Assembly (NCBI GenBank): GCA_002269645.1 | Contig: NIVC01002703.1 | Location: forward strand, 1-64,000 | DNA from: Macrostomum lignano | Lineage: Eukaryota | Length of the DNA stretch: 64,000 bases | Direction: 5' to 3' | Shown: piece after piece, positions 1-64,000 of the stretch | Layout of the letters: each line of letters opens with the position of its first letter | Numbering within the stretch: the stretch's first letter is position 1 | The notes under the pieces: model-generated | Database searches by the model: none | Seen by the model: the letters and a program-made list of their open reading frames with translations, nothing else | What the model was told of the DNA's origin: nothing | Position numbers and translations under genes: made by a program

Positions 1-99
1 CGGCGTTATGTCGACTGTCTGCTGGCTGACGCCGGCGCCCCGGACACTGCCGGTGGCGCGGCCTTTGTTCGCGCCCAAGCCATGAAGCGCGCCCTGTGA
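1..99 (+). CDS. 3' end of an upstream gene (RRYVDCLLADAGAPDTAGGAAFVRAQAMKRAL*), product unknown
   Basis: GC-rich open frame from base 1 to TGA 97-99, followed by an abrupt switch to AT-rich UTR-like sequence. Confidence 0.5.
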   Translation, partial: RRYVDCLLADAGAPDTAGGAAFVRAQAMKRAL

Positions 100-139
100 C
101 GCTGACTTTTACCATCATGACAGCGTATTTTGTTGTTGT

Positions 140-285
140 TGTTGTTTACCCACTTAATTTACTTTCACCCAGTCACTCACCCACTTAATTCACTTTCAGC
201 CAGCCACTCACCCACTTAATTCACTTTCACCCAGTCAACCACTCAATCAGGTTAATTTACTATCACCCCCATTCACTCACAAAAT
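140..285. repeat. short diverged tandem repeat (CACCCACTTAATTCACTTTCACCCAGTCACT-like, about 4 copies)
   Basis: direct inspection. Confidence 0.6.
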
Positions 286-309
286 GTGGTAATTATTTAT
301 CATCTAGCT

Positions 310-690
310 ATTTTTCTCGTTTCAGTTCATGGACTTCTTCAGAAGGATAGAAAGCAAAAACAAGTGCCTCTGTTCTTTGCACTAATGTCGGGAAAATCAA
401 AGTATGATTACATAGAAGTTTTGCAATATATACTTGAGCAGCAGACAGAGGCAGAAGACTCTTTTGCCGAAAGTTGATAATGCTAATCCACCTTCTTGCC
501 AAACATATCTACGTGGCATTTAGCACTCTCGCTAAAGAGGCAAACTGATTTGAAGCACTGGTAGCACTCTGCTGCTACGTAGACACAATGTGGCTCTCTA
601 GTAGCATATGGAGTCACGAAGAGCTTTTAGTCTACTGCAAGAGAGAGCATACTAACAATCATCAAAGGATAGCACATGGCCCTCAACAGG
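310..690 (+). pseudogene. degenerate MULE (Mutator-like) transposase fragment
   Basis: VHGLLQKDRKQKQVPLFFALMSGKSKYDYIEVL and, in another frame, YVDTMWLSSSIW...EHTNNHQRIAH resemble the MULE-domain motifs KQVPLxFxLMS and RTNNxxEGWH; stops and frameshifts present. Confidence 0.6.
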
Positions 691-845
691 AGAGCAAGAA
701 ATGGCAACCTAAATCTCTATGCCTTGGCAGATCTGCTAGCTCAGCAGGCTACCTCGGGGGTTCTTCAAGCCCATCAATTGCAAACATTGGAAAGTGCTAG
801 TAGGCAAGTTGTAGCTGTATCTTGTCTAAGTCTGTTAAAGTGAAT

Positions 846-1165
846 AGACAAGAGAAGGGAGAGTAGAGAGTACAGATCGAGGAGAGATAAGGGAGAAAAG
901 ATTAGAAATGAGAGGAGAGAGGATAGACAAAGGGAGAGAGAAGTAAGTGAGGATAAAGGAGAGGAAAGAGGAGAATAGAGAGGGGAGAGAAATAGAGAGG
1001 AGAAAAGAGATGAGAAAGGAGAGATAAGAGAGAGAGAGAGTGAGAGTGAAAGAGAAAGAGAGAGAGAGGGGGGGAGGGAGAGAAAGAAGAAGGAAAGATG
1101 AAAGACAAGAGAGAAGAAAAGAAAGACAAGAGAGAAGAGAGAAGAGAGGAAAAAGAAGAGAAGAT
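846..1165. repeat. purine-rich (GA) low-complexity tract
   Basis: almost pure G/A; explains the Leu/Ser-rich shadow ORFs. Confidence 0.85.
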
Positions 1166-4100
1166 ATGTTTCAAAGGATCTAAGGGATATAGGGTCAGTC
1201 AGAGACAGAGGCCAGAGTTTGCCAAAATACAGACACTGCCTGACATTCTGCGTAGCACCCCAGCTTACAAAATCAAATGTTTTGCTCAAATCCTAATTTT
1301 ACACAAATGTACTCGATTTTATGTTTATCTCTATCCTACTATAACTAGGCCTATTAACAAGTCTTGTTTGAGTATGGCCTCAGATTTCAGAATATATGCA
1401 AAAAAATTCTGGGGATTGGAATTGTCTAGGTTCAAAATCTAGGGTTTCAACAGCTTGTTCAATTTATAATTCAAGGTATATTTGTTATAGCAAAATATTG
1501 CAAATAAAACAAACTAAATTTAATTCAAAAAATAATCACACAACATACTTTGTAGATAAATGATCCTAATATGAAAAAAAACAATTTTTACTTGCTTTCA
1601 AATCATCTATAGCTGTCACATACCATTGTCCCACTCTCTAAACAACTTTTCTCCCTAGTAAACTTGAATTTGCTCTATAGGCCCCTATTATAGCCGTATC
1701 TAGGGCATACATTTAAAAATTGACAAAATCTCTAGTAGGCACTATATATAATGCATAGTGTGGCGGCTAGACTACGCGACTGGCAGCACCAGTGCAGCCG
1801 CACTAGAAACCCCCCGCCAACCTCTGTCTAGCTGAGGTGGGATGGTGGCGCACCGTGCTAGCCGGCTCGCTAAGCCAAGGGGGGTTGGCGTAGCCAATCA
1901 CACCATGCCACATGTGTGCACCTTCCTTGGCCCCTCAATAATCTCGCGCTGTTTTCACTTGTATAAATATATGCGCAATGCAATGCAAAATCTTTGCTGC
2001 CATTCTATCTATTGAAACAAAAAGGCCTTCCGCCTCAATAGTCAGCATAGATGACATATTTTGAAGAGATTCATTTTGAAGAGACCAACCATCCCTGTAG
2101 CAGTTTAACAATGTTAATGAAGAGGTTGTGGGTTAGGCAACTCTCTACCCCACTCCTCTTTCTTGGTAGATAAACAGTTTTAGAAATAGAAAACTTTTGT
2201 CTACTTAGCAGATGAACTGTCAGCAGAGGAAATGACTGGCACCCTATTGTCTATAGGCCTAATACTACTTATTATTTATATTAGGCTAAATATAATATAT
2301 GCTACTAGCAAATTTATATACAATATATATAACCAAGCAAGAATAATAAAATATTTTTGCTACCAATTAGGCCTATATATAATAAATATTACTTACTAGG
2401 CCTAATAAAAGCATATAATTAACCATTTTAAGAGAACATAGCATAGGCCTAATCGATCATTGATATTAATAATTTAATACTAGGCCTAGGCCCTAGCCTA
2501 AAACACTTATATTAGGGCCTAGGGCTTATAAACAGAGTCCCGAGGCAGATTAGAAATATAAATGAGGGAGCAGAGCAGATTTTAATTATGAGAGTAAGAG
2601 CACCATAATATATATGCCTACTGCCTACACTGCTACACAATGCACATGACTGGTACTGGACTGACTGAGCTGAGTCTGAGTGTAGGTATTTATCCACGAC
2701 CACAGTAAATCATACATTACATTATACATATCGTCGTATCGATTATGTCAATCCCGTGTTGCTATCAGTATCACAAATGACCACTATAATTGAAACTTAT
2801 CATGCCTATCACTATTCAGGTCAGGTCTTTTTTAACAATTGAAAAATGGATAATTCATTATACCGAACGAGAAAGATTTTGGTTTGAAATTTAATTATTT
2901 ATTAAATTAAAAATGCATTACAATACAGGTCTAGTCTGCACTCAAACCCAGTTAAAATTAAATTATCTCTCTTTGATATAATAAATTTAATGTTATGTTA
3001 AACTAGTTAATTCCAACTATATGCATATATTTTCTGATAACATGCGTAGTGTTATTCTACATCGTACGTAATATGTAATTTTTTTAAATTTACCTTTTTC
3101 TACAAAGCTATATAGTCGACGTTAACGTTAGCGTTAGGCATCCAATTCGATTTACGGCAAACATTCCCTGAATTCGAAAAGGCTCAATCTAAAAGGCCTA
3201 TCCAGTATACTATATAGCAAGTAGTATATTAAAGTAAGTTATTTTTTTTTAATTTTTTCTTTTTTCTACTTACATTTTCTCAGATACGAATGTCGGAATG
3301 ATTACTTTACTGTTTACTTTTTATCTGATTATCTGAAACTGAAACTAAATTCTCAACTCAAGCCCGGTCAAGCAATACGCATAAGGTTGAAAATGCAACC
3401 ACGACAACATATCAAGAATTGTAATGTAATGACAGTGCTTATTCAGTTATAATTTTGCCAGCACCAATAAAATTAAACTTTTGGTTTAAAAAAATCATCT
3501 AGTAGAATAATAGGCCAATTACCTATCATATTTTGTCAGTTTAGTGTCATGTCAGTAATGAGTAAAAAACAATTGCCAAAGTTATATGCATTAGAAAAAA
3601 CTCTATTTTAGAGAACAAGCTGTCTATTATTTAATTTTTCAGTTGGCCAATTGCTAGGCCTATTTATTGCTATGGTGACAATATAAATAGCACAATGGTT
3701 CTATTTAACATGTAAAACAAATGCTTATAGGACTATACTATCATTTCTTGAGTAACTAACTATAATAGGCCTCCAGTTTTTATGGAAAGTTCTTAGAAAA
3801 GTTGAATTTAAAAAATGTATTACTGTGGTTTAACTCTGCGAATATTGAAAATATTTCTTATATACAAAATATTCCAAATATTCTATACTTTGTTTTAAAT
3901 ACTAAGAAAATTTTACTATAAATAGGAGTCAGCTGGGAGCAGAAATAAATATACCTCGCATCATCTGGTGAACCTTGTGAACCTTTCTTGTACCATTGAT
4001 CAAGCTTTAAATCAGCCTTGGGCTTGTGAGCACTTGTGTTACTTATTTCGAGTAGTGGATAATGACATAAGAGTTGCCCCAAGATTAGGAGTTCAGTCCG

Positions 4101-5237
4101 TTCTCAGAGGACGAGAAACACTAGACTTAGGAGTCTAGTAACCCGCCTTTAGAAGGCAGAATTTCTACCACAGGGTAGAGAAATCCAGGCCTAGAGTCTG
4201 AGAAACCTGCCTCAGGGCAGAATACCCAGCGAAGTGCGCTGTGACCCTCTGATCCCGGGAACGCCCAGGACTGAGAGAATAATATCTTTAGACGAATATA
4301 GGAATAGGATAGACAGTGCCTAAAAGGACCGCTCAGGCCAGAAAGTACAATAGAAGTACAGACGCTACCAATAAAAGTACATACGCTACCAATAGAAATA
4401 CAGATGCTACCAATAGAAGTACATGCACTACGAGTAAAGGGCAAGTAATAACCAGCAATATTAACAAGAAGGAATAACCCCTGCAACAGCTTGGTGGCAG
4501 CAAGTAAGGCTAAACAAAAGAATAAATAAGAGCCCTAGGACAGCTTTTGGTGGCATTTAGTGGGATTCTCATAGGGAGTCAAAAGGCCTGGTACAACTTT
4601 GGTGTTAGCAATTGAGATTTTATAGAGAGACAGAGCCCTACGACATAACTTTATGTAAGTGTGTAGATAATAATGTGAGGCTAGGCCTATATTAGTATAT
4701 AGAGCAGAGGTAGGCCTTTGCTCTACAAAATTTTTATCCTAGTGGCCAGATACTAGATAGAGAACCTAATTACCATACATGCACATGCCTAATACCTATC
4801 TGACCTATCTAAAGTGGACAGGTGAAATGGCTGCTGGCAATTTTGCAGTTTCAAAATTGCAAAATTGAAAATGCAAAAAATGAAAAAATTGATGGAAAAA
4901 AAGAAAGGAAGAGAAAAAGAAAAAAGGAAAGAGAAAAAAGAGAAGGGAAAGGAGAAAGGAAAAAGAAAAAAAGAAAAAGGCAAGAAAAGTCATATACAAA
5001 ATGAAAATTAAGTTGCAATCAAGGGAATTAAGTTATGATTGAGAGGAACTAAGTTGCAATTAGAAGGACCTATAAGTTGCAAATCTGGACAAAACTAAGT
5101 TGCACTAGACAAGTGAAATTTTGAGGTTAGGCATATATGCTAATTAAGGTAAGGTAGCACGCTTTAGCAGGCAGAGAAATACAATATAAATTACAAATTT
5201 ATAAATTAAAAATTACAGAAATACAAATACAAATTAC

Positions 5238-6868
5238 CCATAGTCTAGAAGATGGTCTTTATGCCAGAAAATTCCAGCATATTTTTGCTCTTGCTAACAA
5301 TCTTAGCATACATTTGGCATAGAATTTTTAGATTCAATATGAAATACGCATAGTTGGCAATTGATGGTCATTTCATCAAGTGGCATTTCGTCAACTCGGT
5401 TGACTAAGTGACCAAAGTATTAAGGCAACTTTACTGGTGGTTGACGAAGTGACAAGTGCCTAGGTCCTCCTCATTTGCTTGTTGACAAAATGACCAAAAT
5501 TGTCATTATATGAATGATATGTAGTTCATATAGCAGCATAGCTTACAATAGTTGTTATATCAATGAATTTGTTTTAATAATTACCTAATTTTATTTGAAA
5601 TGATCAAACTTTGCAATTTTGTTATAGTGTACAGTATAAATGTTAATTGCTTGCCCATTATAGATGTAGGTTAATAGGTTAAATATTCCGATGCGAATAT
5701 TCTAGATTCAAATGCATCACCTATACATACTCATACTCATATATGTCCGGGCATCAATGAATCTTGAGCATTTGTGTTTTATGCAATCTGCATATAGTAC
5801 ATGTGTTCACATACATGGTGGGCATTCATACTATCAAAATGCATTGGGAGGACTGCTAATAGTCCCTTGTGGAATCGTAAAAATTGGTGGATTATAGTGT
5901 GCGCCTTCCCACCCCTCTACCCTGCTGTGCACAGTCAACCAAAGCTGATCCCCCGCAGCAAATCTTGATATCCAGTAATGCTCTCGAAGCATATCATGCA
6001 CAAGCTAGTAGAGGGGGATGAACAAGGTCTTTTGGAGGAATTGTATGCTGCCGATGCTAGTAAATGCCTGATATGAGAGAGAGATATAGAGAAAGTGAAA
6101 GAGAGAGAGGGGGGAGAAAGAGAAAAAGGTTGAAAGAGAGAAGTGTTAAAATTTAGTACAAGTATATAGGCTACCGGTTTTAAGCCTCTGGGCTCTTGGT
6201 CAGTCCAAAAATTAGTGTGTAATGCAATGCAAGTTTGTCTTTTAAGTTTATTTTTCTCAGTCTGATAAAACTGATAAGCAGCTGTACATAGGAGGGATGT
6301 ACATTTAAAACCCTGTTCAGGTGAGTGAGTGAGCTGAGCATATATACAATATTACAAGCTGTTGTTTTAGTTTTAGTTACAAGTTTTAGTTGTTTTGCAG
6401 CCATGGGGGTAGTTTATTGTCAGTTGTCAAAGTGACCAATGTTGGGGAACTCCCCGTTGGTCAGTTGACAAAGTGACCGAGGTTTGAGACTGCTTCATTG
6501 GCTAGTTGATAAAATGACCAATGCAAAAACTGAGTTGATGAAATGGCCAGTTGACAAAATGACTAGGACCCATAGTTGGCATACACATTTGAGCTCTTTT
6601 AAAAATAATCAAAAACTAAAATAAAAATATTAATGCAATTTATGAGAAAAACAAAATTAAAACAAATAATATCAGTTTTTAGCAAAAAAATGCTGTTATG
6701 ATGTTTAGTAAAACTCTTTTATTTCTAAGAATATAGTCTCTAAAAAATTGGCCTATAAGCAACTCTAGGCTCAGCATAATATTTTTTTATTTTTATAATA
6801 TATTAGTATAAAATTGAAAAAACATGAATTTTCATTCCGGCATATGCCCGCTATGATCTGGACTATGG
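5238..6868 (+). mobile_element. non-autonomous TIR element of the CCATAGTC family, interrupted by a nested insertion
   Basis: ends CCATAGTCTAGA / TCTGGACTATGG; flanks CAAATTAC / CTAATCAC (6 of 8 match); both halves are colinear with the copy at 57121-57561. Confidence 0.7.
5360..6570. mobile_element. nested TIR element (MULE-like) with an 11-bp flanking direct repeat
   Basis: CATAGTTGGCA at 5349-5359 and 6571-6581; imperfect TIR GGTCATTTCATCAAGTGGCATTTCGTCAACTC vs revcomp AGTCATTTTGTCAACTGGCCATTTCATCAACTC; the empty site (CATAGTCAGCA, single) is at 57234-57244. Confidence 0.65.
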
Positions 6869-7794
6869 CTAATCACTAGTAGCTAGTGCATGACATTGGC
6901 TGAAGGCCAGAGGAGAAGAGAGGGAAAAGAAAAGAGACCCTATTGGAACAAGTATAGAAAATCTATGTACACATGAAATGGGGTCTAGAATCATAGCTCA
7001 AAAATGCAACGTAACACAGAACATGTTAACTTTTATACCAAATATAGACAAAGTACTAATTCAATAATGAAACTTCTAGCTTTAATAAGACAGTCATAGT
7101 TACTCTTGCCATTTACCTAAGAACTGCACCATATTGCAACACTACTGCCTTGATATTAATATAGATATAGATGGTCAGACACCTTTTGTCTACTTATTCT
7201 AATAGGGAGAAAGAAGGACAAAAGAATAAAAAAGACAATATCTAGAACAGAAGAAAGGAAAAAGATAAAATAAAAGATAAAAGATGAAATAGGTAGAGTT
7301 GAAATAGGAGAGGAGAGAAAAGAGAAATGGAAATAATAAAAAATAGAAAAATAAAAAAGCTAAGAAGAAACAAATATTGAGTAGGTCAGATTGCTTTTGT
7401 GAAGTTACAAAGGACCCAAAGGCTAAGCCCTAGATAGAGGGGCTTTGTAGGCTAGTATAGCCTGCAGGCTAGAATTGGCTAACCCTGGATACAAAGTATA
7501 AATTGGAAAAAAATTTACCTTAAGTTTGATCTAGTTAAGGTCAATAACAAGAACCACTAGAGACTAGAATTTACCATTGTATCAATATATTTAAAACATG
7601 TTTCTCTATTTTTAATTACAATACGTATAGCCTTATTATTTAACTATTACTAATATTATAATATTTATAATACTAAATGTAATGCATATCTATATGCTCA
7701 TTACCATTATATATTTTTTATAATATTAGCAATCTGGTACCCTCTTTTAGGGTAGCCAAAAAGCAAGATACAAAAATTATTAAATGAATTTTAT

Positions 7795-8250
7795 TTGCCT
7801 TGACATCATTGCAATTCCTCCCAAGCCTTTTGATATCTTAGTAGATCTCCCTAGCCTTGATATTTAGCAATTCCCTTAGCAAGCCTTGATATCTTAGCAA
7901 TTCCTCCAGCAAGTTTTCACCTCTTAGCAATTCCCTTAATAAGCTTTGACATCTTAGCAATTCTTTCCCAAAAGTCTTGGCATCCTTATTGCAGCCAATG
8001 ACCATTACATTATTGTGGACAATATCTAAGCCTAGTATAGATAGGCCCCTAGCAGTATAGGCATAGTCTGGCAATCTGGCATGTTGGTATGGTTTAGCAT
8101 GGGAAAAGGAGGCATCTGGTGCAGTTTAGACCTTGGCTAAAATAGGGCTCTTGATATCTTATCAGTTCTCCCTAAGAATCATATGCATTATAACAATCCC
8201 TCCCAAGCCTTGATGTGAGATATTTTCCATGAGCCTTGACATCTTAGCAT
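7795..8250. repeat. diverged CCTTGAYATCTTAGCAATTCCC motif repeats (same family in reverse at 45400-46210 and 47310-47500)
   Basis: recurrent motif; reverse complement CTGAGATGTCAAGGCT in the 45-47 kb region. Confidence 0.6.
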
Positions 8251-8485
8251 TCCCCAAAGAATATATTTTCAATACTGTGATACACTTTAAGTCTGAGTCA
8301 CAATTCAGTTATGATGCAATCAGAATTTAAAAAATTCAGAAAATTTCTAAAAAATTCAGAAAATTTCTGATTGAATAGTGCAAGTTTCATAAAAATCAGT
8401 TGAGTCATTTAGCTAAGGATTTGATCGGGACTTTAGCAAGATTATGAAAGTGTAACATTTTGCTATCACAAACATTGCAGCCACA

Positions 8486-9820
8486 ATGGGTGCCAACAGT
8501 AGCTCACTGGCAGAGCTGTCCTCAAATGAGTACTTAATCCGACTGTGCGGCAAGCAGCCAATCTCCAGCAATGATCCCTATTGGAACCAGCTGCTTAGCT
8601 ATGCTTTTGTACCGCCAGTCACCAGTACAGATGCTAAACTGCTCGAGGAACAAACGGCCAACCTTCTAACCACTTTCACTGTTAATAATGTCTCATCTGG
8701 CAATCTCAATAGCCTGCTCAGAGTATTAGTTACCATGGTTTCCAATCTGCAACAGTTTGTACTCGAACCACTGGCTGATGGGCGTCAAAGTGACATATTC
8801 CTGATGCAGCTCTACAATGCTCTGTTCATCTCGCGTTGTATAATTAAACACCTGGTTGAGCAATTGAGCGATGAGTTGCTGCTGACTCAGATTGAGCACT
8901 GTCCAGACAAGCAGCTGCATCAGCGAAGGCTGCTCAATCAGCAGCGCCAGAGTCAGGGCGACGCCTCAGCTGCCACCAGCAAGCGCGACCTTGAAGAGGA
9001 CGACAACAGCGGTGACGAAAGCGACGAATCGAATTCCTCATCCGAGGCGGACGCCACCATGGTTGAAGAGCTGATAGAAGCTCTTGTACACTTGCTAGTG
9101 GTGCTCCCGGTTCGCGAGTCAACATTTCCTGTTGTGTACGAAAGTGTGTGCAGCCTTCTAGTGCTGCTCAGCGTTCAGATGTACCGAACTGAGCCGGCTG
9201 AGAAGCTGACCTTCTACCAGATCCTGTACACCGGCCGCTGCTCTATGCACGCCTTCCGCCTGATGGAGGTGCTATTGAAATACTATGTGCAGCGGCCGCC
9301 AGCTCCCGATAGAATGCTGGTCAATGCTGGTGGATCAGCCGGCCTTTATAATAGTCTGGCATCCGGCCTGTGGTCCATGGTCACTCTGGGCTACGGCTCC
9401 AACCCGGCTGCTGAGCAGCGAGCTCAGCTCCGCACTGGCCTGCTGGCCGACCAGAGCTGCCTGCTGTCTCTGGTGCTGGCCAATCACTGCGCCGGGGCCA
9501 GGCGGTTCCGCAATCCTTATCGAGAGGCCCTGCTCAGCTGCGCCCATGCCAATGATCCGGGCAATGTTGAGCATTTGTCATCAGCCGCTAGTAATCTGAT
9601 TAGTTTCCGAGTAGATTTCAATCTATTGTTGAAGGCCATCTGCGATAGGCTGCCTAGAGATGAAGCCCTGTTGATGCTGTATCTGCTGCTGCACTCGGCC
9701 GGTGGTCTGCAGTTCAGGGGCTACGTTGGCAGGCAGGGCGGAGACGACTCCCAGCTCGCTGGCCTGCTGCTGCCCATACTGCGAACTCTGCACTCTGAGG
9801 CTCAGAAGAGCTCGCATCAG
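8486..9820 (+). CDS. DYM: dymeclin, coding exon 1 (445 codons)
   Basis: N-terminal MGANSS myristoylation motif; acceptor-like TTGCAG at 8475-8480 just before the ATG; exon ends ...SSHQ at CAG|GTGAGA, phase 0. Confidence 0.92.
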
Positions 9821-10039
9821 GTGAGAGGCGGGGGTGGGCGGTTGAACACGGATTGACAGACAGACAAACACTAAGGCTCGAAGACACTAAAATTAAATAA
9901 AAGAGACACTAAGACAAATCAGAGAGATACCTGGAAAAAAAGACGGACAAACAGGCAAGAATAAAAGACAAAATAGACAATATGGCAAGACAAACAGCAC
10001 TAGGGCAGGCAAACAGACATTAAGACTATACGACACAGA

Positions 10040-11345
10040 CACTAAGGACAGGCACTAAGACAAGACAACACTGACATTAAGGACAGGCGCAAAAACAAGA
10101 CAACAAGGACATTAAGGACAGGCGCAAAGACAAGACAACACGGACACTAAGAACAGACACAAAGACAAGACAACAAGGACATTAAGGACAGGCACAAAGA
10201 CAAGACAACAAGGACATTAAGGACAGGCACAAAGACAAGACAACAAGGACATTAAGGACAGGCACAAAGACAAGACAACAAGGACATTAAGGACAGGCAC
10301 AAAGACAAGACAACAAGGACATTAAGGACAGGCACAAAGACAAGACAACAAGGACATTAAGAACAGGCACAAAGACAAGACAACAAGGACATTAAGGACA
10401 GGCACAAAGACAAGACAACAAGGACATTAAGGACAGGCACAAAGACAAGACAACAAGGACATTAAGGACAGGCACAAAGACAAGACAACAAGGACATTAA
10501 GGACAGGCACAAAGACAAGACAACAAGGACATTAAGGACAGGCACAAAGACAAGACAACAAGGACATTAAGAACAGGCACAAAGACAAGACAACAAGGAC
10601 ATTAAGAACAGGCACAAAGACAAGACAACAAGGACATTAAGAACAGGCACAAAGACAAGACAACAAGGACATTAAGAACAGGCACAAAGACAAGACAACA
10701 AGGACATTAAGAACAGGCACAAAGACAAGACAACAAGGACATTAAGAACAGGCACAAAGACAAGACAACACGGACATTAAGAACAGGCACAAAGACAAGA
10801 CAACAAGGACATTAAGGACAGGCACAAAGACAAGACAACAAGGACATTAAGGACAGGCACAAAGACAAGACAACAAGGACATTAAGGACAGGCACAAAGA
10901 CAAGACAACAAGGACATTAAGGACAGGCACAAAGACAAGACAACAAGGACATTAAGGACAGGCACAAAGACAAGACAACAAGGACATTAAGGACAGGCAC
11001 AAAGACAAGACAACAAGGACATTAAGAACAGGCACAAAGACAAGACAACAAGGACATTAAGAACAGGCACAAAGACAAGACAACAAGGACATTAAGAACA
11101 GGCACAAAGACAAGACAACACGGACATTAAGAACAGGCACAAAGACAAGACAACAAGGACATTAAGAACAGGCACAAAGACAAGACAACAAGGACACTAA
11201 GAACAGGCACAAAGACAAGACAACACGGACATTAAGAACAGGCACAAAGACAAGACAACAAGGACATTAACAGGCACAAAGACAAGACAACAAGGACATT
11301 AAGAACAGGCACAAAGACAAGACAACACGGACATTAAGAACAGAC
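10040..11345. repeat. 35-bp minisatellite (CAAGGACATTAAGGACAGGCACAAAGACAAGACAA), about 36 copies, inside the DYM intron
   Basis: period 35 (e.g. 10201, 10236). Confidence 0.95.
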
Positions 11346-11435
11346 ACTAAAACCAGACAAGACAGAAACTAACACAGAGACAGACAGACCAACAGTAGGA
11401 CTAACCCTAATCACAAAGCCCCAACCGCCTGACAG

Positions 11436-12305
11436 GTGTACATGGCCCTAATCGTACTGCTAATGCTAACCGAGTGCCAGCAGTTCTGCACCAGAGTTCA
11501 CGAGATCCAGCTGCAGCCAGCCAGCGTGTCGGGCTGGTTCACCGAGCGTCATCTTGGCTTGGTGTCTCTGGGCAGCCTGCTAGCCATTGTACTTTGCCGC
11601 ACTGTTCAGCTGAATGTTGGCCGGACTCGCGATAAATACCTGCACACCAACTGCCTGGCAGCTCTGGCTAACATGTCTACATACTTTGCCGGCCTGCATC
11701 CGTACGCCTGTCAGAAGCTACTTGGCCTGTTCGCTCACCTGGCCAAGAAGCAGAAGAAACTGGTTGATGAGATGCGGAGTAGGCCAGCCAATATGGCTGA
11801 GCTGGAGGCTGACCGGGCCTCAGTTGAGGATCTGATGCGCTGCATCCTTGAGATTGTTAATAACGCTTTGACCCACCGGTTGGCGGAGAATCCCCACCTG
11901 GTGTATACCCAGCTGCACCAGAGGGAGCTGTATCAGCCATTCTCTACTCATCCTGCTTTCCAAGACATTCTGCAGAACTTGGGCACAGTGATGCATCATT
12001 TCACTTCGGCTCTGGGCGAGAGCAGCTCTGAGCATCAGAATCAGCTCTCCGAGCACCGGGTCATGCGAGTCATCGAAGAACGAAGTCGCAGCTTTCGTCG
12101 GGATAGGCTGAAAAAATTCCCCGAACCAAAGTACAAATACGTTGAAGAGGAATCGCCAGACGAGTTCTTTATACCGTACATCTGGGCTCTGGTGTACAGA
12201 TCCTCGAATTTGTACTTTAATCCCAGCAAACTGCTGCTGCTGCAGTCTCAGCAGCAGTCGGAGTCGGATGACAAAGAAGGTCAAAGTCAAGAGGCAACGG
12301 CTTGA
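11436..12305 (+). CDS. DYM: dymeclin, coding exon 2 (spliced product 734 aa)
   Basis: CTGACAG|GTG TAC ATG; VYMALIVLLMLTE, RTRDKYLHTNCLAALANMS and KKFPEPKYKYVEEESPDEFFIPYIW are dymeclin hallmarks; AATAAA at 12347. Confidence 0.95.
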   Translation: MYMALIVLLMLTECQQFCTRVHEIQLQPASVSGWFTERHLGLVSLGSLLAIVLCRTVQLNVGRTRDKYLHTNCLAALANMSTYFAGLHPYACQKLLGLFAHLAKKQKKLVDEMRSRPANMAELEADRASVEDLMRCILEIVNNALTHRLAENPHLVYTQLHQRELYQPFSTHPAFQDILQNLGTVMHHFTSALGESSSEHQNQLSEHRVMRVIEERSRSFRRDRLKKFPEPKYKYVEEESPDEFFIPYIWALVYRSSNLYFNPSKLLLLQSQQQSESDDKEGQSQEATA

Positions 12306-12644
12306 ACTGTGTAAATTATAACGATTATTACTATTAATATCTATTGAATAAAACTAGAATAGTTGGATGTGTTACTTGCAGAAAATGCGTTTCTATCTAC
12401 TCTTTTTCAGTAGAAAAAATGAGCGTTTTTTGTCTTACATTAAACCGTAAAATTCGAAGTCGATTAGATTTTACAATATATTTAAAGTTTTGGCTTTCTA
12501 CAAGCTGACCAATTAAGTTGGCATAATTCATCCTGTTTGAAGCTGCACCCAAATCCAGTTGTGTGTGTACAGCGAGCAAGAGAGAAGGGGGGTGGCGCCC
12601 CGGGCCCTAGCCAGGCCGATAAACAGTTTTAGCTTTCCTCTTGC

Positions 12645-14095
12645 CCGATTTGTGTTCTGACTTTGAATTCTCTCTTTCCTTACTGTTTGTTCTCTCGATG
12701 ACTGAGATAGATTTGGCCTGCCCCCATAGGCTAAGTTTCGTGTCTGGCTTTGACCTCTCTCCTTACTGCTCTCTCATTGGCTGAGCCAGTTTGGGCCTGT
12801 CCCCTAGACTGAGAGCCTCTTCACGGCAATCGGTTCTAGAACCAGAATAAATTCGAGTTCTAGAACCAGAACCAGTGTGAAGTGGGGAGCTTCGAACCCA
12901 TTTTATGTTTGACAGTCTTTACAATTTAATTTTGTCGTTCTTTGACTTTGTTTCCTCTTGGATATGACAAAAAAGGAATAATTATATAACAATAATAAAA
13001 AATTGACGATTTCAAATATATTTAACTGTTAAAGTGTAAACATGACAACGGTTCGAGAAAATTTCTCGAACCATATTCTAGAATCAGAACCATGTTCCGG
13101 AACTGATTCTGTTTTTCGAACCATCGATATGAAGGAGCCTCTTCATATCGCCGATTCGAGGGACGGAACCGGTTCCGAACCGGTTCGATGCTCTTCATAT
13201 CGAATCATATCATATCGTATCATATCATATCATATCATATCATATCATATCATATCATATCATATCATTCATATCATATCGAAGGAGCCTCTTCATATGG
13301 CCGATTCGAAAAACGGAACCGGTTCCGAACCGGTTCGATGCTCTTCATATCGATGGTTCGAAAAACAGAATCAGTTCCGGAACGAACATGGTTCTGGTTC
13401 TGGAATATGGTTCGAGAAATTTTCTCGAACCGTTGTCATGTTTACACTTTAACAGTTAAATATATTTGAAATCGTCAATTTTTTATTGTTGTTATATAAT
13501 TATTCCTTTTTTGTCATATCCAAGAGGAAACAAAGTCAAAGAACGACAAAATTAAATTGTAAAGACTGTCAAACATAAAATGGGTTCGAAGCTCCTCATT
13601 TCACACTGGTTCTGGTTCTAGAACTCGAATTTATTCTGGTTCTAAGACCAATTGCCGTGAAGAGGCTCATGTGCGTCAAACCGGTTCGGAGCATGCTTGG
13701 ATGCAACCTTGGGATTCACTCGGCCGTTTCTATTGGCAACACACACGTGTGTCGCTATATTGGACAGAATAGTAGTCACGTGACTGCTCTCAGCCAATAG
13801 CGACTTACATGTGTGTTGCCAATAGAAACGGCCGGGTGATTCCCGGGGTTGCGCATTTATGGTTCGGAACCGGTTCCGTTTTTCGAACCGGCGATATGAA
13901 GAGGCTCTGAGTTTCGTCTGTCTGACTTGGGCCTCTCTCCTTACTGCTCTCTCATTGGCTGAGCCAGATTGGGCCTGTCCCCTAGACTGAGTTTCGTTTG
14001 TCTGACTTGGGCCTCTCTCCTTACTGCCCTCTCATTGGCTGAGCTAGACTGGGCCTGCCCCCCTAGACTGAGATTCGTCCGTCTTGCTTTACTTG
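12645..14095. repeat. diverged ~72-75 bp tandem repeat (about 5 copies) that hosts the foldback insertion
   Basis: CTCTCTCCTTACTGCTCTCTCATTGGCTGAGCCAGATTGGGCCTGTCCCCTAGACTGAGTTTCG recurs on both sides of the insertion. Confidence 0.7.
12813..13907. mobile_element. composite foldback/MITE with GAGCCTCTTCA termini and a 3-bp TGA TSD (PIF/Harbinger-like)
   Basis: TGA at 12810-12812 and 13908-13910; the empty site TAGACTGAGTTTCG is in the next host unit; ~320-bp inverted arms 12813-13135 and 13343-13668; (ATATC)n core; second hairpin at about 13705-13852. Confidence 0.8.
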
Positions 14096-14771
14096 TGTCC
14101 GAGTTTAATCGAGTTAAATGCTTGTTCATTCGCAATCGCAACCCCATGTGTGCTGTTGAGACTACAAAAGCAAAGGAAAGGAAGGAAAGGAAATTATAAC
14201 TCCCACATTAAAATAAAGTTACACTGCACAGACAAGCTACTGAAGAATAAGTAGACGCTCTGCTGTCAACACCTTTAATTGTGAGTGGCACACAGTTATT
14301 TTAGTAACTGGGATTAAATTGGCGCTAAACTTCAGTCAGAAATCAATCAGTAAATTTGTTTGTTGCTATTTATAACCCGAATTTTGGCGCCTATTTAAAA
14401 AGTAACAAAAACAAACTATTTTTGTCGAATGACCATTGATTGCTACTTAATGGTAAGCAAAATAGCAAACTAATTTCCATGTAAATCTTATTATATGATA
14501 TTTATCAATCAATTTCTCTTATAATTTAGATTGGCATGGTATCAATCTTTTTAATGACCCTCTGGATGCACCAGATAATACTCGAAGTAGTGTGTGACAT
14601 GGCTGTACTGTATTTGACTTTGAATTCAATATTAATCAAAATCTGGTTGTTATTGAATTACTAAGCAGCATTTTGTTTATTGGACTTTAACTAGATCTAA
14701 TCTGCTTTAATCTGCTTTTTGTGTTCTTATTTTATCTTAATAGTTAGGCACGCATGTGCAGGGTATACCCG

Positions 14772-15630
14772 TTCTCAGAGCCTTCAGTCACATACCCGCC
14801 CTGTCCTCAGAGCCTTCAGTCACAGCCCCGCCATTTCCTCAGACCCTTCAGTCACAGCCCCGCCATGTCCTCAGACCCTTCAGTCACAGCCCCGCCATGT
14901 CCTCAGAGCCTTCAGTCACAGCCCCACCATGTCCTTAGAGCCTTCAGTCACAGCCCCGCCCTGTCCTCAGAGCTTTCAGTCACAGCCCTGCCATGCTTTC
15001 AGAGTCTTCAGTCACAGCCCCGCCATGTCCTCAGACCCTTCAGTCACAGCCCCGCCATGTCCTCAGACCCTTCAGTCACAGCCCCGCCATGTCCTTAGAG
15101 CCTTCAGTCACAGCCCCGCCCTGTCCTCAGAGCTTTCAGTCACAGCCCTGCCATGCTTTCAGAGTCTTCAGTCACAGCCCCGCCCTGTCCTCAGAGCCTT
15201 CAGTCACAGCCCCGCCATGTCCTCAGACCCTTCAGTCACAGCCCCGCCCTGTCCTCAGAGCCTTCAGTCACAGCCCCGCCCTGTCCTCAGAGCCTTCAGT
15301 CACAGCCCCGCCCTGTCCTCAGAGCCTTCAGTCACAGCCCCGCCATGTCCTTAGAGCCTTCAGTCACAGCCCCGCCCTGTCCTCAGAGTTTTCAGTCACA
15401 GCCCCGCCCTGTCCTCAGAGCCTTCAGTCACAGCCCCGCCCTGTCCTCAGAGTTTTCAGTCACAGCCCTGCCATGCTTTCAGAGTCTTCAGTCACAGCCC
15501 CGCCATGTCCTTAGAGCCTTCAGTCACAGCCCCGCCATGTCCTTAGAGCCTTCAGTCACAGCCCCGCCCTGTCCTCAGAGCCTTCAGTCACAGCCCCGCC
15601 CTGTCCTCAGAGCCTTCAGTCACAGCCCGC
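14772..15630. repeat. 32-bp minisatellite (CAGAGCCTTCAGTCACAGCCCCGCCCTGTCCT), about 27 copies
   Basis: period 32 (15241, 15273). Confidence 0.95.
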
Positions 15631-16289
15631 ACTGTCCACAGTCGCTTAGGTTCCTGTTTTTGCTTTAAGTTCCTAAATATTACAAGTGTCATTGTTAACA
15701 CAATTCTTAACCGAGCAATGTTCTTATACTATTCTGTAATATTGCCTGTTCTTTTTGCATTGTAAATTATAAACAAATAACTCATAGTTGGTCTTGACAT
15801 TTCGATTACATTTTTTTGCAAAATAGTGGCAGGTTATGACAAGTATAATTGATTGTATATTTTATTGGTTTCCTTTAATTTTGTCGGGATTTAATATGAA
15901 GTATTTATAAATGGTTGAGTTTCTAGTAAAAAGTAGTTGAGTATTTAACAAAAGTTTCACCTTTATCTTCATTACATACTACTGTTTCTCTGTCATCAGT
16001 AATATTATAAGAATGTATGTAGATTTTTGTTTGAAATTTAATAGGCCCTTGGTATAAATTATGCGAGTACACTTGCGCATTGCATATTTTTCCATTCACC
16101 TTTCTGCCTCCGCAACAAATCTTTTTAGATTGCTTTGTAAAGCAAAAAAATATATAATCAAATGGCTGCTTGTATTTGGCGCAATACACTGTTGCACCTG
16201 TGGTTTACTGTTTCTAGTTTGTACATCTACGAGTATCATTCAGATGCAGCCTTTATGATCTATAAATTTCTCTGCCAAGTTAGTCTACA

Positions 16290-16752
16290 GGATCTCCCAG
16301 ATCCTACAGGTGGATGAACCCGTCACTATCCCGGATCCTACAGGTGGGTGAACCCGCCACTCTCCCAGATCCTACAGGTGGGTGAACCTGTCATTCTCCC
16401 GGATCCTACAGGTGGGTGAACCCGTCACTCTCCCGGATCCTACAGGTGGGTGAACCTGTCATTCTCCCGGATCCTACAGGTGGGTGAACCCGTCACTCTC
16501 CCGGATCCTACAGGTGGGTGAACCTGTCATTCTCCCGGATCCTACAGGTGGGTGAACCCGTCACTCTCCCGGATCCTACAGGTGGGTGAACCCGCCACTC
16601 TCCCAGATCCTACAGGTGGGTGAACCTGTCATTCTCCCGGATCCTACAGGTGGGTGAACCCCTCACTCTCCCGGATCCTACAGGTGGGTGAACCTGTCAT
16701 TCTCCCGGATCCTACAGGTGGATGAACCCGTCACTCTCTCAGATCCTATAGA
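16290..16752. repeat. 34-bp minisatellite (GGATCCTACAGGTGGGTGAACCCGTCACTCTCCC), about 13 copies
   Basis: period 34 (16334, 16368). Confidence 0.95.
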
Positions 16753-17319
16753 TGAGTGACTCCTATTTCTAGGTGATGCCATAGTCTTCAACTAATATTC
16801 TAAAACCCCTTATAGTTTTCTAAACTATAGAAAAGTTAGTAAAGCAGACAAAAAAGGTCACGCCAAAGTGTCTGCAGCTGCTGTACAAGTGATTTAGTTA
16901 AAAACTTTGTCAATCGCAGAAGAACATTAGTTTGCTGCTGCTGCGCAGTTGAGGTTATTGGCTTCAGTTCATTCAGCACTCCGGCGCAATAGATGATGAG
17001 TCATTCTTACGAGTATTCGTTCCAGTCGAGTGTAAGAAAAATAAACTTTATTAAATTGCTTTTTTACCCAGAAGCCTCGCATATTAAGGCCATTAATTTC
17101 GAGTGTTGGAGCAGAAATAAAAAAAATGAAACCGGATGTCTCTGCGGTCGGGACGAGCTCTTTTAATGCACCAATTTCTCCGTGAAGAATAAACATTTAA
17201 CAGATATAGCAATCTTATTCACGCATACAAAGCACATACAGTAGGCTGCAGTGATCCTTCACTCACTCTGGCAACAGTTGGACCAGAAAGTTGAATTATC
17301 TAATTAACTCTGCTTTTTG

Positions 17320-18805
17320 ACTGCCGCTGCCGCTCCCATACCCTCTCACTGCCGCTCCCATACCCTCTCACTGCCGCTCCCATACCCTCTCACTGCCGCT
17401 CCCATATACTCCCTCCCATACCCTCTCACTGCCGCTCCCATACCCTCTCACTGCCGCTCCCATACCCTCTCACTGCCGCTCCCATATACTCCCTCCCATA
17501 CCCTCTCATTGCCGCTCCCATACCCTCTCACTGCCGCTCCCATACCCTCTCATTGCCGCTCCCATACCCTCTCTACTCCCTCCCATACCCTCTCACTGCC
17601 GCTCCCATACCCTCTCATTGTCGCTCCCATACCCTCTCGCTGCCGCTCCCATACCCTCTCACTGCCGCTCCCATACCCTCTCACTGCCGCTCCCATACCC
17701 TCTCCCTGCCGCTCCCATACCCTCTCACTGCCGCTCCCATACCCTCTCATTGCCGCTCCCATACCCTCTCTACTCCCTCCCATACCCTCTCACTGCCGCT
17801 CCCATACCCTCTCATTGTCGCTCCCATACCCTCTCGCTGCCGCTCCCATACCCTCTCACTGCCGCTCCCATACCCTCTCACTGCCGCTCCCATACCCTCT
17901 CCCTGCCGCTCCCATACCCTCTCACTGCCGCTCCCATACCCTCTCATTGCCGCTCCCATACCCTCTCTACTCCCTCCCATACCCTCTCACTGCCGCTCCC
18001 ATACCCTCTCATTGTCGCTCCCATACCCTCTCGCTGCCGCTCCCATACCCTCTCACTGCCGCTCCCATACCCTCTCACTGCCGCTCCCATACCCTCTCCC
18101 TGCCGCTCCCATACCCTCTCACTGCCGCTCCCATACCCTCTCACTGCCGCTCCCATATACTCCCTCCCATACCCTCTCATTGCCGCTCCCATACCCTCTC
18201 ACTGCCGCTCCCATACCCTCTCACTGCCGCTCCCATACCCTCTCATTGCCCGCTCCCATACCCTCTCACTGCCGCTCCCATACCCTCTCACTGCCGCTCC
18301 CATACCCTCTCACTGCCGCTCCCATACCCTCTCACTGCCGCTCCCATACCCTCTCACTGCCGCTCCCATACCCTCTCACTGCCGCTCCCATACCCTCTCA
18401 CTGCCGCTCCCATACCCTCTCCCTGCCGCTCCCATACCCTCTCACTGCCGCTCCCATACCCTCTCACTGCCGCTCCCATACCCTCTCATTGCCGCTCCCA
18501 TACCCTCCCATTGCCGCTCCCATACCCTCTCATTGCCGCTCCCATACCCTCCCATTGCCGCTCCCATACCCTCTCACTGCCGCTCCCATACCCTCTCATT
18601 GCCGCTCCCATACCCTCTCACTGCCGCTCCCATACCCTCTCACTGCCGCTCCCATACCCTCCCATTGCCGCTCCCATACCCTCTCTACTCCCTCCCATAC
18701 CCTCTCATTGCCGCTCCCATACCCTCTCACTGCCGCTCCCATACCCTCACTGCCGCTCCCATACCCTCTCCCATACCCTCTCATTGCCGCTCCCATACCC
18801 TTCCA
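17320..18805. repeat. 22-bp minisatellite (CTGCCGCTCCCATACCCTCTCA) with a 197-bp higher-order repeat
   Basis: direct inspection; identical shadow ORFs at 17550, 17747 and 17944. Confidence 0.95.
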
Positions 18806-19319
18806 CTGCCTCTCCCACCTTACTTCTTTCATTTTCTGTCAGATATGAGAATCAAATGTAAATAAAAACTTCTACAAAACTGACAAAGTCAAAGAAAAAA
18901 CTTCTCTTCGACACAGCAAAGGAACAGAACAGACCAGGCTATGGTTTTATCTGCTTTTCCCAGCTTAAACAGATCGAAAGTTTTCAAGTTTCTTTTTTTC
19001 TATACAAGCTTCATGCTTAGAAGTCAATTCTGACTGCAATTTAGTCACATTAAATGCAAACAGAGCGAAAGCAAGCGCAGGAAATGTCGCAGGGACATTC
19101 CCTGCTCCGTATAACTTTGCAATGAACTGCGCAAGATCAATCAATTAGTTTCTAAAAGAGTTACTCGTACATGCATTACAGATCCTGTTCATGCTAGATT
19201 AGATTCTTTTTTTCAATGGCGCGTGCACATCGAGAATCCTTCCGCTTATCAGCTGGAAACAACGGAATAAAAGATCCTTTCAGATTATTTAATTGCTGCC
19301 TCTTTCCCAGTCTGGATAA

Positions 19320-19478
19320 CTCAGCCAATCAGTGCGTCTTCGCTGATCGTTCGCTGTATTTAGAGAGAGGCGAATAAATAGCCCTTGAAGCAACTCCGTC
19401 TGAGGGTTTCGCTTTCCGGTCTCGCCTTTTTATTACCGTTTTAGGGTGTATAATTCGGATAATTTTGACAAGGTAAGC
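19320..19478 (+). promoter_or_regulatory. putative beta-tubulin promoter and non-coding first exon
   Basis: CCAAT at 19325, TAAATA at about 19375, strong donor AAG|GTAAGC at 19473; matching acceptor CCTACCAG| at 20300, 17 nt before the ATG. Confidence 0.55.
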
Positions 19479-19559
19479 TTAATACTGACAGGGCTGCATT
19501 TGTCATTATAATAATTATGTTTATGTATATATCAATAGGTGCTCTATGAGCCACTGAGT

Positions 19560-20210
19560 TCTGGCGCCACTTTAGGCATGGTGAGAGGCGCCACTTTAGG
19601 CATGGTAAGAGGCGCCACTTTAAACATGGTTAGAGGCGCCACTTTCGGGATGGTAAGAGGCGCCACATTAGGCATGGTGAGAGGCGCCACTTTCGAGATG
19701 GTGAGAGGTGCCACCACTTTCAGGATGGTGAAAGGCGCCACTTTCGGGATGGTGAGAGGCGCCACTTTAGGCATGGTGAGAGGCGCCACTTTCGAGATGG
19801 TGAGAGGTGCCACCACTTTCAGGATGGTGAAAGGCGCCACTTTCGGGATGGTGAGAGGCGCCACTTTAGGCATGGTGAGAGGCGCCACTTTAGGCATGGT
19901 GGGAGGCGCCACTTTAGGCATGGTGAGAGGCGCCACTTTAGGCATGGTGGGAGGCGCCACTTTAGGCATGGTGAGAGGCGCCACTTTAGACATGGTGAGA
20001 GGCGCCACTTTAGGCATGGTGAGAGGCGCCACTTTAGGCATGGTGGGAGGCGCCACTTTAGGCATGGTGAGAGGCGCCACTTTAGGCATGGTGGGAGGCG
20101 CCACTTTAGGCATGGTGGGAGGCGCCACTTTAGGCATGGTGAGAGGCGCCACTTTAGACATGGTGGGAGGCGCCACTTTAGACATGGTGGGAGGCGCCAC
20201 TTTAGACATG
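19560..20210. repeat. 24-bp minisatellite (GGCGCCACTTTAGGCATGGTGAGA), about 27 copies, in the predicted tubulin 5'UTR intron
   Basis: direct inspection. Confidence 0.95.
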
Positions 20211-20287
20211 GATGCATTCAGAACAGCCCATAGGAAATCACAGAGCTTTCCAGCTTTCGCATACTCGTACAGCAACCTCAATCTTGA

Positions 20288-20980
<693 letters not shown>

Positions 20981-21025
20981 GGCCCTGTTCAATCACTATT
21001 GGCCCAATGAGTGCCACACATCTAA

Positions 21026-21865
<840 letters not shown>

Positions 21866-22334
21866 TGATTCAATTTTGCTCTGGAATCATGAGAAAAGCC
21901 TACTAACTCGTGCTTGCTACTAGCAGTAGTACAATGCTACTTTGCGACTCGTGGATTTTACATGTGAAAATTAAAACTGAAATACTCAATGCTTGAACTG
22001 TTGAATTTAGCATCCGTTTTCAAACAGCTTTTAGTGCAAATCACATTTACTACTGTTAGCAGTATATCAGCATGAGAACTGTCTTGAATAACGTTAAATT
22101 TACGCATTACCTTGAATGCATGCTTAACTACGTAAGTAGCTTCTAAATCCAGGATTCATGGTGCAGGTAATCAGGCCCTTTAATACTCATAGTTATTCAC
22201 TTTGTTTGCAGGCAAGTCTCTTCTCTTCTGGCCACGGAAATACAATGCACTTTAATAATAAGCAGTATCAAATACTTTTGGACATTATTGCTTTTTCTTT
22301 ACTACATGTATCTACTCAGGTGCTGTTGACTCAG

Positions 22335-24492
22335 CGCATCTGTACCAATGCTGACTATCCATGACCCACTGACACACTGCATCTGTATGAATGCTGACTA
22401 TCATGACCCACTGACCCAGTGCATCTGCATGAATGCTGACTATCATGACCCACTGACCCACTGCATCTGTATGAATGCTGACTATCCATGACCCACTGAC
22501 CCACTGCATCTGTATGAATGCTGACTATCATGACCCACTGACCCACTGCATCTGTACCAATGCTGACTATCCATGACCCACTGACCCACTGCATCTGTAT
22601 GAATGCTGACTATCATGACCCACTGACCCACTGCATCTGTATGAATGCTGACTATCCATGACCCACTGACCCACTGCATCTGTATGAATGCTGACTATCA
22701 TGACCCACTGACCCACTGCATCTGTACCAATGCTGACTATCCATGACCCACTGACCCACTGCATCTGTATGAATGCTGACTATCATGACCCACTGACCCA
22801 CTGCATCTGTATGAATGCTGACTATCCATGACCCACTGACCCACTGTATCTGCATGAATGCTGACTATCATGACCCACTGACCCACTGCATCTGTATGAA
22901 TGCTGACTATCATGACCCACTGACCCACTGCATCTGTATGAATGCTGACTATCCATGACCCACTGACCCACTGCATCTGCATGAATGCTGACTATCATGA
23001 CCCACTGACCCACTGCATCTGTACCAATGCTGACTATCCATGACCCACTGACCCACTGCATCTGTATGAATGCTGACTATCATGACCCACTGACCCACTG
23101 CATCTGTATGAATGCTGACTATCCATGACCCACTGACCCACTGCATCTGTATGAATGCTGACTATCATGACCCACTGACCCACTGCATCTGTATGAATGC
23201 TGACTATCCATGACCCACTGACCCACTGCATCTGTATGAATGCTGACTATCATGACCCACTGACCCACTGCATCTATATGAATGCTGACTATTATGACCC
23301 ACTGACCCACTGCATCTGTATGAATGCTGACTATCATGACCCACTGACCCACTGCATCTGTATGAATGCTGACTATCCATGACCCACTGACCCACTGCAT
23401 CTGCATGAATGCTGACTATCATGACCCACTGACCCACTGCATCTGTACCAATGCTGACTATCCATGACCCACTGACCCACTGCATCTGCATGAATGCTGA
23501 CTATCATGACCCACTGACCCACTGCATCTGTACCAATGCTGACTATCCATGACCCACTGACCCACTGCATCTGCATGAATGCTGACTATCCATGACCCAC
23601 TGACCCACTGCATCTGTATGAATGCTGACTATCCATGACCCACTGACCCACTGCATCTGTATGAATGCTGACTATCATGACCCACTGACCCACTGCATCT
23701 GTATGAATGCTGACTATCCATGACCCACTGACCCACTGCATCTGTATGAATGCTGACTATCCATGACCCACTGACCCACGGCAGCTGCATGAATGCTGAC
23801 TATCCATGACCCACTGACCCACTGCATCTGTATGAATGCTGACTATCATGACCCACTGACCCACTGCATCTGTATGAATGCTGACTATCATGACCCACTG
23901 ACCCACTGCATCTGCATGAATGCTGACTATCTATGACCCACTGACCCACTGCATCTGTATGAATGCTACTATCCATGACCCACTGACCCACTGCATCTGT
24001 ATGAATGCTGACTATCCATGACCCACTGACCCACTGCATCTATATGAATGCTGACTATCCATGACCCACTGACCCACGGCAGCTGCATGAATGGTGACTA
24101 TCCATAACCCACGGCAGCTGCATGAATGCTGACTATCCATGACCCACTGACCCACTGCATCTGTATGAATGCTGACTATCCATGACCCACTGACCCACTG
24201 CATCTGTATGAATGCTGACTATCCATGACCCACTGACCCACTGCATCTGTATGAATGCTGACTATCATGACCCACTGACCCACTGCATCTGTATGAATGC
24301 TGACTATCCATGACCCACTGACCCACTGCATCTGTATGAATGCTGACTATCATGACCCACTGACCCACTGCATCTGTATGAATGCTGACTATCCATGACC
24401 CACTGACCCACTGCATCTGTATGAATGCTGACTATCCATGACCCACTGACCTACTAAAGCTGCATGAATGGTGACTATCCATAACCCACTGA
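22335..24492. repeat. 42/43-bp minisatellite with an 85-bp dimeric higher-order unit, about 50 monomers
   Basis: CCACTGACCCACTGCATCTGTATGAATGCTGACTATC(C)ATGAC; shadow ORFs recur every 85 bp. Confidence 0.95.
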
Positions 24493-24874
24493 CGCACCGC
24501 AGAATATGAAATTTCACATTTCATTGCCTCCGGATTGAGGACCTAAAATAAAACACGCAAAAGTTCTGTAAAAATCTGGTCCGCCAAGGAAACCTTTATC
24601 TCACTGGCTGATTACAAATATTCTATTTACGGAACTGTTTAAACGCGTTTTTTTTATCTTGTCGAGAGTTGACATTTATAAATAATTCCGTCTGGCAAAC
24701 TCGAACTCTGCAGTTTCACATGGATAGGCGCTGGCAGGGCGCTTGTAAATCATGAAATCAGGGCCCGTTAAGCCGTTATCACAACGATAAGCCCAGTCTC
24801 TGTACACAGATATATAGGTAAGAAGCAATGGAGACAAAAACACCTGTTTGACCTCAGCTCAGTCGACCCGGATC

Positions 24875-25897
24875 ATGGCTCTGATTCTGATCCTGGTGAC
24901 GTACCGGAACAGCAGCAGCGAAGGCAGAGACCACGGCCGGTCATTCAGCATCGACTATGTCATTGTGGCCCTCTGCATCGTCCAGCTGCTGGTGTTCGCG
25001 CTGGGCACGGTTGGCAACCTGCTGCTGGTCAGCCTGCTGAGAGCCGAGAAGCTGCTGTTCTGGCGAATCATGCGGCTGACGGCGCTGTTCGACGTGTTGG
25101 CTCTGGTGCTGCACACCAACGACTGCTGGATGCATCTGATCGAGTACGCCAGCGCGGTGCCCAGCTCCTGGTTGGTGTACGTCGCCTACGTGCACACGCC
25201 GATGTCGATGCTGCAGATTGGCGCTGACACCACCCGGCTGTGCCTGACGATCTTCGCAGTCCTGAACCGTGCTTGGTGCCTCGCCAAGCGGTCCGACAAT
25301 GCCAGCTGCCGAGTCAGCTGCCGACTGCTGCCGTGGGTCGCCGGCGCCGTGCTGCTCACCCTGCCCCTTGTCGCTGCCGCCCGCATCGCTCTGGTCTCCA
25401 AGGCCGAGCTGACCGTCTGCCTGCCGCGCCGGCTGGAGGCCTGCCGGATGCGGCTGTACTTTGACTTCACCGACTTTCACCCGACGCTGAACTTCGCGCT
25501 GCAGAGCGCCCTTCTGGTGGCGCTGCCAATCGCTGTCTGTCTGTCCGCGAACGTCCTTCTAGCGATCTCCGTGTCCCGTAGAATCAACAGCTTCCAGCCG
25601 CCCGGCTCAAGTCGCGTCTTCAACGGCGGCGGCAACAACAGCGGCGTCAAGAAGCTCGGCGGACTTCGAGTGCTGATTCCCATGACGGTGGCCTTTGCCG
25701 TCTGCCAGCTGGGCAGATTCCTGTGGGAGTTGCGCCGGCAGAACGAGTGCGTGATGGTCCGGCTGGCTCTGTACTACATCGGCGTGCTGCTGCTGTCATT
25801 GGACTGTTCGGCGGGGTTTTACATCCAGGTGGCAGCCAGGCCGCGGCTGAGGGAGCGGGCAAGACGGCTGCTGGCATCGGCTGTCTGGTGGTCTTGA
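24875..25897 (+). CDS. intronless orphan rhodopsin-like (class A) 7TM GPCR, about 340 aa
   Basis: seven hydrophobic segments; TM1 GN (LGTVGNLLL), TM2 Asp (TALFD), NRA at the DRY position, CQL in TM6; N-terminal NSS sequon; first in-frame ATG at 24875. Confidence 0.8.
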   Translation: MALILILVTYRNSSSEGRDHGRSFSIDYVIVALCIVQLLVFALGTVGNLLLVSLLRAEKLLFWRIMRLTALFDVLALVLHTNDCWMHLIEYASAVPSSWLVYVAYVHTPMSMLQIGADTTRLCLTIFAVLNRAWCLAKRSDNASCRVSCRLLPWVAGAVLLTLPLVAAARIALVSKAELTVCLPRRLEACRMRLYFDFTDFHPTLNFALQSALLVALPIAVCLSANVLLAISVSRRINSFQPPGSSRVFNGGGNNSGVKKLGGLRVLIPMTVAFAVCQLGRFLWELRRQNECVMVRLALYYIGVLLLSLDCSAGFYIQVAARPRLRERARRLLASAVWWS

Positions 25898-26469
25898 CGC
25901 TGCCGAAGCTCCAAGGACAACAAAAAAAGTATACGGTGTACTCTGAAACTCGCGATTTAGCACGAATAGGGGGGTCCCCATTTTATTCCAATTGGCAATC
26001 ATCAAATTTATCCCATCTGTCTTATTTATTCCACAGGAGCTCGGGGAACGGAAGCTCCTGGACCTTTGGATTCCTAATGAAGCAAAAGCTTCTTAAATGG
26101 ATTTGACAATGATTCACTTTTTGCTTAACCTCGAATGCGGTTCTGCCATAAACAAATTTGTTTGGAAGGCCAAATTGTTTGCACTTTAATTCTAGTAGCA
26201 ATAGGGAAATGGTTCGGGGCCCTAGCCTAGGGGTCTATTGCGGCGCTCTGATGTGCAAGCGGCCCAGGCTCGATTCCAAGTGCAGTCACATTAATTTGAG
26301 GCTAAATTGGAATCTCGGCTTGGCTCTGCTCGTGCAATTAATGCCCTTGAGGGCCAACCCCCAAGGCACAGTGAAGTATACATGCTTAACGATCTTGAAT
26401 AAAGTTTAGGGCTGCTGTAGATCCGCGCGTTCGTGTGCCTGCTCAGGAGAGTCGGTGGAATGGGCAGTA

Positions 26470-26689
26470 ATGTAATCCCACCTTGCCTGTGCGCCTCGTC
26501 TATTCCTCCAGTGTTAAATGAGCGGAATAATCAGTAGCGTAACAAAACAACGCTTTGCTTCGTGCCATACATGGCTAGCGGAGATAATGAGTTGGTTTGT
26601 CTATGGTAGCGGAGTTACGCTTACTGATTATCACCGCTCATTTAACACTGGAGGAATAGACGAGGCGCACAGGCAAGGTGGGATTACAT
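26470..26689. mobile_element. 220-bp hairpin MITE-like element
   Basis: 56-bp perfect inverted repeat 26470-26525 / 26634-26689, extendable with bulges to about 73 bp; outermost AT could be a 2-bp TSD. Confidence 0.75.
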
Positions 26690-26829
26690 GTCGCTTAAAG
26701 TTCACCAGGGTGCACACAGCCTCTGCCTGTAGTAAGAAAGTTAAAATAAATGGTCGAATCTGGCCCGCGACTGCAGGCTGGCTTGTCGGGGGGTGTAGGG
26801 CAGGGCAGGACAGCTCCGGCTCGTCCCTC

Positions 26830-26905
26830 CTGCAGCTGATTGGCTGACTGGCCTGAGATGGCCTCCCCCACCCCCTGCAGCTGATTAGCCAACCAATCAG
26901 CGACT
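26830..26905. promoter_or_regulatory. CCAAT/ATTGG cluster in a GC-rich island, putative promoter
   Basis: CTGATTGGCTG, CTGATTAGCCAACCAATCAG, next to GC-rich boxes. Confidence 0.35.
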
Positions 26906-27472
26906 AGCAGCTTGAGGGAAGACTTTTAGGAGCTACTTATTAATTTTAATTAAACAACAAAAAAATTTCTTAGTAAAATGATGAATTCTAGAATTATGTG
27001 TATAAGACTATTCATTTCGTAAAACAGCATATTGTTGCATAACGTTCGTAATCAGACTGTGCTTTGAAGTAGTTTTCTATCGATAATCTAACCGATCGAA
27101 AACAATAATGAGTTAGAATATTATGTTTACAAAAATTACGGTAACAAAATTCTTGTTTAGCTTATTCTTGTTTAACTTATTTAGCTTTTTTATCAACCAG
27201 ATGTTTGTTTGGCGACTCCAAATCTCTATCTTTACTTTGATTGTCAATGGTGTACTTTATCTTGCATAAACCTAGATTGTATACTCAGGTGCCTGACAGG
27301 CAAATTGTTCAAAATTAACAATCGTGTAGTCCTAGGTGAATCAATAGCATAATTCTACTCTTGCGTTATAGATCGATGGCATCTTGATTCCTAGTTTTAT
27401 TAGAAATTTTACTGCGAGTGTTTGGATTACTCTACTTGAAGTAGCAGTTTATGCATGCACGATACTCTACAG

Positions 27473-28577
27473 TCTGTCTTCAAGCTGGCTGCTAAATCAT
27501 AGCTGCATATTCGCCATTCATTTGTATTTTGCGTTGTTGGGTTTCCAGAGATGTGACGGAGGCAGTGCGCGCGATGTGAGGAAAACAAGAGATTGAGGGA
27601 GACAGGGGAGAGAGAAGTGAGGGAGACAGGGGAGAGAGAAGTGAGGGAGACGGGGGAGAGAGAAGTGAGGGAGACAGGGGAGAGAGACGTGAGGGAGACA
27701 GGGGAGAGAGACGTGAGGGAGACGGGGGAGAGAGAAGTGAGGGAGACAGGGGAGAGAGGGGTGAGAGAGACGGGGGAGAGAGAAGTGAGGGAGACGGGGA
27801 GAGAGAAGTGAGGGAGACGGGGAGAGAGAAGTGAGAGAGACGGGGAGAGAGAAGTGAGAGAGACGGGGAGAGAGAAGTGAGAGAGACGGGGGAGAGAAGT
27901 GAGAGAGACGGGGGAGAGAGAAGTGAGAGAGACGGGGAGAGAGAAGTGAGAGAGACGGGGAGAGAGAAGTGAGAGAGACGGGGAGAGAGAAGTGAGACAG
28001 ACGGGGAGAGAGGGGTGAGAGAGATGGGGGAGAGAGAAGTGAGAGAGACGGGGAGAGAGAAGTGAGGGAGACGGGGAGAGAGAAGTGAGGGAGACAGGGG
28101 AGAGAGGGGTGAGAGAGACGGGGAGAGAGAAGTGAGGGAGACGGGGAGAGAGAAGTGAGGGAGACGGGGAGAGAGAAGTGAGAGAGACGGGGGAGAGAAG
28201 TGAGAGAGACAGGGGAGAGAGAAGTGAGAGAGACGGGGGAGAGAAGTGAGGGAGACAGGGGAGAGAGAAGTGAGGGAGACGGGGGAGAGATGTGCAAGGC
28301 AGAAAGGGCTGAAGACACTAATGAAGGGAAATGACTCATCCATCAGCTTCAAGCCCGCGTCCCGTGGCAACTAAGGCGTCCCCCGTTGTCAAGGCGACGC
28401 CCTGTGAATGCTGAGTGCACTCTGCGCAGCCTGTGCACAATGCGCTCATTTAAACTGCAGGGTTGCGACGACTCAAAATTGAGCTGTGCGAAAGCGCATT
28501 GTGCCGTCGCTTCCGGTTGCCAGAGTATAATGGAGAAAAACCTGCTCACCACAGCCGGCCAGTGCCTCATCAACTGA
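27473..28577 (+). CDS. candidate 2-exon Cys-rich secreted precursor (exon ending 27575 plus 28347-28577); start codon not found
   Basis: phase-0 GAT|GTGAGG ... CATCAG|CTT joins a hydrophobic stretch CIFAIHLYFALLGFQRCDG to LQARVPWQLRRPPLSRRRPVNAEC...GQCLIN (7 Cys); third positions GC-biased. Confidence 0.35.
27595..28290. repeat. GA-rich ~21-23 bp minisatellite (GAGAGACGGGGAGAGAGAAGT)
   Basis: direct inspection. Confidence 0.95.
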
Positions 28578-28697
28578 AGGCGCAGAGCAGTCAGGCTCCT
28601 CATTGTTGGGCTGAATATTCTCTCAAGATTATAAAACTGAGCTGAAATTGGGACTCCAGTGGCATCTTCTCTACTAGTGCAATTCGCGATCTCCCCA

Positions 28698-28976
28698 ATG
28701 TCTGCCACACCTGCTAGCAGCGCGCACCTGCAGCGCCAGCGAGCTCGATCCGCTCTTAGCGTGAGGTCCGGAGTTCGAGTCGACACAGAGAAGCAGCCCT
28801 GGGGTACCATACTGCTGCCTAATTTCGGCTTGGGCCATCAGAGATTGACAGCCTACGAGATTCAGCAGTCAGTGCAGCGGCTGTACGTGGTGCCGCTGCA
28901 GCGACAGCCCAGCAACTCCTGGCAGAGGCGCGACTGTCAGCAGAAACGGCTGTCGGTGGCCGAGCGGCAGAGGCTG
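28698..28976 (+). CDS. uncharacterised 132-aa protein, exon 1
   Basis: MSATPASS...LTAYEIQQSVQRLYVVP...AERQRL, then CTG|GTGAGT, phase 0. Confidence 0.75.
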
Positions 28977-29089
28977 GTGAGTTGGCATGACTGCATGACT
29001 AGGTAGAAAGTTAATTCCTCACTAGATGGCGGAAAACTCGCTCTCGACCATAATATAAGAAGCCATGAATCTCAATCTCAATCACTTAA

Positions 29090-30297
29090 AACGAAAAGCC
29101 ATAAAACTCACACCCCAATCAGACTGGGAGAAAGGCCATAAAACTCACACCCCAATCAGATTGAGAGAAAACCCATAAACCCACACCCCCATCAGACTGA
29201 GAGAAAGACCATAAAACTCACACCCCAATCAGACTGAGAGAAAAGCCATAAAACTCACCCCAATCAGACAGAGAAAAGCCATAAAACTCACACCCCCATC
29301 AGACTGAGAGAAAGGCCATGAAACTCACACCCCCAATCAGACAGAAGAAAAAGCCATAAAACTCACACCCCCAATCAGACAGAAGAAAAAGCCATAAAAC
29401 TCACACACCCCAATCAGACTGATAGAAAAGCCATAAAACTCACAACCCAATCAGACTGATAGAAAAGCCATAAAACTCACACCCCAATCAGACTGATAGA
29501 AAAGCCATAAAACCCACACCCCCATCAGACTGGGAGAAAACCCATAAAACTCACCCCAATCAGACAGAAGAAAAAGCCATAAAACTCACACCTCAATCAG
29601 ACTGAGAGAAAAGCCATAAAACTCACCCCTCAATCAGACTGAGAGAAAAGCCATAAAACCCACACCCCCATCAGACTGAGAGAAAAGCCATAAAACTCAC
29701 ACCCCAATCAGACTGAGAGAAAGGCCATAAAACTCACACCCCAATCAGACTGAGAGAAAAGCCATAAACCCACACCCCCAATCAGACTGAGAGAAAGGCC
29801 ATAAAACTCACACTCCCAATCAGACAGAAGAAAAAGCCATAAAACCCACACCCCCAATCAGACTGATAAAAAAGCCATAAAACTCACACCTCAATCAGAC
29901 TGAGAGAAAAGCCATAAAACTCACACCCCAATCAGACTGATAGAAAAGCCATAAAACTCACACCTCAATCAGACTGAGAGAAAAGCCATAAAACTCACAC
30001 CCCAATCAGACTGAGAGAAAAGCCATAAAACTCACACCCCAATCAGACAGAAGAAAAAGCCATAAAACTCACACCCCAATCAGACTGATAGAAAAGCCAT
30101 AAAACTCACACCTCAATCAGACTGAGAGAAAAGCCATAAAACTCACACCCCAATTAGACTGAGAGAAAAGCCATAAAACTCACACCCCAATCAGACTGAG
30201 AGAAAAGCCATAAAACTCACACCCCAATCAGACTGAGAGAAAAGCCATAAAACTCACACCCCAATCAGAATGAAAGAAAAGCCATAAAACTCACACT
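29090..30297. repeat. ~37-bp minisatellite (AAAAGCCATAAAACTCACACCCCAATCAGACTGAGAG), about 31 copies, intronic
   Basis: direct inspection. Confidence 0.95.
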
Positions 30298-30325
30298 AAG
30301 CTTGATAATCATATTTGAATTTTAG

Positions 30326-30445
30326 ATTGAGAAGCTGAGCCGTTATAACCCGGATCGAGTTGCTGATGCCAGGCGAACTCAGAGAGACTCCCAATACAAT
30401 AAGATGGGCGTGCTCAACAGTTTCGCGTGGCGCGGCTACAACTGA
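30326..30445 (+). CDS. uncharacterised 132-aa protein, exon 2 (IEKLSRYNPDRVADARRTQRDSQYNKMGVLNSFAWRGYN*)
   Basis: TTTTAG|ATT acceptor, phase 0, GC-rich open frame absent from the ORF track. Confidence 0.75.
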   Translation: MEKLSRYNPDRVADARRTQRDSQYNKMGVLNSFAWRGYN

Positions 30446-30724
30446 CTGCTGTGATCTATAATTGTGAGACCAGTTCTATGGCGCAGTTGAGAAAGTACAA
30501 ATCCGTCCTGTCTTTCTTTCAAATTACATTTTAAATTTGTTTATACATACGTAGTATATGCATACTTGATGTACTTTGATCTGTACAATCAGTCTGTACT
30601 TTTCAGGAATAATAATTTTTTGCACTGACTTTATATGTGACATGTGCACTTGTAGTTTGAGAAGGCGTTGATGCAGATTTTTATATTATATTATTCTCGT
30701 AACTCTGATATATCAAGTGAAATC

Positions 30725-30900
30725 AACAAGGGTGAAATTAGGAGTGAGAGTCTGGGTGAGATTAGGAGTGAGAGTCTATGTGAGATTAGGAGTGAGAGTC
30801 TGGGGTGAGATTAAGAGTGAGAGTCTATGGTGAGAGGAGTGAGAGTCAGGGGTGAAATTTTGAGTTGAAGTCCGGGCTGAGAGGAGTGAGAGTCTGGGAT
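30725..30900. repeat. diverged ~23-bp repeat (GGTGAGATTAGGAGTGAGAGTCT), about 7 copies
   Basis: direct inspection. Confidence 0.7.
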
Positions 30901-31739
30901 AAAGTTATCTAGGAATTATGGTTGATAATTCCAAGCAAAATAAATGAATATCTAGATGAGCGTCCATAGAGAACACCTGAGAGATTTTCTTGAATTTTAG
31001 CTATTTGCCTACAGAATTGTTGCCTTAAAATGTCATTACCTGTTTAACCTCCCTATCAGAAAATTTGCCTTTCGACATTTCGTACACCAGGAGATTAAAA
31101 TTCGTTGAGAATTTACTTTCAATTTAATTTCGGTATTTTTGTAAGCCAGGACGCTGTATGTCCTACTCAATAGTAGCAAGTTCAGCTTTTTAGCTGCAAT
31201 TATTTTCGATGCAAAGTAAAAGAAAAATTATTTTGCAATAGTTTCCTTTCGAATGACATTTTTTGACAATTTTTTCAACTTCAGAGTTATAAACAGTATA
31301 TATTTGTACATACAATGGAAGCTTATTGAAATAAAATTTTCAAAAATACATTAACACAAATTTTTTGTTGATTTTTTTATTGCACTGACACGAATATTAC
31401 TGACAGATTATAAAAAAGATTTATTTGTATTCTACAATAACGACTTGATGGACTCGAAATAAACTGGTTCTTTTCTAAGAAAGTCAGTTTTCTTAAACTA
31501 CGAGCAAAAAAATCAGTAAGATGTTAGCCGTTTCACAAATTAAAAACTTGTATCAACTTTCTGCGGTCTCAAGTTTCACAATATTCCTGATATGCACGGC
31601 TGTCATGGAAGCTAAAACAATGTGAGATTTTGCTAGTTTTTGTGACAGGGGTATAGAAGTTGCGAATACGGGTAGACAAATTGGACAGATAAATAAAGAA
31701 AATTGACAGATAAATACAAATGGATAGACAGACAGACAC

Positions 31740-32147
31740 ACAGCACCAGCGACAGCATCAGCATCAGCACCAGCTATAGTATCAGTTACAGCATAAATTA
31801 CAGCATCAGCATCAGCTACAGCATTAGCTACAGCATCAACTACAGCATCAGCATCAGCATCAGCTACAGCATTAGCTACAGCATCAACTACAGCATCAGC
31901 TACAGCATCAGCTACAGCATCAGCTACAGCATAAACTACAGCATCAGCTACAGCATCAGCTACAGCATAAACTACAGCATCAGCTACAGCATCAGCTACA
32001 GCATCAACTACAGCATCAGCTACAGCATCACCTACAGCACCAGTTACAGCATCAGCTACAGCATCAGCTACAGCATCAGCTACAGCACCAGCTACAGCAC
32101 CAGGTACAGCATCAGTTACAGCATCAGCTACAGCATCAGCTACAGCA
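31740..32147. repeat. 12-bp repeat (ACAGCATCAGCT)n immediately 3' of the cupin-like gene stop
   Basis: direct inspection. Confidence 0.9.
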
Positions 32148-32653
32148 TCAGTTAACCGGCGGCACAGCGGGCGGTGCTGGGTAGCTGCCATCAACGTCCT
32201 GCAGCTCGCAGTCCTGTAGAGCCGGCACCGACACCAGCAGCAGGCGGGACCGGGTCGCCAGCCCGCCGTGGCCGCAGAGGTAGTACGGCTGCCCAGCTGG
32301 GATGCTCACCGACTTGCCAGCGGTCAGCGACACCATCTGTCCGGAGCCGGGCGGCTGGAACTCCTTGGTCAGGAGTTCGACTCCGCACTGGCCGCCGGTG
32401 CAGACGATGGTGAAGTTTCGCCAGCGCTGGTTGCCGTAGATGCAGCAGCTGGCGGCCAGCTGGAATTCGTGCACGGAGAAGTCCGGACTGCCCGAGCTGC
32501 TGTTCAGCAGCGTCTGCCTGCTGTAGGCGCCGCTGAGGACTCGGCGGGCTGCCGCGAGGGACTGCGACACCAGCGAGGGGTCGGCGCCGAGGTGGTCGCT
32601 GCTGCCGCCGCTGCTGCTGTTGTTGTTGTTGCTATTGTGTACCGCTGAATCTT
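32148..32653 (-). CDS. cupin-like protein, exon 2
   Basis: acceptor TAACCTCAG|AA, phase 1; PDFSVHEFQL...FTIVCTGG...SLTAGKSVSIPAGQPYYL resembles the two cupin beta-barrel motifs. Confidence 0.7.
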
Positions 32654-32784
32654 CTGAGGTTACAGCGGTTGTATCAGGTGTGTCAGGGTGTACATCACAT
32701 CACATCACATGTACATCGTGTATAGCTCATGTACACCACCTGTTTGTCTGTCATATAATCTACATGTATGTCAGATTAGTCATG

Positions 32785-33152
32785 TCCTGAAGCACTATAA
32801 ACTGAGTGTCCTGAAGCGCTATAAACTGAGGATCCTGAAGCGCTATAAAATGAGTGCCTTGAGGCGCTATAAACTGAGTGTCCTAAAGTGCTATAAACTG
32901 AATGTCCTGAAGCGCTATAAACTGAGTATATTGAAGCGCTATAAACTGAGTGTCCTGAAGCGCTATAAACTGAGTGTCCTAAAGTGCTATAAACTGAATG
33001 TCCTGAAGCGCTATAAACTGAGTATATTGAAGCGCTATAAACTGAATGTCCTGAAGCGCTATAAACTGAGTGTCCTGAAGCGCTATAAACTGAGTATATT
33101 GAAGCGCTATAAACTGAGTGTCCTGAAGCGCTATAAACTGAGTGTCCTGAAG
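32785..33152. repeat. 24-bp minisatellite (CTGAAGCGCTATAAACTGAGTGTC), about 15 copies, in the cupin-like gene intron
   Basis: direct inspection. Confidence 0.95.
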
Positions 33153-33250
33153 CGGTCAGGCTCCACAAGACTGCTACACCACATGCACATTAGAACCGCG
33201 TGATGGCTGGCATCCAACATGTAACGATACTACACACACATGTAACTCAC

Positions 33251-33374
33251 CTGCGGCACTATTGAATCCGCAGCGTTGACTACGCGAGAAAGCAATGCCA
33301 CGCGAACAGGCAAAAGTCCGACCAAGACAGACAGTCTTGACCGCTGCTATCATGAGTTTTGAAATCGAATGCAT
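33251..33374 (-). CDS. cupin-like protein, exon 1 (mitochondrial-presequence-like; spliced product 209 aa)
   Basis: MHSISKLMIAAVKTVCLGRTFACSRGIAFSRSQRCGFNSAA + G|GTGAGT; 124 nt gives phase 1, matching exon 2; R/K/S-rich with no acidic residue. Confidence 0.7.
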
Positions 33375-33889
33375 AAAGGGTAACAGCAGTTAACGTAGTG
33401 TAATTTTTTGCGTGCAAAACTTATACTAGCATAGGGGTTTAATAACCAAGACACAACAGTGTATATAAATGGACGCAGCTTTGAAAAGATAAGCAAACAG
33501 CCAGTTGAATTGACAAAGGCAAGAAGGAAAGGAAGGCTTCAAGGCCTGCTTGCACCTTAATAGCCCCAGTGCATGTGGAGCGCAGCGGGGGGCGGGGGGT
33601 TCAGGGGCGAACCGAGCACGCGCTGGACACGTGGCAGACAATTCTGGTGCGCAGTGTACAGGCATGATCGGCGCAGCTGTATTGCACGTTGGATCTGGGG
33701 AGTTTGCTGGCATGCTGGCGAACCGCGTACTGCTGTGTGCAGATAAACAGATAGAAATAGCCCCTAATGCCTATGGGATGAAAACTTACTGCCGAACATT
33801 GGCTGGCTGTATGGTAGGATGCGTCATCTGACCGAATTTTTTCTTTTAAATGTCGATTCCAATACAAAAACAATGTACGCTCGTGGGGC

Positions 33890-35035
33890 AGCTGAGCTGC
33901 TGAAGCTTCAGGAGATGGGGTAGCTGAGGCCTGAAGTTTCAGGAGATAGGGTAGCTGAGCCCCTGAAGCTTCAGGAGATGGGGTAGCTGAAGCCTGAAGC
34001 TTCAGGAAATGGGGTAGCTGAGCCCCTGAAGCTTCAGAAGATGGGGTAGCTGAGCCCCTGAAGCTTCAGGAGATGGGGTAGCTGAGCCCCTAAAGCATTA
34101 GGAGATGGGGTAGCTGAGCCCCTGAAGTTTCAGAAGATGGGGTAGCTGAGGCCCTGAAGCTTCAGGAGATGGGGTAGCTGAGGCCCTGAAGCTTCAGGAG
34201 ATGGGGTAGCTGAAGCCCTGAAGCTTCAGGAGATGGGGTAGCTGAGCCCCTGAAGCTTCAGGAGATAGGGTAGCTGAAGCCCTGAAGCTTCAGGAGATGG
34301 GGTAGCTGAGCCCCTGAAGCTTCAGGAGATGGGGTAGCTGAGGCTTTGAAGCTTCAGGAGATGGGGTAGCTGAGCCCCCGAAGCTTCAGGAGATGGGGTA
34401 GCTGAAGCCCTGAAGTTTCAGGAGATGGGGTAGCTGAGGCCTGAAGCTTCAGGAGATGGGGTAGCTGAGGCTTTGAAGCTTCAGGAGATGGGATAGCTGA
34501 GCCCCTGAAGCTTCAGGAGATGAGGTAGCTGAGCCCCTGAAGCATTAGGAGATGGGGTAGCTGAGGCCCTGAAGTTTCAGAAGATGGGGTAGCTGAGCCC
34601 CTGAAGCATTAGGAGATGGGGTAGCTGAGGCCTGAAGCATTAGGAGATGGGGTAGCTAAGGCCCTGAAGCTTCAGGAGATGGGGTAGCTGAGGCCCTGAA
34701 GCTTCAGGAGATGGGGTAGCTGAGGCCCTGAAGCTTCAGAAGATGGTGTAGCTGAGCCCCTGAAGCATTAGGAGATGGGGTAGCTGAGGCCCTGAAGCTT
34801 CAGGAGATGGGGTAGCTGAGCCCCTGAAGCATTAGGAGATGGGGTAGCTGAGGCCCTGAAGCTTCAGGAGATGGGGTAGCTGAGCCCCTGAAGCATTAGG
34901 AGATGGGGTAGCGGAGGCCCTGAAGCTTCAGGAGATGGGGTAGCTGAGGCCCTGAAGCTTCAGGAGATGGGGTAGCTGAGCCACTGAAGCTTCAGCAGAT
35001 GTGGCAGCTGAGCCACTGAAGCTTCAGCTGAGCCG
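33890..35035. repeat. 31-32 bp minisatellite (GCTGAGGCCCTGAAGCTTCAGGAGATGGGGTA), about 35 copies
   Basis: the unit contains the 14-bp palindrome CCTGAAGCTTCAGG. Confidence 0.95.
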
Positions 35036-35983
35036 CATCAAAAAGCAGCTGAGCCTGCACTAAATCAGCATAAATCAACAGCCAAAAGATTGAAGCGAAC
35101 TGTATGTAAGTAGTATGAATTGTTTTAATAAAAAAGTTTTTATACAAAAATTGTTGTATTTGTTTTAACTCAAATAGAATTAAACAAGCCAAATTGTCTG
35201 ACATGCGAAAAATATGTATCATTAACATGTACATAAGCATAGGCAAAACAGTAACATAGCAAAACAAAATCGTGTAGTTTAAAAAGGCTTATAGCCTCAA
35301 ATTAAAATAGCAAAAAGCTAACTAAGCCAATTACTGGATAGATATGATAAATGTCATTTACAATAAAGCTAATATACATGAGCAATAGATACTACTAATG
35401 CAATCAAGAATTCTGAAATATTTGTAACACAGGAAGCATGAGTATTGGCGCCTTTGACATTTGGCAAGTAAAAATAAAATTTAAGATAATGAGCAAACTA
35501 TTAGTCACCGATTTAATTGGGCAATAAAAAATTTATTGGATAAGAAACAATAGCTTTAAAAGTTTAGCATTTGTTGCTTGATTGCTTGAAAGACAACAAA
35601 TTGGCCACAATTGGTTTTTTCAGTTAAAATTTTTAAATTAAAAAAGTTTTTTTTAAATAAATGGGTGAGAACATTCCTAGAATAAAACACAAAGGCTGTA
35701 CTTATAAAGTAACAAACATAGCTTTGGCTTAAAAAGTTGACAATTAAGTGTCAGAAATGAAGTGATCCGTGATCAGGAATCCTGCCTACCCTAAAAACCC
35801 CATTCTCCTGTCATTTTTAATATTGAGTTAATGCTGCCAGGACAACACAGGCAAAGTTAGCAAATAATTCAATCATACCTGAAAATATTAAAGCTAGTCT
35901 AACATAGAAACACAGCACACCGCTTCCATTTCGAGACAAATTTGTCATAAACTTTTAGTGATGAATCTTCACGAAGCTCCAAT

Positions 35984-36712
35984 TTAGTTCGGCTTGGGCT
36001 CGCGATATCCTTCGTCTTCACGATTCAAAACATCAACAACTTGATTTCCCTGATCGCTGGTCGGTTGCGGGGACGAAGAAGCTCCGCCGCCATCATTGTC
36101 GTCCGTAGCTTCCGCTGAAATTCCGTTTGAAGACGTGCCAGCTTTCGCGGAGCCCTTCTGATCGTCGTTGCCAGGAGCCTCAGCGCCCCCTTCGCCGCCA
36201 GGATTGTCGACATCGCTAGGTTGAGCATTATCACCTCCAGTATCATTGGGAGGTGCAGTTGGTTCTGGAATCTGAGGCAGTAGGGGAATGCTAGCTCCGC
36301 CTGTTGTATCAGGAGAATCTGGGGTGTTATTATCGGCTTGACTGTTACTTCTACATCGATTTAGTTGAGGATACGCGATCCAAACGACAACAGCAGTAAT
36401 TACGACGATAAAGAATGCTAACAAAGCAATTAGTTCGATATTTTTGGATTCTCCGCCAGTAGAACTGGATGACGGAGTCGAGCTGGCATCGCTACCTGAT
36501 GCTGGTGTAGTGCTGGCAATCAGAGCCGAGCAATACCCATTTGCACGTTTCTGTTCGCAGATGTCAGGTGCGGGACCAGCTTTCAGACATTCTGGCGGGC
36601 ATTTATCGCACAAATAAGTGATTTTGTTAAAGTATTCGTCTGGCTGGCAGTCCCTCCGTGCGGACACAGAGACTGCGCAACCCAGCAACAGGAGACAAAA
36701 CTGCCACTTCAT
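35984..36712 (-). CDS. single-CRD TNF-receptor-like type I membrane protein, 242 aa
   Basis: signal peptide MKWQFCLLLLGCAVSVSA; C-x12-C-x2-C-x3-C-x9-C-x8-C; S/T stalk; TM LIALLAFFIVVITAVVVWIAY; acidic low-complexity tail. Confidence 0.8.
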   Translation of the reverse strand: MKWQFCLLLLGCAVSVSARRDCQPDEYFNKITYLCDKCPPECLKAGPAPDICEQKRANGYCSALIASTTPASGSDASSTPSSSSTGGESKNIELIALLAFFIVVITAVVVWIAYPQLNRCRSNSQADNNTPDSPDTTGGASIPLLPQIPEPTAPPNDTGGDNAQPSDVDNPGGEGGAEAPGNDDQKGSAKAGTSSNGISAEATDDNDGGGASSSPQPTSDQGNQVVDVLNREDEGYREPKPN

Positions 36713-36764
36713 AAAGCGAGAACAAAGTTTGCATATGTTTGAAGCTCAATAACATTTGCAGACA

Positions 36765-37615
36765 CTTCCTATTCCCTTATACAGCCACCCCCTATTCCCT
36801 GATACAGACAGTCCCTATTCCCTGATACAGACACCCCCTATTCCATGATACAGACACCCCCTATTCCCTGATACAGACACCCCCTATTCCCTGATACAGC
36901 CACCCCCTATTCCCTGATACAGACACCCCCTATTCCCTTATACAGACAGTCCCTATTCCCTGATACAGACACCCCCTATTCCATGATACAGACACCCCCT
37001 ATTCCCTGATACAGACACCCCCTATTCCATGATACAGACACTCCTTATTCCCTGATACAGACACCCCCTATTCCCTGATACAGACACCCCCTATTCCCTG
37101 ACACAGACACCCCCTATTCCCTGATACAGACAGTCCCTATTCCCTGATACAGACAGTCCCTATTCCCTGATACAGACAGTCCCTATTCCCTGATACAGAC
37201 ACCCCCTATTCCCTGATACAGACACCCCTTATTCCCTGATACAAACACCCCCTATTCCCTGATACAGACAGTCCCTATTCCCTGATACAGACACCCCTTA
37301 TTCCCTGATAGACAGTCCCTATTCTCTGATACAGACACCCCCTATTCCCTGATACAGACAGTCCCCATTCCCTGATACAGACACCCCTATTCCCTGATAC
37401 AGACACCCCCTATTCCCTGATACAGACACCCCTTATTCCCTGATACAGACACCCCCTATTCCCTGATACAGACACCCCCTATTCCCTGATACAGACACCC
37501 CCTATTCCCTGATACAGACACCCCCTATTCCCTGATACAGACACCCCCTATTCCCTGATACAGACAGTCCCCATTCCCTGAGTCCTGACAGACAGTCCCT
37601 ATTCCTTGATACGGA
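36765..37615. repeat. 23-bp minisatellite (CCCCTATTCCCTGATACAGACAC), about 36 copies
   Basis: direct inspection. Confidence 0.95.
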
Positions 37616-38057
37616 CAAAAATACAAACAAGTAAAGTTGTGAAGTCACTTGTCACTCTTGTTCACCGATACTTAAAAATAAAGAACTCGACAGTATGAGG
37701 CGGTTTAGAAACTATTATTTATGATAATAATACTCTAGCTGTACCAGTTTTATTATGAAATTACATTTTACAAGGCCTAAACTCGCTAAAAGCATCATAA
37801 AAATAAATTTGCGATCAAACGGTCCTTAGCCACAGAGTTTTCAAATTGAAATTTTCCTAATTTTGAATTGGTATGTCATTTTAATTACAGTGTTGTCTAA
37901 TTTAAAATCTATAAATAAAATCAAATGAAGCCTGATAGACTGACGCTGCACTTGCAAATTTCCTTGAAGGTCAAATATTCTCTGCTGCCAAATTCCAAAG
38001 AAACGGGGTATCCATTTTTGATAAAGTTTTTTTCAAGGTTTTACATTGCCTTCCTTG

Positions 38058-38140
38058 TCTGCGTGTCTGTCTATCTGTCTGTCTGTCTGTCTGTGTGTCT
38101 GCCTGTGTGTCTGTCTGTCTCTCTGTCTCTCTGTCTGTCT
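38058..38140. repeat. (TGTC)n microsatellite
   Basis: direct inspection. Confidence 0.8.
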
Positions 38141-38553
38141 ACAGACTCATTAAAATGATATGTCCGGGAGCAGGATTAAATTTCTTTCTGGCCTGGCCCC
38201 AGTCCGTGCCATAGACAGCTGGCAAAATATGGCTGCGCCAATGCATGATTAGAATTGAGTGTTCGCCAGATCAACAATATTTTGTTTGAAGGGTATTTTC
38301 TTTATAGGGTTTTTGCCATTGACTGTTTAGAATGAAACACACTAAGCAGATAGGATCAAGAAACAGCTGACATTTCGGCAAAAGACATCTGTTCTAAATA
38401 GAATAATTATAGCTAAAAAAACTTTTTAATTCACCTCGGACGAAAGAATTTGTGGATTTTTGCAAATTGACAGACATGATTTACGAATGTAGGATGAGAC
38501 GAGAATAAGAAATTTCATTAAAGTGCTTATCCACTCTTTAGCTTCCTTAGAAT

Positions 38554-39165
38554 TTAGATTTGGGAGTTTCCAATGGTGCTGGCGGTGGAGTCCTGTGGCT
38601 GGCTGTCAATTTCCAATGATGTTGGCGGATTGGTTTTTGTCACACCGACACCGGTGACCTTCATTGGGTCTGGCTGTGGAGGCTGGACCTCCGGATATTT
38701 CGTCTGCTGCTGAGAAGAAGTGGTTGGCTGGCCAGTTGGCGCGTGTCCGTTCGGATTGAGGCTCTCAGCCTCTTCCGCCCGATCGCCATCAGTAGTCTGC
38801 AGGTCCACCAGTTCATTCGTCTTACGCTGTCGATGCCGGTGCCGACAGACAAGCGCAACTATTGCCGCAACAATTGCGACCAATGCAATCACGCTGAACA
38901 CCGCAACAGCAACAATCGGGCCAGTCTTGGAAATGGACTCGTTAGTAATTAAACTGGAATTGCCAGTTACCAGGCCGGGGGAGCTGGTGGACATCTTAAC
39001 TGGCAAACTCGACGAACTGATGGGATGGCAGAACCCGCCAGACCACAGTCTCTCACACTCTGGTGTTGAACCACCAGACAAACATTTCTCAGGACAATTG
39101 TCGCACATTTTACTGAGCTCATAGTAGTACTGATGTGGCGGACACTTTGGTGCACTGGCCGCCAT
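38554..39165 (-). CDS. second single-CRD TNF-receptor-like membrane protein, 203 aa (no signal peptide in this exon)
   Basis: C-x12-C-x2-C-x3-C-x8-C-x8-C; TM IVAVAVFSVIALVAIVAAIVALV followed by RHRHRQRK; acceptor-like TTCCAG just upstream of the ATG. Confidence 0.8.
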   Translation of the reverse strand: MAASAPKCPPHQYYYELSKMCDNCPEKCLSGGSTPECERLWSGGFCHPISSSSLPVKMSTSSPGLVTGNSSLITNESISKTGPIVAVAVFSVIALVAIVAAIVALVCRHRHRQRKTNELVDLQTTDGDRAEEAESLNPNGHAPTGQPTTSSQQQTKYPEVQPPQPDPMKVTGVGVTKTNPPTSLEIDSQPQDSTASTIGNSQI

Positions 39166-42100
39166 TGTACTGCTGGAACATGTTGTTAGAAATAAGAGCT
39201 TATTAAATTATAGCTGAAATTTTGGAACAATTCTTACAAGAATATGGCTCTTTACATACAACTGTCAAATTATTATAGAAAACAACACTGCACCAGCTAG
39301 GTAAAATTCAGATTGTGCATATAGCTACCAGTGCACCCACATTTATATAGTATACATACAGGTACAAAGGTTAGGCTTAATTAAAAATGATGGGTTGAAT
39401 ATGATATTAGTAGATTTTTAAACACTAGATAGGAAGCTTTGAGGACTTAAATTTTTGATAAAGATTGTTTTAAAAAACATCATTTTTTAATTAAAAGCAA
39501 TAAAGAGACTACAATTTAAATATTATTAGCTACTATTAGATTGAAAAAACTATATATATACATAGCAAACTATACCCCTGATATTATTAAATACAATGTA
39601 AACTATCTCCTATGGTTATATCACAATAATTGATTTTGTATGAACTTGCACAAGGATAGATTAAAAAAGAATGGCATTTAGTTTATTTATACTAGGATTT
39701 TAATAGTAAATAGGATAAGGCATAGAGGGTGCATAATGGTATAGATGATAGTCAACTTAGGTAAAAAGGTCTTGCTTTATCTACTACTTATAAATATTGC
39801 ATCTTCTTTCATCTTAGCTGCTATTGGAGAAAATCTAAAAAATGTAGACACTATACAAGTGCATAGACAAATTCTGATCCTAGGTATTATATGTAGCTAT
39901 GCAAGATCATAAGAATATATTTTAATTGTTAGCCTAACCTAGAAATGATTAAAGGGTAATTCCACGAGATGACGGTTGTTGGGTTGGAGCAAATAATAAT
40001 CAGTAATCATACAAAAGACAAACTAAATTGAGACTTTGTGAGTTCTATATTTATGGGCGTGACCTCTAGATTGAGATGAGATACATTTTAAAGTCATTTG
40101 TCTTACTGTGTTGATTTAGCAGAGAGAAACTTTCGATGACGGTCGTTTTTGGTGAAAGTTGATGTATCCAACTTTATAACTTAAGTTTAAGATTCCTGCG
40201 AATCAGGCAAGTTTTTGTCTTAATTGATCATTAATTGTAGTAAACAATAGCTAGATGAATGGTTACAAACAATTATTACATTTTAGTAGATAACTTTAAC
40301 TGTGTTGCACATTTTTTCTTAAATGACGGTCGTTGACTGATGGTCGTTTGTTTCAAAAAATGACCTTCAGTTTTAAAAAGTGTATTAGGATTCTCTATTT
40401 TTAGATACAATCTTGGTTAAAAGATTGTTTATAATCCATAGTTGTTCATATAAAAACTATAACTTGCTTGTCTAACCATAAAATTTATTATACCTGTTTC
40501 ACATTTCAGATCAAACGTACTTATGCACCTTCAACAAAAACATCACTTCATGATTGCACAACTCAACATATGATCATAAAGATGGACAGTCCTAATCTAT
40601 TCAAGAATTCAAAGAATAGAATATAAAAATTAACAAAACCAAAGGCAAATACAGATTATTTGTTAGGCAATAAGCAGTAGCACCAATGGATAGTAAAAAC
40701 TTGAATCTAGTTAGACTACTTATGCTGAAGATTGGGGCATGTGTTAAGGTGCATTGCAAACTAAAGTGGAGAGTTCTAGGAATCTAGGTGCATGGTTAGT
40801 AATTGGAACAACCTTTTTAATAGTGCAGGTTGAAAATGATTTTAAGGTATCAAACAAGTAATTGACAGTATACATTTTTAATAAAAGACTTGAATTCCAC
40901 TATATTTTTCTTTACAATCAAAACTGTAAAAACTTTGAAAGAGAAATTGAATAAGTAATTCACATTTATAAAAAGACATGATTTTAGAATATTAGTAAAT
41001 TCAGTTTTTTGTATAAAATTTAGGAATAAATGATAGTAATTCAGGTTTTATGAAGATCAACAGATTTCAGAATACCAGAAAATGATGGTCGTTAGGTAAC
41101 TTTGCAGGGTTTTTTTAGCATGTTACACTTATCATAAACTAACAAAAATGACTATAAACTTAAATATAGGCTCAGAAAATATTTTAGCATAAAATTATCA
41201 ACTTATAAACCTCTTGAAAATTAGTACAACAACTTTTTGTAAAAAAAAATGATGGTCGTTTTTAACACTTAAAAAAGGAAAGTCAAACTTTTTAAAATAA
41301 AAAAATATGATAGATAGAACTATATTAGATCATAAAACTTTATAATTTCAGTCTTTAGATATAAGAAAGAAAGATTTTTATTATTTATGCACTTGATGCA
41401 TTATGTTTATTTACTTTTTTTCTTATTGAAAACTAGATTAAACTTTTTATAATGTCCCGCGGGACATTTAAAATCTTGCAAGGGTACCATGATCAAAACA
41501 AAATATATATACCTAGAGGTAGATAAATGTGTATGAAACTACATAAAAATGAAACTATACATAATTATAAGCAAAATGAAAGATTCACATTTGCAAATAA
41601 TTTTTTAAAAAATTCTATACCTTTGATGACCCTATCATGGAATAGCCCTAAAGATAATAAGACAATAGTATAAAAATTTAATATTAATTTAATATTAGAG
41701 ACTTCAATAATAATCCTATTACTTGCTAATATGCATTGGAAAAGCAAATTTGAATAAAAAGTATGCCTAGAGCTAAATAGGCTATTTTTTCATGCCATCC
41801 TAAAATTGTGTTTATATGTCCAACAATGTAAATTACCCGGGCTAATTTTTTTAATAAAATGATAAATTGTGTCATGTACAAAATTATACTAGTGTAATTA
41901 TAAAATTAAATATTACTTTAAGAACATAAATAGTCAGTAAGAAGTTGGCATGTCCATTTACTAAAATGGGATTTAATGTGACTTGAACACTTATTGCAAC
42001 TGCATGATCTAGGATTCTTGGTAGGCTAGTACAAAGGGCATCCCAAAAGTTCATGCAATTGATCCATTTCTACCACAGACATCTTTTGAGTGGCTACAGC

Positions 42101-42954
42101 TATCAATATAGCAGTCCTGAGGCTAGCAGCAATCATTTCCTGTGCATTTGAGCTATTTGCACTTTTCTTTTTGTTACTACAATGATTCTCCTTACCACTG
42201 TTTTCTCTCTTTGGCTGATGTTGCAGTTATGGGAGATGACTATCAAAACAAGCGGGTCATTTAAACAGAACAACAGAATAGCTACAATAAATACCAGCTG
42301 CACAAGTCCACTAGCAGCTTGTTGGATATATATGGCAATGATGCACTATGCCAGTGTGCTGTGTACAAGTGGTAGGATTGGTTGAAGAGTGGCTGCACTT
42401 TGATCTTTGATAAGCCAAGATCTAGGAGACCTTAAAATGTGTAGACTAAAAGCAATATTAAGCTTATATGTGGTCTGCTAAAAATGATCCATAGTGGATG
42501 TCTGAAGAAATGGTAGAACTTAGTAGAATTCTTTTATCTAGCATCCACCAAATTTATAGAGGACCTGGGGTTGGCAATATCAATGTTTGAATAAGCTCTT
42601 TAATAAGATTGTCTGACTTCTGAAATACTTAAGTAATTTAGGTGCTATAAATGGCATTCATGACATAAGTTTTGGAAGTACTGGGAATAAGCCATTGCAT
42701 TTATTAGATCCTATTTTGACACCCTGACTCACTAAACTGCAGTATAATTGCATAAACTTTTAGGTAGACTATTATATATGCCATTGAATGTTAGGTTTGA
42801 TAGATACATTGAATTTATTCTTATTCAACTATCCCTAGAACCAATTGGTCTAGATAGAAATAAGGACCCAAACTTATTTGCCATCTTTTAAGCACAATGT
42901 CAATATGCTTGCAAATACTAAAGCATCTTGCTTTACCTTAAGATTATACATGCA

Positions 42955-43450
42955 CAACAATCAGCCAAGTTAGCCAATGTGGCCAATTGATTTGGTGGTC
43001 AACAAAGGTAAGTTGCAAAAATGCCCATCCAAATAAATACCCAAGTAGTACTAAGTAGATAATGAGGCATTTTGCCTTAATAAGAGAATCATAGTTAGGC
43101 CTACTCTTGCCATTTACCCAAAGTTGCATTAATTTTTCTTTAGGCCCTAGGGTTTCTTTTTAAATATGTAAATTGCTTTTTTGGCCAAAGACTACATCAC
43201 ATTTTTTGTCAAAACTAAGTTGCATGGGTAATCATACATGCGCAATAGTCGGCCGAGTCAGCCGATCTGGCCGACCAATTTGGTGGCCAACCAAGGAAGT
43301 TGCAAAAATGCCCATCTGAAAAAACACCAAGTAGTAGTACTAAGCAGCTGACGAGGCATTTTAACTTTATAAAAAAGTCATAGTTACTCTTGCCATTTAC
43401 CCAAAGTAGCGTTAATTGTGTTTTTACACGTAAGTCTCATTTTTTGGCCA
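42955..43450. repeat. diverged ~290-bp tandem duplication of a dispersed repeat
   Basis: AAGTTGCAAAAATGCCCATC...TACTCTTGCCATTTACCCAAAG occurs twice; related motif also at about 7097-7125. Confidence 0.6.
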
Positions 43451-44610
43451 AAAACTATATTGCATTTTTGTTAACACTAAGTCACACGGCCGACCGAATT
43501 TTGGAGGCTACGCATGTATGTGGGAAACTAAATTTTGGAGGTTGCGCATGTATGTTTAAGATGTATGATATACCATATATTATCATAGGCCTATCCTAAA
43601 TTCCTTTTTTCATTTATAAGCCACAATCGTCAATCTTACAACATCTAAAACAATCTAAACTCGTAAAATGCAAACTTTTTAGTCCTTAATTCCTTTATTT
43701 ATAAGCCACAATACCAATACTTAACTTAATTATTGACTTGTACCAAATCTTTGTTCCATATCAAAATAATAATTATAATATCCCTATTTGATATTTAGAT
43801 TTCAATTTTCTAATGTCAATCCAAACCAAATATTTATTTAATTCAATTTGATTCCAAATATTTGTCCTATCTCTAGTCATAACTTAGAGTTTTAATGGCA
43901 TTTAGTGGGATTCTAAAGGATAAAACCTCTATGGCTCTATCCCTATTAGGCCTTTAATAAGTTTAACAATTTTTGTTTCTTTCGAGCAAGCTATGATCAT
44001 TTATTTAAATAGAAAATCACACAGAGACTATGAACCAAAATGTAGTCTATAAAAAAGGATTATAAACCAAAGGAATGGCAGCTCAGGCAAGCCTAACCAT
44101 TGCTATTGCCATCCTATATACTAAAAATGAAAATCTTGCTTGCTTGCTTGCTTGTAATCGATTAGAGAAAAAATGGCTTAACCGATTTTCATGAGACTTG
44201 CACTGTTCGATCAGAAATTTTCCCGTGACGGTACATGCATCTTGGCTAAGAAATTGCTCCATGTTAAAGGGATTAAATATTCGAAAAACATGCTTTTTTG
44301 CAAAGGTCAAGCAAACTTTTCGACTTGAAATGCATTGTAAGAATGCTAGAGAAAAAACTGACTGGTTGAATTCTGATTCTGAAATAGATTGCATCATAAA
44401 TGAATTGTAACTCCGACTTGAATTGCGTCACAGTATTGAAAATGCAGTGTGGAAGCGTAGCACCAGACGTGATTTAGATTGCGTAACCATATTGTCAACT
44501 TTAATTGAGACTGATACTGACTTGCCTGGGAAATTGATTATGTCATAACTGCTTCGTTAGTGAGTGTTGAATTATATAAGTGCTACAATCTCATTTATAA
44601 ATTCAATAAT

Positions 44611-44676
44611 AGCTAGCCTAGATGTGAACAGACTAGACTGCAAATGCAGCGACCTGGGTTCGAATCTTAGTAGTGA
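44611..44676 (+). mobile_element. degenerate tRNA-derived (Cys-like) SINE-head remnant
   Basis: B box GGTTCGAATC at 44657-44666, GACTGCAAAT anticodon-arm-like, followed by an A/T-rich tail; no intact cloverleaf. Confidence 0.4.
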
Positions 44677-44724
44677 AAAGTTTTTTTATTAAAAGCTTTT
44701 ATTAAAGGACAAATAAAGGACAAA

Positions 44725-45260
44725 AGGCGTCATGTAAAAAAGCATAGAAGCGTCATGTAAACAATCATTGAAGCGTCATGTAAAAATCATAGAAGCGTCA
44801 TGTAAACAATCATAGAAGCGTCATGTAAAAAATCATAGAAGCGTCATGTAAACAATCATAGAAGCGTCATGTAAAAAATCATAAAAGCGTCATGTAAACA
44901 ATCATAGAAGCGTCATGTAAAAAATCATAGAGGTGTCATGTAAAAATCATAGAAGCGTCATGTAAACAATCATAGAAGCGTCATGTAAAAAATCATAGAA
45001 GCGTCATGTAAAAAATCATAGAAGCGTCATGTAAAAAATCATAAAAGCGTCATGTAAACAATCATAGAAGCGTCATGTAAAAAATCATAGAAGCGTCATG
45101 TAAACAATCATAGAAGCGTCATGTAAAAAATCATAGAAGCGTCATGTAAAAAATCATAGAAGCGTCATGTAAAAAATCATAGAAGCGTCATGTAAAAAAT
45201 CATAGAAGCGTCATGTAAAAAATCATAGAAGCGTCATGTAAACAATCATAGAAGCGTCAT
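44725..45260. repeat. 23-bp minisatellite (TCATGTAAAMAATCATAGAAGCG), about 23 copies
   Basis: direct inspection. Confidence 0.95.
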
Positions 45261-46219
45261 TAAAAAAAAGCCTTATATAAAAACTAATGGAAGTGTCATT
45301 TGAGAAATCATAGAAGCGTCATGGAAGAATAAAAGAAGCGTCATGTAAAAATCAAACAAAGCGTCATGTCAGACCTGAAAGAAGTGTCATGTAAAAATTA
45401 AAAGAAGCTATTGTGCTGTGCTGGGGAGACTTACTGAGATGTCAAGGCTTACGGAGAAAAACTGAGATTACGGGGGGGGGGTTTCTGAGCTGTCAAAGCA
45501 AAATCAGAAACTACTTCAAACTTCATGTACTTTCCTCAATTTTTTTTTACATTCTTTGTTGGCTCGCCACGGGGGCGCTGATAGAAGAAGAGTCATGTAA
45601 AAAAGAAAAGAAGCACTATGTATACATAAAAGAAAAGTCATGTCGAAGTTAAAAGATTCATTTGGGAATTGCTACGATGTCAAGGCTTGGAGGGAATCGT
45701 TATAGTGCTGTGATTCTTAAAGAAGGAATCACTAAAATGTCAAGGCTTAGGGGAGAAGAATTGCTGAGATTTCAAGGCTTTAGGTTGGGTTAAAGTTAGG
45801 TTTAGGTCAGGTTTGGGTTGAGGGTTAGATTTTAGCGGGTTTCAAGGTTAACAGGGGATTTTTCAGATATCAAGGTTTATGGGGGGCATTCCTGACATGT
45901 CAAGGCTAACGGGGGGAATAGCTGAGATGTCAAGGCTCATGGGGGAATAAATGAGATGTCAAGGCTAAAGTCAGAAGCAAGGACTACTTAAGTAGTCCTT
46001 GGTCAGAAGCTACATGTAGTCTATTGAAAACTTTTTTTCAATATTTGTTGGCTCCTCACGGGAGGGATCGCTGATAGAAAAAGCGTAATGTAAAAAATAA
46101 AAGAAGCTTCATGTCGAAGTTAAGAGATTCATTTGGGAATCCCTACGATGTCGAGGCTTCCAGGGAATCGCTATAATGCTGTAGTGCTATAATGACTGTT
46201 GGAGAGAATTACTGAAATG

Positions 46220-47306
46220 CAGTGTTGGGCAAGTTACTCAAAAAAAGTAACTTGCGTTACTGTAACTTAAGTTACCAATTTTTAAAAGGTAACTTACGTT
46301 AGCCTAGTAACTTTAGACAAAAATCTGGTAACTTTTAAGTTACTGTCCGTTACTCACTTCCGTTACCCATGTTATTAACAAAAATTTTCAGCTTTTTTTC
46401 ACATTGCACATTTTTTCACATTGTTGTTACCGAAATTTGCCATTGGGCATTGGGATTAACCGATTAACAGACAGAGACAGGAATTGGCGACACGATGTGA
46501 GGCAAGTAGAAGGACCAATGGGCAATGGCAATCAATAATTAAAATTATAAATGATAAAATAAACGAATATCAATAATTCAATAGAGTAAAATAAATAGAA
46601 CTGTATAAAATGGTTTAGTGTACTGCAGTGCCAGTGGAGGGACTTGTGGAGGCTACAGATGAATTTCTTTCTTTGGTTGTTTGTTTGAATCAAACTTGAA
46701 AATTTTTAGTAACGAAAATGAAAGGCGACAATATTTTACCGAAATTAACAAAGTAAAACATGTTTCAAGTATTTCTTCATTAATTAAGCGCAATACCATA
46801 TGATACTATTCACTTAATTTTGAATTTAGGAATGATACTATTCACTATTCACTATTCACTAATGATACTATGGTGCTGTATATGATACTATTCACTTAAT
46901 TTTGAATTTAGGAATGATACTATTCACTATTCACTATTCACTAATGATACTATGGTGCTGTATATGATACTATTCACTTAATTTTGAATTTAGGAATGAT
47001 ACTATTCACTATTCACTATTCACTAATGATACTATGGTGCTGTATATGATACTATTCACTTAATTTTGAATTTAGGAATGAAAAATGCAAAAACATGTGA
47101 CAACCGGCGTAATAGCTAAGCATTTCAGTTTTAAATTTAAATATTGCGATTGTTGCAAAGTAACTGTAACGGACTTCTGAAATTTGAGTAACTTACCGTT
47201 ACTCCGTTACCAAAATAGGAAAGTAACTTGCGTAAGGAACGCTTTACGAAAAAGTAACTTGCGTTACCATTTGCAAGTTACTCGGTAACGGAAGTGCCCA
47301 ACACTG
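46220..47306. mobile_element. hAT-type non-autonomous element, 1087 bp
   Basis: perfect 12-bp TIR CAGTGTTGGGCA; perfect 8-bp TSD CTGAAATG (46212-46219, 47307-47314); subterminal GTAAC/GTTAC motifs; internal ~90-bp repeat x3. Confidence 0.9.
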
Positions 47307-47322
47307 CTGAAATGTCAATGCT

Positions 47323-47392
47323 TTAGGGTTAGGGTTAGGGTTAGGGTTAGGGCTAGGGTTAGGGCTAGGGTTAGGGCTAGGGTTAGGGTTAG
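47323..47392 (+). repeat. interstitial telomere-like array (8 TTAGGG + 3 CTAGGG)
   Basis: direct count. Confidence 0.9.
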
Positions 47393-48524
47393 AAGGTTGA
47401 CAGATTTTTTAAGATTTCAAGGCTTATGGGGCATTGCTAAGATGTCAAGGGGATTGATATGCTAAGGCTTGTGGGGGGATTTTCTGACATGTCAAGGCTT
47501 ACAAGGTATAATGCAAAGAGACGCTTACATGTAGTTTATTAAAAAAACTTGTACTGCATTTTTTGGCTCCCCAACGGGGGGCGCTGATTGCTAGTTAGCA
47601 ATAAATGCTATAATTGTCTATAAATGCTATATAATTCAAAAATCAAAGTATTATAGAATATTGATAATATTGGGATTGCCAGCCCTCAGCCCAGCCCTAA
47701 AAGGACAAGAGTCGCCATCATTGATCATTGCCAGCCAGCCAGGCTGCCGCCCCAATCCCACTTTAATTTTAAATCCACCACTGGAAAAGCTTAAGCTATA
47801 GGCCAGGCCTACTGTAGTATGTATACTTTTTGGAGAAGGCGATAGAGAGGAGACATCAACATCGACATCATTTCATAAAAAAGCTTGACCCATTTTGCAT
47901 TTTGGCAAATGTAATCATTAATGTAAGAAAATACAGGTATACAGATCAGCCAGCAGTACTGTACACCACCTTATACTTCTGGTTCTAGTAAAAAATGTAT
48001 AAATCGTACAGTCCCTGCAGTTCCTCTAAACTTAAGAAGTGGATTTGACGCCAACTCATTCGTCGCGGTGCGAGTGCGACACGGAAGCTACGGTAACGGT
48101 AATTCGGGTAATACGGGTAATTTAGGCCTGCTCTAAGTAAATTGTGCCATATTTCCGTGTTAAAAAATCGTTGAGTGCTAGCCGAAACTTGAATAAGAAG
48201 TATATTTTAACTTTTAAGCATGACAGAACTTTTAAGCAAAACAAAACGAGCTAACTTGTCCTCATAAAGTTTAATTTAAAATGTTTTTACGGAAGCTTTG
48301 TTTTAGCTTGTATGGCGTATAAAATAATTTTTTCTTCGAAAATGACAGGTGTTCGAGTTCGAGCCATATATGTTGTAAGTAAGTCAGTCTACGAGTTTAG
48401 GGCCTAACTAATTTCAGGTTAATTGTATAGCGTTTTTTCTTCTTATTCAGGTTCAAGTTGCGTCGTTTAAATTTATATCTGGCAGTTCCTATCAATTCAT
48501 ACCGTGGTCTACCCAGTACCCAGA

Positions 48525-48545
48525 ATGTATTTGGAAAATGACAAT
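48525..48545 (+). CDS. SRP14: SRP14 exon 1 (MYLENDN)
   Basis: ATG TAT TTG GAA AAT GAC AAT|GTGAGT; phase 0; supplies the MVLLEN/SEQ-like N-terminus missing before FLTELT. Confidence 0.75.
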
Positions 48546-48909
48546 GTGAGTTTTACGAAACATAGATTAAAAGCCTGAGCCAAATTGCAGCTAAATTTTT
48601 TAAAGCATCCTACTAGTGTGTTTTCATCCTAGTCAACTTTATAATTAAATACAGACTTTTTAAATATTAAATGATAATAAATAATTTACTACTATTTTCC
48701 TTCTAGATTTTTTTGTTGATTTTGATATTTTTTTTATTTCAGTTTCAGAGGCAGGCTACCTATATGCAGCATAGTAATGGTTAGAGTTCTGGCACCAGAA
48801 CCCATTTTCTGGCACCGGAACCCATTATGGATCCAGTAGTGCCATATAGAAGCATATAAAAGTCAAAGACTACTAAGAACATATCTTTAAGAAGTCTAAA
48901 CACTAGAAG

Positions 48910-49466
48910 CTATAGTCAGGATCATGTGATGGTATACGCCTGAATAAAAAGTCCCCTAAAAAAATCTATGCCACTTCATACTGAAACATATGCCAAGGTC
49001 CTAGGAACTTACGCCAGGTTTTCTAGGCTTTGCGACAATAAATGACCTTTTATTTAACAAATTTGTGGTTTTCATTTAAAGTAAATTGGCTTTCAGATAA
49101 TGCCAACAAAAATCAATTTTTTGTTTAAGTTTTTTTAGAAAATTAACACAATTAGTTTGCGTGGAATTTTAAATTTTTATAAATCACGAATAGTTATAAA
49201 CTTTCATCTTATGAGTTTTACGGTTTTTATGATTTTATAATAAGATTCTAAGGTTACAGCGTTATGCCAACAATTGTTAATATTAACTTTGGCGTGAAGG
49301 TTGGAGTTAGCGTACGCTGCTTGGCATATTTACACCACGGCGTCATGCCAAAAAGTACGCGAAATATATTTTGCCTCATTTTTTATGCCAATTGTATGCC
49401 AAAAAAGTAAAATTTTCAATTGTATGCCGGAAATTTCTGGCATAATGTACATCATCCTGACTATGG
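48910..49466 (-). mobile_element. CCATAGTC-family MITE, reverse copy
   Basis: ends CTATAGTCAGGAT / ATCCTGACTATGG; perfect 8-bp TSD ACTAGAAG (48902-48909, 49467-49474). Confidence 0.8.
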
Positions 49467-49503
49467 ACTAGAAGTAGGCCTATCTCGTTTCAAATCTTAT
49501 AAT

Positions 49504-50139
49504 GGGTGTTCCACTATAGCCATAGCTATGGCTATGGGATCTTATGGCAAATATATTAAAATAGGTGCCTATGGCAGCTATGGATATGCCTACGGTAACT
49601 AGCTGCTCTTATGGCTATGACTACGGAAATATGGTAGTTGCTGTCACATTCTGTAGATTCACGTAGCCATAGTTATTAATGTTAAAAAATTGAAAAATAT
49701 TAGAAACAGGTAAAGTAAAACAAAGATACTTTTAGTAAACTGTATTATCAACCTAGAAAAATATACCTAAAAAAGTACAATAAAACACTAGCAAACTCTT
49801 TTTTTTATTAATGTGAAAAAGTTTAGTTTGAGTACTTTCAGTAACAATTAAGTATTGTTGCTTTAAAAAAAGACAAAATATAATCTTACAAAGGCAATCG
49901 AGTGTTTCTTTTATTTTCTAACTTAATTTGCAGTTGTTTAAGCACTAGGTTATCTTCTTAATTCAAAATATTTTGTTTTCTAGACTTTTTGTTAAAACTA
50001 TGGCTATGGCTATAGGAACTATGGAAATATGGTAATTTCGGGGTCTCTATGGCTATAGAGTATGGAAAATTAGAATAAGCCATAGTTTTGCTTACAGCTA
50101 TGGCTATAGTATATGGACCCTCCTTATGGCAGAACACGA
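49504..50139. mobile_element. hAT-like MITE with CTATGG subterminal repeats
   Basis: 8-bp direct repeat CTTATAAT (49496-49503, 50140-50147); short TIR core GTGTTC/GAACAC. Confidence 0.6.
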
Positions 50140-50989
50140 CTTATAATATTGTCTTGAGTCTTATCTAGAACAAAATCCTAATATCAGCCACCTGTACTAC
50201 TGTAAAAAGAAAAATATAATGTTCTATCTATATTATAAAGACACTGCCAGATCCATAGCCATTAGATTTGAAAATGGGTTCCAATGTTGGAATTAGAGGT
50301 GTCATGAAATCTCAACGAGATGAGATTCAAGATAAGATCTTGACATTATTTTTTAATCTTGTCTCAAGAAATCTTGACTTTTGTAAAAAAAATTGAAATA
50401 AGATTTAAGAAATTGAGAATTTTTTAGATTGCTAAAAATCCTTTTTTCTCTTTTCAGTCTTCTTTTTATTTTCTTCTATTTCTTTTCAACCTTCTCACTT
50501 TAATTTTTTGCCTTTTGGCAGTTATTATTTGTCTGGTACTAGAAAATTCAATAAATAACAGTGAAGTTATTTGTCCAGTATAGTACAGACGTGGATATAT
50601 AATAAAAATGTGAAATATAGGTATACAGGGAATATTAAAAAAAGTAGTATATAGTTCACTTTTAGACTAGAAGCAGAAAATATTTGTTATGGTTAGATAG
50701 TGCTATACTATAGGATCACAATTGGCAAACTCCCTTGAAGGCCAAAGGCAAAATACCTAAAGTTTTATATAATGTTTACCTATTATATTTTGTTCTATAT
50801 ATATTGGTATATTTTGGTTTCACAGTAAATAGTAATCATAGTATAATCAAAATTCATAATGATATTTGCTGCTTTATAACACAAATGCCAAAGTAAGGAC
50901 TTAGAGTTATTACAATAACACTTGGAGTTGTTACAATAAAGAGTAGAGTCTTCATTATAGATTCAAACTCAGTACTGACTGATCATCAG

Positions 50990-53900
50990 TGTTGTGTATT
51001 TGCTTTGCTAACTAATTATAGTCATTCATAGACGGACTTTTGATTTAGATATTAGTCTATGGTTCATAGGGATTAAGTTTGACTGTACACATTTATTTGC
51101 TTCAAGTCTCGATACTTTTCATTTAAATATAAAACAAGCTACAAGCGCGCTACCGCTAAGACACTTCAACTTCTAACTTCCCAAAAGTTTTACCGCCTTT
51201 GCGTTATTCAAAACGTAACATGGCGACGAGGTAAACACGCTGGAGGTCTTGAGCAAGTGGTATAATTACTGACTACTTCAGACCAGCAATTTCAATGGCT
51301 CAGTCGTGGCTAGATTTCCGACTTGGAGAACTACCGCTTTCTTATCCTGAGATTGAGCAGTACTTCAAGAGACTGCAGTTTTACCTGGTGGCTTCAGGCA
51401 AGCGGGAACAATCCAAAGCTGTACTTTTGGCAATGTGCAGAGACGCAGCTTTCACTCTAATAAAGGAGCTTTTAAAGCCAAAAGACATCGCTAAGGATGA
51501 GGTGACTTATGAAAATATTCAGACATCGCTAACGGCACACTTCAAGCCCAAAACGTTACTTCACTACAAGAGGCATGTGCTTCATTCAATGGTGCAGAAG
51601 GAGGGCGAGTCGATTTCTACCTTCGTTGAAATTCTGAAGCGTCAGGCCAATAAATGCCAGTTCGGCGATCTCCGAGAAGAACTCATTCTGTCGCAGTTCA
51701 TATTCGGCCTACGCAATCAAGCACTGAAGCAGAAGCTCCTTTCGAAAGAGGATCTCGCTTTGGCCGCTGCAATTCAAGATGGCTTGCTAGCCAAATCAAT
51801 TAATGTGGCTACAAATCCGTCGAACGCAATCGCTGCGGTGCAGAACAAAGGCCATACCGGACTTTTTAAGCAAGAGAAGAAGGCCCCGGCTTACAATAAA
51901 CAGCCTTACAATTCGGACAATCGCAAGAGACATTCGAAGCCTCATGAAACTGGACAATGCCACACCTGCGGAAAGGTAGGACACGTCAGATCAAAGTGCC
52001 GCTTTAGGGACGCGCAATGTCGAAAGTGTGGAAAAGTTGGACATCTTGCAGCAGTTTGTCGTTCGAAGACTGTGAATGCAGTGCAAAGCGTAGTAAGATC
52101 AGAAGATGCTAGCCATGAGCATGTGGGAGCAGTCTACACAGCAGCTGGCATTGGAGACCCAACGGATCAGTGGTTTGCTACCTGCAAGATCGGAGATGCG
52201 AGCGTTAAGATGCTAGTGGATACTGGGAGTCAAGTTACCATTATACCCAAGAAGGTTGCCGATATTTCCAATCTACCATCCAAACCGATTTCGAAAATGC
52301 TCAGGTCCTACGGTGGCTTTCAGCCCACCATATATTCAGTCATTCCGGATGCAACCATTACTCTGTCTGACAAAAGATACGCTATTGGACATGTCTATGT
52401 TGGAAACGATTCGATGGCCATTCTCGGCATGGATTTCCTATCGCGCCTAAACCTATTGCACTTCGATAGTAGCATTTCTAAAGACGTCCTTTGCCTACCA
52501 GTTGTGCGCGATGCAAACGACAGATTTCTTGCGAGTTTCTGCCTTCGCTCGGATGCTAAAATGGAAGGTATGCGGTACCCTGCCAGATCTCTGCCTTTTT
52601 CAATGAAGTCTATGGTAGAGACCGAGCTCAAGAGACTACTGAGTGCGGGAATAATTTACCCAGTTGAAAATCCAACAGTGTCAGCACCAATAGTTCCGGT
52701 TTTAAAGCAGCAAGGCTCAGCTAGACCAATAAGGCTATGCGGTGACTACTCACTCACTCTGAATCGCATAATTGATGCTGATCGATACAAGTTTCCGAAG
52801 TTAGAAGAAATTCTTTCTAAAATTCCCAATGCGAAGTTCTACTCTGTCCTGGATTTAGAGGAAGCATTTCTACAAGTTGCACTGTCTCCGGAGAGTCAAG
52901 AACTTACCTGCATATCGACTCATATTGGTTATTTTGCATTCAGGAACCTCCAATTCGGAATCTCTGCAGCGCCTCTTATTTTCCAAGAGGTCATGGACGA
53001 CGTACTAAGAGACATAGAATGCACAGCGTCATATCAATATGACATATTAATCAGAACATCCGGTGACCAACAGCAACACATGCAGGTGCTGAACATGGTA
53101 AAGCAATGCTTAGCCGACCATGGGTTCAAGATTAACACGCGCAAGTCTCAGGAGTGTCAACAAAAGGTCAAGTTTCTTGGTTTCATTCTCCACAACGGAA
53201 GGCTCGAACCAGATCCTGCCAGATTAAAGTCGTGGGACAACATGCCAAAACCCGCTGACAAAGACCAATTGAGAAGCGTCTTGTGCACTCTTCGCCACTA
53301 TGGCTTATTCTGCAGAAATTTCTCCATCATTGCTCGACCGCTGTACTCGTTGCTGAAGGAGGGACAGCACTGGTACTGGAACAACGAACTATCAAAGGCC
53401 ATCGGGAGACTAAAGCAAAGCATCCGCCAAGGAGTAATCACTGCGTACGATCTGTCAAAACCATTATTCTTGACCTGTGATGCATCTAAAAAGGGACTAG
53501 GATTCGTGCTCTCTCATGACAGAGAACAGATGCAGATTGTCTGGCTCGGAAGCAGAGTGCTCACGCCCGCAGAGTGCAATTACGCTAACATTGAAAGAGA
53601 AGCATTGGCAATCGTGGAAGGAGTGAAGTATTTCCATCAGTTTTTAGCTGGAAGAAGATTCACTATTTTATCAGATCACAGACCGCTACAGTTCATCTTC
53701 AATCACAGCAAATCGTCTGAACGTGTTTCAGCCAGATTGCAACGCTGGTCTCTCATTCTGCAAGCATATGAATACAACATTGAATACGCCAAAGGTAGTA
53801 CAATGTTTGCTGCCGATACGCTTTCGCGACTTCCGAGTGGTGAATTACTGCCCAATGAATCTGTGAACTTATTGTCAATCAATGCGTTGGACAGTTTTGC

Positions 53901-55336
53901 AAACTCTGATGATTTATTGCATCGCATTGCTATGTCTAACGACCACAACCTTCGGACACTAAAGCATTATATTCAGAATGGATGGCCGGAGTACCTACCC
54001 AAGACTATACTGCCGTACTCGAAAGGAAAGTTGGAATATACAATTCAGAATGCTGTTGTATTCATAGGATTGCGGATTGTACCACCGCAAGGGCTAAGAA
54101 CTGAAATTTTACATCTGCTCCACGAGAATCATCCAGGAGTGGTGCGCATGATTCGCTTGGCACGACAATATTTCTGGTGGCCAGGTATTGACACGCAGAT
54201 TAACAGCTTCGTGCGCAGGTGCGCCCAGTGTCAGCTTCACGCGAGGAAGAGAACAAATGCGAATTTATCGTCCTGGGAGGATGCGCAGACATTCTTTGAA
54301 AGAGTCCACGCAGACATAGCTATGTTCAAAGGACACAAGTTTCTAGTGCTAGTAGACGCGTTCTCCAAGTGGGTGGATGTTCGACACGTTGATTCACTTA
54401 AGTCACAATCGGTGGTTCGGGCGTTTCGACATACTTTCAAGTACATGGGTATACCGAAGACGCTGGTGACTGATAATGGTACAAACTTCACTTCACTTGA
54501 ATTCGCTACGTTCCTCAAAGAGAACTTTGTGCAGCACGTTCTGACTCCATCAGGTCATCATCAGTCGAATGGGCAAGTGGAGCGAGCAATCGAAGAGTTC
54601 AAGTTTTACTTGAAAAAGAACAACGCTAGTTCTGATACAGCTGAACTAGAGCGACTCATTGTCAGGTTCTGTCTGTTTCAGAATACTACACCGCAATGCA
54701 ACGGTTCTATTCCTGCTGGTTTGGTGTTTCATCAACTTTCTAGAACTCGCCTGTCAAGTGTGTGCACTGACTGGACCAAGCCAAGACAGCAGCCTGACCC
54801 AGTTTACATTCGTGTGGAACACAAGGAAGAGAAGGTTCCGTCCACAGTTACTACTTCTGTTGGGACAAATACATTTCGTGACAACAAAGGTCGTCTGGTT
54901 CATCAATCGGACATTTCTCCTAGACTACCAGCTGAGACTGACGAATTCAATGCCAACGAAAGTTCAGATCCTATTCCTGAGGACAAGGCTAGCGAGGAGA
55001 CAGCTGGCAAAGCAACGGCTCCTGCTGAAAACGTACGCAGGAGTTCGCGTCAATGACGACCTCCAGATCGTTTCGGTTATTGACGAATATCAGCATTGGT
55101 GGGGGTGTTGTGTATTTGCTTTTCTAACTAATTATAGTCATTCATAGACGGACTTTTGATTTAGATATTAGTCTATGGTTCATAGGGATTAAGTTTGACT
55201 GTACACATTTATTTGCTTCAAGTCTCGATACTTTTTGTTTAAATATAAAACAAGCTACAAGCGCGCTACCGCTAAGACACTTCAACTTCTAACTTCCCAA
55301 AAGTTTTACCGCCTTTGCGTTATTCAAAACGTAACA
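50990..55336 (+). mobile_element. full-length Ty3/gypsy LTR retrotransposon (Mag-like)
   Basis: 231-bp LTRs (50990-51220, 55106-55336) with 3 mismatches and TG...CA ends; 5-bp TSD ATCAG; PBS TGGCGACGAGG (tRNA-Ser type); purine tract GGTGGGGG before the 3' LTR. Confidence 0.97.
51295..55056 (+). CDS. gag-pol polyprotein, 1253 aa, probably RT-inactive
   Basis: two CCHC knuckles, protease LVDTGS, RT with YQYD in place of YxDD, RNase H (CDAS, EREALA), HHCC plus DDE integrase, in gypsy domain order. Confidence 0.95.
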   Translation: MAQSWLDFRLGELPLSYPEIEQYFKRLQFYLVASGKREQSKAVLLAMCRDAAFTLIKELLKPKDIAKDEVTYENIQTSLTAHFKPKTLLHYKRHVLHSMVQKEGESISTFVEILKRQANKCQFGDLREELILSQFIFGLRNQALKQKLLSKEDLALAAAIQDGLLAKSINVATNPSNAIAAVQNKGHTGLFKQEKKAPAYNKQPYNSDNRKRHSKPHETGQCHTCGKVGHVRSKCRFRDAQCRKCGKVGHLAAVCRSKTVNAVQSVVRSEDASHEHVGAVYTAAGIGDPTDQWFATCKIGDASVKMLVDTGSQVTIIPKKVADISNLPSKPISKMLRSYGGFQPTIYSVIPDATITLSDKRYAIGHVYVGNDSMAILGMDFLSRLNLLHFDSSISKDVLCLPVVRDANDRFLASFCLRSDAKMEGMRYPARSLPFSMKSMVETELKRLLSAGIIYPVENPTVSAPIVPVLKQQGSARPIRLCGDYSLTLNRIIDADRYKFPKLEEILSKIPNAKFYSVLDLEEAFLQVALSPESQELTCISTHIGYFAFRNLQFGISAAPLIFQEVMDDVLRDIECTASYQYDILIRTSGDQQQHMQVLNMVKQCLADHGFKINTRKSQECQQKVKFLGFILHNGRLEPDPARLKSWDNMPKPADKDQLRSVLCTLRHYGLFCRNFSIIARPLYSLLKEGQHWYWNNELSKAIGRLKQSIRQGVITAYDLSKPLFLTCDASKKGLGFVLSHDREQMQIVWLGSRVLTPAECNYANIEREALAIVEGVKYFHQFLAGRRFTILSDHRPLQFIFNHSKSSERVSARLQRWSLILQAYEYNIEYAKGSTMFAADTLSRLPSGELLPNESVNLLSINALDSFANSDDLLHRIAMSNDHNLRTLKHYIQNGWPEYLPKTILPYSKGKLEYTIQNAVVFIGLRIVPPQGLRTEILHLLHENHPGVVRMIRLARQYFWWPGIDTQINSFVRRCAQCQLHARKRTNANLSSWEDAQTFFERVHADIAMFKGHKFLVLVDAFSKWVDVRHVDSLKSQSVVRAFRHTFKYMGIPKTLVTDNGTNFTSLEFATFLKENFVQHVLTPSGHHQSNGQVERAIEEFKFYLKKNNASSDTAELERLIVRFCLFQNTTPQCNGSIPAGLVFHQLSRTRLSSVCTDWTKPRQQPDPVYIRVEHKEEKVPSTVTTSVGTNTFRDNKGRLVHQSDISPRLPAETDEFNANESSDPIPEDKASEETAGKATAPAENVRRSSRQ

Positions 55337-56053
55337 ATCAGGAAGACACTCTAACATTACATTAGTATACCTAGCTAGAAAAAGATGTGCAGAGTGGCAT
55401 ATAAATTCACGCAGCTCAGCTGGTACTAGACAAATAATTTCACTTTTATTTATCCAGTACTGGACAAATAATAGTTACATTATTCATCCAATATTGGACT
55501 GGACGCCTTGCCCTTTAGGTCCTTAGGCAAATAAGAACAAAAATTTTGATTAAGAACAAAAATTTTGATTAAGAACAAAAATTTTGATTAAGAAAAAATG
55601 GGAAAAGGCAAATATTTTTTCAAAACACCCAAATATTATTTTTAAACCTGCATGCTTTTTATTTTAATATTTTAGCAAACAGATTTTTTTAAAAATAGAT
55701 AAATTCTATAATAGGTTAGGTTAGTTGAGCAGTTTTATATCATTGTAATAAAAGGCAAATGCAAACATCATTATAAATGCTGACAAAAACTTGTACTAAT
55801 ATAAATTTTATTATAATTTCAAACCTATAACAAGGTGATTTAAATTGACTCAAAGGATCTGCTAATCTATGGTATATTTGTTTTAATTAGATATTATATA
55901 TATTTTAAATATTTTATAAATCTCATCTTGTCTCATCTCAAAATTTTTCAATTGTAGACTTTTCTTATCTCAAATCTCATCTTGGTCCAAATCTTGATTT
56001 CCAATAGCTCTAGTCGGAACTTTAGTCATTGCTGTGCAGCACCTAGGCCTATC

Positions 56054-56940
56054 CCATAGTCAAGATCATATAGGGTGCACGCATAAACAAAAATTGAATA
56101 GTTTACAAATGCATGCCAAAAAATTGAAATATACCCATGCTTAAAACTATGCCTATATTGCAACAATAAATGACCTTTTTCAAATTGTACAATATACCCT
56201 TTTTGGCAGTTAATTTGGTTAATTCTTTGGCTTTTTGGGCTATATTATTTATTGTAGAAAATTGATGCACTCACAGATTTGTTTAAATGGATTATTACCA
56301 GCCATAATTGAGAAAGCAACATATATGCCAGCTGGGTTTTTTTGTGCGCAGTGTGTGTATGCACCTTAAATTTTAAAATCGCACCTTGAAATTGAAAAAG
56401 TAGATGCGGTGCGGTTTAGGTGCGATCTTATAACTATTTTTTTAGGCTTAACCATGCTTAAGCTCATTTGCACTGCCTTAAAATATGAAATGAAATAACT
56501 CCTATGACCTATTAAGTCATATAGCCTATATGCCTATAGCCTTATATAAGACATGTCCATATATACCCCCAGTTTTCTGAAACAAGAGAAATTGCACTCT
56601 GAGCCTTAAAATCTCACCTTGAAATTTGGCATAAGGTGTGATTTTGCACCTTGTCTTGGGCAAAAAAAACCCAGATTATGCCAGGATTTCCCAATGTGCA
56701 ACAAGGGTCTTATCATTTTTAGCATATATTAAAATATATTCCTATCATATATGACATAGCAAATATAGTGTCAAATGACAATTTTTTTGTATTGGCATTC
56801 AAACCCAGTGTAAAAACTAAGTGTGCACATATACTTTTTTCTTAGGAGTGATGCATGCCAACTATATATGCTTACTTTTGTTGTACATGGCCAATGCACC
56901 CCCAAATTTTTGGGCATGTACTACATGATCTAGAGTATAG
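56054..56940. mobile_element. CCATAGTC-family MITE with a nested small TIR element (56332-56674)
   Basis: perfect 8-bp TSD GGCCTATC (56046-56053, 56941-56948); TIR 13 of 16; inner CTGGGTTTTTT/AAAAAAACCCAG ends flanked by TATGCCAG-containing repeats. Confidence 0.75.
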
Positions 56941-57120
56941 GGCCTATCCAACAATTAAGCTAAATTATGGTATAACCAATGCAATGGTTGTTACTATGGA
57001 TATAGGAAAATTTAGGGACAAAAAATGATAACACAATTTTAATATAAAGAAATTTGGTAAAGGCAAATTCAGTGATAATTAATAGCAAATTAATTTGGTA
57101 ACAAGCCTTTTATAAAGTTA

Positions 57121-57561
57121 CCATAGTCCAGAAGGTGGCCTTTATGCCAGAAAATTCTGGCATATTTTTTCTCTCACTGACAATCTTGGTATACACTTGG
57201 CATATAGAATTTTCAGGTTCAACATGAGGTGAACATAGTCAGCATGCAAAAAATAGGCAAGTACAATGCTAATGTAATCATGTAGTAAAATATCAACCAA
57301 CAAAAGCTCTAAAAGTATTTGGAAACTAAAATTTAAAATACTAATGCAATTTACAAGTAAAACAAAATTAAAAGAAAGAATATCAGTTTTTAGCAAAAAA
57401 AGCTATTTTAAAGTTTAGTAAAAGTTTTATATTTCTAATTATATATTCTCTAAAAATTGGCATATTGGGCTTGACATAATTTTTTTTATATTTACATTAG
57501 CATAAAATTGAAAAACATGAAATTTCATTCTGGTATATGCCTGCCATGATTTAGACTATAG
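57121..57561 (+). mobile_element. CCATAGTC-family MITE, uninterrupted homologue of 5238-6868
   Basis: CCATAGTCCAGA...TTAGACTATAG; colinear with both halves of the 5.2-6.9 kb copy; TSD not clear. Confidence 0.7.
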
Positions 57562-58094
57562 TATAGCCCATAGTTCAGATTTTGTATTATTGTATACCAG
57601 GTTTATTGCTGGAAAAAATGACACGACTTTGTTTGTATGCCAGCTTGTACGCCAATATAAAAAGTCATTTGACACAATTTATCTACTATGTCATATATGC
57701 TAATAAATGGTAAAAACCTTTTTTATACTAGGAAATCCCTTCAGATTCTAAACTGTAAGGTATAGCTAAAGTTAAAATGTTCTTTAGTTGTTTTGGGACT
57801 TAAGCTGTTTGGTTTTTTATTTAATATCATTTAGTTCTTAATAAATTAATTTTTATTTACTGTATTATTTATTTGCTAAATATTTTAAAGTTTCATAGAT
57901 TGACATCAATCTTAAAAACAAAGTGTCAATTTCAAATCAGGGATCTATATTCAAGATGCCAAATGAAAATTAAGATGTCATGGCATTTGCATACCTAGAA
58001 ACCTAGTTACTATAGCTTTTGGTTTTGTTAAACTTTGTTAGATTTAGTTAGGCTTTCAGAACGGAGTTAGTAGACTTTTATCTCTAGGGCTAGC

Positions 58095-58560
58095 TCATGG
58101 CTTCAGGCTAGAAAGAGAATAAACAATGAGAAAATAGTGAGGAAACAGATGTGTATAAAAGAAAAAAATATAAGAAAATGAATGACAAAAGAGAGGGGAG
58201 AGAAAAGGGCAAAAGAAATGAAAGGAGAAGGTTAAAAAGAAAGAGAAGACATTGAAGAGAAGACAGAAGGGAGAATTGAAAAGACATGGGAAGAGAAGAA
58301 AAATATATATAAGAGAGAAGAATAAGAACGAGAGAAGAGAGATAAGAAAGTAGAGAGTAGAGAAAAGAGAAAAGGCAGAGAAATAAGTAAAAAGAGGAGA
58401 TGAAGAAAAAAGAGGGGAAAGGAAATAAAAGAATAAAGATATGATATAAGAGAATAGTGACAATATTAGAAAGGAAAGATAGAGAGTAGAGATGAGAGAG
58501 ATGAGAAGAGGAAGAAGAGAAGAGAAGTTACGACCTAAGGAAATAGAAGAGAGAGGAAAA
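58095..58560. repeat. purine-rich (GA) low-complexity tract
   Basis: direct inspection. Confidence 0.8.
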
Positions 58561-58908
58561 TACCAGAGTTTACCAATGCATGTCTTAGACAGACATTGCC
58601 TGTCATTCTGTGCAGCAACCCAGTCCCTCTAGCCAATGAGATCCAATGCTGGCTTAAAATCTTAATTTTGACTTTTGGTAGTTGGCATCCCATAAGGATA
58701 AAGAAATAAATTCCCATACTTGTATGCTTGAAGCTGGTTTAAAATATCCACAACTTTAAGTAAAATCTGCTATAAAATTATAATTATAACATTCAATAAA
58801 ATTAGACTTGTCTGCATACTTTACAGGATATCCATGTGTTTGTAGATTTATTCTTAGTATGGCATATATTTGTTTACTAAAATGCATCGTCTAAAAATAT
58901 CATTTTAG

Positions 58909-58987
58909 TTCCTGACAGAGCTGACAAAACTTTTTCAAAAGTCAAAGTCATCTGGCACGGGCACTGTACGCATCACCATGAAGCAAT
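58909..58987 (+). CDS. SRP14: SRP14 exon 2 (FLTELTKLFQKSKSSGTGTVRITMKQ + T)
   Basis: TTTTAG|TTC ... CAA T|GTAAGT; matches the SRP14 FLTELTRLFQK...VYITLKK segment. Confidence 0.92.
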
Positions 58988-59623
58988 GTAAGTGACTTGA
59001 CGTGTAATTTCAAGATCAAATCGAAACTACTTTTATAGACCAAAGTAAAGACAGGAAGCAAATTATGCTCGTAGCCTATTAGTTAACATATCTTCTCTTA
59101 CCCTAAAAGGGATAGATTTTGTACAAAAGTAGCTTATTTTATGATTTACTGGTGTGCCCATTGGTGCTACAACTTCAGGGGCCAGATAAAGAATTCAGCA
59201 CATGGCTGCGGGCCAGAATCACAGATAAAGGAAAGGTGAAAGAATAGAATATGAGAGAGGAGACTAGAAAGTACTAGATAAGAGGAGAGGAGAGAATTGA
59301 GAGAGGAGAGAAGGGATAATAGTGCTAAGAAGACACAAACCTTAAGCAGTCTGGATTGCTATTGTTAAGTTTCACAGAAAACAACTTTGTATAAACTAAT
59401 ATTTTATCAACTATAAATTCCCGGAGTTATTAATCCTCGAGCACTAATTAGATGACGAGTTACTTGCTAGTTACTCCCGCCGTTTACCCACAGGCATCAC
59501 GATTTATTGTTGAAAATGATAACGCACGTTTCTTAAGCCCACAGCTTTTCGAAATTCGCTCCAGCTTGGATGAGCTAATCCCTGGGCCAATCTCAAACAA
59601 TTTTTTATTCAAAACTCTTGCAG

Positions 59624-59928
59624 ACGACGGCCAGGACCGGCACAGACCGCGCAAAAATCGGCAACCTCGCCGTCGCGCTGGCGGCAGCGGCTCCGGGGAT
59701 GCCACATCGTCTGGCGGCGGCGAGTGCGGCTGTTTGATTCGGGCCACACTGAACAGCCGGAAGCTGAGCACAGTGGTGCACCAGAAAGATGTCAATCGGT
59801 TCCAATTGGCATTCTCCAGCTTGCTCAAAGGCAACATTGACGGGCTTAAAAAGCGGGATAAAAAAGCCGCCGCTGCTGCCACTGCCGCCGCTTCCGCTGC
59901 TGCCAAAGCCAAGGCCAAGGCTAGCTAA
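59624..59928 (+). CDS. SRP14: SRP14 exon 3 (spliced product 134 aa)
   Basis: TTGCAG|AC completes Y of YDG; CLIRAT...KLSTVV...FQLAFSSLLKGNIDGLKKRDKK is the SRP14 signature. Confidence 0.95.
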
Positions 59929-60099
59929 ATTGCCTACCGTAGCTGTGTATTGTTTCTGTTCTGCCACCGCTAATCATTGGTTAATTTTGCAAAATGTTGA
60001 TTTAAAGTCTGGGGGATCGCTTCCTGTTATTGTATTGGTCAATATTTACAGTTTACTGTGTTTAAGTGCCTGTTTCTTAAACAGTTCCTAAGGCATGTC

Positions 60100-61022
60100 A
60101 AGAGGGACAGTCTATGGTCAAGAGGGACAGCCTATGGTCAAGCAAGAGTGACAGTCTATGGTCAAGAGGGTCAGCCTATGGTCAATAGTGACAGTCCAAT
60201 GGTCGAGAGTGACAGTCTATGGTCAAGAGTGACAGCCTATGGTCAAGAGTGACAGTCCGATGGTCGAGAGTGACAGTCTATGGTCAAGAGGGTCAGCCTA
60301 TGGTCGAGAGTGACAGTCTATGGTCAAGAGTGACAGTCTATGGTCAAGAGTGACAGTCTATGGTCAATAGTAACAGTCTATTGTCAATAGTGATAGTCCA
60401 ATGGTCGAGAGTGACAGTCTATGGTCAAGAGTGACAGTCTATGGTCAAGAGTGACAGTCTATGGTCAATAGCGACAGTCTATGGTCAATAGTGACAGTCT
60501 ATTGTCAATAGTGATAGTCCAATGGTCGAGAGTGACAGTCTATGGTCAAGAGTGACAGTCTATTGTCAATAGTGATAGTCTATGGTCAAGAGTGACAGTC
60601 TATGGTCAATAGTGATAGTCCAATGGTCGAGAGTGACAGTCTATGGTCAAGAGTGACAGTCTATGGTCAATAGCGACAGTCTATGGTCAAGAGTGACAGT
60701 CTATGGTCAATAGTAACAGTCTATTGTCAATAGTGATAGTCCAATGGTCGAGAGTGACAGTCTATGGTCAAGAGTGACAGTCTATGGTCAATAGCGACAG
60801 TCTATGGTCAATAGCGACAGTCTATGGTCAATAGCGACAGTCTATGGTCAATAGCGACAGTCTATGGTCAAGAGTGACAGTCTATGGTCAATAGCGACAG
60901 TCTATGGTCAATAGCGACAGTCTATGGTCAATAGCGACAGTCTATGGTCAATAGCGACAGTCTATGGTCAAGAGTGACAGTCTATTGTCAATAGTGATAG
61001 TCCAATGGTCGAGAGTGACAGT
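60100..61022. repeat. 20-bp minisatellite (GTGACAGTCTATGGTCAAGA), about 46 copies
   Basis: direct inspection. Confidence 0.95.
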
Positions 61023-61624
61023 CCCTGTATCTTACTGATAGAGTGTGACAATAAATGATTCAAAGTGTCAATTTATTAGTTAGGGCAAATTTCAACAGCT
61101 CAAGCAGCAATTGTGCACGCCTAGTGATAAAGTTATACGCTTTATGCCATACCCTCTTACGTGCGAGTGTGCACGCGTGTCATTCGAATTCCAACCCCAT
61201 TGCGACACTATACTCGTATTTAGAATTTTCAACTGTTGCAAGTTTCTCGAGTTTGCTTAATTTTGTTGAATTTTCATTAGTAAAGTAAAGTTTACTCTCT
61301 GCTTTGTGAAAGCAAATAAGAGGCTTGGGTAACCCTTGTTCAGTGCGCTTTTTGGTTTGAGCTTTTATCCTTGGGGTGAATTTGTTATTGCTTAGTCTAT
61401 TGAATATCGCAACTGGAGATTAGTTCTCAGTGAAATGCTGTTCTGTTAGAATTTATTGATTGATGCTTAAACCTGTATTCTCTCCTACCCCACTCCCTTA
61501 TCTGCCTGTCTCTCTGAATTTTGATGTACTTTCATCTATAGTTACCAAGCGTAGGCCTCACAAAAGCGTCTTATAGTGAAGGATGGAAAACTTTTCTTAG
61601 AAAATATTTGAGGCTGGTTCAAAT

Positions 61625-61942
61625 AGAGTATAATAATATAATTTATAATAATAATTGATTACACCTGCCCCAATCGGCAGATGTACAACCGACAGCTCAG
61701 CCGCAGCTATTGCGAGGCGCATCTGAAGGCTGCGTACGGCTGTTCAGTCCAAGGACTGGGGGGTCGCCCACACCCTCAGTTACCCCAGCTAATGCTGGCA
61801 CCTATTTTACAGCTGGGTGAACTGAAGCAATGCAGAGTTAGGTGTCTTGCTCATGGACACAAATTGTTCCAGTGGGATAGGGAATCGAACTCCCGAACTT
61901 CAAGTAGTAAGCCCGCCGCTCTGACCACTGGCTGCAACCCCC
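61625..61942 (-). mobile_element. tRNA-derived CORE-type SINE
   Basis: minus strand: A-box-like GCAGCCAGTGG, B box GAGTTCGATTCC, CORE-like block at 61801-61862, AT-rich tail. Confidence 0.75.
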
Positions 61943-62527
61943 TCTAAATATGAATAAGCAGTGGTTTTATTAGGAGGAAACCAGGGAATAATGATATTGT
62001 TTGTCATTTCAGACATTTTTTGCTTGGAAAGATAAAAAATGATCGAAATATAAAAGCAATTTTGTGCATTTGCCTCGAATAATTTCTAAGAAATAGTGTT
62101 TCCTGTATTTTACTCAAATTAATTTGTCTGATTGCATTGCTCTTGTCCTGCGTGCTTTGGTAAATTCTCTTTGCTGATGTTGTCTGTTTGCGTGCATTTT
62201 TATTTTGCTTCGCCTTTGGCGCCTGCTAAAGAGAAGAAAGGAAATTAATAAACATTTCTTGCGTGTTTGCCGTGGTCTATTGATTGTTAGACCCGGCGCT
62301 GAACTTTGGGAATGGGGACAGTGCGTTCTGTTGTCATTGGAGACTGTTGGCAACCAGTGGTTGTGTGCTTCAACTTTATTTTTGTACCGTTTATGGTTGA
62401 CTGAGTCCCTGAGTATCCCAATCATCAACTGCTCTCAGCATCTATACCGTCTCAACTACCTTAGTTATGAAATCTTCTGCATTTTCTGTTACAATATCTG
62501 AATCATATCTAGCAATAAAAATGGTTC

Positions 62528-64000
62528 CTATTCATATCTGAGCTCTCTTATTCATAGCTGAGTTGGCTCCTGTTCATAGCTGAGTTGGCTCCTGTTCATA
62601 TCTGAGCTCTCTTATTCATAGCTGAGTTGGCTCCTGTTCATAGCTGAGTTGGCTCCTGTTCATATCTGAGCTCTCTTATTCATAGCTGAGTTGGCTCCTG
62701 TTCATAGCTGAGTTGGCTCATTTTCATAGCTGAGTTGGCTCCTATTCATATCTGAGCTCTCTTATTCATAGCTGAGTTGGCTCCTGTTCATAGCTGAGTT
62801 GGCTCCTGTTCATAGCTGAGTTGGCTCCTATTCATATCTGAGCTCTCTTATTCATAGCTGAGTTGGCTCCTGTTCATAGCTGAGTGGCTCCTGTTCATAG
62901 CTGAGTTGGCTCCTGTTCATAGCTGAGTTGGCTCCTGTTCATAGCTGAGTTGGCTCCTGTTCATAGCTGAGTTGGCTCCTGTTCATAGCTGAGTTGGCTC
63001 CTGTTCATAGCTGAGTGGCTCCTGTTCATAGCTGAGTTGGCTCCTATTCATAGCTGAGTTGGCTCCTGTTCATAGCTGAGTTGGCTCCTGTTCATAGCTG
63101 AGTTGGCTCCTGTTCATAGCTGAGTGGCTCCTGTTCATAGCTGAGTTGGCTCCTGTTCATAGCTGAGTTGGCTCCTGTTCATAGCTGAGTTGGCTCCTGT
63201 TCATAGCTGAGTTGGCTCCTGTTCATAGCTGAGTTGGCTCCTGTTCATAGCTGAGTGGCTCCTGTTCATAGCTGAGTTGGCTCCTATTCATAGCTGAGTT
63301 GGCTCCTGTTCATAGCTGAGTTGGCTCCTGTTCATAGCTGAGTTGGCTCCTGTTCATAGCTGAGTTGGCTCCTGTTCATAGCTGAGTTGGCTCCTATTCA
63401 TAGCTGAGTTGGCTCCTATTCATAGCTGAGTTGGCTCCTGTTCATAGCTGAGTTGGCTCCTATTCATAGCTGAGTGGCTCCTATTCATAGCTGAGTTGGC
63501 TCCTGTTCATAGCTGAGTTGGCTCCTGTTCATAGCTGAGTTGGCTCCTGTTCATAGCTGAGTTGGCTCCTATTCATAGCTGAGTTGGCTCCTATTCATAG
63601 CTGAGTTGGCTCATATTCATAGCTGAGTTGGCTCCTATTCATAGCTGAGTTGGCTCCTGTTCATAGCTGAGTTGGCTCCTGTTCATAGCTGAGTTGGCTC
63701 CTGTTCATAGCTGAGTTGGCTCCTGTTCATAGCTGAGTTGGCTCCTATTCATAGCTGAGTTGGCTCCTATTCATAGCTGAGTTGGCTCATATTCATAGCT
63801 GAGTTGGCTCCTGTTCATAGCTGAGTTGGCTCCTGTTCATAGCTGAGTTGGCTCCTGTTCATAGCTGAGTTGGCTCCTGTTCATAGCTGAGTTGGCTCCT
63901 GTTCATAGCTGAGTTGGCTCCTGTTCATAGCTGAGTTGGCTCCTGTTCATAGCTGAGTTGGCTCCTGTTCATAGCTGAGTTGGCTCCTGTTCATAGCTGA
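62528..64000. repeat. 22-bp minisatellite (TCATAGCTGAGTTGGCTCCTGT), more than 60 copies, running off the window end
   Basis: direct inspection. Confidence 0.95.

What the first reader, a model, noticed from the sequence alone, without database searches (positions are those of the whole stretch)
35984..39165. Tandem pair of single-CRD TNF-receptor-like genes with BCMA/TACI-type cysteine spacing in an invertebrate
Seen: both have C-x12-C-x2-C-x3-C-x8/9-C-x8-C with a (E/Q)Y(F/Y) motif, a stalk, one TM and a low-complexity tail without a death domain. One has a signal peptide; the other lacks one in its exon. Established: BCMA/TACI CRDs begin C-x12-C-x2-C-x3-C-x8-C with EYFD, BCMA/TACI are type III (no signal peptide), and fly Grindelwald is a single-CRD TNFR. 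The DxL ligand-binding motif is replaced (NKI, YEL) and the paralogues are highly diverged outside the cysteines. Inference: a fast-evolving lineage-specific receptor family for immunity or regeneration.
Basis: partly seen in the sequence, partly recalled or inferred. Interest (0 to 1): 0.7.

Follow-up and report, generated by a model that had tools for sequence, protein, structure and literature searches.

The report
Tandem TNF-receptor-like genes in a flatworm
Two neighbouring genes of the flatworm Macrostomum lignano encode small single-pass membrane proteins whose six-cysteine outer domain resembles the ligand-binding module of TNF receptors such as EDAR and BCMA. The resemblance is specific but too weak to prove, so they are candidate TNF receptors found so far only in this species.

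Summary
Two single-exon ORFs on the minus strand, A (35984-36712, 242 aa) and B (38554-39165, 203 aa), are real paralogues (30% identity, E 3e-14). They share the framework C-x12-C-x2-C-x3-C-x8/9-C-x8-C, a Ser/Thr-rich stalk, one transmembrane segment and a low-complexity tail. The organism is Macrostomum lignano. The pair is collinear in two other contigs of its assembly and is annotated only as hypothetical proteins.

The TNFR reading is plausible but unproven.
- For: A's cysteine-rich domain (CRD) hits only TNFRSF chains in the PDB (EDAR, BCMA), though at E 0.13-0.5. It is as similar to BCMA as TACI is. Cysteine-preserving shuffles do not reproduce this.
- Against: no Pfam model matches at E<=10, and B alone hits no TNFR. 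An exhaustive HMMER search of 1.84 billion proteins finds no relative outside the species. Both AlphaFold models are unusable (pLDDT 48-50). No death domain or TRAF motif is present.

The last cysteine spacing (x8) is canonical-TNFR-like rather than BCMA/TACI-like (x3). There is no similarity to TACI, and Grindelwald's 8-Cys pattern differs.

Best reading (about 0.55): divergent single-CRD TNFR-like receptors, one type I and one probably type III. Moderate interest.

The parts
35984..36712 (-). Gene A, single coding exon, 242 aa: signal peptide, 6-Cys CRD, Ser/Thr stalk, TM, acidic low-complexity tail
   Evidence: ORF. A 92%-identical product is annotated in M. lignano. Collinear copies exist in L001 and L002.
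36659..36712 (-). A residues 1-18, signal-peptide-like segment MKWQFCLLLLGCAVSVSA, with V/A at positions -3/-1 before RRD
   Evidence: Read from the translation. The ATG is replaced by CTG in L001 and CAG in L002.
36530..36649 (-). A CRD, C22 to C61: C-x12-C-x2-C-x3-C-x9-C-x8-C
   Evidence: Regex hit. All eight PDB hits at E<=10 are TNFRSF chains: EDAR at 0.13 and seven BCMA sequences at 0.26-0.48. Only one non-synonymous change separates the three genome copies.
36371..36433 (-). A transmembrane segment, about residues 94-114 (LIALLAFFIVVITAVVVWIAY)
   Evidence: It is the only Kyte-Doolittle region above 1.6 over 19 aa.
35987..36370 (-). A cytoplasmic tail, residues 115-242: G/D/P/N/S-rich, net charge about -15, no death domain and no TRAF consensus
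   Evidence: dN/dS is about 1.7 against the other copies.
38554..39165 (-). Gene B, single coding exon, 203 aa: no signal peptide, 6-Cys CRD, Ser/Thr stalk with two N-x-S/T sites, TM, tail ending in S-Q-I
   Evidence: ORF. A 96%-identical product is annotated in M. lignano.
39028..39144 (-). B CRD, C8 to C46: C-x12-C-x2-C-x3-C-x8-C-x8-C
   Evidence: Regex hit. Homologous to A's CRD. Alone it gives no TNFRSF hit in the PDB.
38845..38919 (-). B transmembrane segment, about residues 83-107, followed by RHRHRQRK. By the positive-inside rule this predicts N-terminus out.
   Evidence: and the sequence.
36759..37581 (.). 23-bp minisatellite (about 36 copies) filling much of the spacer between B and A. 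It is not part of either gene.
   Evidence: Tandem Repeats Finder.

Best explanation
A and B are a duplicated pair of divergent, single-CRD members of the TNF-receptor superfamily, found so far only in Macrostomum.

Each displays one small disulfide-bonded domain on a flexible, probably glycosylated Ser/Thr stalk. The first half of the domain (C1-x12-C2, with the aromatic E/Q-Y-F/Y pair) is a TNFR 'A1' beta-hairpin of the EDAR/BCMA kind. The second half (C3-x3-C4-x8/9-C5-x8-C6) is a two-disulfide module whose spacing fits the canonical TNFR CRD better than BCMA's.

Inferred mechanism: the hairpin and second module dock in the groove between protomers of one of the worm's trimeric Eiger/EDA-like TNF ligands. 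Three receptors are thereby clustered. The disordered tails, which lack a death domain, recruit adaptors or modulate another receptor.

A enters the membrane as a type I protein through a cleaved signal peptide. B most likely enters as a type III protein (N-terminus out, no signal peptide), as BCMA does.

What is shown: gene structure, paralogy, topology features, cysteine framework, and a specific but statistically marginal similarity to EDAR and BCMA. What is inferred: the fold, the disulfide pairing, ligand binding and signalling.
For: (1) Both CRDs have six Cys spaced within the range of TNFR CRDs. A matches the PROSITE TNFR_NGFR_1 pattern as I recall it, and B misses it at one non-Cys position (the pattern is from memory).

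(2) An unbiased phmmer search of the PDB with full-length A puts BCMA first (E 0.05). With A's CRD alone, all eight hits at E<=10 are TNFRSF: EDAR CRD1 and seven BCMA constructs. Full-length B has BCMA second (E 0.74). The A+B profile has EDAR first (E 0.2).

(3) Three cysteine-preserving shuffles of A's CRD hit only unrelated proteins. In local Smith-Waterman tests against such shuffles, A-BCMA has z 4.5, A-EDAR A1 has z 8.8 and B-EDAR A1 has z 4.6.

(4) Yardstick: A-BCMA (score 61) is at least as strong as the pair of accepted paralogues TACI CRD2-BCMA (58). A TACI query does not find BCMA in the PDB at E<=0.001. Weak E-values are therefore normal within this family.

(5) The hydrophobic hairpin-tip position (BCMA Leu17 in DSL) is kept as Ile in A (NKI) and Leu in B (YEL).

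(6) The architecture (one CRD, stalk, one TM, tail without death domain, 200-240 aa) is that of BCMA, Wengen and Grindelwald (PMC8024323).

(7) M. lignano encodes 6-10 TNF ligands, grouped with Eiger/EDA. Only one NGFR-like receptor was recognised by standard searches (PMC7519573). A later preprint using custom HMMs counts 16 Wengen-like receptors and 1 Grindelwald-like receptor in this species.

(8) The CRD is the constrained part. Between the three genome copies there is 1 non-synonymous change in A's CRD against 13.5 in its tail.
Against: - No Pfam family (TNFR_c6, BCMA-Tall_bind, TACI-CRD2 or any other) matches either protein or either CRD at E<=10.
- All PDB E-values are 0.05 or worse. 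Shuffled controls reach the same bit scores against unrelated proteins (15.7 bits). The evidence therefore lies in which proteins are hit, not in significance.
- B's CRD alone hits no TNFR, and B-BCMA is borderline (p about 0.05).
- The profile's EDAR hit (E 0.2) is no better than a hydrogenase subunit at E 0.21.
- AlphaFold2 gave pLDDT 47.5 and 49.9, with mostly helical guesses and no beta-hairpin. Foldseek found nothing meaningful.
- No homologue exists outside M. lignano among 1.84 billion representative proteins, so there is no bridge to known TNFRs.
- The tails have no death domain and no TRAF2/TRAF6 consensus.
It is therefore not fully independent.
Confidence: 0.55

Rival explanations
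1. They are lineage-specific small cysteine-rich surface proteins unrelated to TNFRs, for example adhesion, recognition or reproduction-related orphan genes. On this view the cysteine framework and aromatic motif resemble the TNFR A1 module by convergence.
For: There is no significant match to any family model and no homologue outside the species. PDB scores are no higher than those of shuffled controls against random proteins. B alone shows no TNFR signal. AlphaFold does not recognise a TNFR fold. The tails have no TNFR-type signalling motifs.
Against: The weak hits are exclusively TNFRSF and come from two different members. Similarity beyond the cysteines is as strong as between BCMA and TACI. 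Topology, size and domain order all fit single-CRD TNFRs.
Confidence: 0.3
2. They are orthologues of Drosophila Grindelwald and may include the single 'Grnd' homologue that a preprint counts in M. lignano.
For: They have the same overall architecture and almost the same length (A is 242 aa). The tail lacks a death domain. A preprint reports one Grnd-like protein in M. lignano found with an in-house HMM.
Against: The Grnd CRD has 8 Cys in X2 and C2 modules, with C-x3-C...C-x3-C in the second half (PMC8024323). A and B have 6 Cys with different spacing. No PDB search returned the Grnd chains. The preprint's accession could not be read.
Confidence: 0.07
3. They are true orthologues of vertebrate BCMA/TACI, implying a BAFF/APRIL-type system in a flatworm.
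For: The first five cysteines have exactly BCMA's spacing, with EYF. B is type III, like BCMA.
Against: The last spacing is x8, not x3. The DxL motif is absent. There is no similarity to TACI CRD2 (z about 0). EDAR's A1 module matches better than BCMA does. The Pfam BCMA and TACI models do not match. The worm's ligands group with Eiger/EDA.
Confidence: 0.03
4. One or both are decaying duplicates or annotation artefacts with no function.
For: In two of three genome copies A's ATG is CTG or CAG. One copy of B has a frameshifted tail. A's tail has dN/dS above 1. The annotated products are all 'partial'.
Against: The ORFs are intact in the window. Both CRDs keep all six Cys and are nearly invariant in all copies. 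The two paralogues have kept the framework through about 70% sequence divergence. The gene names derive from a transcriptome-based annotation, which implies expression (an inference from PMC8629364).
Confidence: 0.05

Closest known systems
EDAR (TNFRSF EDAR), first (A1) module of CRD1, PDB 7x9g chain C
   Same: It is the best PDB match of A's CRD and of the A+B profile. [20 protein letters not shown] aligns with DCQPDEYFNKITYLCDKCPP, sharing C-x12-C-x2-CPP, the EY-aromatic motif, N, T and L. The z-score is 8.8 against cysteine-preserving shuffles. The worm's TNF ligands group with Eiger/EDA.
   Different: EDAR has several CRDs and a death domain. Only about 20 residues align. After C3 the spacing is x2 in EDAR and x3 here. 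E is 0.13-0.2, which is not significant.
BCMA (TNFRSF17)
   Same: It has a single CRD and the same spacing for the first five Cys (C-x12-C-x2-C-x3-C-x8-C), with the EYF motif. It is type III with no signal peptide, like B, and has a short tail without a death domain. It is the top PDB hit of full-length A.
   Different: Its last pair is C-x3-C (D2 helix-loop-helix module), against C-x8-C here. The DxL ligand-contact motif is replaced by NKI and YEL. BCMA has TRAF-binding sites (established knowledge), and none is found here. Pfam BCMA-Tall_bind does not match.
Grindelwald (Drosophila TNFR)
   Same: It is an invertebrate type I receptor of about 240 aa, with a signal peptide, one CRD, a TM and a tail without a death domain. 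Like A and B, it is undetectable with Pfam TNFR_c6.
   Different: It has 8 Cys in X2+C2 modules and four disulfides. No sequence similarity was detected here.
Wengen (Drosophila TNFR)
   Same: It is a single canonical-type CRD receptor without a death domain. A preprint reports a 'Wengen-like' class expanded to 16 in M. lignano.
   Different: Wengen is larger and has a long N-terminal extension (CRD within residues 78-201 per PMC8024323).
TACI CRD2 (TNFRSF13B), PDB 1xu1 chain R
   Same: It shares the C-x2-C-x3-C core and an aromatic residue in the hairpin.
   Different: Its spacing is C-x14...x6...x3. It shows no similarity to A or B beyond the cysteines (z -0.6 and 0.1).

Membership tests
TNF receptor superfamily (CRD-containing receptors) | Six-Cys CRD with spacing in the range C-x(10-15)-C-x(0-2)-C-x(2-3)-C-x(7-11)-C-x(7-9)-C and an aromatic residue 4-6 positions after C1 | tested here: met
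   A is x12, x2, x3, x9, x8 with Y at +5. B is x12, x2, x3, x8, x8 with Y at +5. The PROSITE PS00652 regex, recalled from memory, matches A and fails B at one non-Cys position. 13.5% of cysteine-preserving shuffles of A also match, so beyond the spacing this adds little.
TNF receptor superfamily (CRD-containing receptors) | Match to the family profile (Pfam PF00020 TNFR_c6) at or near the gathering score | tested here: not met
   No Pfam family was reported at E<=10 for the full proteins or the CRDs alone. Caveat: the same model is reported to miss Grindelwald.
TNF receptor superfamily (CRD-containing receptors) | TNFR CRD fold: beta-hairpin A1 module plus a second module, with disulfides 1-2, 3-5, 4-6 | tested here: inconclusive
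   AlphaFold2 gave pLDDT 47.5 (A) and 49.9 (B) on a 4-row alignment. Foldseek gave nothing below E 4.
TNF receptor superfamily (CRD-containing receptors) | Sequence similarity to accepted members beyond the cysteines | tested here: inconclusive
   A has only TNFRSF hits in the PDB, but at E 0.05-0.5. Its z-score is 4.5 (BCMA) and 8.8 (EDAR A1) against shuffles, comparable with TACI-BCMA at z 4.0. B alone has no TNFRSF hit.
TNF receptor superfamily (CRD-containing receptors) | Single-pass type I or type III membrane topology with the CRD outside | tested here: met
   A has a signal peptide and one TM. B has no signal peptide, one TM and a basic cluster just after the TM.
TNF receptor superfamily (CRD-containing receptors) | Binds a trimeric TNF-family ligand | not testable with these tools
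   No multimer prediction or binding assay was available. Ligands exist in the species.
TNF receptor superfamily (CRD-containing receptors) | Cytoplasmic death domain or TRAF-binding motif | tested here: not met
   There is no Pfam death domain. There is no [PSAT]x[QE]E, PxQxxD or PxExx[aromatic/acidic] motif in either tail. This feature is not universal in the family.
BCMA/TACI/BAFF-R subgroup | A1 module followed by a C2/D2 helix-loop-helix module with C-x3-C ... C-x3-C | tested here: not met
   The first C-x3-C is present, but the second pair is C-x8-C in both A and B. BCMA and TACI have x3.
BCMA/TACI/BAFF-R subgroup | DxL motif at the hairpin tip | tested here: not met
   NKI in A and YEL in B at the aligned positions. 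Only the hydrophobic third position is kept.
BCMA/TACI/BAFF-R subgroup | Match to Pfam BCMA-Tall_bind or TACI-CRD2 | tested here: not met
   No hit at E<=10.
Grindelwald family | Eight-Cys CRD made of X2 and C2 modules (four disulfides) | tested here: not met
   A and B have six Cys with different spacing, against the description in PMC8024323.
Grindelwald family | Intracellular Traf2- and Veli/Lin-7-binding regions | not tested
B ends in S-Q-I, a class I PDZ-ligand-like C-terminus. This is only a hint.

The most novel reading that the evidence does not exclude
The pair is a previously unrecognised class of flatworm TNF receptor. Its CRD would combine an EDAR/BCMA-type A1 hairpin with a second module not seen in that combination. 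It would be invisible to the standard TNFR models and would serve as receptor for the expanded Eiger/EDA-like ligands of Macrostomum. That would overturn the 'one NGFR-like TNFR per platyhelminth' picture. As an added twist, two of the three genome copies of gene A may depend on the ATG at the end of the trans-spliced leader for their start codon.
Probability: 0.25. Interest if true: 0.6.

Novelty: new member of a known kind. Interest (0 to 1): 0.4.

Why it matters
Standard searches credit flatworms with one NGFR-like TNF receptor, yet the free-living, regenerating model Macrostomum lignano carries several TNF ligands (PMC7519573). Very short single-CRD receptors such as Grindelwald escaped sequence-based detection in flies for years.

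If A and B bind the worm's TNF ligands, they would supply missing receptors for that system. This would be in an animal where RNAi and transgenesis allow direct tests in regeneration, stem-cell control and immunity. They would also add a data point on how ancient the EDAR/BCMA-type A1 hairpin is.

If they do not bind, they are simply a species-restricted pair of orphan surface proteins.

Tried and rejected
- Pfam scans of the full proteins and of the CRDs alone at E<=10 found no relevant family.
- Word-indexed homologue searches with A and B found only M. lignano copies.
- The exhaustive HMMER profile search of 1.84 billion representatives found only the M. lignano proteins. It also returned three long repetitive proteins (chitin-binding and others) whose scores come from many partial repeats. 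I rejected these as spurious.
- My third homologue search, using the short CRD alignment, was wasted. The tool needs three shared 5-residue words and returned nothing.
- A metagenome scan with the CRD patterns gave 70 pattern matches, none confirmed.
- Two AlphaFold2 runs (A's CRD, B's ectodomain) gave pLDDT below 50. Foldseek on both was meaningless or empty.
- A concatenate of 20 shuffled CRDs as a PDB control returned nothing. On reflection it was insensitive, because HMMER's filters scale with query length. I replaced it with three single-decoy searches.
- I looked for the spliced-leader sequence in the window and found none.
- I looked for the gene names in the literature and for the preprint's M. 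lignano accessions. Neither was found.
- I considered an upstream signal-peptide exon for B. The annotated transcripts of all copies begin 6-14 nt upstream of the ATG, so I judged it unlikely. It cannot be excluded without RNA reads.
- I considered an operon reading from the shared 'Mlig007169' name. The name also covers copies on different contigs, so it proves nothing.
Full report
WHAT IS THERE

The stated interval runs exactly from the stop codon of one minus-strand ORF to the ATG of the next.

Gene A (35984-36712, 242 aa) reads MKWQFCLLLLGCAVSVSA|RRD-C-QPDEYFNKITYL-C-DK-C-PPE-C-LKAGPAPDI-C-EQKRANGY-C. It continues with a 30-residue stalk that is one-third serine, then one hydrophobic segment (about residues 94-114). 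Its tail of about 128 residues is rich in G/D/P/N/S and has net charge about -15.

Gene B (38554-39165, 203 aa) reads MAASAPK-C-PPHQYYYELSKM-C-DN-C-PEK-C-LSGGSTPE-C-ERLWSGGF-C. It has a similar stalk with two N-x-S/T sites and one hydrophobic segment (about residues 83-107) followed by RHRHRQRK. Its T/Q/P-rich tail ends in S-Q-I.

The framework C-x12-C-x2-C-x3-C-x8/9-C-x8-C occurs nowhere else in the six-frame translation of the window.

The two proteins are clear paralogues. BLASTP gives 30% identity over 122 residues spanning CRD, stalk and TM, with E 3e-14. The CRD-only score lies 9.8 SD above cysteine-preserving shuffles. Invariant between them are the six Cys, the P two residues after C1, the Y, the D after C2, the P after C3, the L after C4, a P before C5 and the E after C5.

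ORGANISM, COPIES AND GENE MODELS

The only database relatives are Macrostomum lignano proteins. These are BOX15_Mlig007169g1 and g3 (A-type, 92% identical), Mlig007169g2 (B-type, 96%) and Mlig032005g1 (B-type with a frameshifted tail). All are annotated 'hypothetical protein, partial'.

Two other contigs of assembly GCA_002269645.1 carry the same B-then-A pair, collinear with the window over more than 15 kb at 92-97% identity. This fits the known partial genome duplication of this strain (PMC8629364). They differ by minisatellite length and by about 1.7 kb between the genes that the window lacks.

Both coding regions are single exons.

B has no signal peptide. The annotated products of all copies begin only 2-4 codons upstream of its ATG. 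An upstream coding exon is therefore unlikely. With the basic cluster after the TM, an N-out type III topology is the simplest reading (inference).

A's genomic ATG exists only in the window copy. The other two copies have CTG and CAG at that codon (see 'noticed in passing').

Between copies, A's CRD has 1 non-synonymous and 1-2 synonymous changes (dN/dS 0.13-0.26). Its tail has 13.5 non-synonymous against 2.5 synonymous changes (about 1.7). B overall is 0.44. The counts are small, but the CRD appears to be the constrained part.

IS THE DOMAIN A TNFR CRD? NEGATIVE AND INCONCLUSIVE TESTS

- No Pfam model matches the proteins or the isolated CRDs, even at E<=10.
- A profile of the CRDs scored against all 1.84 billion representative proteins returns only the M. 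lignano proteins themselves. It also returns three long repetitive proteins that collect score from many partial repeats.
- A metagenome scan found nothing.
- AlphaFold2, limited to a four-row alignment, gave pLDDT 47.5 and 49.9. Foldseek on those models is meaningless.

IS THE DOMAIN A TNFR CRD? POSITIVE BUT WEAK TESTS

- phmmer of full-length A against all PDB chains puts BCMA first (E 0.05).
- A's CRD alone returns eight hits at E<=10, and every one is a TNF-receptor chain. They are EDAR CRD1 (E 0.13; [20 protein letters not shown] against DCQPDEYFNKITYLCDKCPP) and seven BCMA constructs (E 0.26-0.48).
- Full-length B has BCMA second (E 0.74).
- The A+B profile has EDAR first (E 0.2), although a hydrogenase subunit follows at 0.21.
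- B's CRD alone finds no TNFR.

CONTROLS

Three cysteine-preserving shuffles of A's CRD reach similar bit scores (up to 15.7) but against unrelated proteins: FAAP20, CCL15, a lipoprotein, a transporter and PsaC. None hits a TNFR. The scores as such are thus at chance level. What is not at chance level is that the real sequence picks two different TNFRSF members and nothing else.

Smith-Waterman scores against 3000-5000 cysteine-preserving shuffles:

| Pair | z | p |
|---|---|---|
| A vs BCMA | 4.5 | about 0.002 |
| A vs EDAR A1 | 8.8 | none of 3000-5000 shuffles |
| B vs EDAR A1 | 4.6 | 0.001 |
| B vs BCMA | 1.9 | 0.05 |
| A vs TACI CRD2 | -0.6 | - |
| B vs TACI CRD2 | 0.1 | - |

As a yardstick, the accepted paralogues TACI CRD2 and BCMA score 58 (z 4.0), slightly less than A vs BCMA (61). 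A TACI query does not retrieve BCMA from the PDB at E<=0.001. Insignificant E-values are therefore what true members of this family give each other. The negative profile searches weigh less than they would for a larger domain.

WHICH KIND OF CRD?

The first five cysteines have BCMA's spacing exactly. The sixth follows after 8 residues, not 3. The second half is therefore not the C-x3-C...C-x3-C helix-loop-helix (C2/D2) of BCMA, TACI, Fn14 or Grindelwald (for Grindelwald, for BCMA and TACI, Fn14 from memory). The x8 spacing lies in the range of canonical six-Cys TNFR CRDs. A matches the PROSITE TNFR_NGFR_1 pattern as I recall it, and B fails it at a single non-Cys position (the pattern is from memory).

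TACI CRD2 is C-x14-C-x2-C-x3-C-x6-C-x3-C with KFYD.

At the hairpin tip, BCMA's D-S-L aligns with N-K-I in A and Y-E-L in B. The acidic residue is lost and the hydrophobic one is kept.

Grindelwald has eight Cys in X2+C2 modules (PMC8024323). It is an analogue in architecture, not a sequence relative.

The fairest label is 'single CRD with an EDAR/BCMA-type A1 module and an atypical second module'.

HOW IT MOST LIKELY WORKS

This section is inference. A (type I) and B (probably type III) display one small disulfide-rich domain on an O-/N-glycosylated stalk. By analogy with BCMA-APRIL, EDAR-EDA and Grnd-Eiger, the domain would sit in the groove between two protomers of a TNF trimer, clustering three receptors.

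M. lignano has the ligands. Four to ten TNF-domain proteins were found by Bertevello et al. (PMC7519573), and six by a later preprint, which groups them with Eiger and EDA. That grouping agrees with EDAR being the best match.

The tails have no death domain and no TRAF2/TRAF6 consensus. Signalling, if any, would go through unrecognised motifs or a co-receptor. For B it might go through its PDZ-ligand-like S-Q-I end. A decoy or modulatory role is equally possible.

I put this reading at about 0.55. An unrelated orphan cysteine-rich surface protein gets about 0.3. The remaining rivals, taken together, get about 0.15 (Grindelwald orthologue, true BCMA/TACI orthologue, decaying duplicate).

NOVELTY

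The genes are annotated only as hypothetical proteins. No paper in the searchable library mentions them.

The published survey of platyhelminth TNFRs recognises a single NGFR-like receptor per species (PMC7519573). A 2024-2026 preprint using in-house HMMs counts 16 Wengen-like receptors and 1 Grindelwald-like receptor in M. lignano. The accessions are not in the text held here, so I cannot tell whether A or B are among them.

If the TNFR reading is right, this is a new, very divergent member of a known kind of receptor. It is of moderate interest, mainly because the species is a tractable regeneration model with unassigned TNF ligands.

SURROUNDINGS

The window is ordinary M. lignano chromosome. 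It carries:
- dymeclin, in two exons (8486-12305, + strand);
- beta-tubulin (20318-21865, + strand);
- an SRP14-like gene (59452-59928, + strand);
- a Ty3/gypsy-type retrotransposon with an open gag-pol frame (51295-55056, + strand);
- a multi-pass membrane ORF without a Pfam match (24848-25897, + strand).

It also carries many minisatellites that create long spurious ORFs. Nothing nearby bears on TNF signalling.

Noticed in passing
window 36710-36712 (minus strand); L001 about 9978-9980; L002 about 13936-13938: Gene A's start codon is ATG only in the window copy. The other two genome copies have CTG and CAG there, and A contains no other Met. The M. lignano spliced leader ends in ATG (PMC8629364). 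In L002, 'ttcccgctttcag|AAGTGG' is a good acceptor that would put the leader's ATG in frame (M-K-W...). A second in-frame AG ('tggcag|TTTTGT') is present in all three copies. The start codon may therefore be donated by trans-splicing. This is untestable without RNA reads.
   Followed up: partly
L001 6045-6554 (protein P0004): This copy of gene B has a frameshift just after the TM (…NEQVDLQ then out of frame), giving 169 aa instead of 203. It is either a decaying duplicate or a long-read indel error.
   Followed up: partly
window 38140-38238, against L001 6971-8694 and L002 10928-12651: About 1.7 kb lying between B and A in the other two copies is absent from the window, next to a (TGTC)n microsatellite at 38056-38140. 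I did not examine what the extra DNA is.
   Followed up: no
window 36759-37581, 34000-35027, and roughly 14.7-15.7, 17.3-18.9, 19.5-20.3, 27.5-28.4, 29.1-30.3, 31.5-32.2 and 32.7-33.2 kb: The window has a very high density of minisatellites (23-bp and 32-bp units measured, others seen as repetitive ORFs). They produce long open frames on both strands that are not genes. The array lengths differ between genome copies.
   Followed up: partly
window 51295-55056 (+): A Ty3/gypsy-type LTR retrotransposon has one uninterrupted 1253-aa gag-protease-RT-RNase H-integrase frame, so it is possibly a young, active copy. The LTRs were not mapped and the sequence was not handled further.
   Followed up: no
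window 8486-12305 (+), 20318-21865 (+), 59452-59928 (+), 24848-25897 (+): The neighbouring genes are dymeclin (two exons split at about 9856/11436), beta-tubulin (split at about 20950/21038), an SRP14-like ORF, and a 349-aa multi-pass membrane ORF with no Pfam match that could be a divergent GPCR.
   Followed up: partly
window 38554-38562 (minus strand, C-terminus of B): B ends in -N-S-Q-I, which fits a class I PDZ-binding C-terminus (S/T-x-hydrophobic). It is conserved in the L002 copy. Grindelwald signals partly through the PDZ protein Veli/Lin-7, so this may deserve a test.
   Followed up: no
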